IMG/VR virus record: IMGVR_UViG_3300000976_000137 | Coordinates: 1 to 50,995 of that record | Strand: one strand, 5' to 3' | Source of the DNA: a virus | Length of the DNA: 50,995 nt | Part shown: piece by piece, positions 1 to 50,995 of the stretch | Layout of the letters: every line of letters starts with the position of its first letter | Numbering within the stretch: the stretch's first letter is position 1 | Program-made: the position numbers and the translations under genes | The notes under the pieces: model-generated | What the model saw: only the letters and a program-made list of their open reading frames with translations | Told to the model about the DNA's origin: nothing | Database searches by the model: none

Positions 1-49
1 AAAAAATAGTCCTTACCGTGTTGTCGCTTGCGCTCCTGCCCGAACCATA
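1..49. repeat. 49-nt terminal redundancy, identical to 50947..50995 (circular-contig overlap)
   Basis: Letter-for-letter identity of 'aaaaaatagtccttaccgtgttgtcgcttgcgctcctgcccgaaccata' at both ends of the window. Confidence 0.9.
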
Positions 50-153
50 AGCACGATTTTTCCCTCCATTCTCACCCCCATTCTCGCCGAAGGGCAGAAG
101 GATAAAGCGCATTTAGTGCTTTTATCCTTCAACCCCAACAAAGGAGCGAAAAA

Positions 154-462
154 ATGCAGGAAGTGACCACCACAGACTTTTCCCGTTTCGGTTATCGAGA
201 AAGAGAGATGGCAGAAGAATTACTCAAAGCATGGCGAGAACAGGGACTACCCGAAGATTTTGATAATGATTCAGTCGTTATTATGATGAATTTCTATTCT
301 GGCAATGTGTTTTTAACCAATGCTGATTACCAAGTGGCAATGATGAATGGTGACACATTAGAGAGCTTCTATACCGATTTTGAAACAGGAGAAGAAGGAT
401 TCAAAGAGGAATTAAGCGAAGAAGCCTTAACACGGCCTGGAATTAATGAAAGTGAGGAATAG
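154..462 (+). CDS. hypothetical small acidic protein
   Basis: 102-aa ORF. AGGAG lies about 8 nt upstream of the ATG. D/E-rich. Overlaps the next ORF by 17 nt. No family recognised. Confidence 0.55.
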   Translation: MQEVTTTDFSRFGYREREMAEELLKAWREQGLPEDFDNDSVVIMMNFYSGNVFLTNADYQVAMMNGDTLESFYTDFETGEEGFKEELSEEALTRPGINESEE

Positions 463-832
463 AGCAATGAATAATGATAATATCAACATTCTTAAAAATG
501 AACTGAAACAATTTACAGGAAGTGAAAACTGTTATCAGAATCCACTCTTTAGAGGTTATGTCTATACGGAAGGGGTGAAACATCTGGCAAAACAGGCAGA
601 GGCTTATTGGCTCATTGATTACGTTCTTTCCCATCAGTTAGACCCGAAAGTGAAGGTATATCCCTTTCAAACATGGAAGCTAATAACACAAGATAATAGT
701 GCAACCGTTACCGTAGAAGATGGTAATAAGAACGAAATTGCCAGTTTTACCATTGGCTATACAGATTTTCCATTAGAGGAAATCACTCTTTGGCTAGTGG
801 ATAAAACGTTGCTTTTACCATCAGAATATTAA
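446..832 (+). CDS. DUF6876-like plasmid protein
   Basis: 128 aa. 'NPLFRGYVYTEGVKHLAKQAEAYWLIDYV' and the C-terminal 'LLLPSEY' resemble DUF6876-type proteins as I recall them. Clear paralog of 27926..28303. Confidence 0.65.
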   Translation: MKVRNRAMNNDNINILKNELKQFTGSENCYQNPLFRGYVYTEGVKHLAKQAEAYWLIDYVLSHQLDPKVKVYPFQTWKLITQDNSATVTVEDGNKNEIASFTIGYTDFPLEEITLWLVDKTLLLPSEY

Positions 833-857
833 ACCGATAGGATAGGGGAGAGTCACC

Positions 858-1151
858 ATGAAAAAGTTAGTCTTACCTTGGCAGGGCATGAATATCAAAA
901 TCACTTATGAGTCAGATTATAGTCAAGCGGTTAAAACCATACAAGGCTACCAATTGGCGCATATTGAAGTTAGGCATGATTCTCCCCTACCGATTACCGA
1001 AACAGGCTATAGGAGTCTCTTTTTACCCGATAAGGAGGTGCAGGAAGCAGGAGGAGTCATAAAGCTTATTCGTGCTGAATTGGATAGAGCCGCCCAATCA
1101 AAAGAATGGAAACAATATAAAGCGAGACAAAGCCAATTGAAGCTATTCTAA
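858..1151 (+). CDS. hypothetical protein
   Basis: 97-aa ORF with GGGGAG upstream of the ATG, co-oriented with its neighbours. No family recognised. Confidence 0.55.
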   Translation: MKKLVLPWQGMNIKITYESDYSQAVKTIQGYQLAHIEVRHDSPLPITETGYRSLFLPDKEVQEAGGVIKLIRAELDRAAQSKEWKQYKARQSQLKLF

Positions 1152-1173
1152 AATCTTTAGTGATGCTAAAAAA

Positions 1174-1216
1174 ATACAGAAGAATACAGCAATTTGCTGT
1201 ATTTTGCTTTTGTATT
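1174..1216. repeat. TACAG/CTGTA motif cluster A, including the 21-bp near-palindrome AATACAGCAATTTGCTGTATT (1183..1203)
   Basis: The palindrome is the reverse complement of the one at 46580..46600. TACAG half-sites lie 10 bp apart. Confidence 0.75.
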
Positions 1217-1288
1217 ACTAGCGCCAATCTTGTAAATGTGAAAAGTGTTCTTTATTGATGTGTTTAAATCAGAATAGGAGAAGAAGCA

Positions 1289-1663
1289 TTGACTGACGTT
1301 ATTTCAATGATAGATGGGAAAAAACTTTATCAGCCTTTTGAGGAATTTGATAATAAGAAGCTATCGTATTTTGAGTTATTTAATCATGATTTCTCAGAAG
1401 AAAAACCTAGGAAATTTGGTATAAAATACAAGAATTTGATTATGACCAGACTTTATCCTTTGTCGGGTAGTGATGGAGATTCTTGTTTGCTTATTCAGAT
1501 TTTTGGTCAAAATGAGCTAATGCTTAAAGGTTATAATTTAGATAGGTTAGCAACTCTATTTCTTAATGATAACTTGAAAGTAGCTTATAGTTTCAATCCT
1601 AACACGCATTATTTATTAGGTGATATTGAAGAAGAAATTGTCATAAAGAAAATTGAAGAATGA
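1289..1663 (+). CDS. hypothetical protein (TTG start in the ORF track)
   Basis: 124-aa ORF with AGGAGA upstream, followed by a hairpin terminator. More AT-rich than its neighbours. Confidence 0.5.
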   Translation: MTDVISMIDGKKLYQPFEEFDNKKLSYFELFNHDFSEEKPRKFGIKYKNLIMTRLYPLSGSDGDSCLLIQIFGQNELMLKGYNLDRLATLFLNDNLKVAYSFNPNTHYLLGDIEEEIVIKKIEE

Positions 1664-1666
1664 GAG

Positions 1667-1696
1667 AAGGGGCGAAAGTCCCCTTTCTTATTTTTT
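1667..1696 (+). terminator. hairpin plus T-tract between convergent genes
   Basis: 'aagggg' (1667..1672) pairs with 'cccctt' (1680..1685) around the loop 'cgaaagt'. The hairpin is followed by 'tcttatttttt'. Confidence 0.55.
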
Positions 1697-2107
1697 GCTA
1701 TCCTCTTCGTCTTCAATCTCGATGCGGCTAATGTAAAGTTCATCCTCGTTGAACCTTTTTTCTATATCGGCTGGATATTCCCTTATTTCGCTGATTTTAA
1801 CCCGTAGCAAATGCTTGTGCAATTCTCTTAAATTCCTGCCTGTAATGGTAATGAGTGAGGTATAATCGAAGCGTATTACAATAGCGTGTGGTTCCCGATT
1901 AAACCAAATCCGCTTAATGGACGGAATGGGCAACGCTGTTTCATTGCCATCTTTGGGGCAGATATTGAGAAAATCAGGAGTTGCCCCATTCTGCCGAATG
2001 AGTGTATAAAAAGGAGCATCTTCCGTAATTTCTTCGGTTCTATTATTTGCTCTAGTGCTAACGGTTGGTTGCCAGCTTTTTGTTTTAAGGTTATCCTGTT
2101 GTGTCAT
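1688..2107 (-). CDS. hypothetical protein, translationally coupled to the relaxase
   Basis: 139-aa ORF. Its ATG overlaps the relaxase TGA (ATGA at 2104..2107). Confidence 0.6.
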   Translation of the reverse strand: MTQQDNLKTKSWQPTVSTRANNRTEEITEDAPFYTLIRQNGATPDFLNICPKDGNETALPIPSIKRIWFNREPHAIVIRFDYTSLITITGRNLRELHKHLLRVKISEIREYPADIEKRFNEDELYISRIEIEDEEDSKK

Positions 2108-4839
2108 AAACTATGTGTTTTTGAATGTTGATTTTGTTTTGCTTTGACTGCCGCAGCATTAGCTGACTTAGCTTGACGCTTATGTTTTGCACGAATGGCA
2201 TTTTCTACTGTGTCTTGATGATAGACCACTTCTCTTGCAGTCATGCGTTTGCCACTTTTCTTAACTCCTCGTTCTAAAGCGAGTTTGTCATCCGTAAAGA
2301 TAGTAGCTCGTTCTCTTGCTCGGCTGATGCTAACATAGAACTGTTCGGTACTGGCTGCTGGGAGCGATTGGCTAGATTGGGCAATAAAGACCCTATCGAC
2401 CGTTTTACCCTGCGAAGAGTGGGAAGTAGTGGTATAGCCATAAGCAAGATGCCCAAAGCCTTTATCCAGCACCTTACCTGTATGTAATTTGATATGCCCC
2501 TGCTTGGTGAATCCTTTGATGGTGAAAGTATCGCCATTATGGATACGTGTACCCTCACGAGTTTTGCCGCCCTTGGTAATGCGTATCTTTTCACCTTTAG
2601 CAAGCTGTAGCTCCTGTTTCTGATAGACGGTGAAGCGGTTGGCATGGCGCAATCCTAACTGATTGGAATTTCCCTCTTCCTTTCCTTCTTTCTGTGCCGA
2701 TAGGACATGAAGGTTTAAAGATTGTTCAGCGTCCAGATTCCACCTTTCGCCCTTCTTATGTCCTTGGCTATTTTGATGAAACTCGACCATTAATTTTTGT
2801 GGATGGTCGTGGTAATGGCGAATATCGCCTTTATTTTCCTCTGTCCAATTAGTCGTTTTCAGTTGTGTAAAAATACGTTCTTGCTTATCGAGCGTTCCCA
2901 ATTCTTTTAGCTCATGGCGTAAGGCAGTCGTAACTTGCTTGCCCTCTCGGTGAGTAGGAGAGACAATCAAAGCGGTTTTCTTTTGCTTGGCAGCGAGGAC
3001 ATAGCTTTGTACCAAAGCTTGCTGTCGATGTTCCTGATTCTTCAATTCAACCACGCCTCCCATTTTATCTAAATCATAAAGTGCTTTATCTGCTTCGCCT
3101 TTGGCAGCTAATGCCACAATCTTTTTAAATTGTGGACTGTTCCTTTGGCGTTGAATTTCATTAACACGAGCCACTTTGATACCGCCTTCCTGTTCAAGAA
3201 TCCGTAGTGCATCACCAGCCGCAACCGAGGAATGTTGATTTATATCGCCAGTCATTAATATGCGAGCCTCTTGCTGTTTTGCAACCTTAAATAGTTTATT
3301 CATGTCCTTGACACCAATCAAGCCAGCTTCATCAACCCAAATCACTCCCTTGTTAGTTTTCTGCTGGAATTCTTCATCAACCAATAACCGAGCCAGCGTA
3401 TCGGAATCTTTAAAACCTTCGGAGCGCATTACGCCCCGACTCGCTGCGGCAGAAGGAGCAACACCTATAAAGGGAATGTTACTTTCTTCAATGCCATCTC
3501 TGATTTCTTTAACGAGAGTGGTTTTTCCCACTCCAGCTCCTCCAGATACTATGGTCACATTATTGGTATCTTTCAAAGCATGGAAAATGGCAGCGACTTG
3601 TTCCCTGTTCAGATAATCAGCTTTAGGTTGATAGAAAGGATTAATCGGGGCTTTAGTGCCTTTGCCTTCTCGCATATAAGCAAGCATTTGATTCTCTGCT
3701 TGGAGCGCATCATCTGTCGTTAGGTAATTTTGATAATCCTTTTTCTGTTTATAGAATTTTTGACGACTAATAGCACCGTCCAATTGTTCGGGCAGTACAT
3801 CGCCATAACTCCGTTTTAGCGTCTCAGCCTTTAACTGGTACTCTTTGACGACCGACTTCCTTTCAAATAAATGATGAGTCGCCGAACTTAACGCCCCATC
3901 AACCAATACGTCTTTTTTCTTTTCACGGTCAAAAGTAGCCGAAGGCTGCGCTGCTTGTCGAATGGCTTCACTCTCCGCATCGGAAAGCCACCCCTCCCAA
4001 ACCTTTTGTAATTTCTCCCAACTCAATTTCTTTTCTTTTTTGGAACGGGTTAAAGCCCCTAGCTTATCCTTTTGTTTTGCAGTTAGTGACTCACCTTTAT
4101 TTTTAGCCGCTGCTTCGACTTCCGCAGTACGACGAGAAAATTTAGAAAGGGTAGGGGAGTCTATGCCCGATAGCTCATAACTATAACCTCGCTTATCAAT
4201 GCCATAGCCGAGGGATTTCATTTTGTTTGCCATACGAGCATTAAAAGCAGTTTCGTAATAAGGCGCAGTTTTTTTAAGCATTCCAAACTCCCCAGCTTGG
4301 AATCTTTTTTTATCCTCATTCCAAGTGGTATTCATCACAAAACAATGGCTATGTAAATGAGGGTCAGGGATGCCGTCAACAGGTCGGCTGGTTTTATGGG
4401 TGAAGCTCGCCCACACCATATTTCCCGTTAGCTTATGCTCTTTCTCTTTTCCCTGCCCCGTTTGGGTGCGCATGTCCTTTTCCATTTCTTGCATGGTGGA
4501 TTGCACCGCTCCTTGAAAGGCTTCCAAAATCCGTTCATCCTTATTGATGGCATAAGCAACGGAAACAGACTTTGGAACAGAGAACGTAAAATCATAGCCG
4601 ACCTTTCGAGTTTTGCTATGACGAGGATTAAGCTTTGAGCCATCTGGTTTTTGGTTATTGATGAGTGCGGCAAAATCTTTGGTGGCCACTTCTCCAGAAA
4701 GCCCTAAACGCTCGGCAGCCTTCCCGCCCCATCTCCCAATTGAATCCTCCCCTGTGGCATAATAATCGCCTTTGGTCAGTCCCTCCGAGAAATAGCTCAT
4801 TGCTCCTGCGGCACTCTTGCTTTGAGTTATTCGTAACAT
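2104..4839 (-). CDS. MOBF-type conjugative relaxase (TrwC/TraI-like) fused to a RecD-like helicase
   Basis: 911 aa. N-terminus 'MLRITQSKSAAGAMSYFSEGLTKGDYY' with candidate catalytic Tyr residues. His cluster 'DPHLHSHCFVMN'. Helicase Walker A 'GGAGVGKTT', Walker B 'VIWVDEAGLI', and late motif 'TSHSSQGKTVDRVFI'. Confidence 0.9.
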   Translation of the reverse strand: MLRITQSKSAAGAMSYFSEGLTKGDYYATGEDSIGRWGGKAAERLGLSGEVATKDFAALINNQKPDGSKLNPRHSKTRKVGYDFTFSVPKSVSVAYAINKDERILEAFQGAVQSTMQEMEKDMRTQTGQGKEKEHKLTGNMVWASFTHKTSRPVDGIPDPHLHSHCFVMNTTWNEDKKRFQAGEFGMLKKTAPYYETAFNARMANKMKSLGYGIDKRGYSYELSGIDSPTLSKFSRRTAEVEAAAKNKGESLTAKQKDKLGALTRSKKEKKLSWEKLQKVWEGWLSDAESEAIRQAAQPSATFDREKKKDVLVDGALSSATHHLFERKSVVKEYQLKAETLKRSYGDVLPEQLDGAISRQKFYKQKKDYQNYLTTDDALQAENQMLAYMREGKGTKAPINPFYQPKADYLNREQVAAIFHALKDTNNVTIVSGGAGVGKTTLVKEIRDGIEESNIPFIGVAPSAAASRGVMRSEGFKDSDTLARLLVDEEFQQKTNKGVIWVDEAGLIGVKDMNKLFKVAKQQEARILMTGDINQHSSVAAGDALRILEQEGGIKVARVNEIQRQRNSPQFKKIVALAAKGEADKALYDLDKMGGVVELKNQEHRQQALVQSYVLAAKQKKTALIVSPTHREGKQVTTALRHELKELGTLDKQERIFTQLKTTNWTEENKGDIRHYHDHPQKLMVEFHQNSQGHKKGERWNLDAEQSLNLHVLSAQKEGKEEGNSNQLGLRHANRFTVYQKQELQLAKGEKIRITKGGKTREGTRIHNGDTFTIKGFTKQGHIKLHTGKVLDKGFGHLAYGYTTTSHSSQGKTVDRVFIAQSSQSLPAASTEQFYVSISRARERATIFTDDKLALERGVKKSGKRMTAREVVYHQDTVENAIRAKHKRQAKSANAAAVKAKQNQHSKTHSL

Positions 4840-4997
4840 GATGATGTAAGTATTTTAAGTATGGCTTTTCTCCTTTAGGTCGAAAGTCATGTTGAAAAAT
4901 TATAAAAGGCAGACATCTCGTCTAAGACATGCTTATGACCGTAAATGCCCCCCATGACAGCTTGATGACAGCGCATGGGAAAGAGTCGAAAATTCCC

Positions 4998-5034
4998 ATA
5001 AAAAAAGGAGCTGTGTCCTAATCAACACAGCCCC
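4998..5034 (-). terminator. rho-independent terminator ending the 10513->5076 operon
   Basis: A 10-bp stem (5007..5016 with 5025..5034, one mismatch). On the minus strand it is followed by 'cctttttttat'. Confidence 0.6.
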
Positions 5035-5075
5035 ATTTTTAGGCTAGAATGGTTATTCCTAAAAAATAGCCCTGC

Positions 5076-5540
5076 CTATTCTATCTTCTCAATAGGTTCT
5101 AATTCTTCGTGATAAAGCCATTCTACACAATGCTTGAGTTCGACAATATCCCATTGCTCAAAGGGAAGTTGCACCGTCCAAAAGACAAGTTCTTTTAGCT
5201 TGATGCGCATTTGTTTTCTTGCCTCCTTGGTATCGAGCTTACCTTCTTCATGCAGAACGAAATAGCAATCAGCCATCAATTTGCAAAGATCACGAATGCG
5301 CTCAATGTCGCTTTCTAAATCCTGATGCTGCACAATCTCAGTACAGATTCTTTCTACCATTTCGGTAGAAAGTTTGGTTTGATCGCCATCAATAATATGA
5401 CGAGCTAATTGACACATAGCGGCAAGATTTCCCTTGCTGGCTGATTCCCTAATAGGCAGTAATTCGGCACTAACAATAATATTTTCAAACATCCTTTTTC
5501 CTCCATTTATACTCTTTCTATTATAGCATAAAACAATCAT
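5076..5540 (-). CDS. hypothetical protein
   Basis: 154-aa ORF whose start overlaps the upstream stop (ATGA). An internal Met at 5492 ('MFENII') preceded by GGAGGAAAAAGG is the more likely start. Confidence 0.55.
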   Translation of the reverse strand: MIVLCYNRKSINGGKRMFENIIVSAELLPIRESASKGNLAAMCQLARHIIDGDQTKLSTEMVERICTEIVQHQDLESDIERIRDLCKLMADCYFVLHEEGKLDTKEARKQMRIKLKELVFWTVQLPFEQWDIVELKHCVEWLYHEELEPIEKIE

Positions 5541-5944
5541 AAACTCCTGCCTTTTCCTTTTGATTTACCACGAGATTTTTGAGGAATACTTTTGGGGCGA
5601 TAACTGCCAGAACTTGAATTAGAACTAGGAGTATCCATTTTTTTACCTTTTTTTGCCATTGTAACCCCATTGGCTTTTAATGTTTCTCGAATGCCTGCTG
5701 CATCGACTTGTTGCTTTGCTTTTTGCATATTACTATTAGCGACTGCTGGTTTTTGCTTTGCTATAGCTTGCTTGATTTTGGCATTTTTGACTTGCTGAGG
5801 ATACTGATTTGCTGGTTTTTGGGGAGGGGCTTTTTGAGGTTGTTTTTGCTGCTTCAACATACGTTGCCGCAATTTTTGCAGTTGAGAATTTATCCATTTC
5901 ATGGTTTGAGAATTTAAAGGATGCTGAATGATTTCAGCATCCAT
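5537..5944 (-). CDS. hypothetical basic K/Q-rich protein
   Basis: 135-aa low-complexity Lys/Gln/Pro-rich ORF in the coupling-protein operon. A DNA-binding accessory role is only a guess. Confidence 0.5.
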   Translation of the reverse strand: MDAEIIQHPLNSQTMKWINSQLQKLRQRMLKQQKQPQKAPPQKPANQYPQQVKNAKIKQAIAKQKPAVANSNMQKAKQQVDAAGIRETLKANGVTMAKKGKKMDTPSSNSSSGSYRPKSIPQKSRGKSKGKGRSL

Positions 5945-5975
5945 GAATGTAAATAAGAAGGATTAGAAGTGGGAT

Positions 5976-6710
5976 TTAATCCTGAATCGTATAGTCGTTT
6001 TGAGGTTTTCTCTGCCGCTTTGGTTGGGACATTCTACCTAAAGTTTTACTCTCTTTTGCTGTATGTGCCATCATTGCACTATTAGCAAAAGCATTCCATG
6101 TTGCCCAATTATAAGAGGCTACAGCAATGAAGAGGAAATAGCTATAAGTGCTATATCCCATATCGCCGATTTTCCATGCTAGGCAGAGGAGTAAAAATGG
6201 TTCCCAATATTTCATCCACCTATTTTCATTTAACTTCCAATAGGTTTTAGGTTCACTTTCATGGTCAATTAGCTTTAAAAGGCGCATCCACCAGCGTAAG
6301 AAAAACCAATAAATCACACTATCGCCAATGGATATTCTTAAATCTCCTTTACCAAATTGTATTTTTTGCCAACTCCATGTCGCATGGATGAACATAAAAA
6401 CGCCAAAGATTTTACCATGTAGAAATACCCAATCTGCGCTGAAAATGAGTCCTTGAGATTCAGCTACGGAACTCTCCCAATTGAACGTTGCTATAAAGAA
6501 AAAAGCAGTAGAATAGGAGAACCCAAATAGCCAATCTGTCATTGAAAATAACTTGTGTCCAATATTGAATCGGAGAAATGAAGCGATAAACCAAACATTG
6601 GCACTTCTTAAAACTTTAAATAAAGCATAGAGATAGCCATAATTTCCTCGTGATGCCTTATTAGCAATATCATCAAATAAGGTATCACTAAGTCTTCGTT
6701 GTTCTTGCAT
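5976..6710 (-). CDS. Trp-rich multi-pass membrane protein, unknown function
   Basis: 244 aa with several hydrophobic segments, in the coupling-protein operon. Confidence 0.6.
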   Translation of the reverse strand: MQEQRRLSDTLFDDIANKASRGNYGYLYALFKVLRSANVWFIASFLRFNIGHKLFSMTDWLFGFSYSTAFFFIATFNWESSVAESQGLIFSADWVFLHGKIFGVFMFIHATWSWQKIQFGKGDLRISIGDSVIYWFFLRWWMRLLKLIDHESEPKTYWKLNENRWMKYWEPFLLLCLAWKIGDMGYSTYSYFLFIAVASYNWATWNAFANSAMMAHTAKESKTLGRMSQPKRQRKPQNDYTIQD

Positions 6711-6789
6711 AATTTTAAATATTGTTCCCTTTCATTCTTACTTCTTAAAAGAAAAGAGTCGATTGAATGAGTGAGAGGATGAAAATAGA

Positions 6790-8253
6790 TTAAGATTTAA
6801 ACCAGGGTTGTTTTAAAGTCAGTTTCAAATAATTTTGACCATTGGAAAACCGTTTTCCCGTACCTGTTACAATAGCATCGACTATGCCTTTATGTTGTTT
6901 TCCTCCACGTCGAAACATAGAAAATTCTCTGGGCATGACGATGTAATGATAACTTTCTGAATGTCCTGCACTTGCTTTAAATTGCGACATATCAACCGAA
7001 CCAGAACCTAGAGAATGAATCCCCATGCCAATCGTTTTACTGGCAAATTCATTATTGATATAGTTATTTTGCGGTAAAAAGAACTTATGATTAGAAAGTG
7101 CAAAAAGGGCATTCACCTTTTCTTCTGCTGCTTTTCCTGTTCCTCCCATTTGGGCAAAAAGCGCACTAATATTTTGTGTCATCAAAATGCACCCTGCTCT
7201 CGACGAACGAGCAGTTGATAAAAATAACATATCATAGTTGTTAATGTAATGCTGATATTCATCCAAAAAAAGAATGACAGGATTAGGGCATTCATTCAAA
7301 TTTCGTGCTTCAATTTTCTTCTGTAAAATGTATTTGAACATCATTTGCGCCACTTTACCGCTATACTCATATTGCTGTATCGGTAGGTTTAATATCAATA
7401 TTTCTCCTTTCAATATGCCATCTAGGTCTAAGTTCGTACCACCACAAAAAATATTACTTAGCATGGGTGAGTTGATAAAAGGCTCTAAGATGGCACTTGT
7501 TAGACTCAAAATAGAGGACTGAGTACGGTCAGCCATAAAAGGTACTTCACGCACAAAGTAATTTTCTAAAAGCTTAAATTGGGGATGGTCTTCCCTTAAA
7601 TTTTCATGGGCTTTATTAAGCATTTGCCAGCAGAAAGAAGTTTTTTGCCAATCTTCATCTTCCAATTGTTCAGGCATTTGAGGGGCGCTACTATGAATTT
7701 TATGAAGTGTATGAATGTTAAGTTCTTCCCCTGATACCTGATTTAGCAAAATTAAACGATGCAATCTTTGGCGTTTAGCTTGTTCCCAATATTGCTCTGA
7801 ATCTTTTTTTGAACCTCCACCAAGTGATAAACCCGAAATGGTCATTAAGGCATCAACAGCTGTAATCGCCTCTTTTCCTTGATAATGATTCAGTAAATTG
7901 AAAACATCCTTATCGGTACTATTGACAATACGAATATCTTTCTCTCGTCCTTGTTTCTTTGCCCAACTCACAAATAAATCTAAATCGCTGGTTTTGTAGA
8001 GAAAAAATACCATACCGACCCTATCTTTTTCTGGTAGATGGTGAGCTTTTAGTAAATGGTTGACAAGATAATAAGCTAGTGTTGAGGTTTTGCCTGCTCC
8101 TGTAGAGCCTGTGACCAAAATATGCTCAAAAAAATCTTTCAATAATAGGTGGTCGTCTAAATGTTTGCTTCCCGTCAAATTGAGAATCGACCGTTCCATA
8201 TCTAATTTGGGCGGTGATACACCCAAATTGATAGCTTTTTTTAGAAAATTCAT
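6790..8253 (-). CDS. type IV coupling protein-like ATPase (VirD4/TraD/TraG family)
   Basis: 487 aa. Walker A 'GSTGAGKTS' and Walker B-like 'VILFLDEYQ'. Size and context fit a T4CP. No obvious N-terminal TM segments. Confidence 0.75.
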   Translation of the reverse strand: MNFLKKAINLGVSPPKLDMERSILNLTGSKHLDDHLLLKDFFEHILVTGSTGAGKTSTLAYYLVNHLLKAHHLPEKDRVGMVFFLYKTSDLDLFVSWAKKQGREKDIRIVNSTDKDVFNLLNHYQGKEAITAVDALMTISGLSLGGGSKKDSEQYWEQAKRQRLHRLILLNQVSGEELNIHTLHKIHSSAPQMPEQLEDEDWQKTSFCWQMLNKAHENLREDHPQFKLLENYFVREVPFMADRTQSSILSLTSAILEPFINSPMLSNIFCGGTNLDLDGILKGEILILNLPIQQYEYSGKVAQMMFKYILQKKIEARNLNECPNPVILFLDEYQHYINNYDMLFLSTARSSRAGCILMTQNISALFAQMGGTGKAAEEKVNALFALSNHKFFLPQNNYINNEFASKTIGMGIHSLGSGSVDMSQFKASAGHSESYHYIVMPREFSMFRRGGKQHKGIVDAIVTGTGKRFSNGQNYLKLTLKQPWFKS

Positions 8254-8347
8254 TTCTTTATTTTAAATTAATTAGAAATATTTCTGATTAGAAATATGAG
8301 ATATGACTAAAAACATAACTCTCTAGCCATATCTCATAGGGTAGGGG

Positions 8348-10513
8348 CTATAAGTGGCTCACCCCTTCTATATTAGGATGATGTTCCACCAAATCCATAG
8401 ACGCTGGTAAATTGGTTTTATAGATGACCTTCATACCCAAATTCTCGAAATAGTAGCGAAAATAGCGCTTACATACCTCATGTAACTCATCATCTATTTT
8501 GGTTGGTTGATAAATATTAACCAAGGTAACACCCTTTAATGAGGGCAAACTATACCCATCTGTCATCAATGTAATGAGCGAATCTTTATGCAGTAAAATT
8601 TGTTCGGGATTCTTTTTAAAGCGGTAATGGCTCATTTTTGGCTCATTAACAATCAAATCGGACCAAACAAGCACGATTCGTTTTCCTTCCATTTTAGATA
8701 AATGATTTAACCGATGATACATATTTCGATGGATATAGGAATGGCTCTTACCTTTACTTGGAACAGTCAACTCTGTTAGTGCTTGCTTTAATTCTACCGT
8801 AAATTTTTGTGGTAACTTCCGATGCTCCATTTCATTACGAGTAAAAAATGACTGGCTGGGAGGTAGAGTTAGAACCTGGGCAGATTGGGTCGATACTTCC
8901 CCGATTTGCGAAAGAGAAACCGTTATTTTCCCCCATTCTCCTTTCTTCGTATCAATGTCAATTGTGCTTAGCACATAGTTTAAAATAGGGTCAATTTCTG
9001 GTGAGGTCGTTATTCCTGTCTGGTCATATAAAATTTCTAAATGAGTTTCAGCTAATTCTTCAGTAGCATTAGGTGTACATCCAAAGCAGCTTAAACTAGC
9101 CATAAGTAGTAAAATCGAGGCATTTTTGAGAGGGGTAAATATCCCATTTTTAGGTTTATCTTTATTATCTTTCTCTAAAAATGCTTTGCTCTTTAGTGTA
9201 TTTTGTAACAAATCTTGATATTTATCTAAGGCATTCTGCTTGGTAGCGGCTAACTGACCTAAACATTCCTTTTCATGGTCATTGACCTTTGCCAGAGTGA
9301 TTGCACATTGTTCTAATTGGGTTTTTAGCTCCTCTTTTTCTTGCTCCATCATTTTTTCAGATTGATGCTTGGATTCCCATTCAATTGCTTCACATTTTTC
9401 TTGATAATCACTTTCAATGATGTTGATATAATTCTCTTTTGCATCTATTTTTGCCGAAAACTTGTAGCGTAAGGCTTGAATATTGAAAAACTCCTTATTA
9501 TTGGCGTGGAAGAAGGCAAGAATGACTGTACCGCCAGCAATGATAAAGTTAATGATGAAGTAAAATATTTTCGTCATCACAGGTACTTCCATATTCAGCC
9601 GAAAAGCACTTAATAAGATACATAATAAGAAAGTAGCTGCTGCAAAAATCTTAATGGCGGTTTTGTTTTTCTTATAAAGAGAAACTCCTAATTCCTTAGC
9701 AGTAAGGGCTAAACCAACTGCAAAAAACACTCCTAATAACATTGCTCCTGTATTAGACTCACCAATGCTTGCCGTTTGAAAACTAGTAAAATTGACACTA
9801 ATCTCTAAAAAGAACAGGAAAGTCACTAACCCCCAAAAGACCCAACCATAATTCAACCATCCTTTCATGGGGGGTATCTGGTTATACTCGTTCATCAAAT
9901 TTTGATATTGAACTTCGCTATGGCTTAATTTCTCTTTCAAGTGTCGTACTTGTTCTTTTAAGGCGGCACTAACCCCTAAAACATTCCCCTCTTTTAAAAT
10001 AAGGAAGAATAAGTTTAAGTTTTTGGCAGGAAGTTTAATATTCTTAGCTGCTTTTGCTAAATCCTTTCGTTTCCCTTTTTCTGTTTCCTCTGAATAATAC
10101 TCTATTGTTTTAGGATTATTTAACTTCTCCTCCAATTCGGCTTTTTTCTTTTCTTCTTTTCGCCGTGTATCTAGGTGAAGGTGTGAAATTTCCGCTGCTA
10201 CCTTATCATGTTGGGCAATGATTGTCTTTTCTGCATGACTAGGATTACCATTTAAGGCAGGGGGAACATTATAAGCCGCATCTGTAATTGCTTTCTGTGC
10301 TGTTTTTTCCATCATAGTCTTACTATCATTGAGTAAGTCTTGACTTTTTTGCATTAGTGGTTGCAATTCATCCTTGACCATATCCATTTTTAGAGTAGGC
10401 GTAGGATTCGTAACTATTACCTTTTGTTGAGGAAAAATGGGTGATTGTTTCTTCTTTTTAGAAGAGAGTAGGGAGACAGCTCCCTTGGCTAATTTCAATA
10501 CTTTGAAAATCAT
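8348..10513 (-). CDS. large coiled-coil membrane protein, unknown function
   Basis: 721 aa with K/E-rich coiled-coil stretches and a central cluster of about 5 TM helices. A Cys-containing hydrophobic segment 'LLLMASLSCFGC' is followed by an unassigned domain of about 240 aa. First gene of the T4CP operon. Confidence 0.65.
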   Translation of the reverse strand: MIFKVLKLAKGAVSLLSSKKKKQSPIFPQQKVIVTNPTPTLKMDMVKDELQPLMQKSQDLLNDSKTMMEKTAQKAITDAAYNVPPALNGNPSHAEKTIIAQHDKVAAEISHLHLDTRRKEEKKKAELEEKLNNPKTIEYYSEETEKGKRKDLAKAAKNIKLPAKNLNLFFLILKEGNVLGVSAALKEQVRHLKEKLSHSEVQYQNLMNEYNQIPPMKGWLNYGWVFWGLVTFLFFLEISVNFTSFQTASIGESNTGAMLLGVFFAVGLALTAKELGVSLYKKNKTAIKIFAAATFLLCILLSAFRLNMEVPVMTKIFYFIINFIIAGGTVILAFFHANNKEFFNIQALRYKFSAKIDAKENYINIIESDYQEKCEAIEWESKHQSEKMMEQEKEELKTQLEQCAITLAKVNDHEKECLGQLAATKQNALDKYQDLLQNTLKSKAFLEKDNKDKPKNGIFTPLKNASILLLMASLSCFGCTPNATEELAETHLEILYDQTGITTSPEIDPILNYVLSTIDIDTKKGEWGKITVSLSQIGEVSTQSAQVLTLPPSQSFFTRNEMEHRKLPQKFTVELKQALTELTVPSKGKSHSYIHRNMYHRLNHLSKMEGKRIVLVWSDLIVNEPKMSHYRFKKNPEQILLHKDSLITLMTDGYSLPSLKGVTLVNIYQPTKIDDELHEVCKRYFRYYFENLGMKVIYKTNLPASMDLVEHHPNIEGVSHL

Positions 10514-10655
10514 CGTCTAAAATTTTTGTAGCGTTAAAAAAAATAACAACATAGTTGTTTTAATAAAGGCAATAGTGTTTCATTCTCTGTTTATGGTTCT
10601 AAACAGGGTTATTATTAGTAGAGAAGTAAGAAATGCTACTATTTTATCTCTTGAA

Positions 10656-11582
10656 TTAGTTATTAGAAAAATTGTAATCTAACACAGTCTTTGTCCAGTT
10701 TGCGTTTACGTCTAGAACTGATTTAGTTGAAATTCCGTGGATAGCTTTAGTTTTTTCTGTGCCAAAATTTAAGACTTTCCATTTGTTCGATACATTTTCT
10801 TCCCATTCATAGCTATTATAAGAAGGTTTATACCCTTCTGCGGTAATTTCAGCTAGTAAATTAGCAGTAATAGGAAGGGCTTTAATTTCATTAGGAACTT
10901 CAGCAATTCTTCGTGCGAGTCTCATTTTGTTAACATAATGAATCTGTCCAAATAGTTTCCCTACAAAACCATTCCATTGCTTACGTGTGACAGGTGTTTG
11001 TTTTAGTTGCTCAATTTGTTTTAAGTCTTTTGCTAGTATCTTTTCTGTTTTTGGAAAAAGTTTTTTTACTTGCTCAAGCAGTTCGTTAGTACTAATTTTC
11101 TTTCTTTTCTCAAAGGTTGAGAAACGTCGTTCGGCTGAAAGAATAGTGAAATTATTACAAATTTTAACATTCCCCCCAAAAGCGATTTCTTCTCCATGTT
11201 CATTTAAATTGATAGCAATAGCAGGGAAATAGTCTTGACTGAGTCCTTCAACTTCAATTTTTATGATAGCTCGATTACATACCAGATTCTTAGGAGAGGT
11301 TTCTAGAAGTTCAGCATCTGTTACTTTTTGTACTTGTTTTTTTGTTTGGTCCACCTTTAAAATGCTATTTCGTTCTATATAAATAGAGTTAATATTGACG
11401 AATCCTCCTTTTACATGTTTACTCAAATTTTCTATACAAGCTTCTAACAACCAAGAATTGGAATGTCTTCGGTTTACATCATTATAGGTAAACATATTTA
11501 GAAATGCTGTAGGTTCTACCTGTAATACTTTTGTTAAATTGGGGGTTTCTTTTTGTTGGTCAATAATGAAGTTTTTAAGCAT
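10656..11582 (-). CDS. hypothetical protein (possibly DUF3871/DUF932-related)
   Basis: 308-aa ORF. The family hint rests only on length, context and 'KICNNFTI'. Confidence 0.5.
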   Translation of the reverse strand: MLKNFIIDQQKETPNLTKVLQVEPTAFLNMFTYNDVNRRHSNSWLLEACIENLSKHVKGGFVNINSIYIERNSILKVDQTKKQVQKVTDAELLETSPKNLVCNRAIIKIEVEGLSQDYFPAIAINLNEHGEEIAFGGNVKICNNFTILSAERRFSTFEKRKKISTNELLEQVKKLFPKTEKILAKDLKQIEQLKQTPVTRKQWNGFVGKLFGQIHYVNKMRLARRIAEVPNEIKALPITANLLAEITAEGYKPSYNSYEWEENVSNKWKVLNFGTEKTKAIHGISTKSVLDVNANWTKTVLDYNFSNN

Positions 11583-11639
11583 AACTTATAATTTGTAGTA
11601 GATTATACTGAAAATAGAATCTACGTGTTATCAATGGAG

Positions 11640-11918
11640 TTAGTGAATGTTACATCTAATTACAGTCTTGACTAATAATGAAGACGGAAGAGGTTGTTTC
11701 TGAATTTGCTTTTCAAATATATCTTCTACCTGATACTTAGTATTGTAATAATGGTTGATGGTTTCCACTATCTTGATGCAAGTTGAATCTTTTACTTCCA
11801 ACCCTTTGCAGATATTAGTAATTTCTTGTTGAGAAATTTTAGCAGCGATAGCTAATTCTGGTACTCTTATTCCAAGCTGAATTATTAAATTTCTTAATTT
11901 GTAGTTACTGGTCATCAT
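11640..11918 (-). CDS. small putative HTH DNA-binding protein
   Basis: 92 aa. 'VPELAIAAKISQQEITNICKG' looks like a helix-turn-helix. Confidence 0.45.
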   Translation of the reverse strand: MMTSNYKLRNLIIQLGIRVPELAIAAKISQQEITNICKGLEVKDSTCIKIVETINHYYNTKYQVEDIFEKQIQKQPLPSSLLVKTVIRCNIH

Positions 11919-12013
11919 AGAAATAAGATTTTGAAGTTGAGAAATAAGTGGTTGGATTTTTTAGCCAACCACCTGAAAAACGACTGCCAATCAATACAAG
12001 ATTGGCTGGTTTC

Positions 12014-12466
12014 TTATTCATAATGTATAATTCTAGTTGTAATCAACTTCACGTCTTCTTCTTTTGCTTTTTTGTAAAGCTTAAACATTTCTTTATACAG
12101 TTCTTTTTTTAATAGAGTGGGTTTAGAAATGAGAATGATGAATAGAGATTTTTCTAAATCTGAATTTTGGCAATTACTATGTAAATAGTTAACATTTTCA
12201 AATCCATGAGCCTCTAAATATGCTATGCGTCTAACTACATAATCAAAATTTTCAAAGAAACTTTCAGCAAGTACAAAGTGATTTTTAGGTATGGAAATAG
12301 GACAGGTCGAATAACCTTCTTCAATACTGACCAATTGACTATATGACTTATTTTCAGAAGTTAACGGTAGACTAGATTGGGCTAATGTGTAGGTAAATGA
12401 AGCCATTGCCACGATAGCAATGATTAATTTTCTTAATGTGGAGTTAGTTAGAGTAGAATTTTTCAT
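12014..12466 (-). CDS. secreted hypothetical protein
   Basis: 150 aa with an N-terminal signal-like segment 'LIIAIVAMASFTYTLAQ'. Confidence 0.5.
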   Translation of the reverse strand: MKNSTLTNSTLRKLIIAIVAMASFTYTLAQSSLPLTSENKSYSQLVSIEEGYSTCPISIPKNHFVLAESFFENFDYVVRRIAYLEAHGFENVNYLHSNCQNSDLEKSLFIILISKPTLLKKELYKEMFKLYKKAKEEDVKLITTRIIHYE

Positions 12467-12723
12467 AAGACCGATTAATTTTAAAGATTAATTAATCAGC
12501 CAAGCTTTATCAATGGCAGTCGTTTATTTTTCTGTGTTTATCAGAATCTTTAACAAAGATAAGGAGTATTACTGACTTATGCAAGATAAAAATAAGGAAT
12601 GTTTCTATTTTTTAAAGGATTGATGCTGACTTTTTGGAAAAATATTTGATATCTGGCATGATAGTTTCTGTTATTGTCTGTATATTGCACTTGATTATAG
12701 ATGTTTTTTAAATTTACTTTAAA

Positions 12724-14919
12724 ATGAACCACCAAAGTGATAGATGGAAGAAATCTAATCTTCCACAGCAACTAATTGATTTTCTGGAGGGTAAAGACAA
12801 TGCTTTTCCATATGATTTTTTTGCAAATGATACGTATTCAGAGACTAAAAAGCTAAAGGCTATTATTGATGCCATTGGAAGTACAATTCAAAACTATGCT
12901 GCTGATAATACAGAAGATATTAGAGTCAGGACACTTATTAAGACCAAGGTTCACCGTGAAAATTTACAAGATTACTTAGATAGAAAAGTTATTCTGCAGC
13001 TATTTGATACAAAAACGCTAAAGCGTTGCTTGGACGGTTCCCCAGCTTCTCCTGCAACTATAGAGATTTTAGAGGTTTACAAAGAGATTATAGAAAAAAG
13101 AGAAAGAGAAAAAGAAAAAAGAAGAAAAGTATTTAAAAGGATTTCTGGAATATATCATCAATTTGTAACACATAGTAGCCGAAAAGATAGATTTCAAGAA
13201 TCTATCTATAGAATAGAAGAAGATGGCTCATGTGTAACAAAATATGTTAATTCTGATTATGAGATAAAAACTGAAACCTTAATTCCAGAATTAGTTGGAG
13301 ATTCAGGGCTATTACTAAAACTGAAACGAAAAAGGCACTTAGCTATTTTCTATCTTTATATTGGAGGAGATATTACTCCTAATTATAATTATATTCAAGG
13401 GGTATTCATTTATTCAAATACTAGAGAAACTGGTAATATGGCTAACTTAGCTGTGTTCAAAAAGATAAGGGTAGAAGTAAAAGAAAAAACAGATAAGGGT
13501 AAAAAGAGAGAGAGAGTAGATATAGATAAAGAAATAAAGCAAAAAGAAGAAGATATATTTAAAACATTTGTTCCTTTCAGAGAAAGAGAAGACATTTTAA
13601 CTCCGATGGAGTATGAGAAAACGGGTAAGGAGGGAAAATATAAAAAAGAGTATGTTGATTATGAGCATAAACTAGAGATTAGACAGAACATTCAATATTT
13701 TCTCTCTCATCATTGTCCACCAATTAAAACCTTTCTTTATGAAGGAATCAAAACCTTTGATTTTTCGAAGTCATTAGCAATTAGTCCTGGTCCCTACGGT
13801 AAAAAGGCACTCCATTATAATAAAATTAAGAAACTAGAAGGCGACTATTACTTCTATTTCAATGAGCGTTATCCTTCCGTTAAGAAGGGAAATCTAAATG
13901 ATAAAAATTTATCAAAAGATGAAAACCCAATGATACTACCTGAGAAAACTAAATATTTCTCTTCAGTTGGTAAATCTATACTAAAGATAAAAACTGATAA
14001 AATTACTGGTGCATTGAAAGGTAAGTTATGTGTAAGGAAAAATGAGGAGGGACATGTCTTAAAGTATGAAGGATTTATACTAAATAATCAACTTCATGAT
14101 AGTTCTTATGTGATGATGTTACTCTATTTAATAGAAGAGAATAAGAGGAAGATTGATGAACCTCATCGCTGCATATATTTATTATTAAATTTTATTGATG
14201 ATAATAAATTGCTTGGTAATTATTCTGTTTCTTACACGCCTCCTAAGGAGTTGGGAACAGGTATAGGGCTTGCAATCAAAACGGCTGAATTAAAAAATGC
14301 AGAACCAGATGTGATTTCTTCTCATAACAGAAGTTTTCAACTAGGTTCAGATTCATTAGAGGATAATATTGTCAACTTCTTTTCTAACACAAGGAAATCT
14401 CTAATATTTACACCGTCTTTTAAGGATATTAAAGATAGCCGTGATATCGTGAACCAAGGAATTTATAAGCTTTATAGTCAACGTAAGAGTGGTGGTATAA
14501 GAATGGGATTCTTGGTTATTTTCCCTAATGGCTATGTTATGCATATAGATTCGTACAAGAGTCGTTCTTTTGGGGATGCTCAAAGAGTAGGTAATGTTTT
14601 AAATATTATTCTAGAAAATGAGAAAAACCAGAGAACAGGATTCTTTTGTTTTCGAGTTGATAATACCTCTTCGGAGAAAGGCATTGTCTATCGAGGTACT
14701 TTTTCAGGTACAGTTAAAAGAGGAGATGAAGATGCTATTGCTTCAAGAGTGGTAATCCATTTAGATTCGGACCCTTCATCTAATCTTGTATTAACTGATA
14801 ATGATATTAATTCGCTTCAATCACAAAAGATTCCTGAAAGTATTGAGGATATTTTTAAAGAAAGTGTGAATCGCATAGAATATGATAATGGCAAACCATC
14901 TTTTCTAGAGGATAAGTAA
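12724..14919 (+). CDS. large orphan protein, no recognisable domain
   Basis: 731-aa uninterrupted ORF in an AT-rich island, with a K/E-rich linker and three similarly organised modules (see findings). Confidence 0.7.
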   Translation: MNHQSDRWKKSNLPQQLIDFLEGKDNAFPYDFFANDTYSETKKLKAIIDAIGSTIQNYAADNTEDIRVRTLIKTKVHRENLQDYLDRKVILQLFDTKTLKRCLDGSPASPATIEILEVYKEIIEKREREKEKRRKVFKRISGIYHQFVTHSSRKDRFQESIYRIEEDGSCVTKYVNSDYEIKTETLIPELVGDSGLLLKLKRKRHLAIFYLYIGGDITPNYNYIQGVFIYSNTRETGNMANLAVFKKIRVEVKEKTDKGKKRERVDIDKEIKQKEEDIFKTFVPFREREDILTPMEYEKTGKEGKYKKEYVDYEHKLEIRQNIQYFLSHHCPPIKTFLYEGIKTFDFSKSLAISPGPYGKKALHYNKIKKLEGDYYFYFNERYPSVKKGNLNDKNLSKDENPMILPEKTKYFSSVGKSILKIKTDKITGALKGKLCVRKNEEGHVLKYEGFILNNQLHDSSYVMMLLYLIEENKRKIDEPHRCIYLLLNFIDDNKLLGNYSVSYTPPKELGTGIGLAIKTAELKNAEPDVISSHNRSFQLGSDSLEDNIVNFFSNTRKSLIFTPSFKDIKDSRDIVNQGIYKLYSQRKSGGIRMGFLVIFPNGYVMHIDSYKSRSFGDAQRVGNVLNIILENEKNQRTGFFCFRVDNTSSEKGIVYRGTFSGTVKRGDEDAIASRVVIHLDSDPSSNLVLTDNDINSLQSQKIPESIEDIFKESVNRIEYDNGKPSFLEDK

Positions 14920-14997
14920 AAATAATGATTGACTAAAGTTTTGTATTGGTCATAATAAGTAAATTATTTAACCAGTTTCTATTTTTAACTTGTTTTT

Positions 14998-15013
14998 TGT
15001 GATGTTTGTCACA
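14998..15013. promoter_or_regulatory. perfect CRP/FNR-type palindrome TGTGA-N6-TCACA
   Basis: 'tgtgatgtttgtcaca' lies 32 nt upstream of the ATG at 15046. Confidence 0.4.
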
Positions 15014-15045
15014 CACATAATCATAGAAACACAAATCTTTAAGTC

Positions 15046-15309
15046 ATGATAGACGAAAAAAACATCTATGACGGGGACCCATGTAATCGCAGAAGCTGCC
15101 AAAGAAACTTAAACCGTGCTTATGAAGAGGTTAGGTTAATTACGAATCGAACTTCTGCAGAACTAAGTGATTGTTGGGATAAAATATCGCTTACTAAAGG
15201 ACAGTTTTGGGCAGTCGTTAATCATTTCAGACTAGACCAATCAGAAGTTAGAAAAGTGATTGATAACTACAAAAAAACTCATAGATATGAGGTTGATTCT
15301 GTACTTTAA
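15046..15309 (+). CDS. hypothetical protein
   Basis: 87-aa ORF followed by the hairpin at 15321..15351. Confidence 0.5.
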   Translation: MIDEKNIYDGDPCNRRSCQRNLNRAYEEVRLITNRTSAELSDCWDKISLTKGQFWAVVNHFRLDQSEVRKVIDNYKKTHRYEVDSVL

Positions 15310-15320
15310 TCAAAAAAATA

Positions 15321-15351
15321 ACAGCCATTTGCAAGCTTTGCAGATGGCTGT
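15321..15351 (+). terminator. hairpin terminator
   Basis: 'acagccatttgc' pairs with 'gcagatggctgt' (12-bp stem, one mismatch) around a 7-nt loop. Followed by 'ttgtatatcttt'. Confidence 0.5.
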
Positions 15352-15446
15352 TTGTATATCTTTGATAATTATTTTTGCCCCTCTTATCTTTTCTTTCCTA
15401 GTAGATTCGACCGTCTATTTCTAGTACGGTAAGGTAGAAATGAAGG

Positions 15447-16796
15447 TTATTCTAAGAATAGTTTTATCTTTTGATTATAGCCGTTTACACTAAATTCTTT
15501 TAAGCCCGTTCCATCGGCATTAATACGAAAAATCTTATCCTTATTCTGAAAAATAGTGTAACCAGCATTTTCAAAACGATAAATATTGCCTGCTTTATAG
15601 GAGGTTATCTTCTTACTTTCTTTAGTGATGACATCATAAACCCAAGTACCTTGGTTTAGCAAATCGCCATGTGTAGTATAGAGTAACTTGCGGTCGGAGA
15701 GCCACCCAAAAGCAACATCATTTCTGATATGTTCTTCATAAAAGGGTATGTCTGCGGAGTGGAAAAGCTGGGTTTGTTCCTTTGTTTCAAGGTTGATGAT
15801 AGAGAGGTAATGCCCATGTTTTCGCTGTTGAACGTAGTTCTTTTCTTGAATAAAGAGCATAAAATCATGACCAGGTGAAATACATCTGGCTTTCCCATTG
15901 GCAAAGCGTCGCATATTATCAGTAAATTCCATATCAAGTACAGAATGAGGAATGGGTGTTACAGTCGTTGAGGTTGCAAAATTATAAATCCAGCCCCCGT
16001 ATAAATAGTCGTCATTTTGTTTTGCTTTCTCTGTTATAAAAGCGGTATGGGCATCTAGCCATATCATTGGATAACCTCTCGTTGAATATATCTTATCTCC
16101 ATCAAGTGGATGCTTTTGATAAGTCTTTAAATCTACCGTATAAGGGGCGAAATAATTTCGAGGTGACCTTGCGGTAACAAATCTACCTGTTGGCGAAATT
16201 ATACCTTGTTTTTCAACAGGTTTTTTATATTGAAAGTGAAACTCTGTCTCATACCCTGGCGCACCTAGAAAAGGATTGTTTTCTATCGTTCCTTTTTTTG
16301 CATCAACAATGTAATAATTTTGCCGATAATTAAGGCAGATATAATCCCCGTACCAATGGTCTATTGGTATTTTGTAACTGAATACACCTAATTGAGTTAA
16401 TTGCCGATGATTCACTAAGCCCCCAGCTTTCCAACTAATATCGGCTGCCCATAAATCTCTGTCTTTATGATAAAGAACATAGTTCATATCAGGCGAGATT
16501 AAGCCATTTTGCTTAAAATCTAGCCTTCTGATGAACTTACCTTTTTTGCCATAAAGCCAGAGAGATTTACTATCATTAATGATAATCGTATCTAGCCCTG
16601 CTACTTTTTTGAGGTCGCCAGGAACAAAAGACAAAGGAACTTTGCTAAAATCTCGGATGTCAAATAGTTCCTTACCCACAAAGAAGTAATATTTATAGTC
16701 GCTCGTATCAGTAAGTGCGGTATTTAGTGTCGTAATTGCGAAGGCTGTTGTAAATGTAGAAAAGAATAGAGCAATTGCCAGTAGTGATTTTCTCAT
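15447..16796 (-). CDS. secreted beta-propeller-like protein (TolB/PD40-like guess)
   Basis: 449 aa with the signal peptide 'LLAIALFFSTFTTAFA'. Repeated aromatic/Gly-rich beta-strand-like segments, including 'ISPDMNY' and 'ISPTGRF'. Confidence 0.6.
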   Translation of the reverse strand: MRKSLLAIALFFSTFTTAFAITTLNTALTDTSDYKYYFFVGKELFDIRDFSKVPLSFVPGDLKKVAGLDTIIINDSKSLWLYGKKGKFIRRLDFKQNGLISPDMNYVLYHKDRDLWAADISWKAGGLVNHRQLTQLGVFSYKIPIDHWYGDYICLNYRQNYYIVDAKKGTIENNPFLGAPGYETEFHFQYKKPVEKQGIISPTGRFVTARSPRNYFAPYTVDLKTYQKHPLDGDKIYSTRGYPMIWLDAHTAFITEKAKQNDDYLYGGWIYNFATSTTVTPIPHSVLDMEFTDNMRRFANGKARCISPGHDFMLFIQEKNYVQQRKHGHYLSIINLETKEQTQLFHSADIPFYEEHIRNDVAFGWLSDRKLLYTTHGDLLNQGTWVYDVITKESKKITSYKAGNIYRFENAGYTIFQNKDKIFRINADGTGLKEFSVNGYNQKIKLFLE

Positions 16797-16939
16797 GATT
16801 TAAGTTTTATTAAGAAATCGGTTGTGATTTATTTTGCAAAGATAGGGATTAAAAAATAAAACCATGATATTAAATGGGTTTAATGCCATGATTTAATTAA
16901 ACGTACCTTAAATAATGGACTGAAACGAACTTTGCTATC

Positions 16940-17218
16940 ATGGAAGAACATGATAAAAACCTAGAATTTACAAAAAGGTATTTGCTGCAAAATGGCGAAC
17001 GCTTAAAGACTTTACGTAAAGCAAAGGGCTTTAAAAACTATGAGAAGTTTGCTTATCTGAATGATATAGGACGCTCTCAATATGGAAAGTATGAGAAAGG
17101 AGCAGATATGCGCCTTAGTACCTTTTTTCGTGTACTAAAAGCAATGAATGTGAATCCCATTGAGTTTTTTAGTGAAGATTTTGATTTTAAGGAATGGGGC
17201 GAAGAACCCAAATCCTAG
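16940..17218 (+). CDS. XRE-family HTH transcriptional regulator
   Basis: 92 aa. 'LKTLRKAKGFKNYEKFAYLNDIGRSQYGKYEKGADMRLSTFFRVLKAM' fits the Cro/C1-type HTH pattern. Confidence 0.8.
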   Translation: MEEHDKNLEFTKRYLLQNGERLKTLRKAKGFKNYEKFAYLNDIGRSQYGKYEKGADMRLSTFFRVLKAMNVNPIEFFSEDFDFKEWGEEPKS

Positions 17219-17235
17219 CTTCTTTTTCTTTTCAC
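17219..17235 (-). repeat. copy of the GTGAAAAGAAAAAGA(AG) motif (reverse orientation)
   Basis: 'cttctttttcttttcac' starts 1 nt after the XRE stop codon and is identical to 41590..41606. Confidence 0.7.
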
Positions 17236-17519
17236 GGTTTCTGTCTCAAGCGGCGGATTTGGTAGCTATAGTTGCCATGAGAAAAATAGGGTAGGGCGGT
17301 ATTGCCTTTGGGGTATGTTAATTTTGATACAGACCTTGAATTATTATCGTTTGTGCAAAAAAGCAAAATTTAGACTTCTCCTACTTTCCTATAAATCAAC
17401 CCTTTAGCCCATTATGTATTTTGGCCAGTTTGCACAGATTAGAGTTTGTAGAATGTCCCTTTTTTGACGTAATTGCGTCTCTTTAGCTATCGTTACTATG
17501 GGTGAATAAGGTAGGGTAG

Positions 17520-18233
17520 TTATTCGGCTAACTCGAAGGAAAATCCACAATCACCGCAGATGATGTTGAGTTCTAGCTTTCCCCAGACATTGTTATTACA
17601 GGGGCAGCTATACTTATTTTTGGAAGTCTTGGGTTTAGGTGGAGCTTCGCTTTCATCCAACCCCATAATGCCACTAATGCTTACCATTCCTGCTAATCCG
17701 CTTGTGAACATGGCTGTATTTTTCCGAAAATCACCTTCGACTGAAGTAAAGGGCAACTTATATTCGTCTGGCATTTCGTCCAAGGCTTTGAGAAATTTCC
17801 CTCCTTTTTCGGGATAATCGCTCATATTTTGCCCTGTCATTCTACCGCCAATTTGCCCGTTATGGCTGGGTATCAAGCCAACCCATAGCATTTGTGATGC
17901 CCATTCTTTGTTGTGGTAGCCATTACGGGAAGGCTTACCAAGTGTATATTGCCAGATATGGCATTGTTCATGCACTAGCGTACTATACACATCGACTAAA
18001 GACATGGAGAGAATTTCGGGATTTAGCGAAAGTTCGTGAATTGTTCCTTTCCCTGCTTCATCCTCTGCTTTGCGCCAACGGAAAGGAGCAACAAAGCCCA
18101 TTGCCTTGCTCTTACGGCTGAGGTTCAGAATCACAGGCGGCAATTCATTATCAAAAAGCTTTTCGTTGAAATATTCGTAAGCATCCTCAAAAGCTTCAAA
18201 TTGTGCGGTCGTAGGGTGCATTTCAATTCCCAT
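17520..18233 (-). CDS. SprT-like zinc metallopeptidase-domain protein with C-terminal zinc ribbon
   Basis: 237 aa. 'LVHEQCHIWQ' (HExxH), 'GYHNKEWA', and C-terminal 'CPCNNN...CGDCG'. Confidence 0.75.
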   Translation of the reverse strand: MGIEMHPTTAQFEAFEDAYEYFNEKLFDNELPPVILNLSRKSKAMGFVAPFRWRKAEDEAGKGTIHELSLNPEILSMSLVDVYSTLVHEQCHIWQYTLGKPSRNGYHNKEWASQMLWVGLIPSHNGQIGGRMTGQNMSDYPEKGGKFLKALDEMPDEYKLPFTSVEGDFRKNTAMFTSGLAGMVSISGIMGLDESEAPPKPKTSKNKYSCPCNNNVWGKLELNIICGDCGFSFELAE

Positions 18234-18248
18234 TATCTTAAATTTAGA

Positions 18249-18314
18249 TTGTAAAGTACCTTACAAAAATAAGAGCTTCGAATGAGAAATTCAATTTTGT
18301 AAGGTACTTTACAA
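18249..18314. promoter_or_regulatory. pair of perfect 20-bp inverted repeats (candidate recombinase or operator site)
   Basis: 'ttgtaaagtaccttacaaaa' (18249..18268) and its exact reverse complement (18295..18314) are separated by 26 bp. Each arm is itself an 18-bp near-palindrome. Confidence 0.6.
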
Positions 18315-18335
18315 GAAAATTTGCATCAAAAAAAG

Positions 18336-18368
18336 TCACTTTAATTAATGGTTCATTAATTAAAGTGA
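18336..18368 (-). terminator. perfect 15-bp stem / 3-nt loop hairpin, with a T-tract on the minus strand
   Basis: 'tcactttaattaatg' gtt 'cattaattaaagtga'. The A7 run on the plus side reads as T7 after the hairpin on the minus strand. Confidence 0.45.
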
Positions 18369-18506
18369 GTGGCTTAATAATCTGATAATCAAAGAATTAA
18401 TTTTTAGACTAGACTTCTTTTTGCTTTTTGACTTTAATAAACGTTGATTAATCACAATTATTAAAGCATTTTTCACTATTTTTAGGATTCTAAAAAACAC
18501 CGTGTT

Positions 18507-19091
18507 ATGAAGAAAAAAAGAAGCACCAAACCGCTAAAATGGAAGGAAGCCAAAAAAGCATTACTATTTTTGGAATCGGAAGAAAAGTACCACTACCTTC
18601 TTATCATTGCCGTTGGTTTTTATACTGGCTATCGCATTGGCGATATGTTGGAACTCAAATATGAAGATTTTGAAGGCGATGCCCTAAACATCACCGAACG
18701 CAAAACTTCCAAGCAGCGCCCCGTTCCCGTAATTGGAGATTTACGGCGCATCGTTACCTTGTGCCAGGAGCAATTCAACCGCAAGCCAGAACATTACCTT
18801 TTTATCCGTACCCGTTTCTTTACCAATCAGCCCATTACCACAGCCGCAGCTATCACCCGTATTCGGAAAGCTTTGCAATTTGCAGGAGTGAAAGGCAAAC
18901 ATTTAACGGCTCATACCTTACGAAAGACCTTTGCCCTTCGTTATTATGAATTGGCACGAGAAACAGAGGGTGATTACCGTGCTTTGAATGAACTTTCCAA
19001 ACAATTGAATCACGCTAGTACGGAAGTGACTCGTCGCTATATCGGTCTAGAGGAACAAATCGTGCAAAATATCTTTGATAATTTTGCCTGA
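18507..19091 (+). CDS. short tyrosine recombinase (catalytic domain only)
   Basis: 194 aa. 'GYRIGDML' (Arg I), 'HTLRKTFA' (H-x-x-R) and 'TRRYIG' (catalytic Tyr). No N-terminal core-binding domain. Confidence 0.75.
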   Translation: MKKKRSTKPLKWKEAKKALLFLESEEKYHYLLIIAVGFYTGYRIGDMLELKYEDFEGDALNITERKTSKQRPVPVIGDLRRIVTLCQEQFNRKPEHYLFIRTRFFTNQPITTAAAITRIRKALQFAGVKGKHLTAHTLRKTFALRYYELARETEGDYRALNELSKQLNHASTEVTRRYIGLEEQIVQNIFDNFA

Positions 19092-19280
19092 CCCAAAAGG
19101 CTCATTTTGTGACACTATTAGCCCAAAAGTGTCTAATTGATACAAATTTAAGCAAAATTAGACGTTAATATATTGTTTAAACGTATTTTGCTTGAAATAT
19201 TCCTTGTCAGTTGTACAGAAGATTTTATTTACATTAATCAGCAATACGTACACGAGGTTATTTTTTACTGTATTTTGAAC

Positions 19281-19727
19281 TTAAGCTTGATGAACTTCAG
19301 AAATAGACGCTTCTTCATAATCTAGTACATCGTTCTCATACTCTTTTTTTACATAAGATTCTATTTTATCATAAGGAAGGCTACTTGGTATATCTACTGC
19401 AATTAACTGGTCTTTTCTACTGATTTCTGAATCACAACCAAGATTCTTTATAGCTTCATTTACTTTGTCAATATCATCTTCTTCAAAAACATAAATTCTT
19501 ATGGTACTATTACCTGATGGCTTAATGAGGTGATTTACCTCGTACATTCCATCAATTAGTTCCGCACTAACAATATCACCATAGGCATATTTTTTTACAT
19601 AAAAAGGAATATTATCTAATTGAAAACCGTCTTTATGTGGAGTTGCCCAACAACTCTCAACCATATATTTGTTTTCTTCTGTATTAAAAAATCTAAATAA
19701 TATCTTTATGTGTTTTGAATTCTTCAT
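19281..19727 (-). CDS. DUF4265-like immunity protein for the upstream RHS toxin
   Basis: 148 aa. 'GFQLDNIPFYVKKYAYGDIVSAE...PSGNSTIRIYVFE' matches the DUF4265 pattern as I recall it. Lies immediately downstream of the toxin tip. Confidence 0.7.
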   Translation of the reverse strand: MKNSKHIKILFRFFNTEENKYMVESCWATPHKDGFQLDNIPFYVKKYAYGDIVSAELIDGMYEVNHLIKPSGNSTIRIYVFEEDDIDKVNEAIKNLGCDSEISRKDQLIAVDIPSSLPYDKIESYVKKEYENDVLDYEEASISEVHQA

Positions 19728-19829
19728 TTTATTATCTTTAATATTGAACCCACCTAAATAATGCAGTTAGGTTAAAAATTAACATAATTCAAATTTCGTG
19801 CAATAATGTTGTTTATATTTTTTGAATTG

Positions 19830-22800
19830 CTAATTATTGTAATAATCTTCTGGTAGCTTATCGCTTTTTTTCCGATTACAGTCTCTGCAAAGAATCTGTC
19901 GGTTATCAGAAGTTGTATTCCCCCCATGTTTTTTAGGGTAAATATGGTCATATTGAGCTTCATTACCAGGTGGTTTAACACCTTTTTGTGATTTCTTAGC
20001 ATCAACTAATTGTACATCACAATCGGCACATCTAAATTCTCCATCATTGTTCTTTATATTTTCTTGCTTGGCTTCACTTTTCTGCTTCTTTGTAAAACTC
20101 TTTCCTTCTTTAGGGCCTCCTTTTGACCCTGTTTTCATATTTACAATTGCATTATTGCCAGTAAGATTATTAAAGGCAGTAGTCGCAACACCAGCACTTG
20201 CAGCCGCTCCTGTACCAAGTGCAACTGCTGCACCCGCCCCAACTGGTCCGGTAACAGGGGTTGTTAAACTTGAGCCAGTAGCTGCAACTGTTCCCAAAAT
20301 CGTTCCCGCAGTTCCAGCAACTAAAGAAAGGACATCCCCTGTTTGTTGCCCTATTGCAGCTGCTTGAGCATATTTGCCAAAATCATTGGGGTTTCCTCTA
20401 GTACCAGGGAAATTACCCGTTAAGTTAGAGCTTATAGAATTAGCTACACCTGCTACAAATACAGCACTATTAATTAACGCCTCCTTACAAACTTCACAAT
20501 CACCATTTGGGTCATTGAATAAGACGGGATTATTCATCCCAAATTTGTATGGAGTCCAACCTGTAAACAATCCTGCTTCGGGGTCTACTTGCAACCAGCG
20601 AGCTGTTGTTGGATTGTAAGTTCGATATTTTGCAAAGTCTAAACCAAATCCAAAATCGGCATTTCTCTCAAAACCATTGAACAAATAATCGTAAGTGGGA
20701 TTAACTCTTAATCCTGATCCACGCTGTCTTAATCCATAAGGATAGTAGGATGATGTTTCAGATATTTCAGTATTATCAATTGTTCCATCTGTATTTTTAT
20801 CTGAGAATAGAACACGCTGATTCTTTAAATGATCTTTGATCGCATATTCGTAATATGGGGAAGAATTACCAAAAAATAAACGTCCTACATCAAAATAAAG
20901 TGCCTCTAACGTATCATTACTATATTCAATATCGTCAAAATAGTCTTGAGTTAGCAGAATAGTATCTACTAACTGGTTAAGCATATTTTGTTGCTTACCT
21001 GTTGTCTGTTTTTGTAATTTTTTACCTTCTCCATCATATAACCAATCAATCTTACTCCCATTGGCAAAGCTTACTTGATAGGGCAAGTTATGATAATTGT
21101 ATGATATTTGGATGCCTTTATTGGGGTCAATTGTTTGATTACCGTTGTTATCATAATCGTAATCGGCACTACTGCGTTGTACAAAACCATCGGTTTCAAA
21201 TCCACCTTGAGGGCAATTAGCTATTTTGGCAGTAAAAATAGCTCCTGACTTGGCATGAAATCCTGGTTTTAGAACGATGCTATCCCCAGCTTGATAGGTA
21301 ATCGCAGCATTAGCATTGACGACATTATTAGCTTCTAGCATTTCCTCGACAGCATGTAGCTGCGTATTATCCAAAGGATTATCTACTAATTTACTGGTTG
21401 GGCAGGGGGCAGTATCTGCTATCGCCTTCAGTCGATTAGTACCAGTAACATAACTATAACTTAAATTGTCTATTTGTTGAGTCTGTAAATTAGAACTATT
21501 TCCGTATAAGCCCCTTCTGGTCAAACTGTTAATATTCCCTCTTAAATCATAGCTATAAGTTGTCCCATAAGCATTATTATGGAGGTTATAATTAGCAGCG
21601 GTGAGGCGGTTTAAGAAATCATATTGGTAGTCATAGATTTGTGACTGTCCGTCTTTGAATTCCCATGTTAGGCTAGCGATATTGCCCTCATATTGTGGCG
21701 TAATGCCTTGGTCATAGGCTATTTGCAAAGAAAACAGGTCATCTGCTGCCATCGTTTCATTAATACCTTTAAGGAAACGATTTTCTAAGTAAGTGTAGTT
21801 ACATTCCTGTAAAAAACCGTTCGTTGTACCGCTTAAAAACTCCTTTAATAGTAAATCCTTATGATCATAGGCTTTTCGGCATAAATGCTGAGATGTACCA
21901 TTCTGTAGGTTGTGGTGAGTATCAATAGGTCTGCCTTGATGGTCATAGGATTGGGTAATGGTATCTCTTTGGCTATTAAAGGCACTAATATGATAACGCC
22001 GTCTGGTTTTGACCACGTTATCCAAGTAGTCATAATTCATGAAACGTTGCAATAAGCCATTTCGATGATTATTCCCCGAATCAGTAATCATTCTGCCAAA
22101 ATCATCATAAAAATAGAAACGTTCTATGAAGGTATTGCTTACTTGATTGCCATTTAAAACGTAGTTGTTAAGCGCTGTTAATCGCCCGATGTCTATTGAT
22201 GGGTTGGTAAACCCTGTGAGAGAGTTGTTTGGTCTTAAACCATCATAGTAATTTTCCGTCCAAACCTCGTTAACAGTCGTTGGCGTTGTATTTAGTCCTG
22301 TTTTTGTAACCCTTCCATATACATCATATTGGGTTATCATCCATTTTCCGTCAGTCCGTAAATTGCCATCTTGAAAGGCGATAGGTATATTTCTTGGCTC
22401 ATAGACCAAGGTTGTTTTTTCCTTGTCGGGTATTTTGATTTCTAGCTTATTATCTTCCCCAGAGTAGAGGGTCGTAAAAATCAAGTTAGCATCCGTAGCA
22501 CTTGCCGCAGGAGGGATAATGATGGTTTCTCGCTCTTTTTTATCATAAATAGTGTAGGTACTGGTCTGACTACTACCCGACTGGTTCTGTTGTCTAAGTA
22601 AGATAGGTTTTCCTCGTTTATCAGATAGTATAGTGCTTCTATCGCCCGTCTGTGTACTACTTCCATCTGGCTCAATCGTAGTGATGGTATTGAGTTCTCC
22701 GATGGCGTAAGTAATAGAAGTGCCAGGAACAGTAATTGCCGTTTGATTACTCCCATACAACGTATGCGTGGTATACCAGTCAGGCGGTGTAACTGCTACG

Positions 22801-25800
22801 GGGCGATTAAGTGGAGAAACTTCATATTGCGTAACAGTAAAAGCAGTTCCATTAGGTACGGTTCTAAACGAACCGTTACTTAAAAGGCTTTCAAAAGGCT
22901 CATAAGCCATTGCTACCCTACTTTGATTATCATAACTGACGGCGGTAATAATATCTTTGGGGTCAGCCGCATCGGGTGAATGTTTGATTTGATTGGTCTG
23001 CAACAGCCGTCCCAATCCTCCTAAATACTGTCTAGTTTCGATGGCTTGCAGCGCACTTAGATTCAACCCATCAGGTTGAAAAGTGACTTTTTGATTAATG
23101 AAATTATGCGTATTTGTCCCATCTTGGTATTGGTAGCTGATGTCTGTAAGTACGTTGCCATCCCGCTCATTAATCTGGATTAACCGCATCAAGGGATCAA
23201 AGTCAAAATCTGTGTCCTGTGCATCTATATCAATGGTTTCACTTGCGATCCTTGTTCCCGTAAAATAGTTTGCCACCCATTGAAAATTCTCAAAAGTTCG
23301 AGTTTTAATCTGCTTATTGATGGCATCGTAGGTATAAAATTCTGTTTCCCATCCTTTACTTGTCGAATTGGCAGGTCTGCCTACTGCCATATTATAAGCC
23401 CCGTGATGTTCTAGCGTATCCCATCCACTATTTGGACCTGTTACTTGTAGATTGCCACCAGCATCCCAAGTCATTTCATAATCTTCAAAAAGATAAGGGT
23501 AAATCGGGTCTAAACCACTACCGCCTCGCAGTCCAAAATTATCAAAGAAATCACAGTTGAGCCGTTGCCCCTTTGTTTGCAAGGCTGTTCCATTTTCTTC
23601 TACTTTATGAATCGTTTCAATAGGGGTCGCAATTTGATTACGAGCTACCATTGAATCATAAACCGTCTGGGTAAAATCAAAGGGGTAACGATGTTCGGTG
23701 ATAAATTTTAAATCATCCGAATTGGTCATGCTTACACCAACAGGTGCTAAGTGACGGTTAAGATTGTCATATTCATACACCATCTGTGTACTCACCCCAT
23801 CCCGAAAACTGGTCACGACTGATTTTTGAAACTGATTAGGAGAGATATTTTGATAGGTGCGATGAAAATACCAAGTTTGCTGTCCACAAACAATGGGAGG
23901 AGCTGTCTTAATAATAAGATTCGGTGAATTAGTGCTAATAATCGTTCTAGGCGTTACTGCCGACTGATTCACCAGCGTCGCTTGATTAGCTTCTACCTTA
24001 AATGCACTTGTTCTATCCGACTTTCCTTTATACACATTGAGTTGTGCAGGTGGTCGAGGAAACTGATTAACAAAATTAAAAATGGGGTCAAAGCTACCAA
24101 AGAAGGTATAGGTATTATAGCCATTATCCGACTCACTATTGCCTAGTATCTCTCTAACGTTTTGGTATCCTAACGAAATTCCGTCATAGCCCCCTAGCGG
24201 AACGATGCTATTATCGGTAAAATAAGCGGCTTCAACCGCCCCCTCCACCAATCCACCTGCAGTAATAGATTGTCCATCAACAAAATAAGCATATCGGGGA
24301 ATTTGGTATAAAATTCCACTTGATTCATTCGGTAGATTCTCGTTTTTATACTCAAAAGTTTTGATAACATCAGGATTGAGATTCTGTCCATCCTTAGCCG
24401 TTATTTTTCGGATGCGGAGTCCACCAGCAGGACGAGTGGCAAAAAACTCATCTTGAATGGTAAAGAGGGCAAACCGAGCCTGTCCATTATTGCTACTGAC
24501 CTCAAAGATATAAGGTACATTGAGGCTTAACGCTCCCAAGTTTGTTAAAGGAACGTCATCTCTTATTTCAAATTGTTGGCTGCTATTGAGATTAAAACTA
24601 TAAAAGCCTCTTTGAATGGGGTTATTCGGGTCGGTGACTTCTAAGGCTCGAATATTTAAAGTGGGTAAGGGCAAATTACAATCAATGCTACCGTCCCCTG
24701 CATCATCTACTATTTTGGTCAAAACAGCGGTGAAATACGCTCGGTCTATTTCTCCTTGGGAAGTAAAAGTGTAAGGCGTGATAGTGGTTTCATCATGCGC
24801 TCCACAGCATTGTAATTCTAACGGATTGGGACAGCTTCTAATTTCTGGTACTAAGGTAGTTTCCTCTCCTTGAATTTGTCCGTAATAATCATTGAGTTCG
24901 TATTCAAATTCAACGCTTCCCCCCAATGGGTTATTGATTTTTGTTAAAATGCCATATTGGGTATGGGTTAAACTAGGATTCCGATTTGCTTGTCCTTCGA
25001 TTAAGATTCTCCCGTTGGGAAGGGTCAATCTGGTATCTTCGGGTAGGTTAATGGGTAAATTATTATTGGTGAATTGCCCATTGAAGAATCCCCATTCATC
25101 GGTTGCCTTATCTAGCCTTTGAGGCAAATAAGGTGACCCATCAGTATTCAGAGGTCCATCATATTCAAAACTGTAAGGAGGGATTTCAATATAAGTACCT
25201 GTGCAGGAAACTTCTTGTACTGATAAGAGCCGAAGTCGCTTCGATTCGGAGCGCTGATTGACGGGAAAAGCGGGGTCTTTGAAATAATCGTAGGCAAAGC
25301 GAAAGCGTTTACAGAATTTGGTGCCGCTACTAATCGAAAGGGAATCCAAACGGTAGGAAGTGCCATTGACATCTTCTCTAGCTGTGTTGGCAGCAAAAGT
25401 AATTGTTTCGGTAGGGCTTGTAATGGTGGCGAGGCGCAATCCTCTGGTTACTTGGGTGGTCGTAAAAAAATGATTGGCATCATAAGAAGAGCCCACACAG
25501 CTTTGACTTGCAGACCACCCACTATACCCCACACCGCCACAACCTGTATAATTAATCTGGCAAGAGGAAGGAGTTACGTAGCTGTAATTTTCTGTTTGAT
25601 AATCTAAGGTGATATTATCGATGCCATCATAAGACTGAATGCGCAGCAAGTACCAAGAAGAAATCCGCTCCATGTCTCCTTGATTAATGGTTCTTTCTTG
25701 GGCAACTCGATTATCGGTCGGGTCTTGGCCAAAAAAGTATTTGGTGCCATCTTTGTCGATAATGGTAAAACCTAAAAATGGTCCATTATTTTCGGTGGAT

Positions 25801-26348
25801 TCAACTAGCTTTAAATCCTGCTTAGGCACAAACTCAACCATACCAGGTCCATCTCCTGTAAAATAAAAGCGTCCAGAGGTGCCATTGGGAAGGGAAAAAC
25901 TAAAGAGATCTGGTTCTTCATCACGAGAATTGATAATCGCTTCAAGTTGATTGTCTTCAAGAAACTGTCCATTGCGATAATAGCCTAGGGCATCATCATC
26001 GGCACGATCGAGGATGGTACGAGTAATCATTCCCCCTGCACTTAGATCCCAATTCCCCGTCCACGAACTCAAAGTGGCCAGTTTGATACCTGCCGAGTGA
26101 TAGCTCAACGAAATGGGTAAACTGACTTTGCCGTCTGATACCGTATATAACGGAATAGTATTGTTTGAAATGCCTGTAAAATAAGAAACGGGTACATCCA
26201 CATATTTGCCAAAAGAAGTAGCAGAGGGCGTAGGCATGACTACATCTCCTACATGGCTATTGGTTGGTTGTGACCATCCATTTTGTGTATGAATTAGGAG
26301 GCTTAATCCTAAAAAAAGGAAACGATTTACAAGAGAGAGCTGATTCAT
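19830..26348 (-). CDS. RHS/YD-repeat polymorphic toxin with C-terminal HNH nuclease domain
   Basis: 2172 aa with the signal peptide 'FLFLGLSLLIHTQNGWSQ' and many YD-type repeats. The RHS core ends at 'RYTYNPTTARWLQVDPEAGL...NDPNGD' (about 20499..20513). A Gly/Ala-rich linker follows, then the HNH motif 'YDHIYPKKHGGNTTSDNRQILCRDCNRKKSD' (19860..19955). Confidence 0.9.
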   Translation of the reverse strand: MNQLSLVNRFLFLGLSLLIHTQNGWSQPTNSHVGDVVMPTPSATSFGKYVDVPVSYFTGISNNTIPLYTVSDGKVSLPISLSYHSAGIKLATLSSWTGNWDLSAGGMITRTILDRADDDALGYYRNGQFLEDNQLEAIINSRDEEPDLFSFSLPNGTSGRFYFTGDGPGMVEFVPKQDLKLVESTENNGPFLGFTIIDKDGTKYFFGQDPTDNRVAQERTINQGDMERISSWYLLRIQSYDGIDNITLDYQTENYSYVTPSSCQINYTGCGGVGYSGWSASQSCVGSSYDANHFFTTTQVTRGLRLATITSPTETITFAANTAREDVNGTSYRLDSLSISSGTKFCKRFRFAYDYFKDPAFPVNQRSESKRLRLLSVQEVSCTGTYIEIPPYSFEYDGPLNTDGSPYLPQRLDKATDEWGFFNGQFTNNNLPINLPEDTRLTLPNGRILIEGQANRNPSLTHTQYGILTKINNPLGGSVEFEYELNDYYGQIQGEETTLVPEIRSCPNPLELQCCGAHDETTITPYTFTSQGEIDRAYFTAVLTKIVDDAGDGSIDCNLPLPTLNIRALEVTDPNNPIQRGFYSFNLNSSQQFEIRDDVPLTNLGALSLNVPYIFEVSSNNGQARFALFTIQDEFFATRPAGGLRIRKITAKDGQNLNPDVIKTFEYKNENLPNESSGILYQIPRYAYFVDGQSITAGGLVEGAVEAAYFTDNSIVPLGGYDGISLGYQNVREILGNSESDNGYNTYTFFGSFDPIFNFVNQFPRPPAQLNVYKGKSDRTSAFKVEANQATLVNQSAVTPRTIISTNSPNLIIKTAPPIVCGQQTWYFHRTYQNISPNQFQKSVVTSFRDGVSTQMVYEYDNLNRHLAPVGVSMTNSDDLKFITEHRYPFDFTQTVYDSMVARNQIATPIETIHKVEENGTALQTKGQRLNCDFFDNFGLRGGSGLDPIYPYLFEDYEMTWDAGGNLQVTGPNSGWDTLEHHGAYNMAVGRPANSTSKGWETEFYTYDAINKQIKTRTFENFQWVANYFTGTRIASETIDIDAQDTDFDFDPLMRLIQINERDGNVLTDISYQYQDGTNTHNFINQKVTFQPDGLNLSALQAIETRQYLGGLGRLLQTNQIKHSPDAADPKDIITAVSYDNQSRVAMAYEPFESLLSNGSFRTVPNGTAFTVTQYEVSPLNRPVAVTPPDWYTTHTLYGSNQTAITVPGTSITYAIGELNTITTIEPDGSSTQTGDRSTILSDKRGKPILLRQQNQSGSSQTSTYTIYDKKERETIIIPPAASATDANLIFTTLYSGEDNKLEIKIPDKEKTTLVYEPRNIPIAFQDGNLRTDGKWMITQYDVYGRVTKTGLNTTPTTVNEVWTENYYDGLRPNNSLTGFTNPSIDIGRLTALNNYVLNGNQVSNTFIERFYFYDDFGRMITDSGNNHRNGLLQRFMNYDYLDNVVKTRRRYHISAFNSQRDTITQSYDHQGRPIDTHHNLQNGTSQHLCRKAYDHKDLLLKEFLSGTTNGFLQECNYTYLENRFLKGINETMAADDLFSLQIAYDQGITPQYEGNIASLTWEFKDGQSQIYDYQYDFLNRLTAANYNLHNNAYGTTYSYDLRGNINSLTRRGLYGNSSNLQTQQIDNLSYSYVTGTNRLKAIADTAPCPTSKLVDNPLDNTQLHAVEEMLEANNVVNANAAITYQAGDSIVLKPGFHAKSGAIFTAKIANCPQGGFETDGFVQRSSADYDYDNNGNQTIDPNKGIQISYNYHNLPYQVSFANGSKIDWLYDGEGKKLQKQTTGKQQNMLNQLVDTILLTQDYFDDIEYSNDTLEALYFDVGRLFFGNSSPYYEYAIKDHLKNQRVLFSDKNTDGTIDNTEISETSSYYPYGLRQRGSGLRVNPTYDYLFNGFERNADFGFGLDFAKYRTYNPTTARWLQVDPEAGLFTGWTPYKFGMNNPVLFNDPNGDCEVCKEALINSAVFVAGVANSISSNLTGNFPGTRGNPNDFGKYAQAAAIGQQTGDVLSLVAGTAGTILGTVAATGSSLTTPVTGPVGAGAAVALGTGAAASAGVATTAFNNLTGNNAIVNMKTGSKGGPKEGKSFTKKQKSEAKQENIKNNDGEFRCADCDVQLVDAKKSQKGVKPPGNEAQYDHIYPKKHGGNTTSDNRQILCRDCNRKKSDKLPEDYYNN

Positions 26349-26382
26349 AGCTTCTTTGTTTTAATGGTTATTTTGATGTTCA

Positions 26383-27720
26383 TTATTTTGATAACGTAAA
26401 ACGTTGGGTCTGTTTTTCAGATAGATTAATGGCGGTGATAAAGTAGATGCCCGCAGGGTAATGACTGCAATCTACCCGTAGCAAAGTTCCATTTCCATTT
26501 ACCCTAAAATTCTGCAAAAGCTGACCGTTTGCATTAAACAGTTGAAAAGATTGCCACTCACTATCCGAAGGATAGCTAATGCTAATCTGATTGGTCGCAG
26601 GATTGGGGCTAATCTGAAAGGATGTGGTTGTTTTTTGAGTAGTCACTATCGGTTGATTTCTAGCAAGAGCTTCGGTTTCTAATAAAGATTGACCACATAA
26701 ACTTTTGGCATCTTTTAAGCTACCTCTAGGACCACCTTCACTTAGCATGGCGGTAATGCGGAGCATTTGACCGAGGGTAAAACTATACATGAAATTATCG
26801 TCGGTAGCATCCATATAATTCATGCTATATTCTACTCGTCCGTCACATAGACTGATATGGCGGTATTCGGCATTAGCGCCATAGTTGGGCGCATTATGCA
26901 CAGGCGTATCAAAAATTCGGTCGTCAGCGCATGGTTTACTATCATTCCAAAGTTCCAGTAGTCCGAGATAAGAGCCTGTAAGATGGACGAGTGACTTCAT
27001 TTGCGCATATTGACGAAACTTGTCCCCCGAAGGTTCAACTAGTTGTCGATTAATGACAATGCCATCCGATTTTTTAGGACTCCAAGGCATCTGGGCATAA
27101 CCCGCTTCGGTATCGGGTAAATCGACTATCCAAATATTGAGATAATTTTCGGGTTGATAGGCGGTAAAATCAAAGCCTTCGACTGCATTATTTCCCAAAG
27201 CAGTTGTCACTAAATCATCAACTGACCATTCTTCAATGCCGACTGGTATATAATTATAGCCCAGAGAACCATTCTCCATCAAATCTACATCCGCTAAGCA
27301 AAATTGAATGCTACCACTAGGCGGCATTAGGCTTTCAAGGTCCAATATATCATGAGCGGGATGTTCCCATTCCGTTTTATATAGAAAAGCATCATTGAGT
27401 GCGGTTAGTTGGGCTTCAATAGCAGCTGGACTAATCGGATTATCCTTATAGACATGGTGAAAGATAATGGGAATGGTGAAGCTTGGTAACTCCCCGTTTA
27501 GTTGGTAGCTTTTTACATAACGTTCGATAGCTTGTCTGCGCTCAACGACTGTTTCATCAGCCAAGCGAAATTGTTTATCAACTGCTTGGGTGGAAAATTG
27601 GCGATAGATTCTTTGGGAAAAACTCGTTTGAGGATTCAAGGAGCAGCTAATAAACAGGAAAAGTACGAACCTTAATGGTAGATTGTGGTAGTTAAAACAG
27701 AGAGAGCTAGTTAGCTTCAT
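26383..27720 (-). CDS. M43 (pappalysin/ulilysin)-like protein with degenerate active site and T9SS C-terminal sorting domain
   Basis: 445 aa with a signal peptide. 'VHLTGSYLGLLELWND..CADDRIFDTP' (26947..26988) aligns to the recalled M43 motif 'HExxHxxGxxH' but keeps only the first His. The C-terminus 'ISPNPATNQISI...AGIYFITAIN...RFTLSK' looks like a T9SS type-A sorting domain. Confidence 0.65.
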   Translation of the reverse strand: MKLTSSLCFNYHNLPLRFVLFLFISCSLNPQTSFSQRIYRQFSTQAVDKQFRLADETVVERRQAIERYVKSYQLNGELPSFTIPIIFHHVYKDNPISPAAIEAQLTALNDAFLYKTEWEHPAHDILDLESLMPPSGSIQFCLADVDLMENGSLGYNYIPVGIEEWSVDDLVTTALGNNAVEGFDFTAYQPENYLNIWIVDLPDTEAGYAQMPWSPKKSDGIVINRQLVEPSGDKFRQYAQMKSLVHLTGSYLGLLELWNDSKPCADDRIFDTPVHNAPNYGANAEYRHISLCDGRVEYSMNYMDATDDNFMYSFTLGQMLRITAMLSEGGPRGSLKDAKSLCGQSLLETEALARNQPIVTTQKTTTSFQISPNPATNQISISYPSDSEWQSFQLFNANGQLLQNFRVNGNGTLLRVDCSHYPAGIYFITAINLSEKQTQRFTLSK

Positions 27721-27925
27721 TGGTATGGATTTTTTGTTCTACTAATGAATCATCCGTTTAAGATGATTTTGGTTTTTATATATTGTGTAACAATAATACT
27801 TCCAAGGTATGTAAATGATTTATATATACAAAAATATTTGTGTGTTTTTTGTTGAAAGAATTTTAAATTATCCTAAAAGAAGTAGAAGGGCGACACAGCG
27901 TCCTCCCTTCTAAAATAGCTATTGA

Positions 27926-28303
27926 TTAGTGTTCACTAGGCAATAGTAAAACATTACCTTCCATCCAAAGCGTGATGCTATATAATGGGAAAGTGGTAAA
28001 ATTAAGGGTAAAAGTTTCAATAATTTTCTTGTTACCATTCTCAATGGTGATGATACAACCTTCACCTCGTCTTACCAGTCGCCACACTTGAAAATCAAGC
28101 GCTTTGATTTTTGAATTAATTTGATGGCTAAATATAAATTCCAATAGCCAATAGCATTCTGCATTTTTGGCTAAGAATCTCACTCCATCGGTGTAACGGA
28201 AGGCTTTGAACAGCGGATGGAAATAATACTGTGTCGTGCCTGAAAACTGCTTGAGGGCAGCTAATAACTCGCCTTTACTCATGTATGTAAAAGTTTTGGA
28301 CAT
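27926..28303 (-). CDS. DUF6876-like protein (paralog of 446..832)
   Basis: 125 aa. Aligns along its whole length with the 446..832 product ('HPLFKAFRYTDGVRFLAKNAECYWLLEFI', 'LLLPSEH'). Confidence 0.65.
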   Translation of the reverse strand: MSKTFTYMSKGELLAALKQFSGTTQYYFHPLFKAFRYTDGVRFLAKNAECYWLLEFIFSHQINSKIKALDFQVWRLVRRGEGCIITIENGNKKIIETFTLNFTTFPLYSITLWMEGNVLLLPSEH

Positions 28304-28450
28304 GGTTAGACCATGTGTTAAAAAATGAAGTTAAGCGTAGTTATAGCAAAGGATTATTGCAGTATTATTACAGCGACCGTAATTTGAATCGAATAGGTAA
28401 AAGTTGTATCTTTAGGGCAGAAACTAAGTAGAGAGAGTTTCACTCATAGT

Positions 28451-28491
28451 GCTTCATTACCTGTTTTACAGCTAATGAAGCCTTTTTATTT
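28451..28491 (+). terminator. orphan plus-strand intrinsic terminator (possible 3' end of a small RNA)
   Basis: The 9-bp stem 'gcttcatta'/'taatgaagc' has a 13-nt loop and is followed by 'ctttttattt'. No plus-strand ORF lies upstream. Confidence 0.45.
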
Positions 28492-28681
28492 CTAGGAGTT
28501 AGGTTGATAAAAGAGAAGTTTGTATTTAATAAAAAACAATGTATTTTTGAATAGCCTTTAATGATTCTCTCTATGTAACGGGGTCGTTTCTCTCTACTTG
28601 GTAAATAGACTCGACCTCGATTTTATTGATTTACTAAAAGCACCATTCAATATAAATATTGGTTAGCTTGGTTAAAAAGAA

Positions 28682-28714
28682 GAAGCCCTAACGCTTGACC
28701 AGCATTAGGGCTTC
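28682..28714 (-). terminator. terminator of the 28746..29078 gene
   Basis: The 10-bp stem 'gaagccctaa'/'ttagggcttc' is followed on the minus strand by 'ttctttttaacc'. Confidence 0.6.
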
Positions 28715-28745
28715 ATTCCGTAATGGATATACGATAATTTTAGGC

Positions 28746-29078
28746 TTATCCAATCAGTTTAATGAGGGCAACAGTCAATCCCACACCACCAAGTACAGTA
28801 GCCATCATGGTTTTTTGTAGACTGATGATAGTGTCTTTTACATTGATACTGATATTGGAAATATCTTCTTTAAGTCCGTCTCGGACGCTATCAATTCTTT
28901 CATTAAGTCTTTTTTCTGATTGACGTAAATCTTCTTTTGTAGCAACGCCATTGAGGGTAATTTCTTGAATCGCTTCAATGAAACCTTCTGCTTCTTGTTC
29001 TGAATAGCCTTTATCTTGAAGTAATTTTACTACTTTATATGTGTCCAGATTCAGGGTTGCAGATTCTGTTGAGAACAT
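28746..29078 (-). CDS. DUF1640-like coiled-coil protein with C-terminal TM anchor
   Basis: 110 aa. 'LDTYKVVKLLQDKGYSEQEAEGFIEAIQE...VATKEDL' plus the hydrophobic tail 'VLGGVGLTVALIKLIG'. Confidence 0.5.
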   Translation of the reverse strand: MFSTESATLNLDTYKVVKLLQDKGYSEQEAEGFIEAIQEITLNGVATKEDLRQSEKRLNERIDSVRDGLKEDISNISINVKDTIISLQKTMMATVLGGVGLTVALIKLIG

Positions 29079-29243
29079 TTTATGCCTTTCTTAGTGTATA
29101 CACTATAACATAGGCTAAATGACTTGGCAAATAAGAGTAAACTTCTGATTAGAAAAACCTTTAATTATAGACTCAAAGCTTATCTGCTGACTATAACTTT
29201 CCATAACATAAATTATCAAACTGGATTATGATGGTGCTAGTAT

Positions 29244-29483
29244 TTACACAACACGCCAAACTCTGGCACCTTCTCCTTCTGGTCGGCAAACAAATTTCTT
29301 AGGCTTATAGCTGTACAACCGTGTCATAACAGCAAGCTTTCCTTTTTTATCTCTGGGAGGTTCTTCTAGAAATACACTATCGCCTACATCCATATTATCT
29401 GCTAAATGTTTCCAAAGCCCTGTTCTGGTTTTAGTGTTTTCAGGTATAGATACACCTTTTTCTATTTTGATATTTTCAAACAT
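29244..29483 (-). CDS. hypothetical protein
   Basis: 79-aa ORF. No family recognised. Confidence 0.45.
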   Translation of the reverse strand: MFENIKIEKGVSIPENTKTRTGLWKHLADNMDVGDSVFLEEPPRDKKGKLAVMTRLYSYKPKKFVCRPEGEGARVWRVV

Positions 29484-29647
29484 TAGTTGTAATCCTTACA
29501 GTTATTGATGACTTCAACACTAAATCCTATTGCTTTAATAGTCAATTAGTTCTTACAATGTTAAGGTTTCTAATAATGTTAAGGAATTGTGGTAGTATAA
29601 AATATTATCAATTCGCTAAAGGTTCAATCTTGAATATTTATTGTAGG

Positions 29648-30766
29648 TTAATTAATTGAATTAGAAATAGAAAATCTTTTTTTGTAAAATTCATTGTATT
29701 CATGTTTTAATCTACCTAATGGAATTGCTGGATGTATATTTATTTCATTAGCAAAACTGATAATTGTTTCACTTGAAAACTCTTCAGTTTTCTCAATAAA
29801 TTTTTTCCATTTTTTCTTGGGAATTAAATGATTTTCGGCAAAAATATTCGCTTCTTTTTCCTTGGAAGCCTGATTTCCTTTATTTCCAGCTATATCATCT
29901 ATGAAAGGAATTTCATTATTTTTATTTGGTTCTAAATGTCTATAAATATGTCCTAATTCATGAAAAAGCGTAAATGCTAGGTTATCTAAACGCTTGTGCC
30001 TGAGAGTAAGACCAATAGCAGGGTTATCCTTACTCCAAAAAGCAATACCATCTACTGGCACTTGGTCGGCTCTCGGTTCTATAATTAGTTTGATACCATA
30101 TTTGGGTAAAATTTTCTCCAGATTATCAACTATTGACTCGCCTAGAAATACACTTTTCAATTTCTCAATCAATTCTGATTCTGATTCTCGATTAAATGCT
30201 TCGATTTTTTTTAATTTGCTAGCCTTGTATTCCACATACTTAACCCAGCCTAGTAAGTTAACTGGATTTACTTTTAAAACAGGAGATTTTTTAAAATTCT
30301 TATAGGTAGCACTTTCCAATTCCATTTTTATTTCATTGGCACTTTTTACTCCATATATCGTAAAAAGGAAATCTATATCTTTTTCTAGAATATTGGATAA
30401 TTTCTTTAGTTTTTTGAAATAGTTTAAAGCTACGTATTGTTTTAAATCAACCCATTTTCTAATTATAGAAACTTTTTTTTGCAGGTTTTTGTCAAGATTT
30501 GCTTTAGCCAGTTCATAATTAGACTGGAGATTAATCCAGTAATCTTTATCTATACCTAAAGCAGCTTCTAGGATAATAGCTAATTCAGTCGAAATACCTC
30601 TTTTTCCCTTTATAATCTCATTGAGTTGAGAATGTGCCATACCAATGGTAATAGCGAATTCTCTTTGCTTTAAATCTTTCTTATCTAAAATGTCTTTCAA
30701 ATATTCTCCAGGGGGAATTGCTATTGCAGGAGTTAATTTATTGATAACTTTTCCTTGTGCATCCAT
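29648..30766 (-). CDS. HigA-type HTH antitoxin fused to an ImmA/IrrE-family metallopeptidase domain
   Basis: 372 aa. N-terminus 'IPPGEYLKDILDKKDLKQREFAITIGMAHSQLNEIIKGKRGIS' (HigA-like HTH). C-terminal region 'TLFHELGHIYRH' (HExxH, COG2856-like). Confidence 0.8.
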   Translation of the reverse strand: MDAQGKVINKLTPAIAIPPGEYLKDILDKKDLKQREFAITIGMAHSQLNEIIKGKRGISTELAIILEAALGIDKDYWINLQSNYELAKANLDKNLQKKVSIIRKWVDLKQYVALNYFKKLKKLSNILEKDIDFLFTIYGVKSANEIKMELESATYKNFKKSPVLKVNPVNLLGWVKYVEYKASKLKKIEAFNRESESELIEKLKSVFLGESIVDNLEKILPKYGIKLIIEPRADQVPVDGIAFWSKDNPAIGLTLRHKRLDNLAFTLFHELGHIYRHLEPNKNNEIPFIDDIAGNKGNQASKEKEANIFAENHLIPKKKWKKFIEKTEEFSSETIISFANEINIHPAIPLGRLKHEYNEFYKKRFSISNSIN

Positions 30767-30778
30767 AATTTACCTTCT

Positions 30779-31057
30779 TTATTCAACATTAACAATAAGT
30801 AATTGATTACTAGATACTTGCTTAAAGTAGAGATAAAGCTCCGCATTTAATTGTATTGAGTGAAGGTTATGTTCATTATTAGGAGGGAAATAATCTATAT
30901 ATAGTTTTGATAGTTCAGAAATCTTTGGTACAGCCCGTAGCATTTCTATTGTTTTTATCAATTGCCTTCTTACAAAAAATAAGTTCTTGTTATGGTTATT
31001 AGGCTCTTCATCAGAATATAGTGATTCTAATGCAGAATCTTGAAAAAAGATTTGCAT
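30779..31057 (-). CDS. HigB/RelE-like toxin (plasmid maintenance killer type), tentative
   Basis: 92 aa, 12 nt upstream of the HigA-like gene. Length and order (toxin first) fit higBA. Sequence similarity to PF05015-type toxins is weak by eye. Confidence 0.5.
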   Translation of the reverse strand: MQIFFQDSALESLYSDEEPNNHNKNLFFVRRQLIKTIEMLRAVPKISELSKLYIDYFPPNNEHNLHSIQLNAELYLYFKQVSSNQLLIVNVE

Positions 31058-31416
31058 ATAGTATAAATAAATATTATACTTGTAAAATAATTTTTTAATT
31101 GATAACTAAGTAACGAACTAATTCACAAATTTGTTACTATTTTTTAAAATCAAAAAAAATAAAATTAACTTTTTTGTTAAGTAATTACAAATTAACGCTT
31201 TTAAAATTACTTTTTCAAATAAAACTTAAATTATTTTCAAGCACTATTAATATAATAGGAAAAAAAGAAGAGGATAGAGCGCCAACTCTAACCTCAGGGT
31301 TCTTAGTTCAATAAGAAATATAAATATATAAAAAATATTTCTTCCCTGAAAGTAAAATTTACTTTTTACGCCTCTTCTCCGTTTCCTATATTTTTTCATA
31401 CTTAAACTTTATAATC

Positions 31417-31755
31417 ATGGGTTATCCTAGATTTGAAATCGACACGGACTCGAAAGGGGAATTTCGTTTTAACTTATTTGCTGTAAACGCTAAAAACATT
31501 TTGCGCTCCAGCGAAGGTTACACCACTAAGCAAAATTGTATAAAAGCAATTGAATCTGTAAAAGCTAATGCCCCTAATGACAATCGGTACAAGCGAGGTA
31601 CTTCCAGTAATGGGCAATATTACTTTGTACTGAATGCTCGTAATGGCGAAGCATTAGGGATTAGCGAAATGTATACTACTGTTGCCAATCGTGAAAATGG
31701 TATTGCGGCAGTAAAACGAGATGCACCTGTCGTAACGATTGTCGATTTGACTTAA
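31417..31755 (+). CDS. YegP-family (tandem DUF1508) protein
   Basis: 112 aa with two repeats: 'FRFNLFAVNAKNILRSSEGYTTKQNCIKAIESVK' and 'YYFVLNARNGEALGISEMYTTVANRENGIAAVK'. Confidence 0.8.
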   Translation: MGYPRFEIDTDSKGEFRFNLFAVNAKNILRSSEGYTTKQNCIKAIESVKANAPNDNRYKRGTSSNGQYYFVLNARNGEALGISEMYTTVANRENGIAAVKRDAPVVTIVDLT

Positions 31756-31929
31756 ATTTTTCTACTGCTTTCTGCTTTTTCTGAAGTAGAAAGCAATCTT
31801 TTTTAGGCAATATTTTGGGTATGACTTATCCAAAGTAAACGGCATTGCTATGCCTAAAAATCAAATAGCGACTTACCCACTAGGTCGCTTTCACTCTATT
31901 TTTTAATCTTTTTTAAAATTTTATTTTTT

Positions 31930-33282
31930 ATGAACTTAGCTAAAATTATTAGTAAGACTTTATTCATTAGTTTTTTGTTTTGTGTTAGTTGTGATATTCC
32001 TCCAGTTGATTTATGTTCAAACGGTATTCTAGACCTAGAAAATGGTGAAATAGGAATTGACTGTGGAGGTATAAACTGTGAAGCTTGCCGACAAGTTGAC
32101 ACCTTCAAGGAAATGGTAATCATAGATACCGCAGTTGTCAATCATCCAGAAGCAAAAATTGGACGATTGTCTTTTGGTCATTTGATAAGAAATATGACTA
32201 CCGATGCTGTAACGAAGGAAGATTTAATCCTAGGCTTTTTGCAATCTTGGGAGCGAGAGCAAACCATCAATAATTTTACAGTTGCACCTAGACCTCGTAT
32301 TAATGAAAGGATAATCAAGCCTTGGATGGAAGCGGACGGTCAGGCTGGTAGTCCGATTGACGAATGGAAAATTAACTTAGATAATGCGCCTTTTAAATTA
32401 CTTGCAGTAGTTAATAGATTAGACTTGCTAAAAGTCAAGGAAGGTCGTGTTACTAATTCTGGTGAGGGACGATTTGTTTACTGTGCTGTTGATTCTAATA
32501 ATCGACCTTTGCCTTTTACGGTGATTTTCGAGTATCAATTACCGATTCTAGATACTACGCAGATTTTTCCTTTGGTCTCTAAGTGGCATAACTTGGGAGC
32601 GCATGAGACTTTTGATTCTAGTTATGTTGAAGCACTTATTGCAGTAACAGAGAACTTTGTAGGAAAAAATGTAATGCCAACTAAGCCAAACGGCAATGCC
32701 TTGAACCAGATACGGACGAATGAGGTAGCGCTTAGTGGTCCCTGGGAATTAAGAGAGTTCAACTTAGACCGAACTGAAGGGATATTCAAAGAAGTGACTA
32801 GGAAAATGACACCCGATTTTTCATTAAACGGTAGTCAGCTATTAACGAAGTTTATACAAGAAAACGAAGAAGCTATTAGGACGGGTCAATTTACAATACC
32901 CTTAGTTTATGACGGGCAACCTTTTTTGGGTGGATTTTGTCCAACCAATTCATCTTCTTTTAAATGGAATGCTCCTGGTGTAAGTAGAGAGTTAATCGAC
33001 AAGTTTTCTATAAAAACATGCAATGGTTGCCACGGAGGGGATACAGGAACACCTTTTACACATATAGGACCACCATCTACTTTGCATGAACCTGCGAGTG
33101 TATCAACATTTCTAATGGGAGAAGAAATGAGTAATAGACTTCGCCTTATGCATGAGCATTTTTTGAAAATTCAAGAATTTAATATAGCTAATAAGCCTTC
33201 TAGCAGAACAGTAGCTATGCCATTAGAAAAACAAATTTCTATCGAAGAGTTGATTAGGCGACGGGCAAATAATGTTCATTAG
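31930..33282 (+). CDS. secreted/lipoprotein-like Cys-rich protein with a single CXXCH motif
   Basis: 450 aa with the signal/lipobox-like 'FISFLFCVSC'. Contains the Cys knot 'CSNGILDLENGEIGIDCGGINCEAC' and 'CNGCHGGDTG' near the C-terminus. Family unknown. Confidence 0.6.
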   Translation: MNLAKIISKTLFISFLFCVSCDIPPVDLCSNGILDLENGEIGIDCGGINCEACRQVDTFKEMVIIDTAVVNHPEAKIGRLSFGHLIRNMTTDAVTKEDLILGFLQSWEREQTINNFTVAPRPRINERIIKPWMEADGQAGSPIDEWKINLDNAPFKLLAVVNRLDLLKVKEGRVTNSGEGRFVYCAVDSNNRPLPFTVIFEYQLPILDTTQIFPLVSKWHNLGAHETFDSSYVEALIAVTENFVGKNVMPTKPNGNALNQIRTNEVALSGPWELREFNLDRTEGIFKEVTRKMTPDFSLNGSQLLTKFIQENEEAIRTGQFTIPLVYDGQPFLGGFCPTNSSSFKWNAPGVSRELIDKFSIKTCNGCHGGDTGTPFTHIGPPSTLHEPASVSTFLMGEEMSNRLRLMHEHFLKIQEFNIANKPSSRTVAMPLEKQISIEELIRRRANNVH

Positions 33283-33326
33283 TAGCATACGTTGAAATTT
33301 AGTTTTACTAGGAACTTAGTATTAGA

Positions 33327-33370
33327 TAACTTTGTTCATATTGTACTATAACATAATGTGAACAAAGTTA
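33327..33370 (+). promoter_or_regulatory. imperfect hairpin of about 19 bp between the two genes (attenuator, terminator or operator)
   Basis: 'taactttgttcatattgt' pairs with 'acataatgtgaacaaagtta'. Confidence 0.4.
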
Positions 33371-33398
33371 CTTTAACCTTTAAAAAATCAAAATTAAT

Positions 33399-35222
33399 AT
33401 GGATATTCAACCATTAAAAGTCGATGACTTTATTCAAGAGGTGAAGCCTATTTTAGATACTCTAAGAAAAAATGTAGCACAAAACAATACAGAAATTCGA
33501 GTCTCAGATATATTCGATAAAGCAGGTAATCAGTATATTAATCTGGTTCAAGAAGGAGGTGGGCTATTAGGAATTGCTTTAGTTGGATTCACCTATGTTT
33601 TGGAAGAAATGGGCATTCGTTTCTTGAGTTTGGGAGGTACTTCTGCAGGTGCAATTAATACTATTTTTTTAGCTGATGTCGATAAACCTGCAAATAAAAA
33701 AAGTCTTGCAATTTTAAAGAAAATTGCAGGTTTTGATTTTATGCAATTTGTAGATGGAGGCAGACGTGCTAAATGGCTGGTTAATGCAATGGCTAAGGAA
33801 AAAACAGCACTAACCTACTTGTTAGCGGTAATGAATGCACCTAGATTGTTTCAGAAAAAAGGGATTAACCCAGGGACTTTTTTTGAAGACTGGTTAGAAA
33901 AAGAATTAAAGCACAAAAGGTTAGATGCCTTAGACAAGAACATAAAAGATATTCCTGACTTAATCTTAAAAGATGACTACGGGAAGGAAAGAAAGTTAGA
34001 CCCTAAAAAGTTGGCTATTAAATTAGCTATTGTAGCTGCGGATATTACTACGCAAACAAAGGTAGAGTTTCCCAAAATGGCTGAGTTGTATTTAAGAAAT
34101 CCTAAAGTCGAAAGCCCTGCCGCTTTTGTTAGAGCCTCGATGTCAATTCCTGTATTTTTTGAGCCCAAACAATTTAATCTTTCCTCTTTTACTGGTGGGA
34201 AAAAAGATTTTTATCAAGAGAGATGGAAAGCTTTAGCTGATTTTAGGTCTTCTCAACTTCCCGAAAGTGTACAGATGGTAGATGGTGGCGTGATGTCTAA
34301 CTTTCCTATTGATTTATTTCATACAGAAGACACCATTCCTTTGCGACCAACTATTGGTGTCAAATTGGGGATAGATCGGTATAATTTTAAAAAACATGGT
34401 GGCTTATTTAAATTTGCGGGGAATATTTTTGACGGAGTACGGAATTTGAGAGACCATGAGTTTTTAAAAACGAATCAGGAATATCAAGAATTAGTTGAAC
34501 ATATCAATATAGATGATATTAATTGGTTGGATTTTAACCTATCCAACGAAAATCAACTAAGATTATTTAGAGAAGGGGCGGTTGCTGCACAAAATTTTCT
34601 TAACCGTTTTAATTGGACGAATTATAAGAAGCGTTTAAAATCAGAGCTAATTCAGCGCATCAAACCACTTACTTGGGAGTTGTCTAATATTGATGATTTA
34701 GAAGGGGTATTAGAGGTTTTCAAAATAGAAAGAGGCACCCCACTTTTTGAACGGATACAGGAAATAAAAAAACGACCTGAGCCTTATAAAGTGCTTTGGG
34801 TAGATAACTCATTTACCTATACCTTGCCTATGGCTATTTTAGATAAGCTCAATATTTCTTGTATTACTGCTAATAGCTCCGAAGAAGCCTTTGATATTAT
34901 TGATGAACACGATGATATTGACTTAATTATCTCTGATTTAACCAGAGACAATAGCAATATAGGAGGTATTACACTTTGCCAGCGGCTGGCTTTAGATCCT
35001 AAGGCTAAAAATATCTCCGTATTAATTTACGTCCATAGTCAATCAAGTTTAAAAGAAAGATATTTTAAACATTTAAAGGAAACTAATGATTCTATAATCA
35101 GGTCTATCCGTTCTCCTGAAGAAGTAGAATTACCCAAAAATATAATTAATAGTATTGGTAGAAATACTGTTAGTCATAAAGAGTTTATCATGGAGGTTGT
35201 AGAAAATATTGATAAAAGCTAA
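33399..35222 (+). CDS. patatin-like phospholipase with C-terminal receiver(REC)-like domain
   Basis: 607 aa. Oxyanion 'QEGGGLLG', nucleophile 'GTSAG' and catalytic Asp 'VDGGVMSNFP'. The C-terminal 'KVLWVDNSF...DIDLIISDLTRDNSNIGGITLCQRL...ISVLIYVHS' looks CheY-like but lacks the usual acidic pair. Confidence 0.8.
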   Translation: MDIQPLKVDDFIQEVKPILDTLRKNVAQNNTEIRVSDIFDKAGNQYINLVQEGGGLLGIALVGFTYVLEEMGIRFLSLGGTSAGAINTIFLADVDKPANKKSLAILKKIAGFDFMQFVDGGRRAKWLVNAMAKEKTALTYLLAVMNAPRLFQKKGINPGTFFEDWLEKELKHKRLDALDKNIKDIPDLILKDDYGKERKLDPKKLAIKLAIVAADITTQTKVEFPKMAELYLRNPKVESPAAFVRASMSIPVFFEPKQFNLSSFTGGKKDFYQERWKALADFRSSQLPESVQMVDGGVMSNFPIDLFHTEDTIPLRPTIGVKLGIDRYNFKKHGGLFKFAGNIFDGVRNLRDHEFLKTNQEYQELVEHINIDDINWLDFNLSNENQLRLFREGAVAAQNFLNRFNWTNYKKRLKSELIQRIKPLTWELSNIDDLEGVLEVFKIERGTPLFERIQEIKKRPEPYKVLWVDNSFTYTLPMAILDKLNISCITANSSEEAFDIIDEHDDIDLIISDLTRDNSNIGGITLCQRLALDPKAKNISVLIYVHSQSSLKERYFKHLKETNDSIIRSIRSPEEVELPKNIINSIGRNTVSHKEFIMEVVENIDKS

Positions 35223-35286
35223 TTATCATTTGAGTGCGCTACAGTTTAGTGGGTTTTAAATATGTTCAAACATTTAGTTCTCCTGA

Positions 35287-35534
35287 AATTAATGGGTATT
35301 ATCGAACAAAAGGCAAATTTGTCCCACAGGCTTAATTTTCATCGAAAACGGCTATAAAAATAGACTATGGTGATAACGAACGTTAAAATTATAGGATAAG
35401 ACCATACAAAACGCTCATGTATCGCTATGAAATTATTATGGTTTTAGTCCAAAATTTGCCTTAAAACCATAGCATTGTCGGCTATATTTAGTTATGGGAC
35501 ATTTCCGACTTTTGTGCGATATTACCCAATTAAT
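35287..35534. mobile_element. MITE-like element: 234 bp with 34-bp imperfect terminal inverted repeats and a 7-bp AATTAAT target duplication
   Basis: Terminal inverted repeats at 35294..35327 and 35494..35527 match at 26 of 34 positions and have GGG/CCC termini. 'aattaat' lies directly outside both ends (35287..35293 and 35528..35534). An internal 10-bp-stem hairpin spans 35437..35471. No ORF. Confidence 0.5.
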
Positions 35535-35756
35535 CTAGCATTTATATATTTACATGATGTTAAATTTTATTCCAAGTCATTTATCATATAGAGTGGAACG
35601 ATATGAGTCTATGATATAAAGATTAAGTAATTCTTTCTAAGGTTGTTATTTTTGTAAAGAGAGTAAGATTGCTTATGTGAGGTTCTTTCTAATGGTAGAT
35701 GTTATGATTTTTAATTAACTAAGAATTTTTTATTCCTAATAGAAATGGGGGAATGA

Positions 35757-36314
35757 TTAAAACATAGTTACATAATAGGTAATAGCTACAGTTAGAATAA
35801 TAGTAAAAAAAATAAATAGAATAAGATTAATTATTTTAATATTAATAGCTTCTTTTTCCTGTAATCTAGCTAATTCTGCTTGTTCGCACTTATCTAAAAG
35901 CAGGGGAAGAATTGCTTCTAGCCTTGATTGAGAATTTTCTGGAGATTCAGCTTTTACAGCTACCAATATATCTATTATTAAATCGTTGAATAGCTCTTCT
36001 ATTTGTTGTAAATCATTATCAGATGCCATTCCAATCCAGCCAAAGAAGTAGTTTGCTTTTCTTTTAGAGGAAGTTTCCAAACTATAATTGACAGCCTCAA
36101 GTGGTAGAACAGGTCTAGACCTAACGACATAGCCTAGTTTTTTCTCTTTTGGAGAAACTTTGAATTGGTTTATAGCAATTCTCTCAGAGAATGAACCATT
36201 TAGATAATATTTAGCTAAACCTGTAGGTGTTCTATCACTTGCAATCAAAATGGCTGAATAGCCATCTTGAAGACCTGCAATAATAAAAGGTATTTTTGAA
36301 TCTAATTTTATCAT
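35757..36314 (-). CDS. tail-anchored protein, possibly Roadblock/MglB-like (speculative)
   Basis: 185 aa with the C-terminal TM segment 'INLILFIFFTIILTVAITYYV'. The N-terminal 'IPFIIAGLQDGYSAILIASDRTP' is faintly Roadblock/LC7-like. Last gene of the GTPase operon. Confidence 0.5.
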   Translation of the reverse strand: MIKLDSKIPFIIAGLQDGYSAILIASDRTPTGLAKYYLNGSFSERIAINQFKVSPKEKKLGYVVRSRPVLPLEAVNYSLETSSKRKANYFFGWIGMASDNDLQQIEELFNDLIIDILVAVKAESPENSQSRLEAILPLLLDKCEQAELARLQEKEAINIKIINLILFIFFTIILTVAITYYVTMF

Positions 36315-36438
36315 TCTAGTTGGTCTTTTTAGTTTGAATTATGCATAATGATAACTGATTTGTAATTTTTATTATTTTGAGGTGACGAATATTTATATGC
36401 TATATGAAGGCAATTGCAATTTTTTTGCCATATTTAAT

Positions 36439-37431
36439 TTATTTTAATATGTAGTCATAATTATCTTTCATATGGCTTACAAAATTAGCAATATCGTTCT
36501 GTACAAAGTTAGAATGGTAAAATATTTTGATTTCTCTACCTTTGGGAAACCATTTTGCATTTTTCATTTTTATTTTTATTCCTTCAGTAAAGTCTCTTAA
36601 TATTTTTTCATTTACGTCGTCTTTTTCCCATAAGTCTTTTTTATTAATAAAGATGCAAATGCCCTTAATTATGTGGTCAATTTCTGTGTATTTATCATCC
36701 AAATAACCTATAATCTCATCAGCAAAATATTCATGTTCTTTGAGTCTAGCTTCGTTAATAGCTGATGAATTGTTAGATTCATTGTGGTCTAAAAATAGAC
36801 AAATAAAACTTTTGTTAATTGCTACTTTGAATTGTTGGAAAAAAACTTGTCCTTTTCCATCAAATAAATTTACTCTTTTTCCTATTTCAATTATCCAGGT
36901 ATGCTTTGATAGTTCAGTTGTAGAAATAGGGGCTTTCAAGTTTAATAGTTTTGTTATCAAAGTACTTTTTCCAACCTTACTTTTTCCTATGAAAGCTATC
37001 TCAGGATAATCTTTTTGTTCTGATTCTATTTCTTTCTTGTCTTCCGTTTTTAGATTATTGTGAGACGGCTTCAATATGAGTACAAACAATCTTGCAATAG
37101 CTGCTAGAAAAGGAAAAGCTAGAATCCAAGCTTCATTGGAGTTGAGAGTTTCCTTTGTAAAGAGGAAAACACAAAGACTTGTGGTAGTAATAAGAACAAT
37201 TACACATATTACCAAAATGATAATTTTGTAAACCTTTTTATTATCATATCTATTTAAAAAAAGACTAGCTATTATTCCTATGGTAATCAATGATAGTCCC
37301 CATTGATAATAACTATTGCTATCTTGTTTTAGTATCCACCCAATAGCTGTAACAATGAAAGTAAGTATTCCTAGTACATCAGCTATGAGTCCTATTTTCT
37401 CGAATAGAATTTCTTTTTTGTCTCTTGTCAT
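36439..37431 (-). CDS. membrane-anchored small GTPase (about 4 N-terminal TM helices plus a Ras-like P-loop domain)
   Basis: 330 aa. G1 'GKSKVGKST', G3 'LFDGKGQ' and G4 'INKKD'. Four hydrophobic helices lie in residues 10..125. Confidence 0.7.
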   Translation of the reverse strand: MTRDKKEILFEKIGLIADVLGILTFIVTAIGWILKQDSNSYYQWGLSLITIGIIASLFLNRYDNKKVYKIIILVICVIVLITTTSLCVFLFTKETLNSNEAWILAFPFLAAIARLFVLILKPSHNNLKTEDKKEIESEQKDYPEIAFIGKSKVGKSTLITKLLNLKAPISTTELSKHTWIIEIGKRVNLFDGKGQVFFQQFKVAINKSFICLFLDHNESNNSSAINEARLKEHEYFADEIIGYLDDKYTEIDHIIKGICIFINKKDLWEKDDVNEKILRDFTEGIKIKMKNAKWFPKGREIKIFYHSNFVQNDIANFVSHMKDNYDYILK

Positions 37432-37468
37432 TTGTATAAAATTTTGAGTTAATATTAGTTTTTTATTT

Positions 37469-38377
37469 TTAGTCTTCTAGAGACAACTTAGCGAATGTCA
37501 GTAGCTCAGAAATTGCCGAGTTTCGGTCTATTCTAGATAACGAAGAAATTAACCCTACATTTAATATTTGTGCTTCTTCATTTGCAATATGAGTAGGTAG
37601 CATAATTTTTTTGAACATCAAAGCTTTAGGTTGGTTTGAAGCCTCTTCATTGCACATATTATTATTTATAGATGAAGATGAAGATAGTATAGATAATAAA
37701 TCTAGATTTTTGTTACAATAATTTTCTATAGTTTTTTCTTTAGTGTTTACTCTAATTTCAATTGTGACATCACTATTTGATGTCTTCTTTGCTGTAATGA
37801 TAAAACCTTCTGAGAGTTTAATAATTTCTTTTTCTACTTTATCAGTTGCTTGAATAATTATTCTTGACTTTTTTGGAAGATTGAATTTGATAGATTTGTC
37901 TCTAAAAACTATAGTATCTGTCTTTCTATTTGTTAGTTCGTCTTTACTTGGTATGTAGATTTTATCTCCCCTTCTAATGTCTACTAAATCATTACTTATA
38001 GTCCTGTCTAGAACTAAATTTTTATAACTATTATCTTTTTCTCTCTTTTTTGTTGTGAATGAAATTATAGATTGATACATATATGAATGACCATATTCTT
38101 TTTTGGAGATACTTGATAAAGTTTCTCCTCTATTCTCTATAATGTAATCTCGGCCTTTAACTATATAAGAGGAATCTTCAAATATCTTAGATTCCAAAAT
38201 TTCTTTTTCTCGTAGGCTTGATATTTTAGAAGGAGAAATTGAAATAACATTGTCTCTTTCTGGGGTTAATTCTGAGTTCTTTTTTTTATTAAAAAGGTAT
38301 ACAAGCCATGCCGCACAAGATAGAATGACAATAGAGAGTATTGTTGTAAGTATCTTTGAAGATAAAATAGCTTTCAT
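37469..38377 (-). CDS. single-pass membrane protein with LysM-like segment
   Basis: 302 aa with the N-terminal TM segment 'ILTTILSIVILSCAAWLVYLF'. 'YIIENRGETLSSISKKEYGHSYMYQSI...DIRRGDKIYIPS' resembles LysM. Confidence 0.5.
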   Translation of the reverse strand: MKAILSSKILTTILSIVILSCAAWLVYLFNKKKNSELTPERDNVISISPSKISSLREKEILESKIFEDSSYIVKGRDYIIENRGETLSSISKKEYGHSYMYQSIISFTTKKREKDNSYKNLVLDRTISNDLVDIRRGDKIYIPSKDELTNRKTDTIVFRDKSIKFNLPKKSRIIIQATDKVEKEIIKLSEGFIITAKKTSNSDVTIEIRVNTKEKTIENYCNKNLDLLSILSSSSSINNNMCNEEASNQPKALMFKKIMLPTHIANEEAQILNVGLISSLSRIDRNSAISELLTFAKLSLED

Positions 38378-38399
38378 AAGTATAATTTTAAGTTAAAGA

Positions 38400-38407
38400 C
38401 AAACATA
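38400..38407 (-). promoter_or_regulatory. Bacteroidota-type -7 box TAnnTTTG for the GTPase operon
   Basis: The minus strand reads 'tatgtttg', 22 nt upstream of the ATG at 38377. Confidence 0.4.
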
Positions 38408-38793
38408 ATACATTTTTCTGCTAGTAAAAATTATATGTAAAGAATTTTTGTGGTGACATTTTTTATATTCTCACGTCACGCAGGTTTTCCCCATTTCATA
38501 CTGCTTTTATTTGCTCCTGTCCGCTTTTGATTACCAAAGTAGGACAGGATAGCCCTGCCCTACCCTTTCAGCCTTTATCTCCAAACTTGTCTATTTCACT
38601 AGATTGTCCTGCTTTCGAAACTAGGATGACTTGAAAATTACTGTCTTAAAGGGGGGCAACAGGGATAACTAAAGGACTGAAAACTAGCCTTTTTATTGCT
38701 GCGGGTTTGGTGTCTTAAAAAGAACTGGTTTTGGGATATGAGTTTTGTTGTGGCTGCATGCTATTATATTGATTCTTCGGTTTATGTCGGTTT

Positions 38794-38838
38794 GCTAAAA
38801 CGTTAATATGGGCTACGTACACATATTAACGTTTTAGC
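38794..38838. terminator. perfect 17-bp-stem hairpin just downstream of the 429-aa gene
   Basis: 'gctaaaacgttaatatg' pairs with 'catattaacgttttagc' around an 11-nt loop, 6 nt from the stop at 38845. The T-tract is on the plus side only. Confidence 0.55.
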
Positions 38839-38844
38839 CATTTT

Positions 38845-40134
38845 TCATTGAAATACAGAAGCGGGTTTCATTGGTTTAATTATGACTTGACTATTCGTTC
38901 TATCATCAAGTATTTTGAAATACTTATTTTCCGTTTTTGAATTAAAAATTTCCGTGTAACCGTCTAATGTTTCAATTTCAATCGTAAACCCAATTGTATT
39001 TTTTGTGAGTGGAATTCTCACATCCTTTATCCAAGTTATTTCCCCAGTCTTAAAATTTGGTACTTTTTTCTCTACTGTTGGCATAGTAAAAGTTTTATAT
39101 GATACCCAACCGTCGATGTTTTTTCTTGCCAAGTTAGACCATGCCGTTTTTGCCAGCAATTTCAATGTAAACCCTGCATCTGAAACATTAACAAATTCCC
39201 AAGGACTATTTTCTTCTCTTCTTGTTACATGAAATACAGTTGATGATTGGATTAACTTATGTCCTGTTGGAACAATCGTCGGATAATTACATGTTTCATC
39301 GCTCCTTCTTCCACTTCTACATTTATAATGATGAGGAGGCTTAGGAGTATGATGCGAATGTTCTTTTCTATTTTTAGATTTCTCAGTAATTCCTATCCTA
39401 TAAGTTCCCATTACTTTTGGTAATGAGAACAAAGGGATTTTAAATTTTCTTTCTTCGTAGTTAGGAAATACTAATAGTTTTGTTGTTTTGTGAAATACTA
39501 CTAAATCTACCGTTTCAGTTTTTATTTTTTTCTTTGGATTACTAAATTTCTCCAACGGTATATTGAATTGAAGGGTGCTTGACCCAGATTGAATAGGTTT
39601 TATTTTTTCACCATTTACAATTAGGAATGGTTCATATTCATCCCCATATATATGAAGTCTACTTCCGTATATTGGCAGGCTCACGTTATCTTCATTTGAT
39701 AATTTTAAGAAATGAACTTTATCTGGTTTCCTAACTCTTGGAAACTTTTCAAAAAAAGGAATTCGAGAAATTGATTCATCCAAATTATCTGTTACGACCT
39801 GTATTTCTTTTACCGTTTTATACAGTCCATTATTGAGGTTATTTATTAGTTTGTCTAAATCAGTAAATACTCTTTGTTGAGTTATATCTAGTTTATCAAA
39901 AGTTTCATTCATTGATTTTGAATATGCTGCTTTTAAATTTTCTATTTGAACTTGGACTTGTTGAGAACCAACCATTATTGTTGTTCTTGCTTCTTCACCT
40001 GCCTTTTCAATTAAATTTTTTCCAGCTTGCTCTAATTTAGAAATTGCTACACCAATGGACAAACCCCCAAATTGACTGTAGGTAATATTATTAATGGTAA
40101 AAAAGATGATGATTAGAATGATGTTTCTTTTCAT
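38845..40134 (-). CDS. secreted hypothetical protein
   Basis: 429 aa with the signal peptide 'IILIIIFFTINNITYSQ'. No domain recognised. AT-rich. Confidence 0.6.
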   Translation of the reverse strand: MKRNIILIIIFFTINNITYSQFGGLSIGVAISKLEQAGKNLIEKAGEEARTTIMVGSQQVQVQIENLKAAYSKSMNETFDKLDITQQRVFTDLDKLINNLNNGLYKTVKEIQVVTDNLDESISRIPFFEKFPRVRKPDKVHFLKLSNEDNVSLPIYGSRLHIYGDEYEPFLIVNGEKIKPIQSGSSTLQFNIPLEKFSNPKKKIKTETVDLVVFHKTTKLLVFPNYEERKFKIPLFSLPKVMGTYRIGITEKSKNRKEHSHHTPKPPHHYKCRSGRRSDETCNYPTIVPTGHKLIQSSTVFHVTRREENSPWEFVNVSDAGFTLKLLAKTAWSNLARKNIDGWVSYKTFTMPTVEKKVPNFKTGEITWIKDVRIPLTKNTIGFTIEIETLDGYTEIFNSKTENKYFKILDDRTNSQVIIKPMKPASVFQ

Positions 40135-40495
40135 TTTTGATGATTTTTTATTTAGCTACAATTTTTAACTATACGCTATGTGGTATAGAGCTAGGCTAGC
40201 CACTAAGGTACAAAATCAAGATTGAAAAAGGAAAATGTTGCTATAAAAATCCGTTAAGTTAGACTGTGAGTCTTCATCTCATCTAATTTCCGCCTGTCTT
40301 AAAAAGTAGAGAAAAAAAGATAGGTCACCCAGGAATAGCAACCTACTTGATTCGCAAGATTGAGGACTGGTAAGTAGCACGAATATGAACATTAATAGAA
40401 TTAGAGAGAAGGCTAATAACAAGGTGAGTTGTGCTATAATTGAGTAGATAGTTAGTTAAAAGAATGTGTGACTATAATAATAAGGTTCTTGGACG

Positions 40496-40510
40496 GTGAA
40501 AAGAAAAAGA
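40496..40510 (+). repeat. GTGAAAAGAAAAAGA motif copy
   Basis: Exact 15-mer (16-mer with the 5' G), upstream of the KilA-N gene. Confidence 0.7.
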
Positions 40511-40665
40511 CAGTATAGATTTTAATTCTGCTGGGGAAATGCCTATTTTGCAACTACAAAATTCTACATCTAAAATATCAATTAGAATGTGGTAGCTAAT
40601 GAAATCGAGGGAGAAGGTTAAAGCTATTTCATTATTTAGAAAATGTAGTAAAATTTTTTGTGCGG

Positions 40666-40680
40666 GTGAAAAGAAAAAGA
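40666..40680 (+). repeat. GTGAAAAGAAAAAGA motif copy
   Basis: Exact 15-mer, 46 nt upstream of the KilA-N start codon. Confidence 0.7.
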
Positions 40681-40726
40681 TTGGCAGAACCATTTCACTT
40701 AAACCTATATAGAGAAAATCACACCT

Positions 40727-41578
40727 ATGGCAAAAAAGAAAACGATTAATGTTCAAGGTAATGAAATAAGCCTTATCACTCAAGGAGATGAAGAATATAT
40801 CAGCCTTACGGATATGGCTAAAGGCTTTGAAGGGGAAGCAGGAGAGTATATTAGAAATTGGTTGCGGAATAACTCAACTGTTCGTTTCTTAGGTGTTTGG
40901 GAGAAAGTACATAACCCTAATTTTAATTTGGTGGAATTCCACCAAATTAAAGCTGAACTGGTAGATAACACTTTTCTTATGTCTGTTAAGAAATGGATAG
41001 CACGGACTAGTGCTATTGGTATGCAAGCACGAGCGGGTAGATATGGAGGTACTTATGCTCATAATGAGATAGCTTTGCAATTTGCAACATGGTTAAGCCC
41101 TGAATTTCATGTTTATCTTGTAAAAGAATTCAAAAGATTAAAACAGGATGAGGCAATACGACTTGGTTTACAATTTGACCTAAGACGAGAATTGACCAAG
41201 ACCAATTATGCATTACAGACGGATGCGATTAAGGCAATGCTTGTTCCTGATAAGGTGAAAGGTACGAAAGATGCCAGCCCATTTTATAGCAATGAAGCGG
41301 ATTTACTTAATGTAGTTGTTTTTGGCGATACAGCAAAGGGATGGAAAACTAAGAACCCAACCTTAAAAGGCAATATGCGTGACCATGCTACGATTGAACA
41401 ACTAATGCTTCTTCTTAATATGGAGGTACTAAATGCGACGATGATACATTGGGAATGGACACAGGAAATGCGGTTGGAAGTGTTACATAAAGAATCTAAA
41501 CGGCAGATGCCAACGATATTAAGGAGTGCTGCAATGAAGAGAATTAAGTCTAATGGAAAGAAGAAATTAAAATCGTGA
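40727..41578 (+). CDS. KilA-N domain DNA-binding protein
   Basis: 283 aa. 'INVQGNEISLITQGDEEYISLTDMAKGFEGEAGEYIRNWLRNNSTVRFLGVWE' is the typical KilA-N N-terminus of Bacteroidota mobile elements. Confidence 0.8.
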   Translation: MAKKKTINVQGNEISLITQGDEEYISLTDMAKGFEGEAGEYIRNWLRNNSTVRFLGVWEKVHNPNFNLVEFHQIKAELVDNTFLMSVKKWIARTSAIGMQARAGRYGGTYAHNEIALQFATWLSPEFHVYLVKEFKRLKQDEAIRLGLQFDLRRELTKTNYALQTDAIKAMLVPDKVKGTKDASPFYSNEADLLNVVVFGDTAKGWKTKNPTLKGNMRDHATIEQLMLLLNMEVLNATMIHWEWTQEMRLEVLHKESKRQMPTILRSAAMKRIKSNGKKKLKS

Positions 41579-41589
41579 GAGAGGACCAA

Positions 41590-41606
41590 CTTCTTTTTCT
41601 TTTCAC
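41590..41606 (-). repeat. GTGAAAAGAAAAAGA(AG) motif copy (reverse orientation)
   Basis: 'cttctttttcttttcac' lies 11 nt after the KilA-N stop and is identical to 17219..17235. Confidence 0.7.
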
Positions 41607-41645
41607 AAGCAAGCACCGCAGGTCGAAATTTTTTGAGCAAATTTC

Positions 41646-41678
41646 TTATTATCACCTTTTGAGTGAAGGTGATAATAA
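41646..41678. repeat. inverted iteron plus half-iteron forming a 13-bp palindrome
   Basis: 'ttattatcacctt' ttgagtg 'aaggtgataataa'. The left part, through 41664, is the reverse complement of the 19-bp iteron. Confidence 0.7.
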
Positions 41679-41706
41679 AAGAAAAAGAGCGTTTGCCCCT
41701 GCCCTA

Positions 41707-42540
41707 CTAGTTAAGGGCTAATGTTTTTTCAATGGTTGTTAAAACTCTACTATCTATCTTACTGGCTTCTTCTGGTAGTAATTTAGTTTCATAATGATTA
41801 AGCGGATAATTGAACCCATTATAAAGTAACCAGGCATTCATGGGAGTATCGAGGATTAGCATTTCCTTTTCTGCAATCAATTTGGCAGAATCTAACATTT
41901 TCTTAGGGTAACGTATGGTATTAGAGGTACGCAATGTATGCATAATTTGAGTGATTTCATCAGGTGTTACTTGACGGTCGGAAAGCTTTTTGAATCGGTT
42001 TAGCTTTACCTCGATATTCTCTAACCTTTTATAGATAGGTTCTAGCTCTATTCGCCCCGACCGTTTGGAATGTTTAACACTAACAGATACATCTTCTCTA
42101 AAAGCCATTAATCCATTGGTGCAGATTAAGCGTTGATATCCAATGCCAATTGTTTGTTTAATCGTGCCATCATAGCTATTATGAATTTCTATCATAGGGC
42201 AAACATCGTCACCTTTTAAGATATTATGAATATCTCCATCGACGATGAACTGTACATAAAAGCGTCTATCATCAAAAGATGATACTTTCGTTTTAAATCC
42301 TCGCTTACCAAAAATGGATAGCATTTTATCATGAATTGGTAAAATGATTTCTTCATTGGAAACAAGCTGATAGTTACTTCCGCAAAGTTGGGTGACTTTC
42401 TCTTGTTCTGGTAGATAGACACAATGGGTTAAATTGCTTGCAAAGCCTACCTTATCAAATAATTCCCCTACTTTTTTGACCTGAGCAGGAAAGAAAATTG
42501 TATTTAACTCTTCGTGGCTTTTCAAATTTTCATTCTTCAT
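41707..42540 (-). CDS. DUF932-family protein
   Basis: 277 aa. 'IEIHNSYDGTIKQTIGIGYQRLICTNGLMA' matches the DUF932 signature (NSxDGS ... R.VC.NG) as I recall it. Confidence 0.75.
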   Translation of the reverse strand: MKNENLKSHEELNTIFFPAQVKKVGELFDKVGFASNLTHCVYLPEQEKVTQLCGSNYQLVSNEEIILPIHDKMLSIFGKRGFKTKVSSFDDRRFYVQFIVDGDIHNILKGDDVCPMIEIHNSYDGTIKQTIGIGYQRLICTNGLMAFREDVSVSVKHSKRSGRIELEPIYKRLENIEVKLNRFKKLSDRQVTPDEITQIMHTLRTSNTIRYPKKMLDSAKLIAEKEMLILDTPMNAWLLYNGFNYPLNHYETKLLPEEASKIDSRVLTTIEKTLALN

Positions 42541-42772
42541 ATCCTTTTATTTTAAGATGAAGGAAATTCTTCTTACTTTAAAATTAAGGTATTTTAGTAA
42601 ATTAAACAAATTTATAATTGTATTTTTTTCTAATTAGATTTTATCGTTCAATAATCAGTTTTTTATTAATTATAAATTTTTCCAATTAGAAAAATGTGCA
42701 ATATCTAATATCTTTACCTTTTTAAAATATGAAAAGTATAAATCGGAATGGAGAAACGAGTAACATGAACTT

Positions 42773-42791
42773 ACTCAAAAGGTGATAATAA
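42773..42791 (+). repeat. isolated iteron copy downstream of rep
   Basis: 'actcaaaaggtgataataa' is identical to the iteron at 44299..44317. Confidence 0.75.
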
Positions 42792-42807
42792 CAATCTAAT
42801 GATGAAC

Positions 42808-44217
42808 TTAACGATGCTTTTCTAATTTCTTAATTTCAGTATCTAGCTGCTTTTGTTTTTGATAGAGTTCCCTAACCTCTGCAAATAACTCTGGATAATT
42901 GGCTTCTAATTGGATATTAATTTGAGAACTAACTATCGGACTTTGATGATAATTTTCATGCGGAGACAGATTTTTCTTTAATGTTCTAAAGCTACTACCC
43001 TGTTCTTTTTTTTCGATTACTTGATAAGCTTCCATAAAAGCAGCTTCATTATTGACCAACTTAATTAAAATCGGTTCTCTCAATTTTCGATATTGTTGAT
43101 TGATAATCTCTCTTTGTTTTTCAAGCTTGACTATCTGTAGATGCCTATCTTTTCGCTGTTTTGCTATTTCTCGTTTCTTTTGCTCTTGGAACACCTTTGG
43201 TGTTTTCCAATCTTCTCGTAATGCTTTGATTAAGAAACCCGCAGGGTTACTTCCTGCTGTTTTTGATTGGTCTAGCAAAGTAATTTTCTCTAAATAATAT
43301 ATTTCTATTGTTTTACATCGAGTTATCGCCTCTTTGCGACTGGATTCATTTTGAATCAAATCAAAACCTTGCTTTTGAAGATTATCTATGTTCTCAATAC
43401 TAATCCCTATTTTAGTTAATTTTTGAGTGATTGTATCTGATAGATTGGGCTTTTCTTTAATTTCAATCGAATCTGTTAGAAAATCTAATACCCCTTGTTT
43501 TGACTCTTCGCTTTTGGGTTCATTTGGATAAATGTAGAAAATCAATCCAATGACTTTCTTACCTTCTTTGATTTCTTCAAAATCAAATCGTATATCTGTG
43601 TGTTTTATTAATTCTGATTGTGCTTTTAATATTGCCTTTTTTTTAACATGACCATAAAGGTTGTAGTTGCAGCCAATGAGTCTTTTTAAATCTTCTAGCT
43701 CAAATGTACGTTTTCCTATCTTTTTATACTGAATGAGTATTTCATAAATCCTAATCGAATAAGAACTTTTCAGACTAGGAAGGTTCTTTAATTGATAAGT
43801 TGTATAGTTACGTTGTAATTCCAATAAATGCTCTTTTAATCGCCCAGATATTTCAAAGACAGTCACATCTTCTCGCCAGTCATTCTCCCAAGAGGAAATC
43901 AGAAAAGCATTTAGTATTGTTCCTTTATCTGTCAGTAATCGAATTGGTTCTTCATTCAATTGCTTGCAGATATTTTCTAAATCGGCATTGAATCGGTTGT
44001 AAGGCACATTTTTCTTATATCCTAAATACTGTCTAATATCTGAGTTTTTAACTCGTGTTAAGCGAAAGTCTTTATCATCAGGGCTAATTTTTGCCACAAT
44101 CAATCGCCCGACTTTCAAGGTCTTGGCGGGAAGCTTCGCCTTAGAATAATCAGCTTCAATCAACTTATTCGATTGAGTGACAAGGTGTTTTTCGGATGAT
44201 TTAGTATTTGTTGACAT
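42808..44217 (-). CDS. plasmid replication initiator (Rep_3/RepB-like)
   Basis: 469 aa. 'LVTQSNKLIEADYSKAKLPAKTLKV' is the characteristic Rep_3 N-terminus. The iteron array lies directly upstream. Confidence 0.85.
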   Translation of the reverse strand: MSTNTKSSEKHLVTQSNKLIEADYSKAKLPAKTLKVGRLIVAKISPDDKDFRLTRVKNSDIRQYLGYKKNVPYNRFNADLENICKQLNEEPIRLLTDKGTILNAFLISSWENDWREDVTVFEISGRLKEHLLELQRNYTTYQLKNLPSLKSSYSIRIYEILIQYKKIGKRTFELEDLKRLIGCNYNLYGHVKKKAILKAQSELIKHTDIRFDFEEIKEGKKVIGLIFYIYPNEPKSEESKQGVLDFLTDSIEIKEKPNLSDTITQKLTKIGISIENIDNLQKQGFDLIQNESSRKEAITRCKTIEIYYLEKITLLDQSKTAGSNPAGFLIKALREDWKTPKVFQEQKKREIAKQRKDRHLQIVKLEKQREIINQQYRKLREPILIKLVNNEAAFMEAYQVIEKKEQGSSFRTLKKNLSPHENYHQSPIVSSQINIQLEANYPELFAEVRELYQKQKQLDTEIKKLEKHR

Positions 44218-44242
44218 GATTACTTCTAGTGATTAAGAGTAG

Positions 44243-44250
44243 CAAAGATA
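44243..44250 (-). promoter_or_regulatory. TAnnTTTG -7 box for rep
   Basis: The minus strand reads 'tatctttg', 25 nt upstream of the ATG at 44217, with 'ttgac' further upstream. Confidence 0.4.
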
Positions 44251-44298
44251 ACAATTATCACCGAAAAGTCAATGAGGTGATAGTAAAAAATAATAAAT

Positions 44299-44610
44299 AC
44301 TCAAAAGGTGATAATAAGATGTTTTCACCCCACTCAAAAGGTGATTTTTATACTCAAAAGGTGATAGTAAAAGAATGTAGACTAATTTACTATATTCTTT
44401 GTAACTAATTGAATATCAATAATATAACAGAAAAATATTGAAATTTTTCTGTTTTTTGAAATACTCAAAAGGTGATAGTAAATACTCAAAAGGTGATAAT
44501 AGATTTCATAACTTATTGATAATCAACAGCTTTTGAAGCTGGAAAACAAGACTATTAAAACAAGAATTAAAACAAGAACAAAGGAAAATTATACTCAAAA
44601 GGTGATAATA
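44299..44610 (+). repeat. oriV: six direct 19-bp iterons plus an AT-rich spacer with a 10-bp-stem hairpin
   Basis: Iterons 'ACTCAAAAGGTGATA(A/G)TA(A/G)' at 44299, 44332, 44352, 44463, 44484 and 44592, with a partial copy at 44274. The AT-rich stretch 44371..44462 contains the hairpin 44427..44452. Confidence 0.85.
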
Positions 44611-44767
44611 GAAAATAAAATATAGATTTGCCGTGAAAAGAACAATAACAATATAATTACGGATACCGATTTTATAAGCCAATTTGGTGTTAGATTTAAA
44701 ATTTAAAGAAGCTTTCGTTTTTCTAATTAGAAAAATATGTAATCAAATAAAAATAACACAATTTGTA

Positions 44768-44983
44768 TTATTTATCATGTTTGTCCAGTTCCTTAATATA
44801 GGTTTTGATTTCGGCAGCGGTTATTTCGGTAAGTTCTTCCCCCTCCCCTATCATACCTAAATCTCGCATAACTACTCCTAGATAATATTCTCTATGATTC
44901 AAATCTAATTCATAAGCTCTTTGAATAAGTTTTGCATAGACCTTTGATGGTGTGACGATAGTTACCTTCTTTTTCTTTCCCAT
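44768..44983 (-). CDS. small hypothetical protein (possibly RHH/CopG-like)
   Basis: 71-aa ORF. 'KVTIVTPSKVYAKLIQRAYELDLNHREY' could be a ribbon-helix-helix. Confidence 0.45.
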   Translation of the reverse strand: MGKKKKVTIVTPSKVYAKLIQRAYELDLNHREYYLGVVMRDLGMIGEGEELTEITAAEIKTYIKELDKHDK

Positions 44984-45198
44984 GCCTACAAAAATAGTCG
45001 TTTTATGTTAAAATTTCATAAAATGCAGTAATACGGTAATACGTGTTACTGTACTTTCTAAAAATATATTATCTTTGATGTGATATGTTTTCTGACTGAA
45101 GCTTCTCCCTTCAGTTTGACAAAACAAAGACCCCGAAAGAGCAGGTCGGCAAAACAGGCTCAATCAGGGTATTTTACATACTTGTAAACCACAAATTT

Positions 45199-46491
45199 AT
45201 GCAAAATTCACAAACCTTGCTAAGTGCCTATTACCAAGAATGGGCATTTGTCTATGGTCGTAAATTCTTACTCGCAATCCTTGCCTTTGGCTCGGTACTC
45301 GTTACCCACATGATAGGCGCACATATCGGCAAGCTCCTATTCCCTATCCTACCGCTTATGCTACTACTGACCAAAGTTTTCTTTGTCGCAATGGGCTGGG
45401 CTGGCATAGATTGGGTATTGGCAAACGCTTTAGCCTCTGCATCCAATGTGGACGAGGATGAAAGAACAGGAGAAACAACCACCAATAAACGCCCTGTTTG
45501 GGTGTTTGCCTTGGTCGCATTGGCTTCTACCCTTGCGCTCTCATTGGTTTCTAATTATTTCATTAGTAATCAATTGGCAGGAAAAACGCACCTTTCCGAC
45601 TTTAACCAGATGGTTGAAAAATCAATGGTGCAAGATAGCAGCTTGAAAGCAAAAGCCTTTGCACTTTTAGAAGATGCCCCAAAAACGCAAAATAAGCTCG
45701 TTACAGACGCATTAGCAGAAAAAGGTAGGTTGATAGGGGCAGCAGTCAAATTAGGCTCTCCTAGCTGGAAAAATGACTATTTAAACGGCAAAAACAACCC
45801 GACCGCATTCTTTTGGAAATGCCGCAAATGTCCACAACGCTATAAAAACTATCGAAATGGCATTCTTACCGCTATTGAGCAGGGCAACCAATTGGTGGCA
45901 TCTGCCCGAAATCATCAAAGCTCGATACAGGCTTCGCTCTCCCCCACCCTATCCTATCAGCTTGCCAATGATTCGCTATTACTGGCAGTCAAAACCAATA
46001 CCGAAAAAATGGAAGCCGAGCGCAAAGAACGAGAAAGCCAAATCAACCTCATTCTTTTGTGCATGACATTGGGCTGCGGCATCCTCTCGCTTATCCTCAC
46101 TTACGTTTTACAAGAACACCGCAAAAAATATGGACAACAGGTGATTGAAAATAACGTGCGCCTGTTCATGTTGGCATTTGATGTGGTGACACGTTTTGGT
46201 AACGGTTGCATGGATATTCTTTACACGCTTACCGTTCAGCCGTTCACGTTTATGCAACGCAAAGGCTGGCTTAAACGTTATCAGCTATCCCCTAGTCGTT
46301 ACACGGATAGCTCAACGGATAAGCTTTATAACGGTAGCGTGACGGGTAATGAGTTAACCGTTGAACGTTTATGTATCAAATGCCAAACGGATATATCACA
46401 CAAACGGAGTGATGCTAAATTTTGCGGTGATTCCTGCCGTATGGAATATCATAATTTTGTACCAAATAAACGGAAATTAGTAGAATCGTAA
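45199..46491 (+). CDS. membrane protein with C-terminal zinc-ribbon
   Basis: 430 aa with several TM helices and the C-terminal 'CIKCQTDISHKRSDAKFCGDSCRMEYH'. Confidence 0.6.
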   Translation: MQNSQTLLSAYYQEWAFVYGRKFLLAILAFGSVLVTHMIGAHIGKLLFPILPLMLLLTKVFFVAMGWAGIDWVLANALASASNVDEDERTGETTTNKRPVWVFALVALASTLALSLVSNYFISNQLAGKTHLSDFNQMVEKSMVQDSSLKAKAFALLEDAPKTQNKLVTDALAEKGRLIGAAVKLGSPSWKNDYLNGKNNPTAFFWKCRKCPQRYKNYRNGILTAIEQGNQLVASARNHQSSIQASLSPTLSYQLANDSLLLAVKTNTEKMEAERKERESQINLILLCMTLGCGILSLILTYVLQEHRKKYGQQVIENNVRLFMLAFDVVTRFGNGCMDILYTLTVQPFTFMQRKGWLKRYQLSPSRYTDSSTDKLYNGSVTGNELTVERLCIKCQTDISHKRSDAKFCGDSCRMEYHNFVPNKRKLVES

Positions 46492-46579
46492 CGCATTTGC
46501 TACGGATGGAAAGTAAGTGTTTGTTTATCAGTATTATTACTGATATTTTTTCTTTTAGTCATTTATAAGAATAATGTAA

Positions 46580-46662
46580 AATACAGCAAATTGCTGTATT
46601 TTGCTGTATTGATATTGAATATTTAAAGTTTTATACAGAATTTGCTGTATTATTTCTGTATA
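46580..46662. repeat. TACAG/CTGTA motif cluster B (candidate centromere/par operator), including the palindrome AATACAGCAAATTGCTGTATT
   Basis: The palindrome spans 46580..46600. Further CTGTA and TACAG half-sites sit at spacings of 10..11 bp, directly upstream of the parA promoter. Confidence 0.7.
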
Positions 46663-46667
46663 GAAGC

Positions 46668-46675
46668 TATATTTG
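46668..46675 (+). promoter_or_regulatory. TAnnTTTG -7 box for parA
   Basis: 'tatatttg' lies 32 nt upstream of the TTG at 46708. Confidence 0.4.
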
Positions 46676-46707
46676 TGGTTAAATAATCGAACCTCAAGGA
46701 GGTTACT

Positions 46708-47403
46708 TTGTCACAAAAAAAAGTTATGGTATTATCCGTTACAAATCTAAAGGGGGGAGTAGGAAAGACAACCCTAGCTACTAATATTGCTGTGTATCTC
46801 GTGCATCAAGGGTATGATGTTTGTATTGTTGATACAGATTTAGGACAACAATCTTCAATGGAATGGTCAGGTAATCGTGACGAATCGCTTAAACCTGTTC
46901 CTGTTTTTGGAATTGCCATTAAGCAGCTTAACAAGGAAGTTGAAGGACTAAAGAAACGTTTTGACATCGTTATAATTGACGGTACGCCCCAATTATCAGA
47001 ATTGGCAGATCGTACTATTCTTGCCAGCGATATATTGCTTATTCCGCTTACACCTAGCATTTATGATTTTAGAGGATTTGAGAACTTTCTTGAACGATTT
47101 GAACAAATTAAAGGGGTAAAAGAGGTTAGTGGCAGTCAAGTAGAAGCTTTTGTCGTCTTAAATCGGGTTGTTCCCAATAGTAATGTCAGTAAAGATATTG
47201 AAGAAGCGGTGTCTGAATATGATATTACACTTTTAGAAACTAAGCTCGTTAATCGAGTTGCTTATGTTGATACAGCAACTGACGGCAAAGGGGTAGTTGA
47301 ATATAAAGACCCTAAAGCAAAGAGGGAAATCGAAGCATTGGTGAAAGAAATAAATAATAAAACACAGAATAATGCTGTATTAATACAGAAAATTAAAGCA
47401 TAA
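46708..47403 (+). CDS. parA: ParA/Soj-family partition ATPase
   Basis: 231 aa with the deviant Walker A 'KGGVGKTT'. AGGAGG lies 5 nt upstream of the TTG start. The alternative ATG at 46726 gives the usual 'MVLSVTNLKGGVGKTT' N-terminus. Confidence 0.9.
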   Translation: MSQKKVMVLSVTNLKGGVGKTTLATNIAVYLVHQGYDVCIVDTDLGQQSSMEWSGNRDESLKPVPVFGIAIKQLNKEVEGLKKRFDIVIIDGTPQLSELADRTILASDILLIPLTPSIYDFRGFENFLERFEQIKGVKEVSGSQVEAFVVLNRVVPNSNVSKDIEEAVSEYDITLLETKLVNRVAYVDTATDGKGVVEYKDPKAKREIEALVKEINNKTQNNAVLIQKIKA

Positions 47404-47441
47404 TGCTGTAATATTCATTAACTTTACAGCATTTTTACAGA
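47365..47441. repeat. TACAG/CTGTA motif cluster C
   Basis: Palindrome 'ctgtattaatacag' at 47375..47388. Also 'tgctgta' (47404..47410), 'ttacagc' (47424..47430) and 'ttacag' (47435..47440). Confidence 0.55.
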
Positions 47442-47454
47442 AAAGTATCTAATT

Positions 47455-47685
47455 ATGGCAAAGATTAAACCTCGTATCAAAAAAGACCTAAGCGCTGTAG
47501 AGCAAGAAAAAGCCCTGCAAAAGCTTCAATCACAAGATAAGAAAAAGAAAGTCCAACGAGTTACTGTTGATTTTCCACTTTATATCTATGACCAAGTAAA
47601 GCTAGAAACAGAAGATACTGGGCAAACGATTAAAGGCTTTATTGTAGGGCTAGTCCGAGAACATTTTGCAAAGAAAGATTTATGA
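47455..47685 (+). CDS. small ParG-like ribbon-helix-helix partition protein (tentative centromere binder)
   Basis: 76 aa with a basic N-terminal tail and 'KVQRVTVDFPLYIYDQVKLETEDTGQTIKGFIVGLVREHF' (RHH-like), immediately after parA. Confidence 0.55.
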   Translation: MAKIKPRIKKDLSAVEQEKALQKLQSQDKKKKVQRVTVDFPLYIYDQVKLETEDTGQTIKGFIVGLVREHFAKKDL

Positions 47686-48668
47686 ATTCAGCCCAAGCCA
47701 ATAATATTAACATGCCTGATTTGCTTTCTCGCCTGGGGCATGAACCAACTTCTATCACAAAAGGTGGCAGAGAGTTATGGTATCTTTCCCCTTTACCAGG
47801 CAGGGAAGGAGAGAAAGAAGCTTCTTTTCATATCTCCAGAGGGCGAAAATGGGCGTGGGTATGGAATGATTTTGGCGATATTGGCGGTACGGTGATTGAC
47901 TTTATCATGCGATATAAGGGGTATAATAGAGTTAGAGAAGCTTTAAGCTTTCTCGATAACAACTATCGAGGAAAGGCTCTAATTTCCAATCAGAATAGGG
48001 CAGGGGAGAGTAATACTTATCATCCAAACCTTTTTTCTTCTCACTCGCAAAAAACAAACACTTCTTTAAGTGAAGAGAAGGAATTAGAATTCCTATCGGC
48101 TTATGATATTCAAAATCCCTTGATTTTCTCTTATCTAAGCAAAGAACGCTGCATTCCTAAGGGTTTAGTCAAGAAATACCTTAAAGAGGTCAAATATCGC
48201 AATAAAAGGACAAATAAGGAGTATTTTGCTTTTGGAATGAAAAATGAATCAGGAGGATATGAGATTCGAGCAGCATCTGACAAGTATAAATTTAAATCTG
48301 CCCTTAAATCTCGTGATATTACCGTCATAAAGGGGAGTAAGCCCGAACGACATAGTGTCAATATTTTTGAGGGAATGACGGATTACCTTAGTTTACTCGC
48401 CATGAAGAATGATGAGCAATTTGAAGGAGATGCAATCGTCTTACATTCGCTTTCCTCTTACAAGAAGGCAGCTCAATATCTCAAAGAGCATGATTATAAG
48501 CATATTCATACTTTTCTTGATAATAACCCTTCTGGTGAGAAACACACAAAACGATTTTGTGAGGAATTTGGCGATTTGGTGACTCCTCAAAATCATCTTT
48601 TTGAACGATATGAAGATTTAAACGATGCGCTAAAAGCTAATCAACTATCCAATTACCTTTCTCGTTAA
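47682..48668 (+). CDS. toprim-domain primase-like protein
   Basis: 328 aa. The N-terminus 'PDLLSRLGHEPTS...ELWYLSPL...EASFHIS...WNDFGDIGGTVIDFIM' resembles primase-like proteins of Bacteroidota mobile elements. The C-terminal 'IFEGMTDYLS...FLDNNPSGEK' is toprim-like. The start overlaps the upstream stop (ATGA). Confidence 0.7.
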   Translation: MNSAQANNINMPDLLSRLGHEPTSITKGGRELWYLSPLPGREGEKEASFHISRGRKWAWVWNDFGDIGGTVIDFIMRYKGYNRVREALSFLDNNYRGKALISNQNRAGESNTYHPNLFSSHSQKTNTSLSEEKELEFLSAYDIQNPLIFSYLSKERCIPKGLVKKYLKEVKYRNKRTNKEYFAFGMKNESGGYEIRAASDKYKFKSALKSRDITVIKGSKPERHSVNIFEGMTDYLSLLAMKNDEQFEGDAIVLHSLSSYKKAAQYLKEHDYKHIHTFLDNNPSGEKHTKRFCEEFGDLVTPQNHLFERYEDLNDALKANQLSNYLSR

Positions 48669-48676
48669 AAAATATA

Positions 48677-48721
48677 GTACAGAATATTTACAGCAAATTA
48701 CAGATAAATACAGCAATATGC
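48677..48721. repeat. TACAG motif cluster D: four direct half-sites phased at 11, 10 and 10 bp
   Basis: TACAG occurs at 48678, 48689, 48699 and 48709. Confidence 0.65.
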
Positions 48722-48730
48722 TTTAATTTG

Positions 48731-49009
48731 TTAGTTGAGAGGTTTTCGTGAAGTATGATAGATTCTCAAAACAAAAAGAGTGTTACCCGAAATTTTATAA
48801 ATAATTCGATAAGGTAAACTACCAATTTTTACCTCTTTTGTATCTTTTACTTTACCCATTTTTCCCATTTCGGGTAATTCAACCAAATTGATACAAGCCT
48901 GTTCAAGAGCATGATAGGTACTAGCTGATTTTTTAGGAAAATATTGAGTAAGATAAGTACTGATTTCTCTAAGGTCTTTTTCTGCTTTTGGTACTAATTT
49001 AATTTCCAA
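48731..49009 (-). CDS. ParE/RelE-family type II toxin
   Basis: 92 aa. 'KAEKDLREISTYL...YRIIYKISGNTLFVLRIYHTSRKP'. Overlaps the antitoxin gene by 16 nt. Confidence 0.75.
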   Translation of the reverse strand: MEIKLVPKAEKDLREISTYLTQYFPKKSASTYHALEQACINLVELPEMGKMGKVKDTKEVKIGSLPYRIIYKISGNTLFVLRIYHTSRKPLN

Positions 49010-49236
49010 AATTCGTTCCTTACCCTTTCAAACACTTCTTTGGCTGGCATTGCTAACCCTGCATCTGCTTCTTTGATAGCATCTTCAATGCCTTTGACCC
49101 ATGCGGCATTCATTTCAAGATAATTATCTATCGCTTCCTCCATGATGGCATTACGAGAATAATTTTGTTGTTCAGCAATACCATTCAAGGCTTCTACTTT
49201 ACTTCCATCTAATCGGACACTAACAGTCTGGTGCAT
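48994..49236 (-). CDS. RHH (ParD/CopG-like) antitoxin
   Basis: 80 aa. 'TVSVRLDGSKVEALNGIAEQQNYSRNAIMEEAIDNYLE'. Confidence 0.7.
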   Translation of the reverse strand: MHQTVSVRLDGSKVEALNGIAEQQNYSRNAIMEEAIDNYLEMNAAWVKGIEDAIKEADAGLAMPAKEVFERVRNEFWKLN

Positions 49237-49600
49237 GATATTTAGCCTTTATATTCATTTCTATTCATTATGAATATATCATATATTTATCTAGAAAAGC
49301 AATCGAAATTCATTCTACTGTATTAGCTACTATTTTATCATTCTCCTTTATGCTCATATTTTACAAGTTACGCTGTGAGTGTATTCTTTTGCCAGTCTAT
49401 ACTTCTTGAATGGGGTAAATTTCTTCTTGTGTTCTGCCATCATTTCATCCTTTGTCAATGGCGCAGCCCGTCCGATGGACGGAGTAAACGGATTGCAATT
49501 TTTGCTTGTAAAGAAAAAATATGCTAATCCCTGCTTTTGACAAAGCCTTTCATTCTGGCTTATGAACGACAGAAATTAACCACAACAAGGAGAAGTTAAC

Positions 49601-49996
49601 ATGGCAACTAATAACAGAGTAATTATTGAAGGTAATATGGGTAGTGAAGCTCGCACTATTAAAACTGATACTACTACTTTTGCAGCCGTTTCTATCGCTA
49701 CTACCGATAGCTACAAAGATAAAGATGGTAATTGGCAACAGAATGAACCGATTTGGCATAATATAGTCGCATTCAGTCCAACCGTTATCAAATTATTGGA
49801 AAATCTGAAAGAAGGCGCACGAGTCAAAATTGAAGGTTCACTTTCTTATCGCCCCTTTGATACCAATATGATTAAGGAAGAGACAGGAGAAATCATTGTG
49901 AAAAAAGAGGCTTCAATTGTCGCAAAAACAGTAGAACAAGCCCCTTTGGTTAAGAAAACCAATAAATCAGATTCACAAGAACCAGAAATGGCATAA
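49601..49996 (+). CDS. ssb: single-stranded DNA-binding protein
   Basis: 131 aa. OB-fold pattern 'NRVIIEGNMGSEAR...FAAVSIATTDSYKDKDGNWQQNEPIWHNIVAF...GARVKIEGSLSYRPF'. AGGAGA upstream. Confidence 0.85.
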   Translation: MATNNRVIIEGNMGSEARTIKTDTTTFAAVSIATTDSYKDKDGNWQQNEPIWHNIVAFSPTVIKLLENLKEGARVKIEGSLSYRPFDTNMIKEETGEIIVKKEASIVAKTVEQAPLVKKTNKSDSQEPEMA

Positions 49997-50007
49997 GATA
50001 GAGTGGG

Positions 50008-50040
50008 GGAGGGCTTGCCCTCCTTCCTTCTTCTAATTTT
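50008..50040 (+). terminator. hairpin after ssb
   Basis: 'ggaggg' cttg 'ccctcc' is followed by a T-rich stretch. Confidence 0.45.
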
Positions 50041-50126
50041 AGGAGATTACCATCGTACAAGATAGCTTCATCAAAGGCGCAGAGCGCATCTTAATTAATA
50101 TTTCTGCTAACCTCCCCCTAGATGAA

Positions 50127-50465
50127 ATGCAACCCCAGGCCTTCGATAAAGAAAAATTTCCGCTGCATCTGCATTTGATATTTGCCAAAAAATATCATTA
50201 TCTGGCAGATGAAATGAAAAGCCAATTGAAGCAACAGCCAAAAGACTCTTACCGTTTCCGTAAGAAAACGAATCCCTATGCAGGGGTAGGAGTACATCTT
50301 TATTTCAAAGATGCCGATGCTTTACGTCCGCTTATTCCTTGGCTAAAAAGCAAAGCACTCTATCAAGACAAGGGCTTGGAAGGGGATAAACTTCTTTTAC
50401 CTTTTCAAGTGATGGATGAAGCGAAAGCTGCGATTGAAGAAGTTAAAGGTAGAGCATTAGCTTAA
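50127..50465 (+). CDS. hypothetical protein
   Basis: 112-aa ORF. No family recognised. Confidence 0.5.
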   Translation: MQPQAFDKEKFPLHLHLIFAKKYHYLADEMKSQLKQQPKDSYRFRKKTNPYAGVGVHLYFKDADALRPLIPWLKSKALYQDKGLEGDKLLLPFQVMDEAKAAIEEVKGRALA

Positions 50466-50857
50466 CAAGCAATCGCAGCGTAGCGTTGCATCAATTGAGA
50501 CGCATCATCCAGAAGCTTTATCTTAGGCACAATCTGTTCTTTAGGTTCATCCATAAAGCTACGCTCTTTAAAGACTTGGTTTAACACTTTCCTAAAGCTA
50601 TCCTTATCTTTAAACACACATTCAATGCAACGTACAGGTTCATCGATTGGTATTTCCGTATCGAGGACAAAGCCTTGCTCCTTTGGCAATTCACGAAAGA
50701 TTTTTGCCAAATCCGCAGCAAATGCTTTGCCCTCCGTATCATTGCGAAAAATAACTTCCCAGACAATCGGATAATCATTTGCCTGTTTAAAAGGTTCTTT
50801 CATTTTGTGACTGTCATAGACAGATGTTGTTCCGGTGGTGACTTTAATTTTATCCAT
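50462..50857 (-). CDS. hypothetical protein
   Basis: 131-aa ORF, convergent with the previous gene and overlapping it by 4 nt. Confidence 0.5.
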   Translation of the reverse strand: MDKIKVTTGTTSVYDSHKMKEPFKQANDYPIVWEVIFRNDTEGKAFAADLAKIFRELPKEQGFVLDTEIPIDEPVRCIECVFKDKDSFRKVLNQVFKERSFMDEPKEQIVPKIKLLDDASQLMQRYAAIAC

Positions 50858-50946
50858 TGCTTAACCTCGTTATCATTTACTTTAGCAGCCCCTAGGAGAA
50901 AGTAAAACATTTGGTGAAAAAGGGGCTTTGCCCCCGTTCATTTCGC

Positions 50947-50995
50947 AAAAAATAGTCCTTACCGTGTTGTCGCTTGCGCTCCTGCCCGAACCATA
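50947..50995. repeat. second copy of the 49-nt terminal redundancy
   Basis: Identical to 1..49. Confidence 0.9.

Follow-up and report, generated by a model that had tools for sequence, protein, structure and literature searches.

Tc toxins (TcdB2-TccC3, YenB-YenC2) enclose a hypervariable tip of about 200-300 aa in an RHS shell that is built of two parts, measures about 2100 aa and has an aspartyl-protease core. Their B and C components are encoded by separate genes or joined in natural and engineered fusions (PMC7861908). The plasmid-encoded RHS protein considered here and its relatives resemble them in all these respects, including the fused and split gene arrangements. Unlike Tc toxins, the plasmid protein has a Sec signal peptide, no TcA, and a partner related to M43 peptidases with a degenerate active site (pseudo-M43). 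It also differs in having no SpvB or TcdB_mid domain detectable in the sequence and an insert of only about 150 aa at the position of the TcB beta-propeller. The hosts are Bacteroidota, and on the RHS-family side the tips are of the antibacterial type and come with immunity genes.

The Rhs effectors of the T6SS (RhsA, Tre23-Rhs, Tse5, RhsP) share with it the RHS shell, the DPxG autoproteolytic core, the polymorphic C-terminal toxin, the downstream immunity gene and the presence of orphan toxin/immunity cassettes. In contrast to these effectors, the plasmid protein has no PAAR, prePAAR or VgrG-binding region and does have a signal peptide. Its shell is about twice as large owing to the TcB-like half, and there are no T6SS genes nearby.

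The WapA-type RHS toxins of Gram-positive bacteria consist of a signal peptide, RHS repeats and a polymorphic nuclease tip, are accompanied by an immunity gene and act in contact-dependent inhibition. They are anchored to the Gram-positive cell wall, have no outer membrane to cross and lack the TcB-like half.

Two further systems are similar in other respects. Like the plasmid protein, the TANFOR polymorphic toxins come from Bacteroidota, have a signal peptide but lack a T9SS sorting domain, and have gene neighbours that encode proteins with one (PMC7073777). Their export by the T9SS is hypothesised and unproven (PMC7073777). However, the TANFOR carrier is unrelated to the BC-type RHS cocoon, and its neighbours are SprB-repeat proteins rather than pseudo-M43. 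The bacterial teneurin-like proteins (BiTLP) are Sec-dependent giant YD shells enclosing polymorphic toxins, with immunity genes and a proposed surface location, and need neither T6SS nor TcA (PMC13018210). They are closed by an FN-plug and an NHL propeller, in contrast to the TcB-like half observed here, and the fold similarity is low.

The replicon, the locus and the family

The window covers positions 1 to 50,995 of record IMGVR_UViG_3300000976_000137 and is a complete circular replicon. The first 49 nt are identical to the last 49 nt, and thus the contig closes into a circle. Pfam searches with the replicon ORFs identified the plasmid genes Rep3, ParA, TrwC relaxase, T4CP and SSB. No mating-pore genes are recognisable on the replicon beside the relaxase and the T4CP. 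This gene content fits a mobilisable plasmid, as the initial annotation had suggested. The host group of this 51-kb circular plasmid is Bacteroidota. The earlier observation that the replicon carries no T6SS genes also stands: neither PAAR, VgrG and Hcp nor other T6SS families were found among its ORFs of at least 80 aa with Pfam and NCBIfam. Six replicon ORFs of 429-731 aa have no family annotation, and NCBIfam produced nothing useful for ten unannotated plasmid ORFs. A megablast search of PLSDB with positions 17000-30000 gave zero matches, and thus no known plasmid relative was identified.

The locus contains three genes on the minus strand in the order pseudo-M43, RHS toxin, DUF4265, separated by gaps of 34 nt and 102 nt:

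26383..27720, minus strand: partner protein of 445 aa with a signal peptide, an M43-like domain and a T9SS type-A C-terminal sorting domain at aa 370-441 (Pfam, TIGR04183)
19830..26348, minus strand: RHS toxin ORF, 2172 aa (ORF translation)
19281..19727, minus strand: DUF4265 ORF, 148 aa (ORF translation)

The scan for sigma-70 promoters and intrinsic terminators performed no better than on shuffled sequence; the sigma-70 model is ill-suited to Bacteroidota promoters. One TAnnTTTG motif ahead of the partner gene weakly supports an operon. The GC3 values are 0.225 in the tip, 0.188 in the candidate immunity gene and 0.33-0.36 in the shell. In the relatives L002 and L003 the homology is limited to the pseudo-M43 and RHS genes and stops ahead of the tip.

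The RHS protein belongs to a large, mainly Bacteroidota, uncharacterised family with at least 581 loci in species-representative genomes; Haliscomenobacter hydrossis (CP002691) is one carrier with a complete genome. We found no description of it in the literature on DUF6443, DUF4265, T9SS with RHS, or TcB/TcC in Bacteroidetes. The members share the signal peptide and the N-terminal module and carry polymorphic tips of 190-300 aa. Among 150 homologues, Pfam assigns the tips to RNase, AHH, EndoU, REase-7/9, GHH, Ntox44, M91 and other families. Loci in Chitinophagaceae, Flavobacterium and Hymenobacter encode the TcB-like half and the TcC-like half as two neighbouring genes, each product having its own signal peptide. 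The 10-kb flanks of the gene, compared across 82 related loci, contain no conserved T6SS gene family. The premise of the initial annotation, that RHS proteins of Bacteroidota are mostly linked to T6SS-iii, sits uneasily with so many loci of the signal-peptide type.

Shell, core, tip and candidate immunity protein

The following features can be assigned within the RHS protein:

26271..26348, minus strand: Sec (SPI-type) signal peptide, aa 1-26, predicted cleavage between GWS and QP (read from the sequence)
23079..26270, minus strand: N-module, aa 27-1090, TcB-like cocoon half (AF2 pLDDT 85, pTM 0.81; Foldseek)
22782..23072, minus strand: DUF6443 domain, aa 1093-1189, at the junction of the TcB-like and TcC-like parts (Pfam PF20041, E 5.2e-15)
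20748..22781, minus strand: TcC-like RHS half-shell, aa 1190-1867 (AF2 pLDDT near 90; Foldseek)
21201..21407, minus strand: GCX_COOH "3-coathanger stack" insertion of about 70 aa, aa 1648-1716 (NCBIfam NF045639, E 1.3e-17)
20499..20747, minus strand: Rhs-associated core with a bipartite aspartyl-protease motif, aa 1868-1950 (TIGR03696 at aa 1868-1949, E 8.3e-10)
20142..20498, minus strand: Gly/Ala-rich hydrophobic pre-toxin segment, aa 1951-2069 (Kyte-Doolittle)
19833..20051, minus strand: HNH nuclease domain, aa 2100-2172 (Pfam HNH 2.9e-8, HNH_5 2.6e-7)

At the N-terminus (MNQLSLVNRFLFLGLSLLIHTQNGWS followed by QP), a charged n-region leads into a hydrophobic core, and the residues at positions -3 and -1 are small. 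The residue at +1, Q27, is invariant in the family alignment, the consensus AQP holds family-wide, and a hydrophobic segment followed by Q is present in 52 of 63 homologues. AF2 predicts a helix at aa 4-24 and then a linker of low confidence, with the shell starting at approximately aa 50, directly after the signal peptide. Thus there is no room for an N-terminal PAAR domain or T6SS adaptor. The domain annotation called for by the initial annotation agrees with this, as PAAR, prePAAR and VgrG-interaction domains have no Pfam or NCBIfam match in the RHS protein even at E-values up to 10.

The Pfam RHS_repeat match is marginal (E 0.02), and phmmer with the single RHS sequence against PDB likewise gave marginal matches only, so that a family profile was required. 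This profile matches SGS1, RhsA and YenC2 among the PDB sequences. The two halves of the shell were modelled separately in AF2, and each came out as an all-beta shell at a pLDDT near 90. Thus the RHS shell is real despite the marginal repeat match, and the earlier description of a 2172-aa protein with a Sec signal peptide and an RHS shell is upheld, including the exact ORF coordinates.

In Foldseek, the N-terminal part (aa 1-1195) matches YenB (5kis_A, E 2.9e-24, TMq 0.45) and TcdB2-TccC3 (TMq 0.46-0.48), while T6SS Rhs proteins and teneurins score 0.10-0.15. The N-module also occurs as stand-alone proteins of 1200-1400 aa. At about aa 490-640 it contains a variable, Cys-containing, beta-rich insert of approximately 150 aa, which in the AF2 model occupies the position of the TcB beta-propeller and is probably too short for a six-bladed propeller. 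Neither SpvB nor TcdB_mid (TcdB_toxin_mid) has a Pfam match in the RHS protein, and a profile of the N-module alone found no TcB among the PDB sequences. The N-terminal pattern FTG..IPLY..LSLPISLSYHS was suspected to be SpvB/TcB-like, and neither search confirmed this. Fold comparison alone points to TcB, which suggests a relationship at the level of the fold only.

The C-terminal part (aa 1090-1950) matches TcdB2-TccC3 (6suq, E 6.7e-30, TMq 0.50) and YenC2 (4igl_B, TMt 0.69, rmsd 6.2), with TMt of 0.64-0.69 across TcC proteins. Within it, the GCX_COOH insertion is bracketed by C1649 and C1712 and was found in just four or five of 36 aligned family members. The AF2 pLDDT is below 50 for this insertion and for the tip, hence the models hold no structural information on either. 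Taken at face value, the models describe a double-size BC-type cocoon, and we infer that the two halves form a single closed one.

The core contains the motifs VDPEAGL (D1922) and NDPNGD (D1946), 24 aa apart, and the TIGR03696 match bears out the core terminus noted initially. D1946 and G1949 are invariant, and the conservation of the family alignment ends at DPxG. This core is a predicted aspartyl-protease cleavage module.

The remaining 222 aa (aa 1951-2172; 19833..20498) form the tip. As noted in the initial annotation, it is Gly/Ala-rich (Gly+Ala 33% of the first 135 aa) and then continues into an HNH domain. The pre-toxin segment opens with CxxC and has three hydrophobic stretches (Kyte-Doolittle 19-residue maxima 1.29, 1.63 and 1.44). 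It is common to the tips of loci L021 and L039, whose C-termini differ, and a similar hydrophobic segment is present in about 7-12 of 48 family tips. The HNH domain retains D2134-H2135, N2149 and N2158 and the zinc cysteines C2107, C2110, C2154 and C2157, and is a predicted zinc-finger nuclease with a beta-beta-alpha-metal motif.

The 148-aa protein encoded downstream of the tip matches DUF4265 in Pfam (E 1.1e-25) and the PDB entry 5ueb (2.6e-7), and has no signal peptide. In each of the four independent contexts identified, namely L001, L083, L084/L085 and the present locus, orphan cassettes included, the gene after the HNH-tip homologue encodes a DUF4265 protein. The 148-aa protein is a candidate cytoplasmic immunity protein for the HNH tip. 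A hypervariable C-terminus with a cognate-looking immunity gene is a hallmark of RHS polymorphic toxins, and the diverse tips of the family agree with the initial assignment of the pair to this class.

The upstream partner and the route of export

The RHS protein has no C-terminal T9SS sorting domain, since its C-terminus is the HNH domain; Por_Secre_tail is present on the upstream partner only. The partner matches M43 (2.4e-7) and Por_Secre_tail (5.5e-10) in Pfam and TIGR04183 in NCBIfam. Its zinc motif is degenerate: HExxHxxGxxH is replaced by VHLTGSYLGLLELW (HLTGSYLGLLE), in which the Glu and two His residues are lost, and HExxH is absent from the partner sequence. The same degenerate motif was found in 34 neighbour genes and in all 43 closest database homologues of the partner; more distant matches retain HExGH. 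The partner is thus a member of the M43 fold predicted not to be a peptidase.

In 36 of 83 loci the RHS gene is immediately preceded by a homologue of the partner; of 37 such pseudo-M43 ORFs, 27 have a sorting domain. Sorting domains occur in 47 of the 956 neighbourhood ORFs, and approximately 32 of the 47 directly precede the RHS gene. In three loci the partner is replaced by a non-homologous Peptidase_S74 protein in which a sorting domain is present too. In the reverse search, starting from pseudo-M43, three of three homologues are followed by DUF6443/RHS genes, unlike the active-M43 control. The conservation of the gene pair is thus confirmed searching from either gene. On the other hand, about 10 of the 37 partners (approximately 335 aa; Dyadobacter, Emticicia and others) have no sorting domain, about one third of the fused loci show no upstream partner of this kind, and in the split systems the upstream protein is instead an outer membrane beta-barrel-like protein of about 480 aa. 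Thus coupling to the T9SS is not universal.

The pseudo-M43 gene with its sorting domain, 34 nt upstream, is the best clue to the delivery route; the initial annotation mentions neither this gene nor the TcB-TcC-like nature of the shell. On balance, we favour the reading that the three genes form a Sec-dependent polymorphic toxin system, probably linked to the T9SS, which was captured by a mobilisable plasmid; we infer the T9SS step, and with it export, from the synteny of the pseudo-M43 and RHS genes only. The RHS protein and pseudo-M43 would both cross the inner membrane via Sec. In the periplasm, the two half-shells would come together as a single BC-type cocoon enclosing the tip, and the tip would be cut off after DPNG (D1946). 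Pseudo-M43 would bind the cocoon, and its sorting domain would take the cocoon to or through the T9SS and keep it tethered at the surface of the cell. Contact with a competitor cell would trigger release of the tip, the hydrophobic segment would help it across the target membrane, and the HNH domain would degrade the target DNA. The cytoplasmic DUF4265 protein would protect plasmid-bearing kin. Neither a T6SS nor a TcA syringe would take part.

The TANFOR toxins, with signal peptides, no sorting domain of their own and sorting-domain neighbours, are a precedent in Bacteroidetes (PMC7073777). The more specific proposal, an undescribed interbacterial route in which a TcA-independent, Sec-exported BC cocoon piggybacks through the T9SS via a pseudo-protease adaptor and becomes anchored on the surface, is tentative and rather doubtful. 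At approximately 240 kDa the folded cocoon may, by our estimate, exceed what the T9SS translocon can pass, which counts against T9SS export. In other lineages, the beta-barrel outer membrane partner may fill the adaptor role.

This size estimate also favours Sec export followed by release in OMVs, by lysis or through another outer membrane factor, with pseudo-M43 as a periplasmic chaperone, plug or receptor-binding accessory and an incidental sorting domain. Under such a scheme it would be natural that the M43-like core is better conserved than the sorting domain and that the split systems have a different, barrel-like upstream protein. However, the strong enrichment of the sorting domain immediately upstream, and its retention where the non-homologous S74 protein replaces the partner, make this scheme unlikely, if still a serious alternative. 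A more distant one is a surface protein for adhesion or kin recognition akin to bacterial teneurin-like proteins, with the toxin tip as an accessory. YD shells that depend on Sec, are exposed on the surface and combine polymorphic tips with immunity genes are known (PMC13018210), and the family profile matches 9pt5 and 9ifo, though in the Rhs core region only. Against this, TMq to teneurin-like proteins and teneurins is 0.09-0.24 (9ifo included), neither an FN-plug nor an NHL domain was detected in the RHS protein, and Bacteroidota are not among the six phyla reported for BiTLP (PMC13018210). Such a function is improbable, and a teneurin-like identity was rejected because of the low TM-scores.

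The fold matches would also fit a true Tc (ABC) toxin, with the BC subunit docking on a TcA syringe encoded elsewhere and eukaryotic targets: TcB and TcC are the best matches of the respective halves, the family has both the fused and the separate gene arrangement known for Tc toxins, and its tip lengths fit the cocoon capacity reported in PMC7861908. Yet the replicon has no TcA-sized ORF, the flanks of related loci contain no conserved giant gene, the insert at the propeller position is short, and the tips are nucleases of the antibacterial type that come with immunity genes. Tc subunits have no known signal peptide and are released by lysis (PMC10847048), and a survey of Tc toxins places TcC mostly in Proteobacteria (96.4%) and Firmicutes (3.2%) (PMC7861908). 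We consider a Tc toxin very improbable. Finally, the protein could be a classical T6SS-iii Rhs effector, for which the host chromosome provides the T6SS, VgrG and PAAR and the plasmid brings the effector and the immunity gene only. The data cover the plasmid sequence only; an RHS shell with a DPxG core is what T6SSs typically carry as cargo, and T6SS Rhs structures are indeed among the Foldseek matches (E 1e-18 to 1e-25). However, TM-scores to these are 0.11-0.40 vs. 0.45-0.69 for TcB/TcC, no PAAR, VgrG or adaptor domain precedes the shell, no T6SS family is conserved in the flanks of the related loci, and the Sec signal peptide, conserved throughout the family, is incompatible with cytoplasmic loading of a T6SS. 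A T6SS-iii effector is thus scarcely credible, and an export route other than the T6SS, as inferred in the initial annotation, is well supported.

Implications for toxin delivery in Bacteroidota

For the question of how the many RHS toxins with a signal peptide pass the outer membrane in Bacteroidota and arrive at their targets, the pair of pseudo-M43 and BC cocoon offers a concrete, genetically testable hypothesis. If the link to the T9SS fails, an ordinary but very large RHS toxin/immunity pair remains. If the favoured T9SS-linked reading is correct, the function of the T9SS would extend to interbacterial antagonism and contact-dependent killing, mobilised here on a plasmid. It would also mean that Tc-like cocoons can work without the TcA syringe, and a further lineage would stand between Tc toxins, T6SS Rhs effectors and teneurins. 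Colicin plasmids offer an analogy that makes it plausible for the toxin/immunity pair to act as an addiction module at the population level. Located on a plasmid, the RHS module can be transferred horizontally along with its immunity gene, similar to a bacteriocin plasmid.

The RHS protein and its shell

The initial annotation described an RHS-HNH toxin followed by a DUF4265-like gene. Both open reading frames, of 2172 and 148 aa, are present where it placed them, and the observation as a whole is confirmed.

Features of the toxin module in the window
19281..19727 (-): candidate immunity gene, 148 aa
19830..26348 (-): RHS gene, 2172 aa
aa 1093-1189 of the RHS protein: DUF6443 (Pfam/NCBIfam, 5e-15)
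aa 1669-1713 of the RHS protein: GCX_COOH '3-coathanger stack' (Pfam/NCBIfam, 1e-17)
aa 1868-1949 of the RHS protein: Rhs-associated core TIGR03696 (Pfam/NCBIfam, 8e-10)
aa 2129-2164 of the RHS protein: HNH (Pfam/NCBIfam, 3e-8)
26383..27720 (-): partner gene, 445 aa; signal peptide, M43-like domain and T9SS type-A sorting domain (Pfam/NCBIfam)

The RHS protein has a Sec signal peptide. Pfam RHS_repeat matches it only at E 0.02, and thus the shell had to be demonstrated by other means. The AlphaFold2 model of aa 1-1195, built from a 50-sequence alignment, has pLDDT 85 and pTM 0.81. When it was compared with the PDB by Foldseek, TcB subunits came on top: YenB (5kis_A; E 2.9e-24, TMq 0.45) and TcdB2-TccC3 (4o9x, 6suq; E about 1e-23, TMq 0.46-0.48). 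T6SS Rhs proteins and teneurins had weaker E-values and TMq of 0.09-0.15. The model of aa 1090-2172, confident at aa 1100-1949, has TcC as its best Foldseek match (TcdB2-TccC3, E 6.7e-30, TMq 0.50), with TMt 0.69 and rmsd 6.2 A against YenC2 and TMt 0.64-0.66 against RHS2 and TccC2. Since the N-terminal half matches TcB and the C-terminal half matches TcC, the protein is predicted to have the architecture of a natural TcB-TcC fusion, about twice a T6SS Rhs shell.

The TcB-like N-module is also found stand-alone, in proteins of 1200-1400 aa. At split loci of Chitinophagaceae, Flavobacterium defluvii, Hymenobacter and others, an N-module gene is directly followed by a DUF6443-RHS-toxin gene, and each protein has its own signal peptide. 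Both situations fit the fusion picture. Among the numbered loci of relatives, the split systems are L063, L066, L067, L069, L070, L072-L076, L080 and L081, with N-module genes of 1120-1390 aa.

Judging from the models, the likeness to TcB and TcC is confined to the fold level. No SpvB or TcdB_mid domain was found in the RHS protein by Pfam, and the N-module profile did not retrieve TcB from PDB sequences. The two half-shells resemble those of Tc TcB-TcC, but the RHS protein has a signal peptide, and a gene of TcA size is absent both from the plasmid and from the conserved neighbours of the family loci. A survey of Tc toxins, in which Bacteroidetes are not mentioned, assigns nearly all TcC to Proteobacteria and Firmicutes (PMC7861908).

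The TcB-like half contains a variable beta-rich insert of lower confidence (aa 490-640, window 24429-24881 (-)) with cysteines C506, C514, C515 and C557, approximately at the site of the beta-propeller gate in TcB. This insert is a candidate for a domain that serves docking or acts as a receptor. In the TcC-like shell, the GCX_COOH '3-coathanger stack' of NCBIfam forms an insertion of about 70 aa (aa 1648-1716, window 21201-21407 (-)) flanked by two cysteines and present in only 4-5 of the 36 relatives in the alignment. A loop stapled by a disulfide and exposed at the surface is one possibility.

The family, its variable tips and the immunity gene

The RHS gene is a member of a large, uncharacterised database family. 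Among 5.8 billion proteins, 150 homologues were retrieved, mostly of 2100-2300 aa with DUF6443, and mostly from Saprospiraceae, Lewinellaceae, Haliscomenobacter and other Bacteroidota. When each GTDB species was scanned by way of a single genome, at least 581 family loci were confirmed, again mostly in Bacteroidota; Gemmatimonadota, Calditrichia and Desulfatibacillum contribute a few. An uncultured Saprospiraceae MAG holds the closest relative (L003), with 79% identity across aa 10-1453. In an alignment of 36 sequences, the signal peptide ends in AQP in nearly all members and Q27 is invariant. Bacteroidota signal peptidase I substrates prefer Gln at position +1, and the invariant Q27 fits this.

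In the same alignment, conservation reaches the invariant D1946/G1949 and is absent beyond. The core contains two DPxG motifs, D1922 (DPEA) and D1946 (DPNG), spaced by 24 residues. The tips of the homologues are highly varied according to precomputed Pfam assignments, and include nucleases (ribonuclease, AHH, EndoU, REase-7, REase-9), other toxin families (GHH, Ntox44, Tox-HDC) and peptidase M91. The 222-aa tip considered here starts with CxxC, continues with three Gly/Ala-rich hydrophobic stretches and a Lys-rich linker, and ends with the HNH domain (D2134-H2135, N2149, N2158 and four zinc cysteines). The Gly/Ala-rich segment occurs in about 7-12 of 48 family tips. It precedes other toxin domains at L021 and L039. 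Both findings suggest that it is a helper module in its own right, active on membranes.

At L002 6607-7123, the ORF of the closest full-length relative (P0002, 74% identity) stops about 8 aa past the core motif, and a separate ORF starting 34 nt later encodes a Tox-PL-2 domain. Either a toxin split in two or a frameshift from sequencing could account for this.

The 148-aa protein belongs to DUF4265 (Pfam, 1e-25), matches PDB entry 5ueb at 2.6e-7 and has no signal peptide. Only five homologues of the tip were found in the database, all of them HNH proteins (5/5), and a DUF4265 gene immediately follows the tip homologue in every independent context. The pair is an orphan at L083, and at L084/L085 the HNH tip followed by DUF4265 belongs to an RHS locus. 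An orphan cassette in Haliscomenobacter hydrossis (L001 17225-18875, CP002691), downstream of a chromosomal family member, encodes an HNH protein of 406 aa and a DUF4265 protein of 159 aa; compared with the window, the tip is 44% and the immunity protein 46% identical. GC3 is 0.225 in the tip and 0.188 in the immunity gene, versus 0.33-0.36 in the shell, and nucleotide homology to L002 ends ahead of the tip. These are classic signs of what was probably a cassette replacement.

The upstream partner gene and the plasmid

The partner gene, which the initial annotation left out of account, lies 34 nt upstream of the RHS gene. Its product, an M43 peptidase by Pfam, has HLTGSYLGLLE at the place of HExxHxxGxxH, and with this zinc motif destroyed it is a predicted pseudo-enzyme. 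Of 83 loci, 36 have a homologue as the next gene upstream, in the same orientation; it is the sole widely conserved neighbour, and all these upstream homologues share the degenerate motif. In the protein database the 43 closest partner homologues are degenerate without exception (43/43); the next matches retain HE[IM]GH. Conversely, DUF6443/RHS genes follow all three pseudo-M43 genes located on long contigs (3/3), and none follows the active-M43 control gene. The sorting domain is present on 27 of 37 partners. It recurs at L014, L019 (Neolewinella agarilytica) and L049, where a non-homologous protein that combines Peptidase_S74 (endosialidase chaperone) with Por_Secre_tail replaces the pseudo-M43. 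Among 956 neighbourhood ORFs, 47 encode sorting domains, about 32 of them immediately upstream of the RHS gene. Synteny from both sides, the common degenerate motif and the enrichment of sorting domains indicate that the partner is a conserved companion of the RHS gene.

There are exceptions: such a partner is missing from about one third of the fused loci, and in Dyadobacter, Emticicia and others it measures about 335 aa and lacks the sorting domain. Upstream of split systems there is often a gene for a protein of about 480 aa that has a signal peptide, a coiled coil and C-terminal '...FRVGYNF' and looks like an outer-membrane beta-barrel. In H. hydrossis (L001) a frameshift separates the upstream M43 gene from its sorting domain.

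The ends of the window are identical over 49 nt (1-49 and 50947-50995), and thus the replicon is circular and complete, with about 50.9 kb. Among its products are a Rep3 initiator, ParA, TrwC relaxase, T4CP and SSB, along with a Toprim protein, DUF932 and KilA-N. Since relaxase and T4CP are present and no mating-pore genes are recognisable on the replicon, the term 'mobilisable plasmid' of the initial annotation is fair. The initial annotation recognised no T6SS gene on the replicon, and no T6SS family matched among ORFs of at least 80 aa. NCBIfam gave nothing on ten unannotated plasmid ORFs.

Other genes of the plasmid
446-832 (+) and 27926-28303 (-): two DUF6876 paralogues, one just upstream of the toxin module
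17520-18233: SprT-like protein
18507-19091 (+): tyrosine recombinase of 194 aa, truncated to its catalytic domain, convergent with the immunity gene
29648-30766: HTH and M78 (ImmA/IrrE-like) protein
31417-31755: tandem DUF1508 protein
33399-35222: patatin-like phospholipase, 607 aa
8348-10513 (-), 12724-14919 (+), 15447-16796 (-), 31930-33282 (+), 38845-40134 (-), 45199-46491 (+): six ORFs of 429-731 aa with no meaningful Pfam/NCBIfam match (for one of them, NCBIfam gives just a hit far below threshold)

The recombinase may be a relic of the arrival of the module on the plasmid. Some of the six ORFs may serve conjugation or another form of transfer, of a kind undescribed so far.

Possible mode of delivery

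The established parts of the system are the Sec signal peptide, BC-type shell, autoproteolytic core motif and polymorphic tip; the strict HNH-DUF4265 synteny; the conserved pseudo-M43 partner, which in most cases has a T9SS sorting domain; and the circular plasmid, which has mobilisation genes and lacks T6SS. In the proposed scheme, the RHS protein would fold in the periplasm, enclose the tip and cleave it off. Coupled to T9SS by the partner, it would be displayed on the surface. Competitors would receive the tip, helped across the target membrane by the hydrophobic segment, and DUF4265 would shield kin.

The central inference of the initial annotation, a route other than T6SS, is well supported by the signal peptide and the lack of T6SS families on the replicon. 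It is very likely that this is a Sec-dependent, non-T6SS polymorphic toxin/immunity module. Coupling of the RHS protein to T9SS is a tentative proposal, with chances approaching even, and the complete scheme, module and coupling together, is slightly favoured.

Two known systems are similar. The polymorphic TANFOR toxins, for which T9SS export is only hypothesised, likewise have no sorting domain of their own and adjoin genes encoding proteins with one (PMC7073777). Bacterial teneurin-like proteins, which were not found in Bacteroidota in the respective study, are a functional parallel as Sec-dependent surface YD shells, but differ in the fold at closure (PMC13018210). Literature searches found no paper that describes a BC-type cocoon with a signal peptide and antibacterial tips alongside a pseudo-M43/T9SS partner.

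Follow-up and report, generated by a model that had tools for sequence, protein, structure and literature searches.

The window, that is, the whole stretch of 50,995 nt analyzed here, is a circular plasmid of about 51 kb, and the Rep3 protein, TrwC relaxase, coupling protein, and 49-bp terminal overlap observed in it are those of a mobilisable plasmid. It carries an ORF of 445 aa (26383..27720) that encodes an M43-like pseudo-peptidase with a T9SS type-A C-terminal sorting domain (CTD), directly followed by an RHS polymorphic toxin gene of 2172 aa (19830..26348) and by a candidate immunity gene; the coordinates of all genes and domains given here refer to the (-) strand. No T9SS genes were found on the window plasmid, and PorP/SprF and other CTD cargo genes were present on the contigs of relatives, which would fit a T9SS-bearing host. 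Three regulatory observations were made in the window. A Bacteroidetes-type -7 box (TATTTTTG, 27829..27836), 109 nt upstream of the ATG of the pseudo-peptidase gene, was given no weight, as the window held 74 such matches compared with 69 after shuffling; the hairpin that follows the DUF6876 gene upstream was too weak (z -1.3) to be accepted as a terminator; and a sigma-70 scan of the window, which is uninformative for Bacteroidota, returned 28 sites with 29 expected.

The assignment of the 445-aa protein as M43-like with a type-A CTD, made in the original prediction, was confirmed by profile searches, in which PF05572 (Peptidase_M43; 31.2 bits, cut-off 23), PF18962 (Por_Secre_tail; 39.8 bits, cut-off 27, residues 370-441), and TIGR04183 (37.1 bits, cut-off 23) all scored above their cut-offs. 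The protein starts with a Sec signal peptide predicted by eye (residues 1-35, 27616..27720), consisting of a hydrophobic leader with cleavage between SFS and Q that would leave an N-terminal Gln; its homologues also have a hydrophobic N-terminus, for which the family consensus ends in AQ, and pLDDT was low at residues 1-30 of the AF2 model. Lipoprotein status, considered for the FISC at residues 23-26, was rejected because the Cys is absent from the family consensus. Residues 36-335 (26716..27615) comprise pro-segment-like N-terminal helices and an M43 catalytic-type domain, as indicated by phmmer and Foldseek. In the phmmer search against the PDB, residues 57-335 aligned with proulilysin 8cd8 (E=3e-24), and mirolysin was also matched (E=8e-19). 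The AF2 model (pLDDT 88) gave Foldseek TM scores of 0.81-0.83 to proulilysin and promirolysin and of 0.79-0.83 over the ulilysin and mirolysin structures, with 320 columns aligned for the zymogen forms and about 280 for the mature forms, the best matches being zymogens. A metzincin fold with its Met-turn was present in the model, and the Met-turn itself (NYMD, 26809..26820) lies opposite NYMDY of ulilysin, with columns M303 and D304 invariant. The CTD (residues 370-445, 26386..26613) was predicted to form a beta-sandwich with seven strands over residues 369-443, and Foldseek found this tail to resemble the CTD of mirolase (8qb1) and those of cargo proteins in two translocon complexes, 8glk_D (the NucA CTD in a T9SS translocon complex, TM 0.85) and 8gl8_D, so that the C-terminus agreed with the CTD models in both sequence and predicted fold. 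Most homologues in our first homologue search likewise carried a CTD.

The helix that should hold the zinc site was degenerate. It reads VHLTGSYLGLLELW (residues 245-258), mapping exactly to 26947..26988, and aligned to HEIGHWLNLYHIW of ulilysin, with HLTGSYLGLLE in place of the HExxHxxGxxH motif and opposite HEIGHWLNLYH in the phmmer alignment. Compared with ulilysin, the first His was kept, the catalytic Glu was replaced by Leu, the second His by Ser, and the third His by Glu, so the earlier claim that the Glu and two of the three His are replaced while the flanking 'C.DD...DTP' is kept proved correct. C264, D266/D267, D271-T272-P273, and M303 were retained and are invariant or nearly so across the pseudo-peptidase family. 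The substitutions were not confined to the window: the motif H-L-x-G-[SNT]-Y-L-[GN]-L-x-[EDPS]-L-W was found in 43 of the 44 first homologues, which reach down to about 25% identity, and in 131 of 135 further representatives (50%-identity level, all full-length, E<=1e-117), none of which (0/135) had the active HExxHxxGxxH motif. The third zinc-ligand position is variable in the clade (E, D, P, S, or A). Two segments are conserved in the family as well, namely, an N-terminal YRxYxTQ segment and the clade's own motif DTPxHNAPN, where ulilysin reads DTPNQADPN. We also searched for an intact metal site elsewhere in the protein, which the original prediction had named as evidence against it, and none was found across the clade, in which a single zinc-binding His of the three, and no catalytic Glu, is conserved. 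The 445-aa protein lacks the HExxHxxGxxH zinc-binding and catalytic motif expected of M43 peptidases and is thus a non-peptidase homologue. Moreover, since the dead motif is a conserved signature throughout the clade, the gene is under purifying selection and is no decaying pseudogene. The dead site marks a large clade and is not a local accident, and the gene product is best regarded as a metzincin of the M43 (pappalysin/ulilysin/mirolysin) family that is non-catalytic but has kept the fold, along with pro-segment, Met-turn, and CTD. Public records call some members of this clade 'M43 family zinc metalloprotease' or 'zinc-dependent metalloprotease', names that are automatic.

The neighboring RHS protein was found by Pfam and NCBIfam searches to comprise an SpvB-like N-terminus, DUF6443, an RHS shell, and an HNH tip. 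Its signal peptide, predicted by eye, covers residues 1-26 (26271..26348) with cleavage between WS and QP; Q27 and P28 were invariant in a 16-sequence alignment, and in every cassette RHS protein, (A/S)QP comes after an initial hydrophobic leader. The most conserved N-terminal segment directly follows (residues 27-120, 25989..26270; QPxNNxxxDVxMPxPxAAxLGKY...), with a conservation of 0.61-0.67 that matches the RHS core, and PF03534 (SpvB) was matched by some RHS homologues. DUF6443 lies at residues 1093-1189 (22782..23072; PF20041, 56.3 bits), just ahead of which a gene boundary is found in Cytophagia plasmids, and the RHS repeat-associated core (residues 1868-1949, 20502..20747; TIGR03696, 39 bits) ends in a DPNGD cleavage-type motif, whose ...NNPVLFNDPNGD boundary (...NNP....DPxG) aligned across 25 cassettes. 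Residues 1-1950 were conserved across cassettes, and past residue 1950 conservation fell from about 0.6 to 0.12-0.21. This variable tip (19833..20501) holds an HNH endonuclease domain in the window (residues 2129-2164, 19857..19964; PF01844, 34.2 bits), and M23, TseH, DUF5675, and M91-like or reprolysin-like metallopeptidase domains in other cassettes. The variability of the tips, including the periplasm-acting M23 and TseH-like domains, thus marks the RHS proteins as antibacterial polymorphic toxins, and the shell, the core, the DPxG-type boundary, and an exchangeable tip on a conserved scaffold all agree with the neighbor being an RHS/YD polymorphic toxin. A CTD is absent from the cassette RHS proteins, which do carry signal peptides. 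The RHS protein gave no match to a TANFOR domain (Pfam and NCBIfam at E<=1) or to PAAR (same libraries), its N-terminus being the signal peptide followed by the SpvB-like region, and no T6SS families were observed among the scanned ORFs flanking the cassette, which matched plasmid or other unrelated families. Directly after the toxin gene lies a DUF4265 gene of 148 aa (19281..19727; PF14085, 90.3 bits), with a G+C content of 29.8% compared with 40.4% in the RHS gene; Imm9 is annotated at the equivalent position in a Runella relative. The position and low G+C of this gene would fit a toxin-immunity module, and we consider it a candidate immunity gene.

The pseudo-peptidase and RHS genes are separated by only 34 nt from stop codon to ATG (26349..26382), as had been noted before, and no terminator-like site was found in this spacer, which forms only a weak AU-rich fold (MFE -5.9 kcal/mol, z -1.1); the two genes are probably co-transcribed. 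We addressed the conservation of this arrangement in 70 loci, which were the species representatives with enough downstream sequence (69 assemblies, mostly of Saprospiraceae, Lewinellaceae, and Chitinophagales). An RHS gene of the same architecture (signal peptide, SpvB-like N-terminus, DUF6443) was located directly downstream on the same strand in 63 of them, and most of the exceptions had an RHS gene or fragment a few genes upstream. Among 55 homologous cassettes, the median spacer was 42 nt (range -17 to 266), some of the gene pairs overlapping. The pairing therefore exceeds chance by far, as it recurred in 63 of 70 independent loci. Furthermore, the two genes co-diverge: pairwise distances of the M43-like and RHS proteins were correlated (r=0.70-0.74, Mantel p<0.0005; compared with 0.84 for two parts of one RHS protein), and mean distances were 0.60 for the M43-like domain and 0.62-0.69 for the RHS shell. 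Most copies were on long chromosomal contigs, with flanking genes that differ between loci. Lack of conservation of the gene pair in related genomes, which would have spoken against the original prediction, was not what we observed. No RHS neighbor was present at three M43 relatives outside the dead clade (L075, the CTD-bearing P0044, and the distant P0048), of which L075 and P0044 were confirmed to have the active motif. These comparisons strongly support the view that the pseudo-peptidase and the RHS toxin are functionally linked, and the conserved order of the cassette appears to be pseudo-peptidase, then RHS toxin, then immunity gene.

This partnership did not extend to the RHS family as a whole. 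Around RHS relatives of about 30% identity, represented by three contexts from a search with the RHS N-terminal profile (fragments <=525 aa) and six annotated plasmids, no M43-like or CTD gene was found beside the RHS gene in the Chitinophagaceae, a Flavobacteriales MAG, a 6.7-Mb genome, and Cytophagia plasmids. Thus, such a partner is no general requirement of the SpvB/DUF6443-type RHS family, and the three contexts and six plasmids compared showed the M43-like partner to be restricted to one clade. A tblastn search of PLSDB with the M43-like protein also returned no cassette, only distant, presumably active M43 genes of 27-31% identity. In an Empedobacter plasmid, a repeat protein with a type-A CTD is encoded 3 nt upstream of an RHS gene from the same family; that this partner is a diverged M43 protein was rejected, as hhalign against the family profile gave a probability of 0.2%. 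This is an independent parallel to the cassette, and what the partners of Saprospiria and Weeksellaceae have in common is the CTD and not the M43 fold.

The basis for a model was established by the homology, the conserved loss of the active site, the CTD, the synteny, the co-divergence, and the polymorphism of the tips. We proposed, with a confidence that amounts to an even chance, that the pseudo-peptidase is a dedicated T9SS-exported accessory that supplies the export or anchoring signal of the RHS toxin in trans. The Sec signal peptide would send the RHS protein to the periplasm. As its C-terminus is taken by the exchangeable toxin, a T9SS C-terminal signal of its own would be impossible; the pseudo-peptidase would bind a conserved part of the RHS protein and provide the T9SS signal in its place. 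By the account given in one source, type-A CTD cargo is cleaved and then anchored to the surface via A-LPS (PMC8545088), and once it had passed the translocon and its CTD had been processed, the pseudo-peptidase would hold the RHS cocoon on the surface for delivery to neighboring bacteria. Physical binding, T9SS-dependent export of the RHS protein, and its surface anchoring are what we infer here. Selection would then favor the loss of catalysis, since a protease that is active while bound to its partner would do harm. The zymogen-like fold of the model counts against the proposal if the pro-segment stays in the cleft, as it would then block the former substrate cleft for the RHS protein. In a broader and more doubtful form, the CTD would act in trans as a general principle: a carrier would bind the approximately 240-kDa CTD-less RHS cocoon in the periplasm, bring it through the SprA translocon as a passenger, and tether it to the cell surface for T9SS contact-dependent delivery, with lineage-specific carriers such as the M43 pseudo-peptidase in Saprospiria and the repeat protein in Weeksellaceae.

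Several other explanations could account for the same gene pair. The pseudo-peptidase might be only a surface tether or target-recognition subunit, with the RHS protein leaving the cell by vesicles, lysis, or another exporter and docking afterwards, or with the pseudo-peptidase binding a receptor on the target cell. The conserved synteny is equally compatible with such a role, another export route must exist for the RHS relatives without a CTD partner, and type-A CTD cargo is normally surface-anchored, as far as the account in PMC8545088 goes. However, receptor-binding modules of competition toxins usually diversify, whereas the M43-like domain does not exceed the RHS shell in variability; the cassette also encodes no alternative exporter, and we regard a role limited to tethering as unlikely. 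Somewhat less probable still is that the protein serves as a periplasmic chaperone or safety catch, or as a new non-peptidase enzyme built on H246, H275, D266/D267/D271, and N276, with the CTD used only for disposal or for the timing of removal. The clade's own DTPxHNAPN motif would agree with this explanation, and the conserved YRxYxTQ segment together with the zymogen-like fold suggests a permanently latent state. Dedicated chaperones, EagR/DUF1795, are also known for T6SS Rhs effectors. On the other hand, the lack of conservation at the third zinc-ligand position makes it unlikely that a metal site was remodelled where the old one lay, and a secretion signal is without evident use for a chaperone, yet most homologues in our first search carry the CTD.

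The plasmid context of the window, and of a second cassette copy on a plasmid-labelled contig (L058), could also indicate an independent factor, in which case the M43-like protein would be secreted by T9SS in its own right and would ride with RHS cassettes on mobile DNA, adjacent to them by coincidence or co-mobility. Against this, most copies are chromosomal, the order, strand, and gap of about 42 nt were kept in about 90% of the loci despite the differing flanks, the co-divergence is nearly as tight as inside one protein, and the three M43 relatives checked outside the dead clade (two confirmed active) have no RHS neighbor. Synteny already largely refutes this explanation, and we consider it very improbable. 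A still-active metallopeptidase that processes the RHS toxin is the least credible explanation of all. In its favor, the protein keeps the M43 fold, the first His, the Met-turn, and Cys/Asp positions of the calcium or disulfide type, and some relatives bear metalloprotease names in public records; however, those names are automatic, Leu stands in place of the general-base Glu in essentially every member, and the loss of two zinc ligands out of three is offset by no conserved residue. RHS proteins are, moreover, self-processing.

How Bacteroidota export Sec-dependent, CTD-less polymorphic toxins was a question raised in 2020 for TANFOR toxins and in 2021 for Apibacter Rhs proteins, and no mechanism was found in the literature searched. 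The cassette offers a simple and widespread test case, as no fewer than 69 genomes at the species level have a small CTD-bearing gene fixed before the RHS gene. Were the pseudo-peptidase indeed a carrier or anchor, T9SS could move passengers without a signal of their own and would be tied to killing between bacteria, and an adaptor would have arisen from a protease scaffold. A practical gain is the better annotation of those clade members that are named metalloproteases and have no catalytic site.

Among known proteins, the closest in architecture are mirolysin of Tannerella forsythia, the T9SS-secreted M43B peptidases, and ulilysin, which have the fold, including the pro-segment and the Met-turn, in common with the pseudo-peptidase. 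Mirolysin carries a T9SS CTD, and its layout of signal peptide, pro-segment, M43 domain, and CTD is that of the pseudo-peptidase. Unlike mirolysin and ulilysin, the pseudo-peptidase has HLxG[SNT]xxxxx[EDPS] and neither a catalytic base nor a complete zinc site, and unlike the M43 relatives checked here outside the dead clade (two confirmed active), its gene is fixed beside an RHS toxin gene. A likeness by analogy exists to the T6SS Rhs and Tc systems, in which a conserved cocoon with an exchangeable tip depends on separately encoded partners: VgrG, PAAR, and EagR serve T6SS Rhs proteins, and TcA serves TcB-TcC. TcB has an SpvB-like N-terminus as in the cassette RHS protein (PF03534 in homologues), and the Cytophagia RHS gene is split in two as in TcB/TcC; however, PAAR, VgrG, and TcA homologues are absent here, and the partner is a protease-derived T9SS cargo of 445 aa.

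Within T9SS, type-B CTD cargo genes lie beside a dedicated, cognate PorP/SprF-like partner that governs secretion or anchorage, as outlined in PMC9143113; in that outline, an outer-membrane partner serves a CTD-bearing cargo, whereas here a CTD protein would serve a CTD-less passenger. The idea of T9SS-linked toxins has partial precedent in two proposals. Jana, Salomon, and Bosis (2020) hypothesised that the TANFOR toxins of Bacteroidetes are T9SS substrates (PMC7073777); these are polymorphic toxins with a Sec signal and no CTD, whose gene neighborhoods show an enrichment of T9SS substrates with a CTD, one such gene being described immediately upstream. They differ in having a TANFOR-domain scaffold, SprB-repeat neighbors, and an association by statistical enrichment, compared with an RHS shell, a pseudo-peptidase, and a fixed two-gene unit here. 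Steele and Moran (2021) reported that most Apibacter rhs genes adjoin genes with T9SS type-A sorting domains and proposed a link to T9SS (PMC8125069); as in our cassette, the RHS proteins have N-termini of the SpvB/TcdB type and not PAAR, their genes lie beside a type-A CTD gene, and the other domain of that CTD partner was left undescribed. Thus, the original view that such an arrangement had not been described is too broad, as both studies are partial precedents for the adjacency of a CTD gene and a toxin gene (PMC8125069, PMC7073777); our literature search found no paper that names an M43 pseudo-peptidase as an RHS partner. The Apibacter-like arrangement was also seen on the Empedobacter (Weeksellaceae) plasmid, with a 3-nt gap and a repeat protein as the partner, in place of which the Saprospiria clade has an M43 pseudo-peptidase.

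The M43-like gene of the window (26383..27720, minus strand) encodes 445 aa, of which residues 187-326 matched Peptidase_M43 in Pfam (31.2 bits, cut-off 23), and a PDB sequence search recovered ulilysin (E=3e-24) and mirolysin (E=8e-19). The degenerate stretch placed at 26947..26988 was recovered at the same coordinates as residues 245-258 (VHLTGSYLGLLELW), and residue-level alignment set its HLTGSYLGLLE against HEIGHWLNLYH of ulilysin. As the original prediction had held, the catalytic Glu (to Leu), the second zinc-binding His (to Ser) and the third (to Glu) were replaced, and the flanking C..DD...DTP segment was kept; the first His, zinc ligand 1, and the Met-turn NYMD were also still present. 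The alignment confirmed M43 homology and the absence of the catalytic motif, and by homology the protein is a non-peptidase member of family M43. Because it fails the defining motif, a metalloprotease annotation is not warranted, although some public records of relatives nonetheless carry that label.

The motif H-L-x-G-[S/N/T]-Y-L-[G/N]-L-x-[E/D/P/S]-L-W was observed in 43 of 44 homologues, at identities down to ~25%, the sole exception being the most distant protein, P0044 (HEIGHFFGLRH). When a profile search was run over 1.84 billion representative proteins and the best 150 matches were taken (all full-length, E<=1e-117), the dead motif occurred in 131 of the 135 new proteins among them and the active motif in none of these 135. 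The family alignment contained 16 invariant and ~36 nearly invariant positions, with a clade-specific DTPxHNAPN among the conserved ones; the residue that replaces the third zinc ligand varied, which disfavours a rebuilt metal site. The AlphaFold2 model, built from an alignment of the 44 homologues, was confident (mean pLDDT 88, pTM 0.76) and was matched by Foldseek to proulilysin and promirolysin (TM 0.81-0.83), with ~320 aligned columns for zymogen forms versus ~280 for mature enzymes; the longer zymogen alignment indicates that the pro-segment is retained. The predicted T9SS type-A tail was detected by Pfam Por_Secre_tail at residues 370-441 (39.8 bits, cut-off 27) and by the NCBIfam type-A sorting domain TIGR04183 (37.1 bits, cut-off 23), and in the model it resembled the C-terminal domains (CTDs) of T9SS cargo, including cargo held in translocon complex 8glk. 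In architecture, the closest characterised relative is mirolysin, an M43 enzyme secreted by T9SS. The M43-like protein is a folded pseudo-enzyme under selection, not a decaying gene. One profile match, P0204 (1027 aa), combined two tandem M43 units with FN3-like repeats and a CTD; both motifs (HLVGHWLNLQH and HMVGHWLGLYH) lack the catalytic Glu and have all three His, and it may be an intermediate between active enzymes and the dead clade.

The 2172-aa RHS protein encoded next (19830..26348) carried DUF6443, an Rhs-associated core and an HNH tip (Pfam, NCBIfam). Every cassette RHS protein began with a hydrophobic leader ending (A/S)↓QP, a sequence that fits cleavage by signal peptidase I and would expose Gln at the new N-terminus, the usual pattern in Bacteroidota ('Q-rule'). 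A strongly conserved segment followed (QPxNNxxxDVxMPxPxAAxLGKY...), some homologues matched the SpvB/TcB N-terminal family, and conservation was sustained up to a DPxG boundary at ~residue 1950 and collapsed beyond it. The tips of other cassettes were Peptidase_M23, TseH-like, HNH, DUF5675 or metallopeptidase-like; a conserved shell with varied tips is the pattern of antibacterial polymorphic toxins. No CTD was found in the cassette RHS proteins, whose C-terminus is the exchangeable toxin. Directly after the toxin gene lies a candidate immunity ORF (DUF4265, 19281..19727), with a G+C content of 29.8%, far below the 40.4% of the RHS gene, followed by a truncated tyrosine-integrase ORF (194 aa, 18507..19091); the low G+C and the integrase suggest module exchange at this end of the cassette. 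Within the RHS shell, a 'GCX_COOH / 3-coathanger stack' domain (NF045639, 63 bits; 21210..21344, residues 1669-1713) was carried on a 61-residue insertion present, among 25 aligned cassettes, only in the window and in a contig labelled Flavobacteriaceae plasmid.

The predicted 34-nt spacing between the M43-like stop codon and the RHS ATG was confirmed, as was the lack of a hairpin, the spacer holding neither a terminator-like site nor a stable fold, and we infer that the two genes are co-transcribed. A synteny survey of one genome per species gave 79 loci in 69 assemblies, nearly all from Saprospiraceae, Lewinellaceae, Haliscomenobacter, Aureispira and unclassified Chitinophagales or Bacteroidota MAGs. 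The expected co-occurrence was borne out: among the 70 loci whose downstream sequence extended for 1.5 kb or more, 63 had a homologue of the window's RHS directly downstream on the same strand, aligning from ~residue 1-50 to ~residue 1950, and the RHS start was also visible in 4 loci below that limit. The intergenic gap had a median of 42 nt (range -17 to 266; 55 cassettes with a placeable start codon), and public gene calls agreed (a homologue at 33% identity is followed, after 52 nt, by an RHS/DUF6443 protein of 2144 aa whose tip is Peptidase_M23). Pairwise distances of the two proteins were correlated (r=0.70-0.74, Mantel p<0.0005; r=0.84 between two segments within one RHS protein), and 9 assemblies contained two or three diverged cassettes. 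It is established that the two genes evolve as one unit, and mere co-location is an unlikely account of their adjacency. In Saprospiraceae JADKBS010000005.1 (11405..17729), the RHS gene after the M43-like gene was split into several ORFs followed by a DDE transposase, and 8 kb further along lay another M43-like gene, again with a gene downstream of it, showing that cassettes decay and duplicate within one genome.

Exceptions were observed on both sides of the pairing. In loci L041 and L061 the order was RHS, immunity gene, type-B CTD protein and M43-like gene. The motif of this sub-clade is HLMGSYLNL[HY]ELW, and a conserved gene for a ~490-aa type-B (CHU_C) CTD protein precedes the M43-like gene (L041 7145..8623; L061 8524..9963; L039 8404..9885); in L041 and L061 the RHS gene and a small downstream ORF, the candidate immunity gene, lay upstream of both CTD-type genes, and thus one RHS gene is accompanied by two different T9SS cargo genes. 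No RHS neighbour was present at the loci of an active 733-aa M43 protein (L075, HEVGHWLNLRH), of the active, CTD-bearing P0044 or of the distant M43 relative P0048. Conversely, RHS relatives in Chitinophagaceae, in one Flavobacteriales MAG and on Hymenobacter, Pontibacter, Chondrinema and Runella plasmids had no adjacent M43-like or CTD gene, which argues against generality of the partner. On four Pontibacter, Chondrinema and Hymenobacter plasmids (L092, L093, L094, L095), the Cytophagia RHS homologue formed two consecutive genes, an 'RHS repeat' protein of ~1100-1290 aa and then a 'DUF6443' protein, broken just before DUF6443 and without an upstream CTD partner, an arrangement reminiscent of the division of Tc toxins into TcB and TcC.

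The ends of the window (1..50995) share an exact 49-bp direct overlap, which together with a Rep3-type initiator (42808..44217), a TrwC relaxase-helicase (2104..4839) and a T4SS coupling protein (6790..8253) gives it the appearance of a complete, circular and mobilisable plasmid of ~50.9 kb, essentially the entire replicon; the toxin cassette is plasmid-borne here. The gene immediately upstream of the cassette encodes a DUF6876 protein (27926..28303). An HTH_3 + Peptidase_M78 protein (ImmA/IrrE-type, HELGH intact; 29648..30766) is preceded by a 92-aa ORF (30779..31057), a layout that resembles a toxin-antitoxin or regulatory pair.

It is established that a conserved non-catalytic protein with a T9SS export and anchoring signal is fixed before a periplasm-directed toxin, and that this toxin cannot carry the signal itself. 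As the most economical reading, with about an even chance of being right, we proposed that the pseudo-peptidase serves this toxin as a dedicated T9SS adaptor: bound to the conserved scaffold of the RHS protein, it would provide the CTD in trans, the complex would pass out, and after CTD processing the pseudo-peptidase would retain the toxin on the cell surface. Type-A CTD cargo is described in PMC8545088 as anchored through A-LPS. A role of the pseudo-peptidase only as a tether or receptor binder is a less likely alternative. Slightly less likely again is that it acts in the periplasm as a chaperone or safety catch, or has taken on a new enzymatic function; residual protease activity is unlikely in a protein with one zinc ligand in place and the catalytic Glu gone. 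An independent parallel supports the view of the CTD as the essential feature: an Empedobacter plasmid encodes, 3 nt before an RHS gene of the same family, a repeat protein that ends in a type-A CTD and is unrelated to M43. At that locus (Empedobacter stercoris plasmid pLPY02, 5457..6931), two ORFs, one for a repeat protein of 402 aa and the other for a type-A CTD of 90 aa, overlap in different frames and are probably a single gene broken by a frameshift; the non-CTD part is unrelated to M43.

The original prediction had regarded the arrangement as undescribed. This held for the M43-like partner, since a literature search found no paper on such a partner, on DUF6443 or on any experimental test, but not for the broad idea, which TANFOR toxins and Apibacter anticipate; most Apibacter rhs genes adjoin type-A sorting-domain genes (Steele & Moran, PMC8125069). 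Taken together, the cassette is real, widespread and testable, its broad concept has precedent, and we group it with the polymorphic toxins linked to T9SS, a class that is still hypothetical and comprises the TANFOR toxins (PMC7073777) and the Apibacter Rhs proteins (PMC8125069).

Follow-up and report, generated by a model that had tools for sequence, protein, structure and literature searches.

A patatin-like lipase with a C-terminal pseudo-receiver and a neighbouring CXXCH protein on a plasmid of Bacteroidota

Two neighbouring genes, one for a protein with a CXXCH motif and one for a patatin-like lipase with a receiver-like C-terminus, raise the question whether their products work together as sensor and effector, as proposed in an earlier note on this DNA, or represent independent cargo. 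The window, i.e. the complete stretch of 50,995 nucleotides that was analysed, is a mobilisable plasmid of Bacteroidota, which encodes a TrwC relaxase, a coupling protein and Rep3 and is rich in conflict cargo. Both open reading frames are borne out (31930..33282, 450 amino acids, and 33399..35222, 607 amino acids). They lie on the plus strand, as do all features described below, and are separated by a gap of 116 nt. The first gene encodes a probable exported lipoprotein (P0001) of a large family without a Pfam model and with an invariant CXXCH, the second a predicted cytoplasmic patatin-like lipase carrying a C-terminal pseudo-receiver (P0002).

On the upstream side, 3' of a DUF1508 gene, a hairpin resembling an intrinsic terminator is located at 31766..31795, with a stem of 13 pairs and a T run in its tail (ATCTTTTTTA), which argues that the 450-aa gene starts a new transcription unit. 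The gap between the two genes contains the imperfect hairpin noticed before, a long structure at approximately 33322-33375 with a stem of about 23 pairs and one bulge. Its RNA fold of -24.1 kcal/mol corresponds to z = -3.55 in comparison with shuffled sequences. A consensus scan did not call it as a terminator; it may still terminate transcription, stabilise the mRNA end or act as an operator palindrome. The idea of a repeated element was rejected, since the hairpin is found in a single copy in the 6.4-Mb genome.

The patatin catalytic domain of P0002 comprises residues 49-307 (33543..34319) and matches Pfam PF01734 with an E-value of 3.7e-22 and a score of 79.9 bits, compared to a gathering score of 27.7. 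All patatin hallmarks listed earlier are found and are invariant in 55 relatives: GGG at residues 53-55, GTSAG at residues 80-84 with Ser82, and DGG at residues 295-297 with Asp295. Judged by these residues, both the Ser-Asp dyad and the oxyanion loop of P0002 are complete, which makes it a serine lipase of patatin type with predicted activity. The GGG motif of patatins is usually followed by a basic residue; in P0002 this position is occupied by Leu. A signal peptide is absent. The catalytic domain continues into a conserved extension of the patatin subfamily (residues 308-455; 34320..34763), in which the columns R348-F355, W376, F379 and L389-W406 are conserved and which is also present in relatives of about 415 residues that lack the receiver. 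Such patatin-only relatives, ranging from 401 to 467 residues, are widespread, and no conserved neighbours were found for them.

The C-terminal part of about 150 residues, for which a likeness to CheY had been noted, indeed models as a receiver. The AF2 model displays a flavodoxin-like (βα)5 receiver fold with a pLDDT of 93.7, and nearly all of the top 50 Foldseek matches in the PDB are receivers (best E 1.6e-4, probability 1.00, TM by target up to 0.74). In combination with residue mapping, the domain can be placed at approximately residues 463-603 (34785..35207). P0002 itself gave no match to PF00072 at E <= 1 and only weak matches to response regulators in NCBIfam (E 0.004-0.14), and PF00072 was reached by 15 of the 55 family members.

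In a profile alignment to CheY structures, VLWVDN (residues 464-470) is located at the DD site and IISD at the acceptor Asp. Six residues of the domain are invariant, namely W467, D469, D513, R516, G523 and N584. WVDN is present at the site of the acidic pair, as read in the earlier note; P0002 retains the first acidic residue as D469 and carries N470 at the second site, where most relatives have Asp. In canonical receivers, the acidic pair terminates β1, the acceptor Asp β3, the Ser/Thr β4 and the Lys β5. D513 occupies the phospho-acceptor position, where CheY4 and the receivers of hybrid kinases have their acceptor Asp, and R516 provides an invariant Arg three residues past this Asp. The Thr position corresponds to Y544 or V545 (the alignment is ambiguous by one residue), with no conserved Ser or Thr among the relatives, and the Lys position is taken by the invariant N584. 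A pseudo-receiver has been defined as a receiver fold without at least one of DD, D, T and K (Bourret laboratory review, J Bacteriol 2025, PMC12632262). Due to Asn at the second acidic site, the absence of Thr and Asn in place of Lys, the C-terminal domain of P0002 is, as judged by model and sequence, a pseudo-receiver in this sense. Most cases discussed in that review lie N-terminal to DNA-binding outputs or are devoid of the Asp, whereas the clade of P0002 keeps the Asp pocket, has lost Thr and Lys, by which the phosphoryl group is bound, and is placed C-terminal to an enzyme.

This clade is characterized by the signature LWxDD ... SDxxR ... G ... FY ... GITN. A profile of the pseudo-receiver matched no more than 2624 of 1.84 billion proteins at E <= 1e-3, with P0002 as the sole match in its own genome. 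Among 130 short matches, 117 carry PF00072, 21 carry EAD11 and up to five carry TIR, and the long matches include KAP NTPase, SLOG with pYEATS, and EAD11 with trypsin. Judged by these architectures, the receivers form a clade of their own, whose fusion partners EAD11, TIR, trypsin, KAP NTPase and SLOG are all typical of conflict systems. Kinase-independent receivers have been placed among conflict-system effectors by Kaur et al., with EAD-receiver proteins in vWA-MoxR/VMAP ternary, iSTAND2 and TERNS3 systems (Kaur, Burroughs, Iyer & Aravind, eLife 2020 and 2021; PMC7159879, PMC8195603). These systems share with P0002 the signature LWxDD/SDxxR/GITN and the lack of an associated histidine kinase. 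However, the receiver of P0002 is fused directly to the patatin, and no EAD adaptor, NTPase or vWA partner is located nearby. Patatin is mentioned in neither of the two papers, and a literature search for patatin-receiver fusions gave nothing relevant.

As already suspected, the locus corresponds to no described system: neither CBASS nor a two-component pair is present, the neighbouring genes include no cyclase or kinase, and PADLOC yielded no significant match, the best being a phospholipase model with an E-value of 0.014. Patatin-like phospholipases are known as effectors of defence systems, e.g. CapV of CBASS. CapV-type effectors and P0002 have the patatin Ser-Asp lipase in common, and both probably need an activating signal. 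In contrast to CapV, P0002 has no cyclase or other CBASS gene nearby, and its control would run through the fused receiver-fold domain instead of direct nucleotide binding by the lipase. At the level of domain families, a patatin-like protein linked with a receiver-domain protein is also found in E. coli, where the patatin-like RssA is encoded beside RssB, a receiver protein that acts as phosphorylatable adaptor for RpoS proteolysis; RssA and RssB are separate genes, whereas P0002 is a single fused protein. The name RssA was also present among the source names obtained in the search for relatives of P0002.

Gating of the lipase by the receiver-like domain, as put forward in the earlier note, is plausible because the closest relatives of the pseudo-receiver sit in conflict-system architectures. 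The receiver-fold domain would then act as a switch that is independent of a histidine kinase, with a ligand, a nucleotide or a partner protein as its possible input. Until a trigger arrives, e.g. infection or another conflict signal, it would hold the lipase off, and the released lipase would presumably attack membrane phospholipids.

A housekeeping lipase for lipid remodelling or signalling, with the plasmid copy as incidental cargo, represents a possible though clearly less favoured role. In Lewinella and Neolewinella, the orthologues are found in conserved chromosomal synteny among unrelated housekeeping genes, beside a tRNA methyltransferase-like gene, peptidases and an ABC transporter, and a stable chromosomal gene of this kind is equally compatible with a lipid enzyme of housekeeping function and with a defence gene. 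The widespread receiver-less relatives without conserved neighbours and the missing PADLOC match point in the same direction. However, the other fusion partners of the receiver clade are hallmark modules of conflict systems, and the plasmid copy is flanked by an RHS toxin, an antitoxin-like ImmA gene and a candidate GTPase defence pair. Moreover, the patatin gene, like that of the lipoprotein, was found in none of 15 genomes of the same genus.

A working receiver, in which Asp513 receives its phosphoryl group from acetyl phosphate or from an orphan histidine kinase encoded on the chromosome and Arg516 replaces the Lys, is unlikely. Since the acidic pocket and the acceptor Asp are conserved, with D469 and D513 invariant and the second acidic residue present as Asp in most relatives, the pseudo-receiver may still be phosphorylated or bind metal. 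In line with such a function, some relatives reach PF00072 (15 of 55), and the genome contains 43 HATPase_c matches, its histidine kinases among them. All of these are located elsewhere in the genome and none on the contig of the window, which agrees with the previous statement that no kinase lies nearby, and no kinase adjoins any of about 25 patatin-receiver loci. The invariant Asn in place of Lys, the lack of a conserved Ser or Thr at the Thr position and, in P0002, the Asn at the metal-binding second acidic site further argue against phosphorylation, as does the occurrence of clade relatives in systems without histidine kinases according to Kaur et al. A switch independent of a histidine kinase is thus preferred for P0002.

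The upstream gene encodes a protein of different character. P0001 starts with a signal peptide, read from the sequence, that ends in a probable lipidated Cys21 (residues 1-21; 31930..31992), consistent with the signal or lipobox-like N-terminus seen before. In 74% of 88 relatives a Cys is aligned at this position, and residues 2-18 form a helix in the structure model. P0001 is probably exported and lipid-anchored at Cys21. The 'Cys knot' of the earlier note is present as a four-Cys module, C-x-N-G...D-C-G-G-x-x-C-x-x-C (residues 29-53; 32014..32088), but turned out to be accessory, as it occurs in 11 of 120 homologues. The family is matched by no Pfam model and comprises at least 828 clusters at 90% identity, with an Atlas cluster of 3435 members; many members are fused to carbohydrate-binding or adhesion domains. 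A Foldseek search of the PDB with the confident model of the 450-aa protein gave no convincing match (best E 0.18). Numerous charged residues are invariant, which points to a function outside the cytoplasm as a redox enzyme or in the binding of small ligands. As conserved neighbours of the family, only large paralogous Ser/Thr and hybrid kinases, which are typical of myxobacterial genomes, and antisense ORF artefacts were obtained, and these were discarded.

The motif CNGCH (residues 364-368; 33019..33033) forms a probable c-type haem attachment site. CXXCH is kept in all 120 homologues examined, seven of which have no other Cys, and C364, C367 and H368 are invariant in the family, in accordance with haem attachment as proposed previously. 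Weak profile matches to cytochromes c555/c552 are found around the motif. The host genome contains CcsA-type cytochrome c assembly genes (two PF01578 matches above cut-off), and the features by which a c-type cytochrome is recognised, i.e. CXXCH and signal peptide in the protein and a cytochrome c maturation system in the host, occur together. Most likely, P0001 is a mono-haem c protein, in which the haem would be bound to C364 and C367 with H368 as the proximal ligand. In a VIA-align fold search of 48,161 chains the top three structures were 7s5o, 6hiu and 2je3, all of them cytochrome c'-beta or cytochrome P460; the matches are weak, and profile-profile comparison gave no confirmation of this lead (PF16694). 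Like P0001, cytochromes c'-beta/P460 are exported and rich in β-sheet and have one CXXCH, which lies close to the C-terminal portion of the fold. A literature search on the CNGCH motif turned up nothing relevant.

The lack of a matching Pfam cytochrome model and the weakness of the fold matches to haem proteins would also suit a redox-active or metal-binding Cys pair in place of a haem site. Such a pair is improbable, because in all 120 homologues a His comes directly after the second Cys, these two Cys are the only ones in seven relatives, the protein is exported in a host with cytochrome c maturation machinery, and the model fold is not thioredoxin-like. Attachment of haem to CNGCH is therefore the preferred reading.

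The question whether the two genes form a pair was addressed from both sides. By tblastn, none of 82 loci of patatin homologues, searched together with flanks of up to 10 kb on either side, contained a relative of P0001, and patatins were found at none of 80 metagenome loci of the P0001 family, 664 kb in all. One genome of the same family contains a patatin gene at 53% identity and no relative of P0001. PLSDB contained no relative of P0001 and only distant patatins of 25-28% identity, and scans of IMG/VR with both proteins gave no match for either. Joint conservation, which had been set as the check on the proposed sensor/effector pair, thus fails in both directions. Although the genes share one strand, are separated by 116 nt and are carried by a plasmid with much conflict cargo, a two-gene system with the exported CXXCH protein as sensor and the patatin-receiver as effector is highly improbable in view of the missing co-occurrence at 82 and 80 homologue loci, the occurrence of the two families in different taxa (one for the most part in Myxococcota and soil bacteria, the other in Saprospirales-type Bacteroidota), the extracytoplasmic location of one product and the cytoplasmic location of the other, which has no signal peptide, with no membrane-spanning link, and the strong hairpin between the genes. 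For both proteins, the nearest relatives from metagenomes (86% and 73% identity) are each recorded on two contigs, the longest of 5845 bases, and may adjoin there; the neighbourhood survey largely refutes a pair, and conservation at short range may exist near these relatives.

In conclusion, P0001 and P0002 are probably independent plasmid cargo and no system, the one being an exported lipoprotein that most likely carries haem and the other a cytoplasmic lipase with a putative kinase-independent switch. Their adjacency on the plasmid is no evidence of a system here. A more far-reaching interpretation is tentative and somewhat doubtful: the LWxDD/SDxxR/GITN clade would be a kinase-independent switch for a ligand or nucleotide, which together with the patatin would form a one-protein plasmid module for abortive infection or addiction that destroys membranes in response to a conflict signal, and P0001 would be the first representative of a new fold family comprising thousands of extracellular lipoproteins with a single haem c.

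Should the receivers of this clade act as switches independent of a kinase, the patatin fusion would offer the simplest case for identifying the trigger, since it is a single protein with an easy output, i.e. lipase activity or toxicity, and requires no adaptor or NTPase. The trigger of this fusion would then also clarify the many EAD11-, TIR- and trypsin-linked receivers of conflict systems, for which a role has so far been predicted only. Likewise, haem in one member of the P0001 family would annotate thousands of 'hypothetical lipoproteins'.

Both reading frames, called and translated on the plus strand, lie where the earlier note had placed them, that of the 450-aa protein at 31930–33282 and that of the 607-aa protein at 33399–35222, and every motif it quoted is seen in the translations. 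The patatin assignment of the 607-aa protein is borne out by GGG (residues 53–55), GTSAG (80–84) and DGG (295–297), by a Pfam Patatin match over residues 49–307 (E 3.7e-22) and by catalytic residues that are invariant among 55 relatives. Homologues number about 2000. Those with the full 600-aa architecture share about 50% identity and come chiefly from Lewinellaceae and Saprospiraceae.

Modelled from an alignment of 107 sequences, the C-terminal 183 residues show a beta-alpha pattern (pLDDT 93.7), and the PDB matches that Foldseek lists for this model are receiver domains almost throughout (best E 1.6e-4, probability 1.00), as the receiver-like reading had anticipated. In the Pfam scan PF00072 is reached by 15 of 55 relatives, though not by the 607-aa protein itself. 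The active site was mapped through alignments to canonical receivers together with a domain-only alignment. Within VLWVDN (464–470), the first acidic residue D469 is invariant, and the second is N470, which is Asp in most relatives. The acceptor Asp, D513, is likewise invariant; the Thr position is occupied by Y544/V545, with no conserved Ser/Thr, and the Lys position by an invariant Asn (N584). Two further residues, W467 and R516 (acceptor + 3), are invariant. By the definition in PMC12632262 the domain is a pseudo-receiver, as the earlier note had suspected. Between helix 4 and strand 5, residues 559–577 (about 35073–35129) form a 19-residue insertion, KHLKETNDSIIRSIRSPEE; among the compared sequences only an 86%-identical relative has one as long, and a few relatives carry shorter ones.

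A domain-only receiver profile, searched against 1.84 billion representatives, returned no more than 2624 matches at E <= 1e-3, and in the window's own genome the 607-aa protein is the sole match; the profile therefore marks a clade rather than receivers generally. Matches without patatin are mostly proteins of 200–260 aa with the same signature at the C-terminus, where PF00072 is found in 117 of 130, EAD11 in 21, TIR in at most five and a trypsin-like peptidase in one. Many of these proteins (in the range P0246–P0387) consist of an N-terminal transmembrane helix or EAD11 followed by the receiver, and in P0286 the receiver is joined with SLOG and prokaryotic YEATS domains. Longer matches include KAP NTPase-receiver, receiver-SLOG-pYEATS, receiver-EAD11-trypsin, receiver-TPR and receiver-trypsin-FGE proteins. 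The parts joined to this clade are those typical of the NTP-dependent conflict systems of Kaur et al., who found receivers among conflict effectors without any histidine kinase (PMC7159879) and later predicted them to be nucleotide-responsive switches (PMC8195603). In contrast to the receiver systems of these two papers, neither of which mentions patatin, the 607-aa protein joins the receiver to a patatin.

The 450-aa protein carries a signal peptide ending FCVSC, a Cys module (CSNG...DCGGINCEAC, residues 29–53) and a single CNGCH (364–368). Neither Pfam nor NCBIfam matches it, in none of 88 relatives is the core covered by a Pfam model, and its AF2 model, although confident (pLDDT 91.4), retrieves nothing from the PDB with Foldseek. 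The family comprises at least 828 homologous clusters from Myxococcota, Planctomycetota, Bacteroidota and others, and some members are fusions with a LamG, discoidin, Big or CARDB domain. CXXCH is conserved in all 120 listed homologues, seven of which have no other Cys. C364, C367 and H368 are invariant, as are several Arg, Asp and Glu; M89, H220, H378 and the C-terminal H450 are at least 90% conserved, and the Cys21 column is kept in 74% of 88 relatives compared. The proposed Cys knot is present but accessory, since the four-Cys module occurs in only 11 of 120 homologues. In six relatives (P0128, P0129, P0131, P0133, P0135, P0145) the last Cys pair of the N-terminal module reads CXXCH (e.g. 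CDPCH), possibly a second haem motif judging from sequence, at a site where the window protein has CEACR. CcsA-type maturation proteins are encoded in the genome. The 450-aa protein is probably anchored by lipid and would carry a single haem c; its family has not been described before. On a separate contig of the same genome (G000 contig C442, about 923–2592, locus L180) lie three tandem matches to the cytochrome P460 family (PF16694).

The proposal that both proteins form a sensor/effector pair is not supported, and to this extent the earlier interpretation holds only in part. The neighbourhood survey was run from both sides. By tblastn, no relative of the 450-aa protein was detected at 82 patatin-family loci, extended by as much as 10 kb in either direction (80 from the family profile, one genome per species, and two added from relatives), nor any patatin relative at 80 metagenome loci of the 450-aa family (664 kb summed). 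Neither gene was detected among 15 same-genus genomes, and one same-family genome holds the patatin gene at 53% identity with no relative of the 450-aa protein. Neighbourhoods of the 450-aa family yielded nothing but large paralogous kinase families. Moreover, the 450-aa product is exported and the 607-aa product lacks a signal peptide. The nearest relatives (86% identity for the 607-aa, 73% for the 450-aa protein) are each recorded on two contigs, the longest of 5845 bases, so that the genes may adjoin on a sister plasmid; at such identities adjacency would reflect only common descent.

The gene directly upstream of that for the 450-aa protein (31417–31755, plus strand) encodes two DUF1508 (YegP-like) repeats and is followed by its own strong terminator-like site (31766–31795), indicating that the 450-aa gene opens a new unit. 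The 116-nt gap between the two genes contains the long, imperfect hairpin noted earlier (about 33322–33375; −24.1 kcal/mol, z = −3.55 against shuffles), with no second copy in the whole assembly. Its core at 33327–33370, a perfect 11-bp inverted repeat (AACTTTGTTCA ... TGAACAAAGTT), could also act as the operator of a dimeric regulator. The window belongs to a 6.4-Mb Bacteroidota assembly and is a mobilisable plasmid backbone, given its TrwC relaxase-helicase (2104–4839), type IV coupling protein (6790–8253), Rep3 initiator (42808–44217) and Toprim protein (47682–48668). Among the cargo are an RHS toxin, whose partner is T9SS-tagged and M43-like, as well as DUF6876, a membrane GTPase pair and a gene of the HTH-ImmA/IrrE type. 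A profile search of the plasmid gave no HATPase_c match, in agreement with the absence of a nearby kinase.

The pseudo-receiver may serve as a switch domain that keeps the lipase in check, from which some conflict signal would release it. Genuine phosphorylation of the domain, in which the acceptor Asp is retained and the Lys position is Asn, is a live alternative. So is a housekeeping role; the chromosomes of Lewinella and Neolewinella carry the patatin-receiver gene in conserved synteny with genes for a methyltransferase, a T9SS reprolysin, an S10 peptidase and an ABC transporter, and the survey found no conserved neighbours for the roughly 415-aa relatives that lack the receiver. On its own, neither gene is of a wholly new category; what is new is the variant in which a patatin carries a pseudo-receiver. 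This fusion couples an easily followed enzyme activity to a described class of receivers whose role is so far predicted, and the 450-aa protein represents a large, unnamed family of putative haem lipoproteins.

Follow-up and report, generated by a model that had tools for sequence, protein, structure and literature searches.

What kind of system is encoded by the three co-oriented minus-strand genes found at positions 35757 to 38377 of the 50,995-nt window analyzed here, which covers positions 1 to 50,995 of the IMG/VR virus record IMGVR_UViG_3300000976_000137? A preliminary description of this DNA presented the genes (here g1, g2, and g3, in the order of transcription) as an operon built around a membrane-anchored small GTPase and as a candidate system that might sense perturbation of the cell wall or membrane. 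The features that bear on this question are as follows.

38794-38838, minus strand: perfect 17-bp hairpin directly after the stop codon of the upstream gene (429 aa)
38400-38407, minus strand: promoter-like box TATGTTTG (TAnnTTTG), candidate Bacteroidota-type -7 box, 22 nt 5' of the g1 ATG
37469-38377, minus strand: g1, ORF for a 302-aa orphan with an N-terminal TM segment or signal anchor
37949-38146, minus strand: LysM-like segment, g1 residues 78-143 (GETLSSISKKEYG...YQSI ... IRRGDKIYIP), with a long insertion, sub-threshold
36439-37431, minus strand: g2, ORF for a 330-aa TRAFAC-class GTPase, core component
37072-37395, minus strand: four TM helices of g2, residues ~13-120 (hydropathy and AlphaFold model)
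36961-36987, minus strand: G1 (P-loop) motif GKSKVGKST, g2 residues 149-157
36847-36861, minus strand: G3 (Walker B) motif DGKGQ, g2 residues 191-195
36634-36645, minus strand: G4 guanine-specificity motif NKKD, g2 residues 263-266, extended to NKxDLW
35757-36314, minus strand: g3, ORF for a 185-aa tail-anchored protein, second core component
35766-35837, minus strand: C-terminal TM anchor of g3, residues ~160-183 (hydropathy)

The three ORFs lie where they had been placed, with intergenic gaps of 37 nt (g1 to g2) and 124 nt (g2 to g3) and with a 467-nt spacer (38378-38844) upstream of g1. Nowhere in the window is the AT content higher: GC is 28.6 to 28.9% across the 1-kb bins spanning 35001-38000, and g1, g2, and g3 have 28.4%, 28.9%, and 30.8% GC, respectively, versus 35.8% for the whole window. 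By our calculation, the stop frequency at 29% GC is ~0.08 per codon, which rules out a chance origin of ORFs of 185 to 330 codons. The TAnnTTTG box reported upstream of the first gene is indeed present. The window shows no excess of this motif (74 occurrences versus 69 ± 8 expected), and the mere presence of the box is without significance; its position before g1 is suggestive. The 17-bp hairpin is terminator-like and sets the 429-aa gene apart from the g1-g3 unit, within which no terminator-like sites were found on the minus strand; g1 is probably co-transcribed with g2. The MITE-like element proposed for the other flank was not borne out: the 534-nt spacer at 35223-35756 contains only a weak 17-nt inverted repeat, and neither spacer has a second copy in the window. 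Rfam searches of the window and of the spacers gave no match, the 467-nt spacer folds no better than shuffled sequence (z = -0.46), and the region has no megablast match in PLSDB.

All three nucleotide-binding motifs previously noted in g2 (G1, G3, and G4) are in place, and the protein scores 27.3 bits against the Pfam MMR_HSR1 model, above the gathering threshold of 21.9. The four or so N-terminal TM helices ascribed to it are found both by a hydropathy scan and in the AlphaFold model (helices 3-35, 42-59, 66-95, and 101-119), in which they precede a G domain of canonical β1-α1-β2-β3-α2-β4-α3-β5-α4-β6-α5 topology. Foldseek searches with this model retrieve only generic TRAFAC GTPases (Era/ERAL1, G-alpha, EF-Tu, Der, and Arf, with E values around 1e-5) and point to no specific subfamily. 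The features that place g2 in the TRAFAC class are likewise generic ones, namely the ordered G1, switch-I Thr, G3, and G4 elements, the MMR_HSR1 match, and the canonical fold of the model. The G domain retains all that guanine-specific binding and hydrolysis of nucleotides require, namely G1, the switch-I Thr, DxxG(Q), and NKxD. In this copy, the inner-membrane protein has four TM helices, twice the usual hairpin, ahead of a soluble G domain that comprises residues ~135-330. TM3 and TM4 match the hairpin of typical two-TM members, and TM1 and TM2 are an additional N-terminal pair; the P-loop starts at residue 149 in g2 versus ~95-105 in most members, and the alignments of homologs to g2 begin only at query residue ~44-110. 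By positive-inside reasoning, the globular domains of both g2 and g3 are predicted to reside in the cytoplasm. This reasoning leaves only short periplasmic loops, and the sensing of cell-wall perturbation that had been suggested finds no support in these two proteins.

Word-indexed homology searches with g2 and g3 matched only the queries themselves, and the GTPase family surfaced in an exhaustive HMMER search, which yielded 184 clusters (50% identity) among 1.84 billion representatives. The family is rare. Its typical member joins two TM helices to a G domain that conserves G1, the switch-I Thr, DxxG, and NKxDLW, and it displays family-specific motifs beyond the G motifs: QQF, DHN, R..H, and HSN, as well as DLW. 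The pattern GxxxxGK[ST] is found in 94% of the members, D[GA]xG in 90%, NKxD in 95%, and NKxDxW in 94%. Invariant or nearly invariant positions, in g2 numbering, are G149, G154, K155, T157, T172, D191, G194, Q200, D215, H216, R229, N263, K264, D266, W268, S307, and N308; of these, G194 is invariant, and D191, the Walker B aspartate (hhhhD-G-x-G), is present in at least 90% of 61 family sequences. The assignment of g2 as a membrane-anchored GTPase is upheld, and its GTPase motifs are conserved among the homologs. The copy in the window is the most divergent one, with 19 to 27% identity to all other copies. Weak Pfam matches in the family are to DO-GTPase2 (31 of 61 sequences), Arf and Dynamin_N (11 of 61 each), and SRPRB (6 of 61), and a few members also match Ras or Roc weakly; no curated NCBIfam or Pfam model fits beyond those of generic G domains. 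In a single case, homolog P0057, the TM hairpin is replaced by DUF4062, a domain described as a TIR-like NADase of anti-phage systems (2026 preprints).

The locus searches, which used alignment subsets centered on the H[FL]xLNK[RK]DL motif, revealed a g3 homolog directly 3' of the GTPase gene at every one of the 17 independent loci for which downstream DNA is present. They come from Alpha- and Gammaproteobacteria, Bacteroidota, Cyanobacteria, and Acidobacteriota; the pair is found in at least 4 bacterial phyla. Brucella pseudogrignonensis (locus L008) has a pair of the two-TM type. The two genes mostly overlap or abut, and 14 of the 16 relatives have gaps between -34 and +5 nt; the 124-nt gap of the window copy is unusual in this respect, so this copy may be differently regulated. 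The pairwise identities of the GTPases and of their partners correlate (r = 0.645, a value not reached in any of 5,000 Mantel permutations), and a profile of 9 partners of GTPase homologs, built with the window sequence left out, matches g3 at an E value of 6.8e-21 and no other ORF in the window. The gene g3 is a genuine conserved partner of g2. Since no g1 homolog is encoded beside any of the 17 related pairs, the conserved unit comprises g2 and g3 and not three genes as originally described: the synteny expected of the trio in other genomes holds for the pair at every locus, whereas g1 is absent. In short, the g2-g3 pair is a two-gene cassette that is conserved and co-inherited and moves horizontally, and the unit of interest is to be corrected to this pair, with g1 optional.

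The partner proteins encoded downstream of the GTPases have 177 to 224 aa, mostly 180 to 200, and a C-terminal TM anchor. Hydropathy confirms the anchor reported for g3, and a C-terminal hydrophobic segment is present in every aligned partner. The g3 product is a tail-anchored protein with a ~155-aa domain that is probably cytoplasmic. The residues invariant in the partner alignment are F10, G14, L23, S26, R85, W93, G95, D115, and C143. The faint resemblance to Roadblock/LC7 (MglB-like) proteins that had been seen in g3 fails every sequence test that we ran. Pfam searches with the 9 partners found nothing relevant and no Robl_LC7, longin, or SRX similarity, the isolated single-member matches being to DUF4505, X-Tfes_XVIPCD, and DUF6041 (E values of 0.023 to 0.16); a PDB profile search with the partners (E ≤ 10) returned only designed helical proteins; and hhalign comparison of the partner with LAMTOR2 and DYNLRB1, whose reference sequences were checked against PDB, gave a probability of 0.1%. 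In PADLOC-DB v2.0, neither g3 nor any of 8 other partners has a relevant match. A single-sequence model of the partner has a pLDDT of 48.6, too poor for a fold search.

As for g1, a hydropathy scan finds one N-terminal hydrophobic segment, in line with the single-pass topology ascribed to it. The protein forms a singleton cluster in the protein collection, has no homolog in PLSDB by tblastn, matches no Pfam model at E ≤ 1, LysM (PF01476) included, and in PADLOC-DB v2.0 matches only PDC-M63A (E = 0.007). The call of a LysM-like segment is weak. Three weak matches, to NCBIfam PRK11198 (E = 0.037, sub-threshold), to a Pfam-verified LysM protein in BLASTP (E = 0.003, a single pairwise comparison), and to the PDB entry 7pvc of Kbp (E = 1.4), share the same 25 to 30 residues of g1 (within 78-105), whereas the Pfam LysM model does not match; the second half of a LysM domain would need an insertion of ~25 residues. 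As read from the sequence, the charges that flank the TM segment give no clear periplasmic placement of the bulk of the protein. We regard g1 as a lineage-specific local add-on that lies outside the conserved unit.

The window copy of the pair is plasmid-borne. Searches of PLSDB by tblastn with g2 and with family member P0024 found none, the only "phage" matches in INPHARED are two records of one mislabeled Acinetobacter assembly, and three scans of viral contigs produced one locus in all, two of them being empty. A decaying copy of the pair is found in Acidipila (locus L012). The genes that flank the pair are not conserved across phyla. One pair adjoins a CBASS system (Cap15, CD-NTase, and Cap2) and one adjoins HsdR of a type I restriction-modification (R-M) system and a resolvase; at other loci the neighbors include a resolvase, a TIR_2 protein, an HATPase_c_3/HSDR_N_2 protein, an HTH-M78 regulator, or, at the edge of an IMG/VR predicted virus, a large serine recombinase and a C5 methylase. 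In Brucella, Scytonema, and Acinetobacter, the pair is inserted between housekeeping genes. Recognizable defense or recombinase genes are found in only ~6 of the 17 neighborhoods, and several of the 17 are plain housekeeping contexts. Taken together, the neighborhoods make the proposed role in conflict or defense plausible. Entry exclusion was also considered and was set aside, since chromosomes carry the pair without linkage to transfer genes.

The pair matches no housekeeping pathway and, as had been stated, no described system, and no family in Pfam, NCBIfam, PADLOC, or PDB covers it. With no Pfam, NCBIfam, or PADLOC model for the partner family, the pair is invisible to current annotation and defense-finder pipelines. 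In the literature on GTPase-based defense systems with TM components, we found only Eleos, which is large and dynamin-like, and the multicomponent DO-GTPase systems. DO-GTPase2 (PF19993), the GTPase of the latter conflict systems (Kaur, Burroughs, Iyer & Aravind, eLife 2020, PMC7159879), is the nearest relative, if only a distant one. Both are TRAFAC-class GTPases with mobile neighborhoods and a dedicated partner encoded just downstream, and ~13% of DO-GTPases have N-terminal TM segments (PMC7159879). However, DO-GTPases are defined by a conserved Walker B glutamate (PMC7159879), whereas the g2 family has an aspartate (DxxG) in this position. At E ≤ 1, g2 does not match PF19993; among 10 family members compared with this model (gathering score 27), one reaches 30 bits and the rest score 20 to 26 or not at all, and the matches span only the C-terminal half of the model. 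The DO-GTPase2 partner is the three-domain GAP1 (GAP1-N, -M, and -C) and not a tail-anchored protein; Pfam detects no GAP1 domains in the 9 partners, and no GAP1, GASH, or FNIII genes were seen in the annotated flanks of the loci. Unlike DO-GTPase systems, which are reportedly nearly absent from cyanobacteria (PMC7159879), the g2 family is present in them.

Eleos (LeoA/LeoBC) is a bacterial dynamin-like GTPase anti-phage system in which P-loop mutations abolish defense (Millman et al. 2022, bioRxiv 10.1101/2022.05.11.491447). The likeness lies in adjacent genes, membrane association, and GTPase-dependent defense, which for g2-g3 is putative. Searches of PADLOC-DB v2.0 with g2 give only P-loop-level matches; those to LeoA (E = 2.2e-4) and LeoBC (E = 5.8e-4) cover only residues 131-190, around the P-loop, and there is no full-length match to either protein. 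Dynamin-like proteins have at least 550 to 600 aa, with a stalk and a paddle, whereas members of the g2 family have 270 to 330 aa and a minimal G domain; unlike in Eleos, the partner of g2 is not a GTPase. MglA-MglB, Rag-Ragulator, and SR-beta/SRX also combine a small G domain with a small dedicated partner, and SR-beta is tethered by an N-terminal TM helix. Here, unlike in those systems, both proteins are membrane anchored, the partner has no detectable Roadblock or longin similarity, in contrast to the MglB/Ragulator type, and Ras-like families do not share the DHN, R..H, DLW, and HSN motifs. RexA/RexB, a membrane-acting abortive-infection pair, would be a functional analog only: it, too, combines a cytoplasmic sensor or switch with TM segments in two genes carried by mobile elements, but there is no sequence relationship, and in g2 the GTPase switch and its TM segments are parts of one polypeptide.

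A conserved, mobile, and undescribed pair that is sometimes found beside anti-phage genes is a candidate for a new immune or conflict module, and we give about even chances to the view that g2 and g3 act as a GTP-switched membrane conflict module. In such a module, the two proteins would form a membrane complex with the GTPase as a nucleotide-dependent switch and the partner as its regulator or sensor; given the invariant Arg and the WxG motif, the partner could be a GAP-like or trigger-binding subunit. Neither g2 nor g3 has a recognizable effector domain, and the effector would be the N-terminal module of the GTPase. Upon activation, the TM hairpins and the partner anchor might oligomerize and compromise the membrane, a step that we purely infer, and this would yield protection of the abortive-infection or exclusion type against phages or other DNA that invades the cell. 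The unrelated, membrane-anchored g1, placed upstream and sharing the promoter, may provide a local input or be mere cargo. The more specific proposal of an undescribed immune family of the abortive-infection or exclusion kind, with a Ras-sized GTPase switch, a regulatory or sensory partner, and an exchangeable N-terminal effector (mostly a TM hairpin, and in at least one member the DUF4062 TIR-like NADase), is put forward tentatively, at somewhat less than even chances.

Alternatively, all three genes could constitute an envelope sensor of cell-wall damage, in which g1 would read peptidoglycan through its LysM-like segment, g2 would be the switch, and g3 a Roadblock-like regulator. The genes are co-oriented, with only 37 nt between g1 and g2, the lone promoter-like box precedes g1, no terminator-like site interrupts the minus strand of the unit, g1 is as low in GC and GC3 as g2 and g3, and its LysM-like matches, weak as they are, recur. 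This reading is nevertheless improbable, as g1 is missing at 17 of 17 related loci and is a singleton, Pfam LysM does not match it, the charges around its TM segment do not clearly put its bulk in the periplasm, and Roadblock similarity of g3 is undetectable.

We consider just as improbable a function outside of conflict, with an SR-beta- or Arf-like GTPase and its receptor serving in targeting, membrane remodeling or repair, or envelope-stress signaling. Such a function would accord with the weak SRPRB, Arf, and Dynamin_N matches, with the naming of one member "signal recognition particle receptor" by JGI, and with the several loci amid housekeeping genes. However, the family is very rare and scattered across phyla without conserved flanking genes, and its fit to curated models is limited to generic G domains; in each genome the pair has been inserted between unrelated genes, a pattern opposite to that of a housekeeping function. 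An addiction cassette akin to toxin-antitoxin systems, in which the toxicity of one membrane protein would be neutralized by the other, stabilizing plasmids or islands with no dedicated anti-phage role, is unlikely, if slightly less so. The compact two-gene unit with often overlapping genes, the patchy and mobile distribution with adjoining recombinases, the plasmid location seen here, and the decaying Acidipila copy would all suit it, but a 270- to 330-aa GTPase with full guanine-binding motifs is atypical of known toxin-antitoxin components, and the DUF4062-GTPase fusion and the CBASS, R-M, and TIR neighbors better fit immune systems. Addiction and immune roles do not exclude each other.

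Should the pair prove to be an immune module, it would add a minimal GTPase switch embedded in the membrane to the bacterial defense systems known so far and would offer a simple two-protein model for the gating of a membrane effector by a small G domain. Membrane-associated GTPases of the GIMAP, IRG, GBP, and Mx families participate in eukaryotic immunity, and a compact counterpart in bacteria would be worth comparing with them. On the plasmid analyzed here, the cassette has a patatin-like protein as its neighbor on one side and a KilA-N protein on the other, and the latter matches the PADLOC candidate PDC-S22 with an E value of 1.6e-110.

The conserved unit in this block is a gene pair, formed by the membrane-anchored GTPase g2 and the small tail-anchored membrane protein g3 (its partner), rather than the three-gene system of the preliminary description: g1, the gene upstream of g2, has no homolog in any related locus and lies outside the unit, and only g2 and g3 co-occur. 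The three minus-strand ORFs, the gaps of 37 and 124 nt between them, and the 467-nt spacer, which sits upstream of g1, were all confirmed. The features of the window are as follows.

19830-26348, minus strand: 2172-aa protein with DUF6443 and a C-terminal HNH nuclease
33399-35222, plus strand: patatin-like phospholipase, 607 aa, convergent with g3, from which a 534-nt spacer separates it
35757-36314, minus strand: g3, ORF of 185 aa
36439-37431, minus strand: g2, ORF of 330 aa
37469-38377, minus strand: g1, ORF of 302 aa
38400-38407: TAnnTTTG box TATGTTTG, 22 nt 5' of the g1 start
38794-38838: perfect 17-bp hairpin, 3' of the g0 stop codon
38845-40134, minus strand: g0, ORF of 429 aa, an orphan with an N-terminal signal-like segment (31% GC, 22% GC3)
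40727-41578, plus strand: KilA-N domain protein, 283 aa, matching PADLOC candidate PDC-S22 near end-to-end (E=1.6e-110)

The reading of g2 as about four TM helices followed by a P-loop GTPase is borne out by its motifs (GKSKVGKST, DGKGQ, and NKKD), a match to MMR_HSR1 above the Pfam gathering threshold, and four N-terminal TM helices on which a hydropathy scan and a structure model agree. A word-indexed search with g2 returned only the self-match; HMMER, run exhaustively against 1.84 billion cluster representatives, retrieved 184 relatives at E<=1e-3, including 57 at E<=1e-10. The usual relative is 260 to 290 aa long and consists of a hydrophobic hairpin of ~50 residues and a G domain of ~180 residues. 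The GTPase motifs are conserved among these homologs (G1, 94%; D[GA]xG, 90%; NKxD, 95%; the NKxDLW extension, 94%), together with the switch-I Thr and the family-specific motifs QQF, (L)DHN, R..H..F, and HSN. The window copy of the pair is the most divergent member, with 19 to 27% identity to all others, and g2 retains every conserved family motif. Its P-loop starts at residue 149, versus ~100 in the relatives, and homolog alignments begin only at its third TM helix; thus, g2 has an extra TM helix pair. In the structure model, built on an 8-sequence alignment (pLDDT of 62.7 overall and 65 to 85 in the G domain), the G domain shows canonical small-GTPase topology, and Foldseek comparison with the PDB retrieves only generic TRAFAC GTPases (ERAL1/Era, G-alpha, EF-Tu, Der, and Arf; E of ~1e-5). 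Pfam detects MMR_HSR1 in 52 of 61 family members and a weak DO-GTPase2 match in 31 of the 61.

Genomic context, which covers only about 10% of the GTPase family members, came from contig look-ups, one genome scan, one metagenome scan, one viral scan, and one annotated record. At each of the 17 independent loci where downstream DNA is available, the GTPase gene is followed by one encoding a C-terminally TM-anchored protein, and all these partners are homologous to one another. They are 177 to 224 aa long (122 aa in a truncated copy), and their invariant residues include R85, W93, G95, D115, and C143 (window numbering). A profile of nine partners that left out the window sequence matched g3 (E=6.8e-21) and no other ORF of the window. 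In 14 of 16 relatives the two genes overlap or abut, with -34 to +5 nt between them; they lie farther apart in the window (124 nt) and in Scytonema (235 nt). The pairwise identities of GTPases and partners are correlated (r=0.645; 0 of 5,000 permutations as high). Hosts include Brucella, Pinirhizobacter, Acinetobacter, a Saprospiraceae MAG, Scytonema, Cyanobium, and Acidipila. The hydropathy scan places a TM anchor at the end of g3, as previously noted, but the suggested Roadblock/LC7 resemblance finds no support at the sequence or profile level; the two Roadblock control sequences (LAMTOR2 and DYNLRB1) were verified against the PDB. Searches of the partner family against Pfam, PADLOC, and PDB sequences gave no relevant match. 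Since the GTPase N-termini and inter-helix loops carry positive charge and an Arg-rich stretch precedes the partner's anchor, we infer that both globular domains are cytoplasmic.

In keeping with the proposed single-pass membrane protein, g1 has one hydrophobic segment at its N-terminus; residues 78 to 105 give three independent sub-threshold LysM-like matches, and Pfam LysM is not matched. Like g1, the probably secreted g0 has no homolog in any related locus, and both form singleton clusters; a search of PLSDB with g1 gave no match, and gene content upstream of the GTPase varies from locus to locus. In the window, g1 is probably co-transcribed with g2, given the 37-nt gap, the lack of any terminator-like site on the minus strand inside the g1-g3 unit, and the hairpin that closes off g0. 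The TAnnTTTG box is indeed present 22 nt upstream of g1, but with 74 occurrences of this octamer in the window versus 69 +/- 8 expected, the box is suggestive by position only. The 124-nt g2-g3 intergenic stretch (36315-36438) is AT-rich (24% GC), and two minus-strand TAnnTTTG boxes within the 3' end of g2 (36480-36487 and 36504-36511) could provide g3 with a putative promoter of its own.

The neighborhoods of the pair differ widely, and some of them hold known defense or mobility genes. One copy adjoins CBASS, one a type I R-M system and a resolvase, and another a resolvase; one lies beside a TIR protein and another beside a HATPase_c_3/HSDR_N_2 protein. In the predicted viral contig IMGVR_UViG_3300031151_000028, ~300 nt separate the contig start from the pair, and genes for a large serine recombinase and C5 DNA methylase lie downstream; accessory genes of prophages typically occupy such a boundary position. 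Elsewhere, the insertions are into housekeeping surroundings: in Brucella, the pair lies 3' of dxs, an FtsJ/S4-domain methyltransferase, and a tRNA (U5)-methyltransferase-like gene and is followed by a racemase; in Scytonema, it adjoins HemD; in Acinetobacter, it is inserted after prpBC-acnA. From this pattern, the pair is almost certainly a small mobile cassette. Evidently, it can decay as accessory genes do: in the Acidipila MAG (locus L012, 5785-6947), the GTPase match falls into separate pieces and only 122 aa remain of the partner ORF. A record named "Acinetobacter phage MD-2021a" (CAKLQH020000009.1) in the phage collection carries prpB, prpC, acnA, and fabB and so evidently derives from a bacterial chromosome; the GTPase encoded there is N-terminally truncated (207 aa, no TM segment), and the partner is still the next gene. 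In locus L007 (521-1930), an HTH_3 and Peptidase_M78-like regulator lies immediately 5' of the pair, and the window encodes an HTH_3 and Peptidase_M78 (ImmA/IrrE-like) regulator (29648-30766, minus strand) 5 kb from the cassette, which could reflect coincidence or a recurring regulator.

The nearest described relatives of the g2 family are the DO-GTPase systems, whose defining features include a Walker B glutamate, a three-domain GAP1 partner, and a GASH or FNIII component and which are reported to be nearly absent from cyanobacteria (Kaur et al. 2020, PMC7159879). In contrast, the pair and its annotated flanks display none of these three features, and the g2 family does occur in cyanobacteria; most of its DO-GTPase2 matches score under the gathering threshold, and they extend over no more than the C-terminal half of that model. 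The match of g2 to the Eleos dynamin-like GTPases is confined to the P-loop. No account of a TM-GTPase paired with a tail-anchored protein turned up in full-text literature searches, in agreement with the initial failure to match a described system. On these grounds, we rate the pair as a separate variant, and putative member, of the GTPase-centered, membrane-proximal conflict modules.

A metagenomic homolog (P0057, 413 aa), the single case of its kind, combines DUF4062 (E=2.3e-17) with the family G domain and lacks the TM hairpin. Keeping the NTPase constant while swapping its N-terminal effector is typical of immune systems, and by that analogy the exchange marks the TM hairpin as the putative effector. 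According to 2026 preprints, DUF4062 is a TIR-like NADase found in anti-phage systems; the DUF4062 defense preprints consulted make no mention of GTPases. The best reading of the pair would be a GTP-switched membrane conflict module acting in abortive infection or exclusion. We consider a conflict role somewhat favored and membrane permeabilization as the effector step a tentative, rather doubtful proposal.

The window looks like a Bacteroidota plasmid: it encodes a Rep3 initiator (best match, a Haliscomenobacter plasmid; 36.7% identity), ParA, a TrwC relaxase, a T4SS coupling protein, and a protease with a T9SS sorting tail. AT richness peaks in the g1-g3 block, as originally remarked; from g0 to g3, GC content is 28 to 31% and GC3 is 18 to 23%, versus 35.8% GC for the whole window. 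Because g0 shares this composition, the AT-rich block spans about 35.7 to 40.1 kb and may represent a single acquisition. The cassette is flanked by the patatin-like and KilA-N proteins; the latter is 2.3 kb from g1, so a small defense island may exist in this part of the plasmid. The C-terminal part of the patatin-like phospholipase gives weak response-regulator receiver-like matches (NCBIfam). The 2172-aa DUF6443/HNH protein looks like a plasmid-borne Rhs/YD-type polymorphic toxin.
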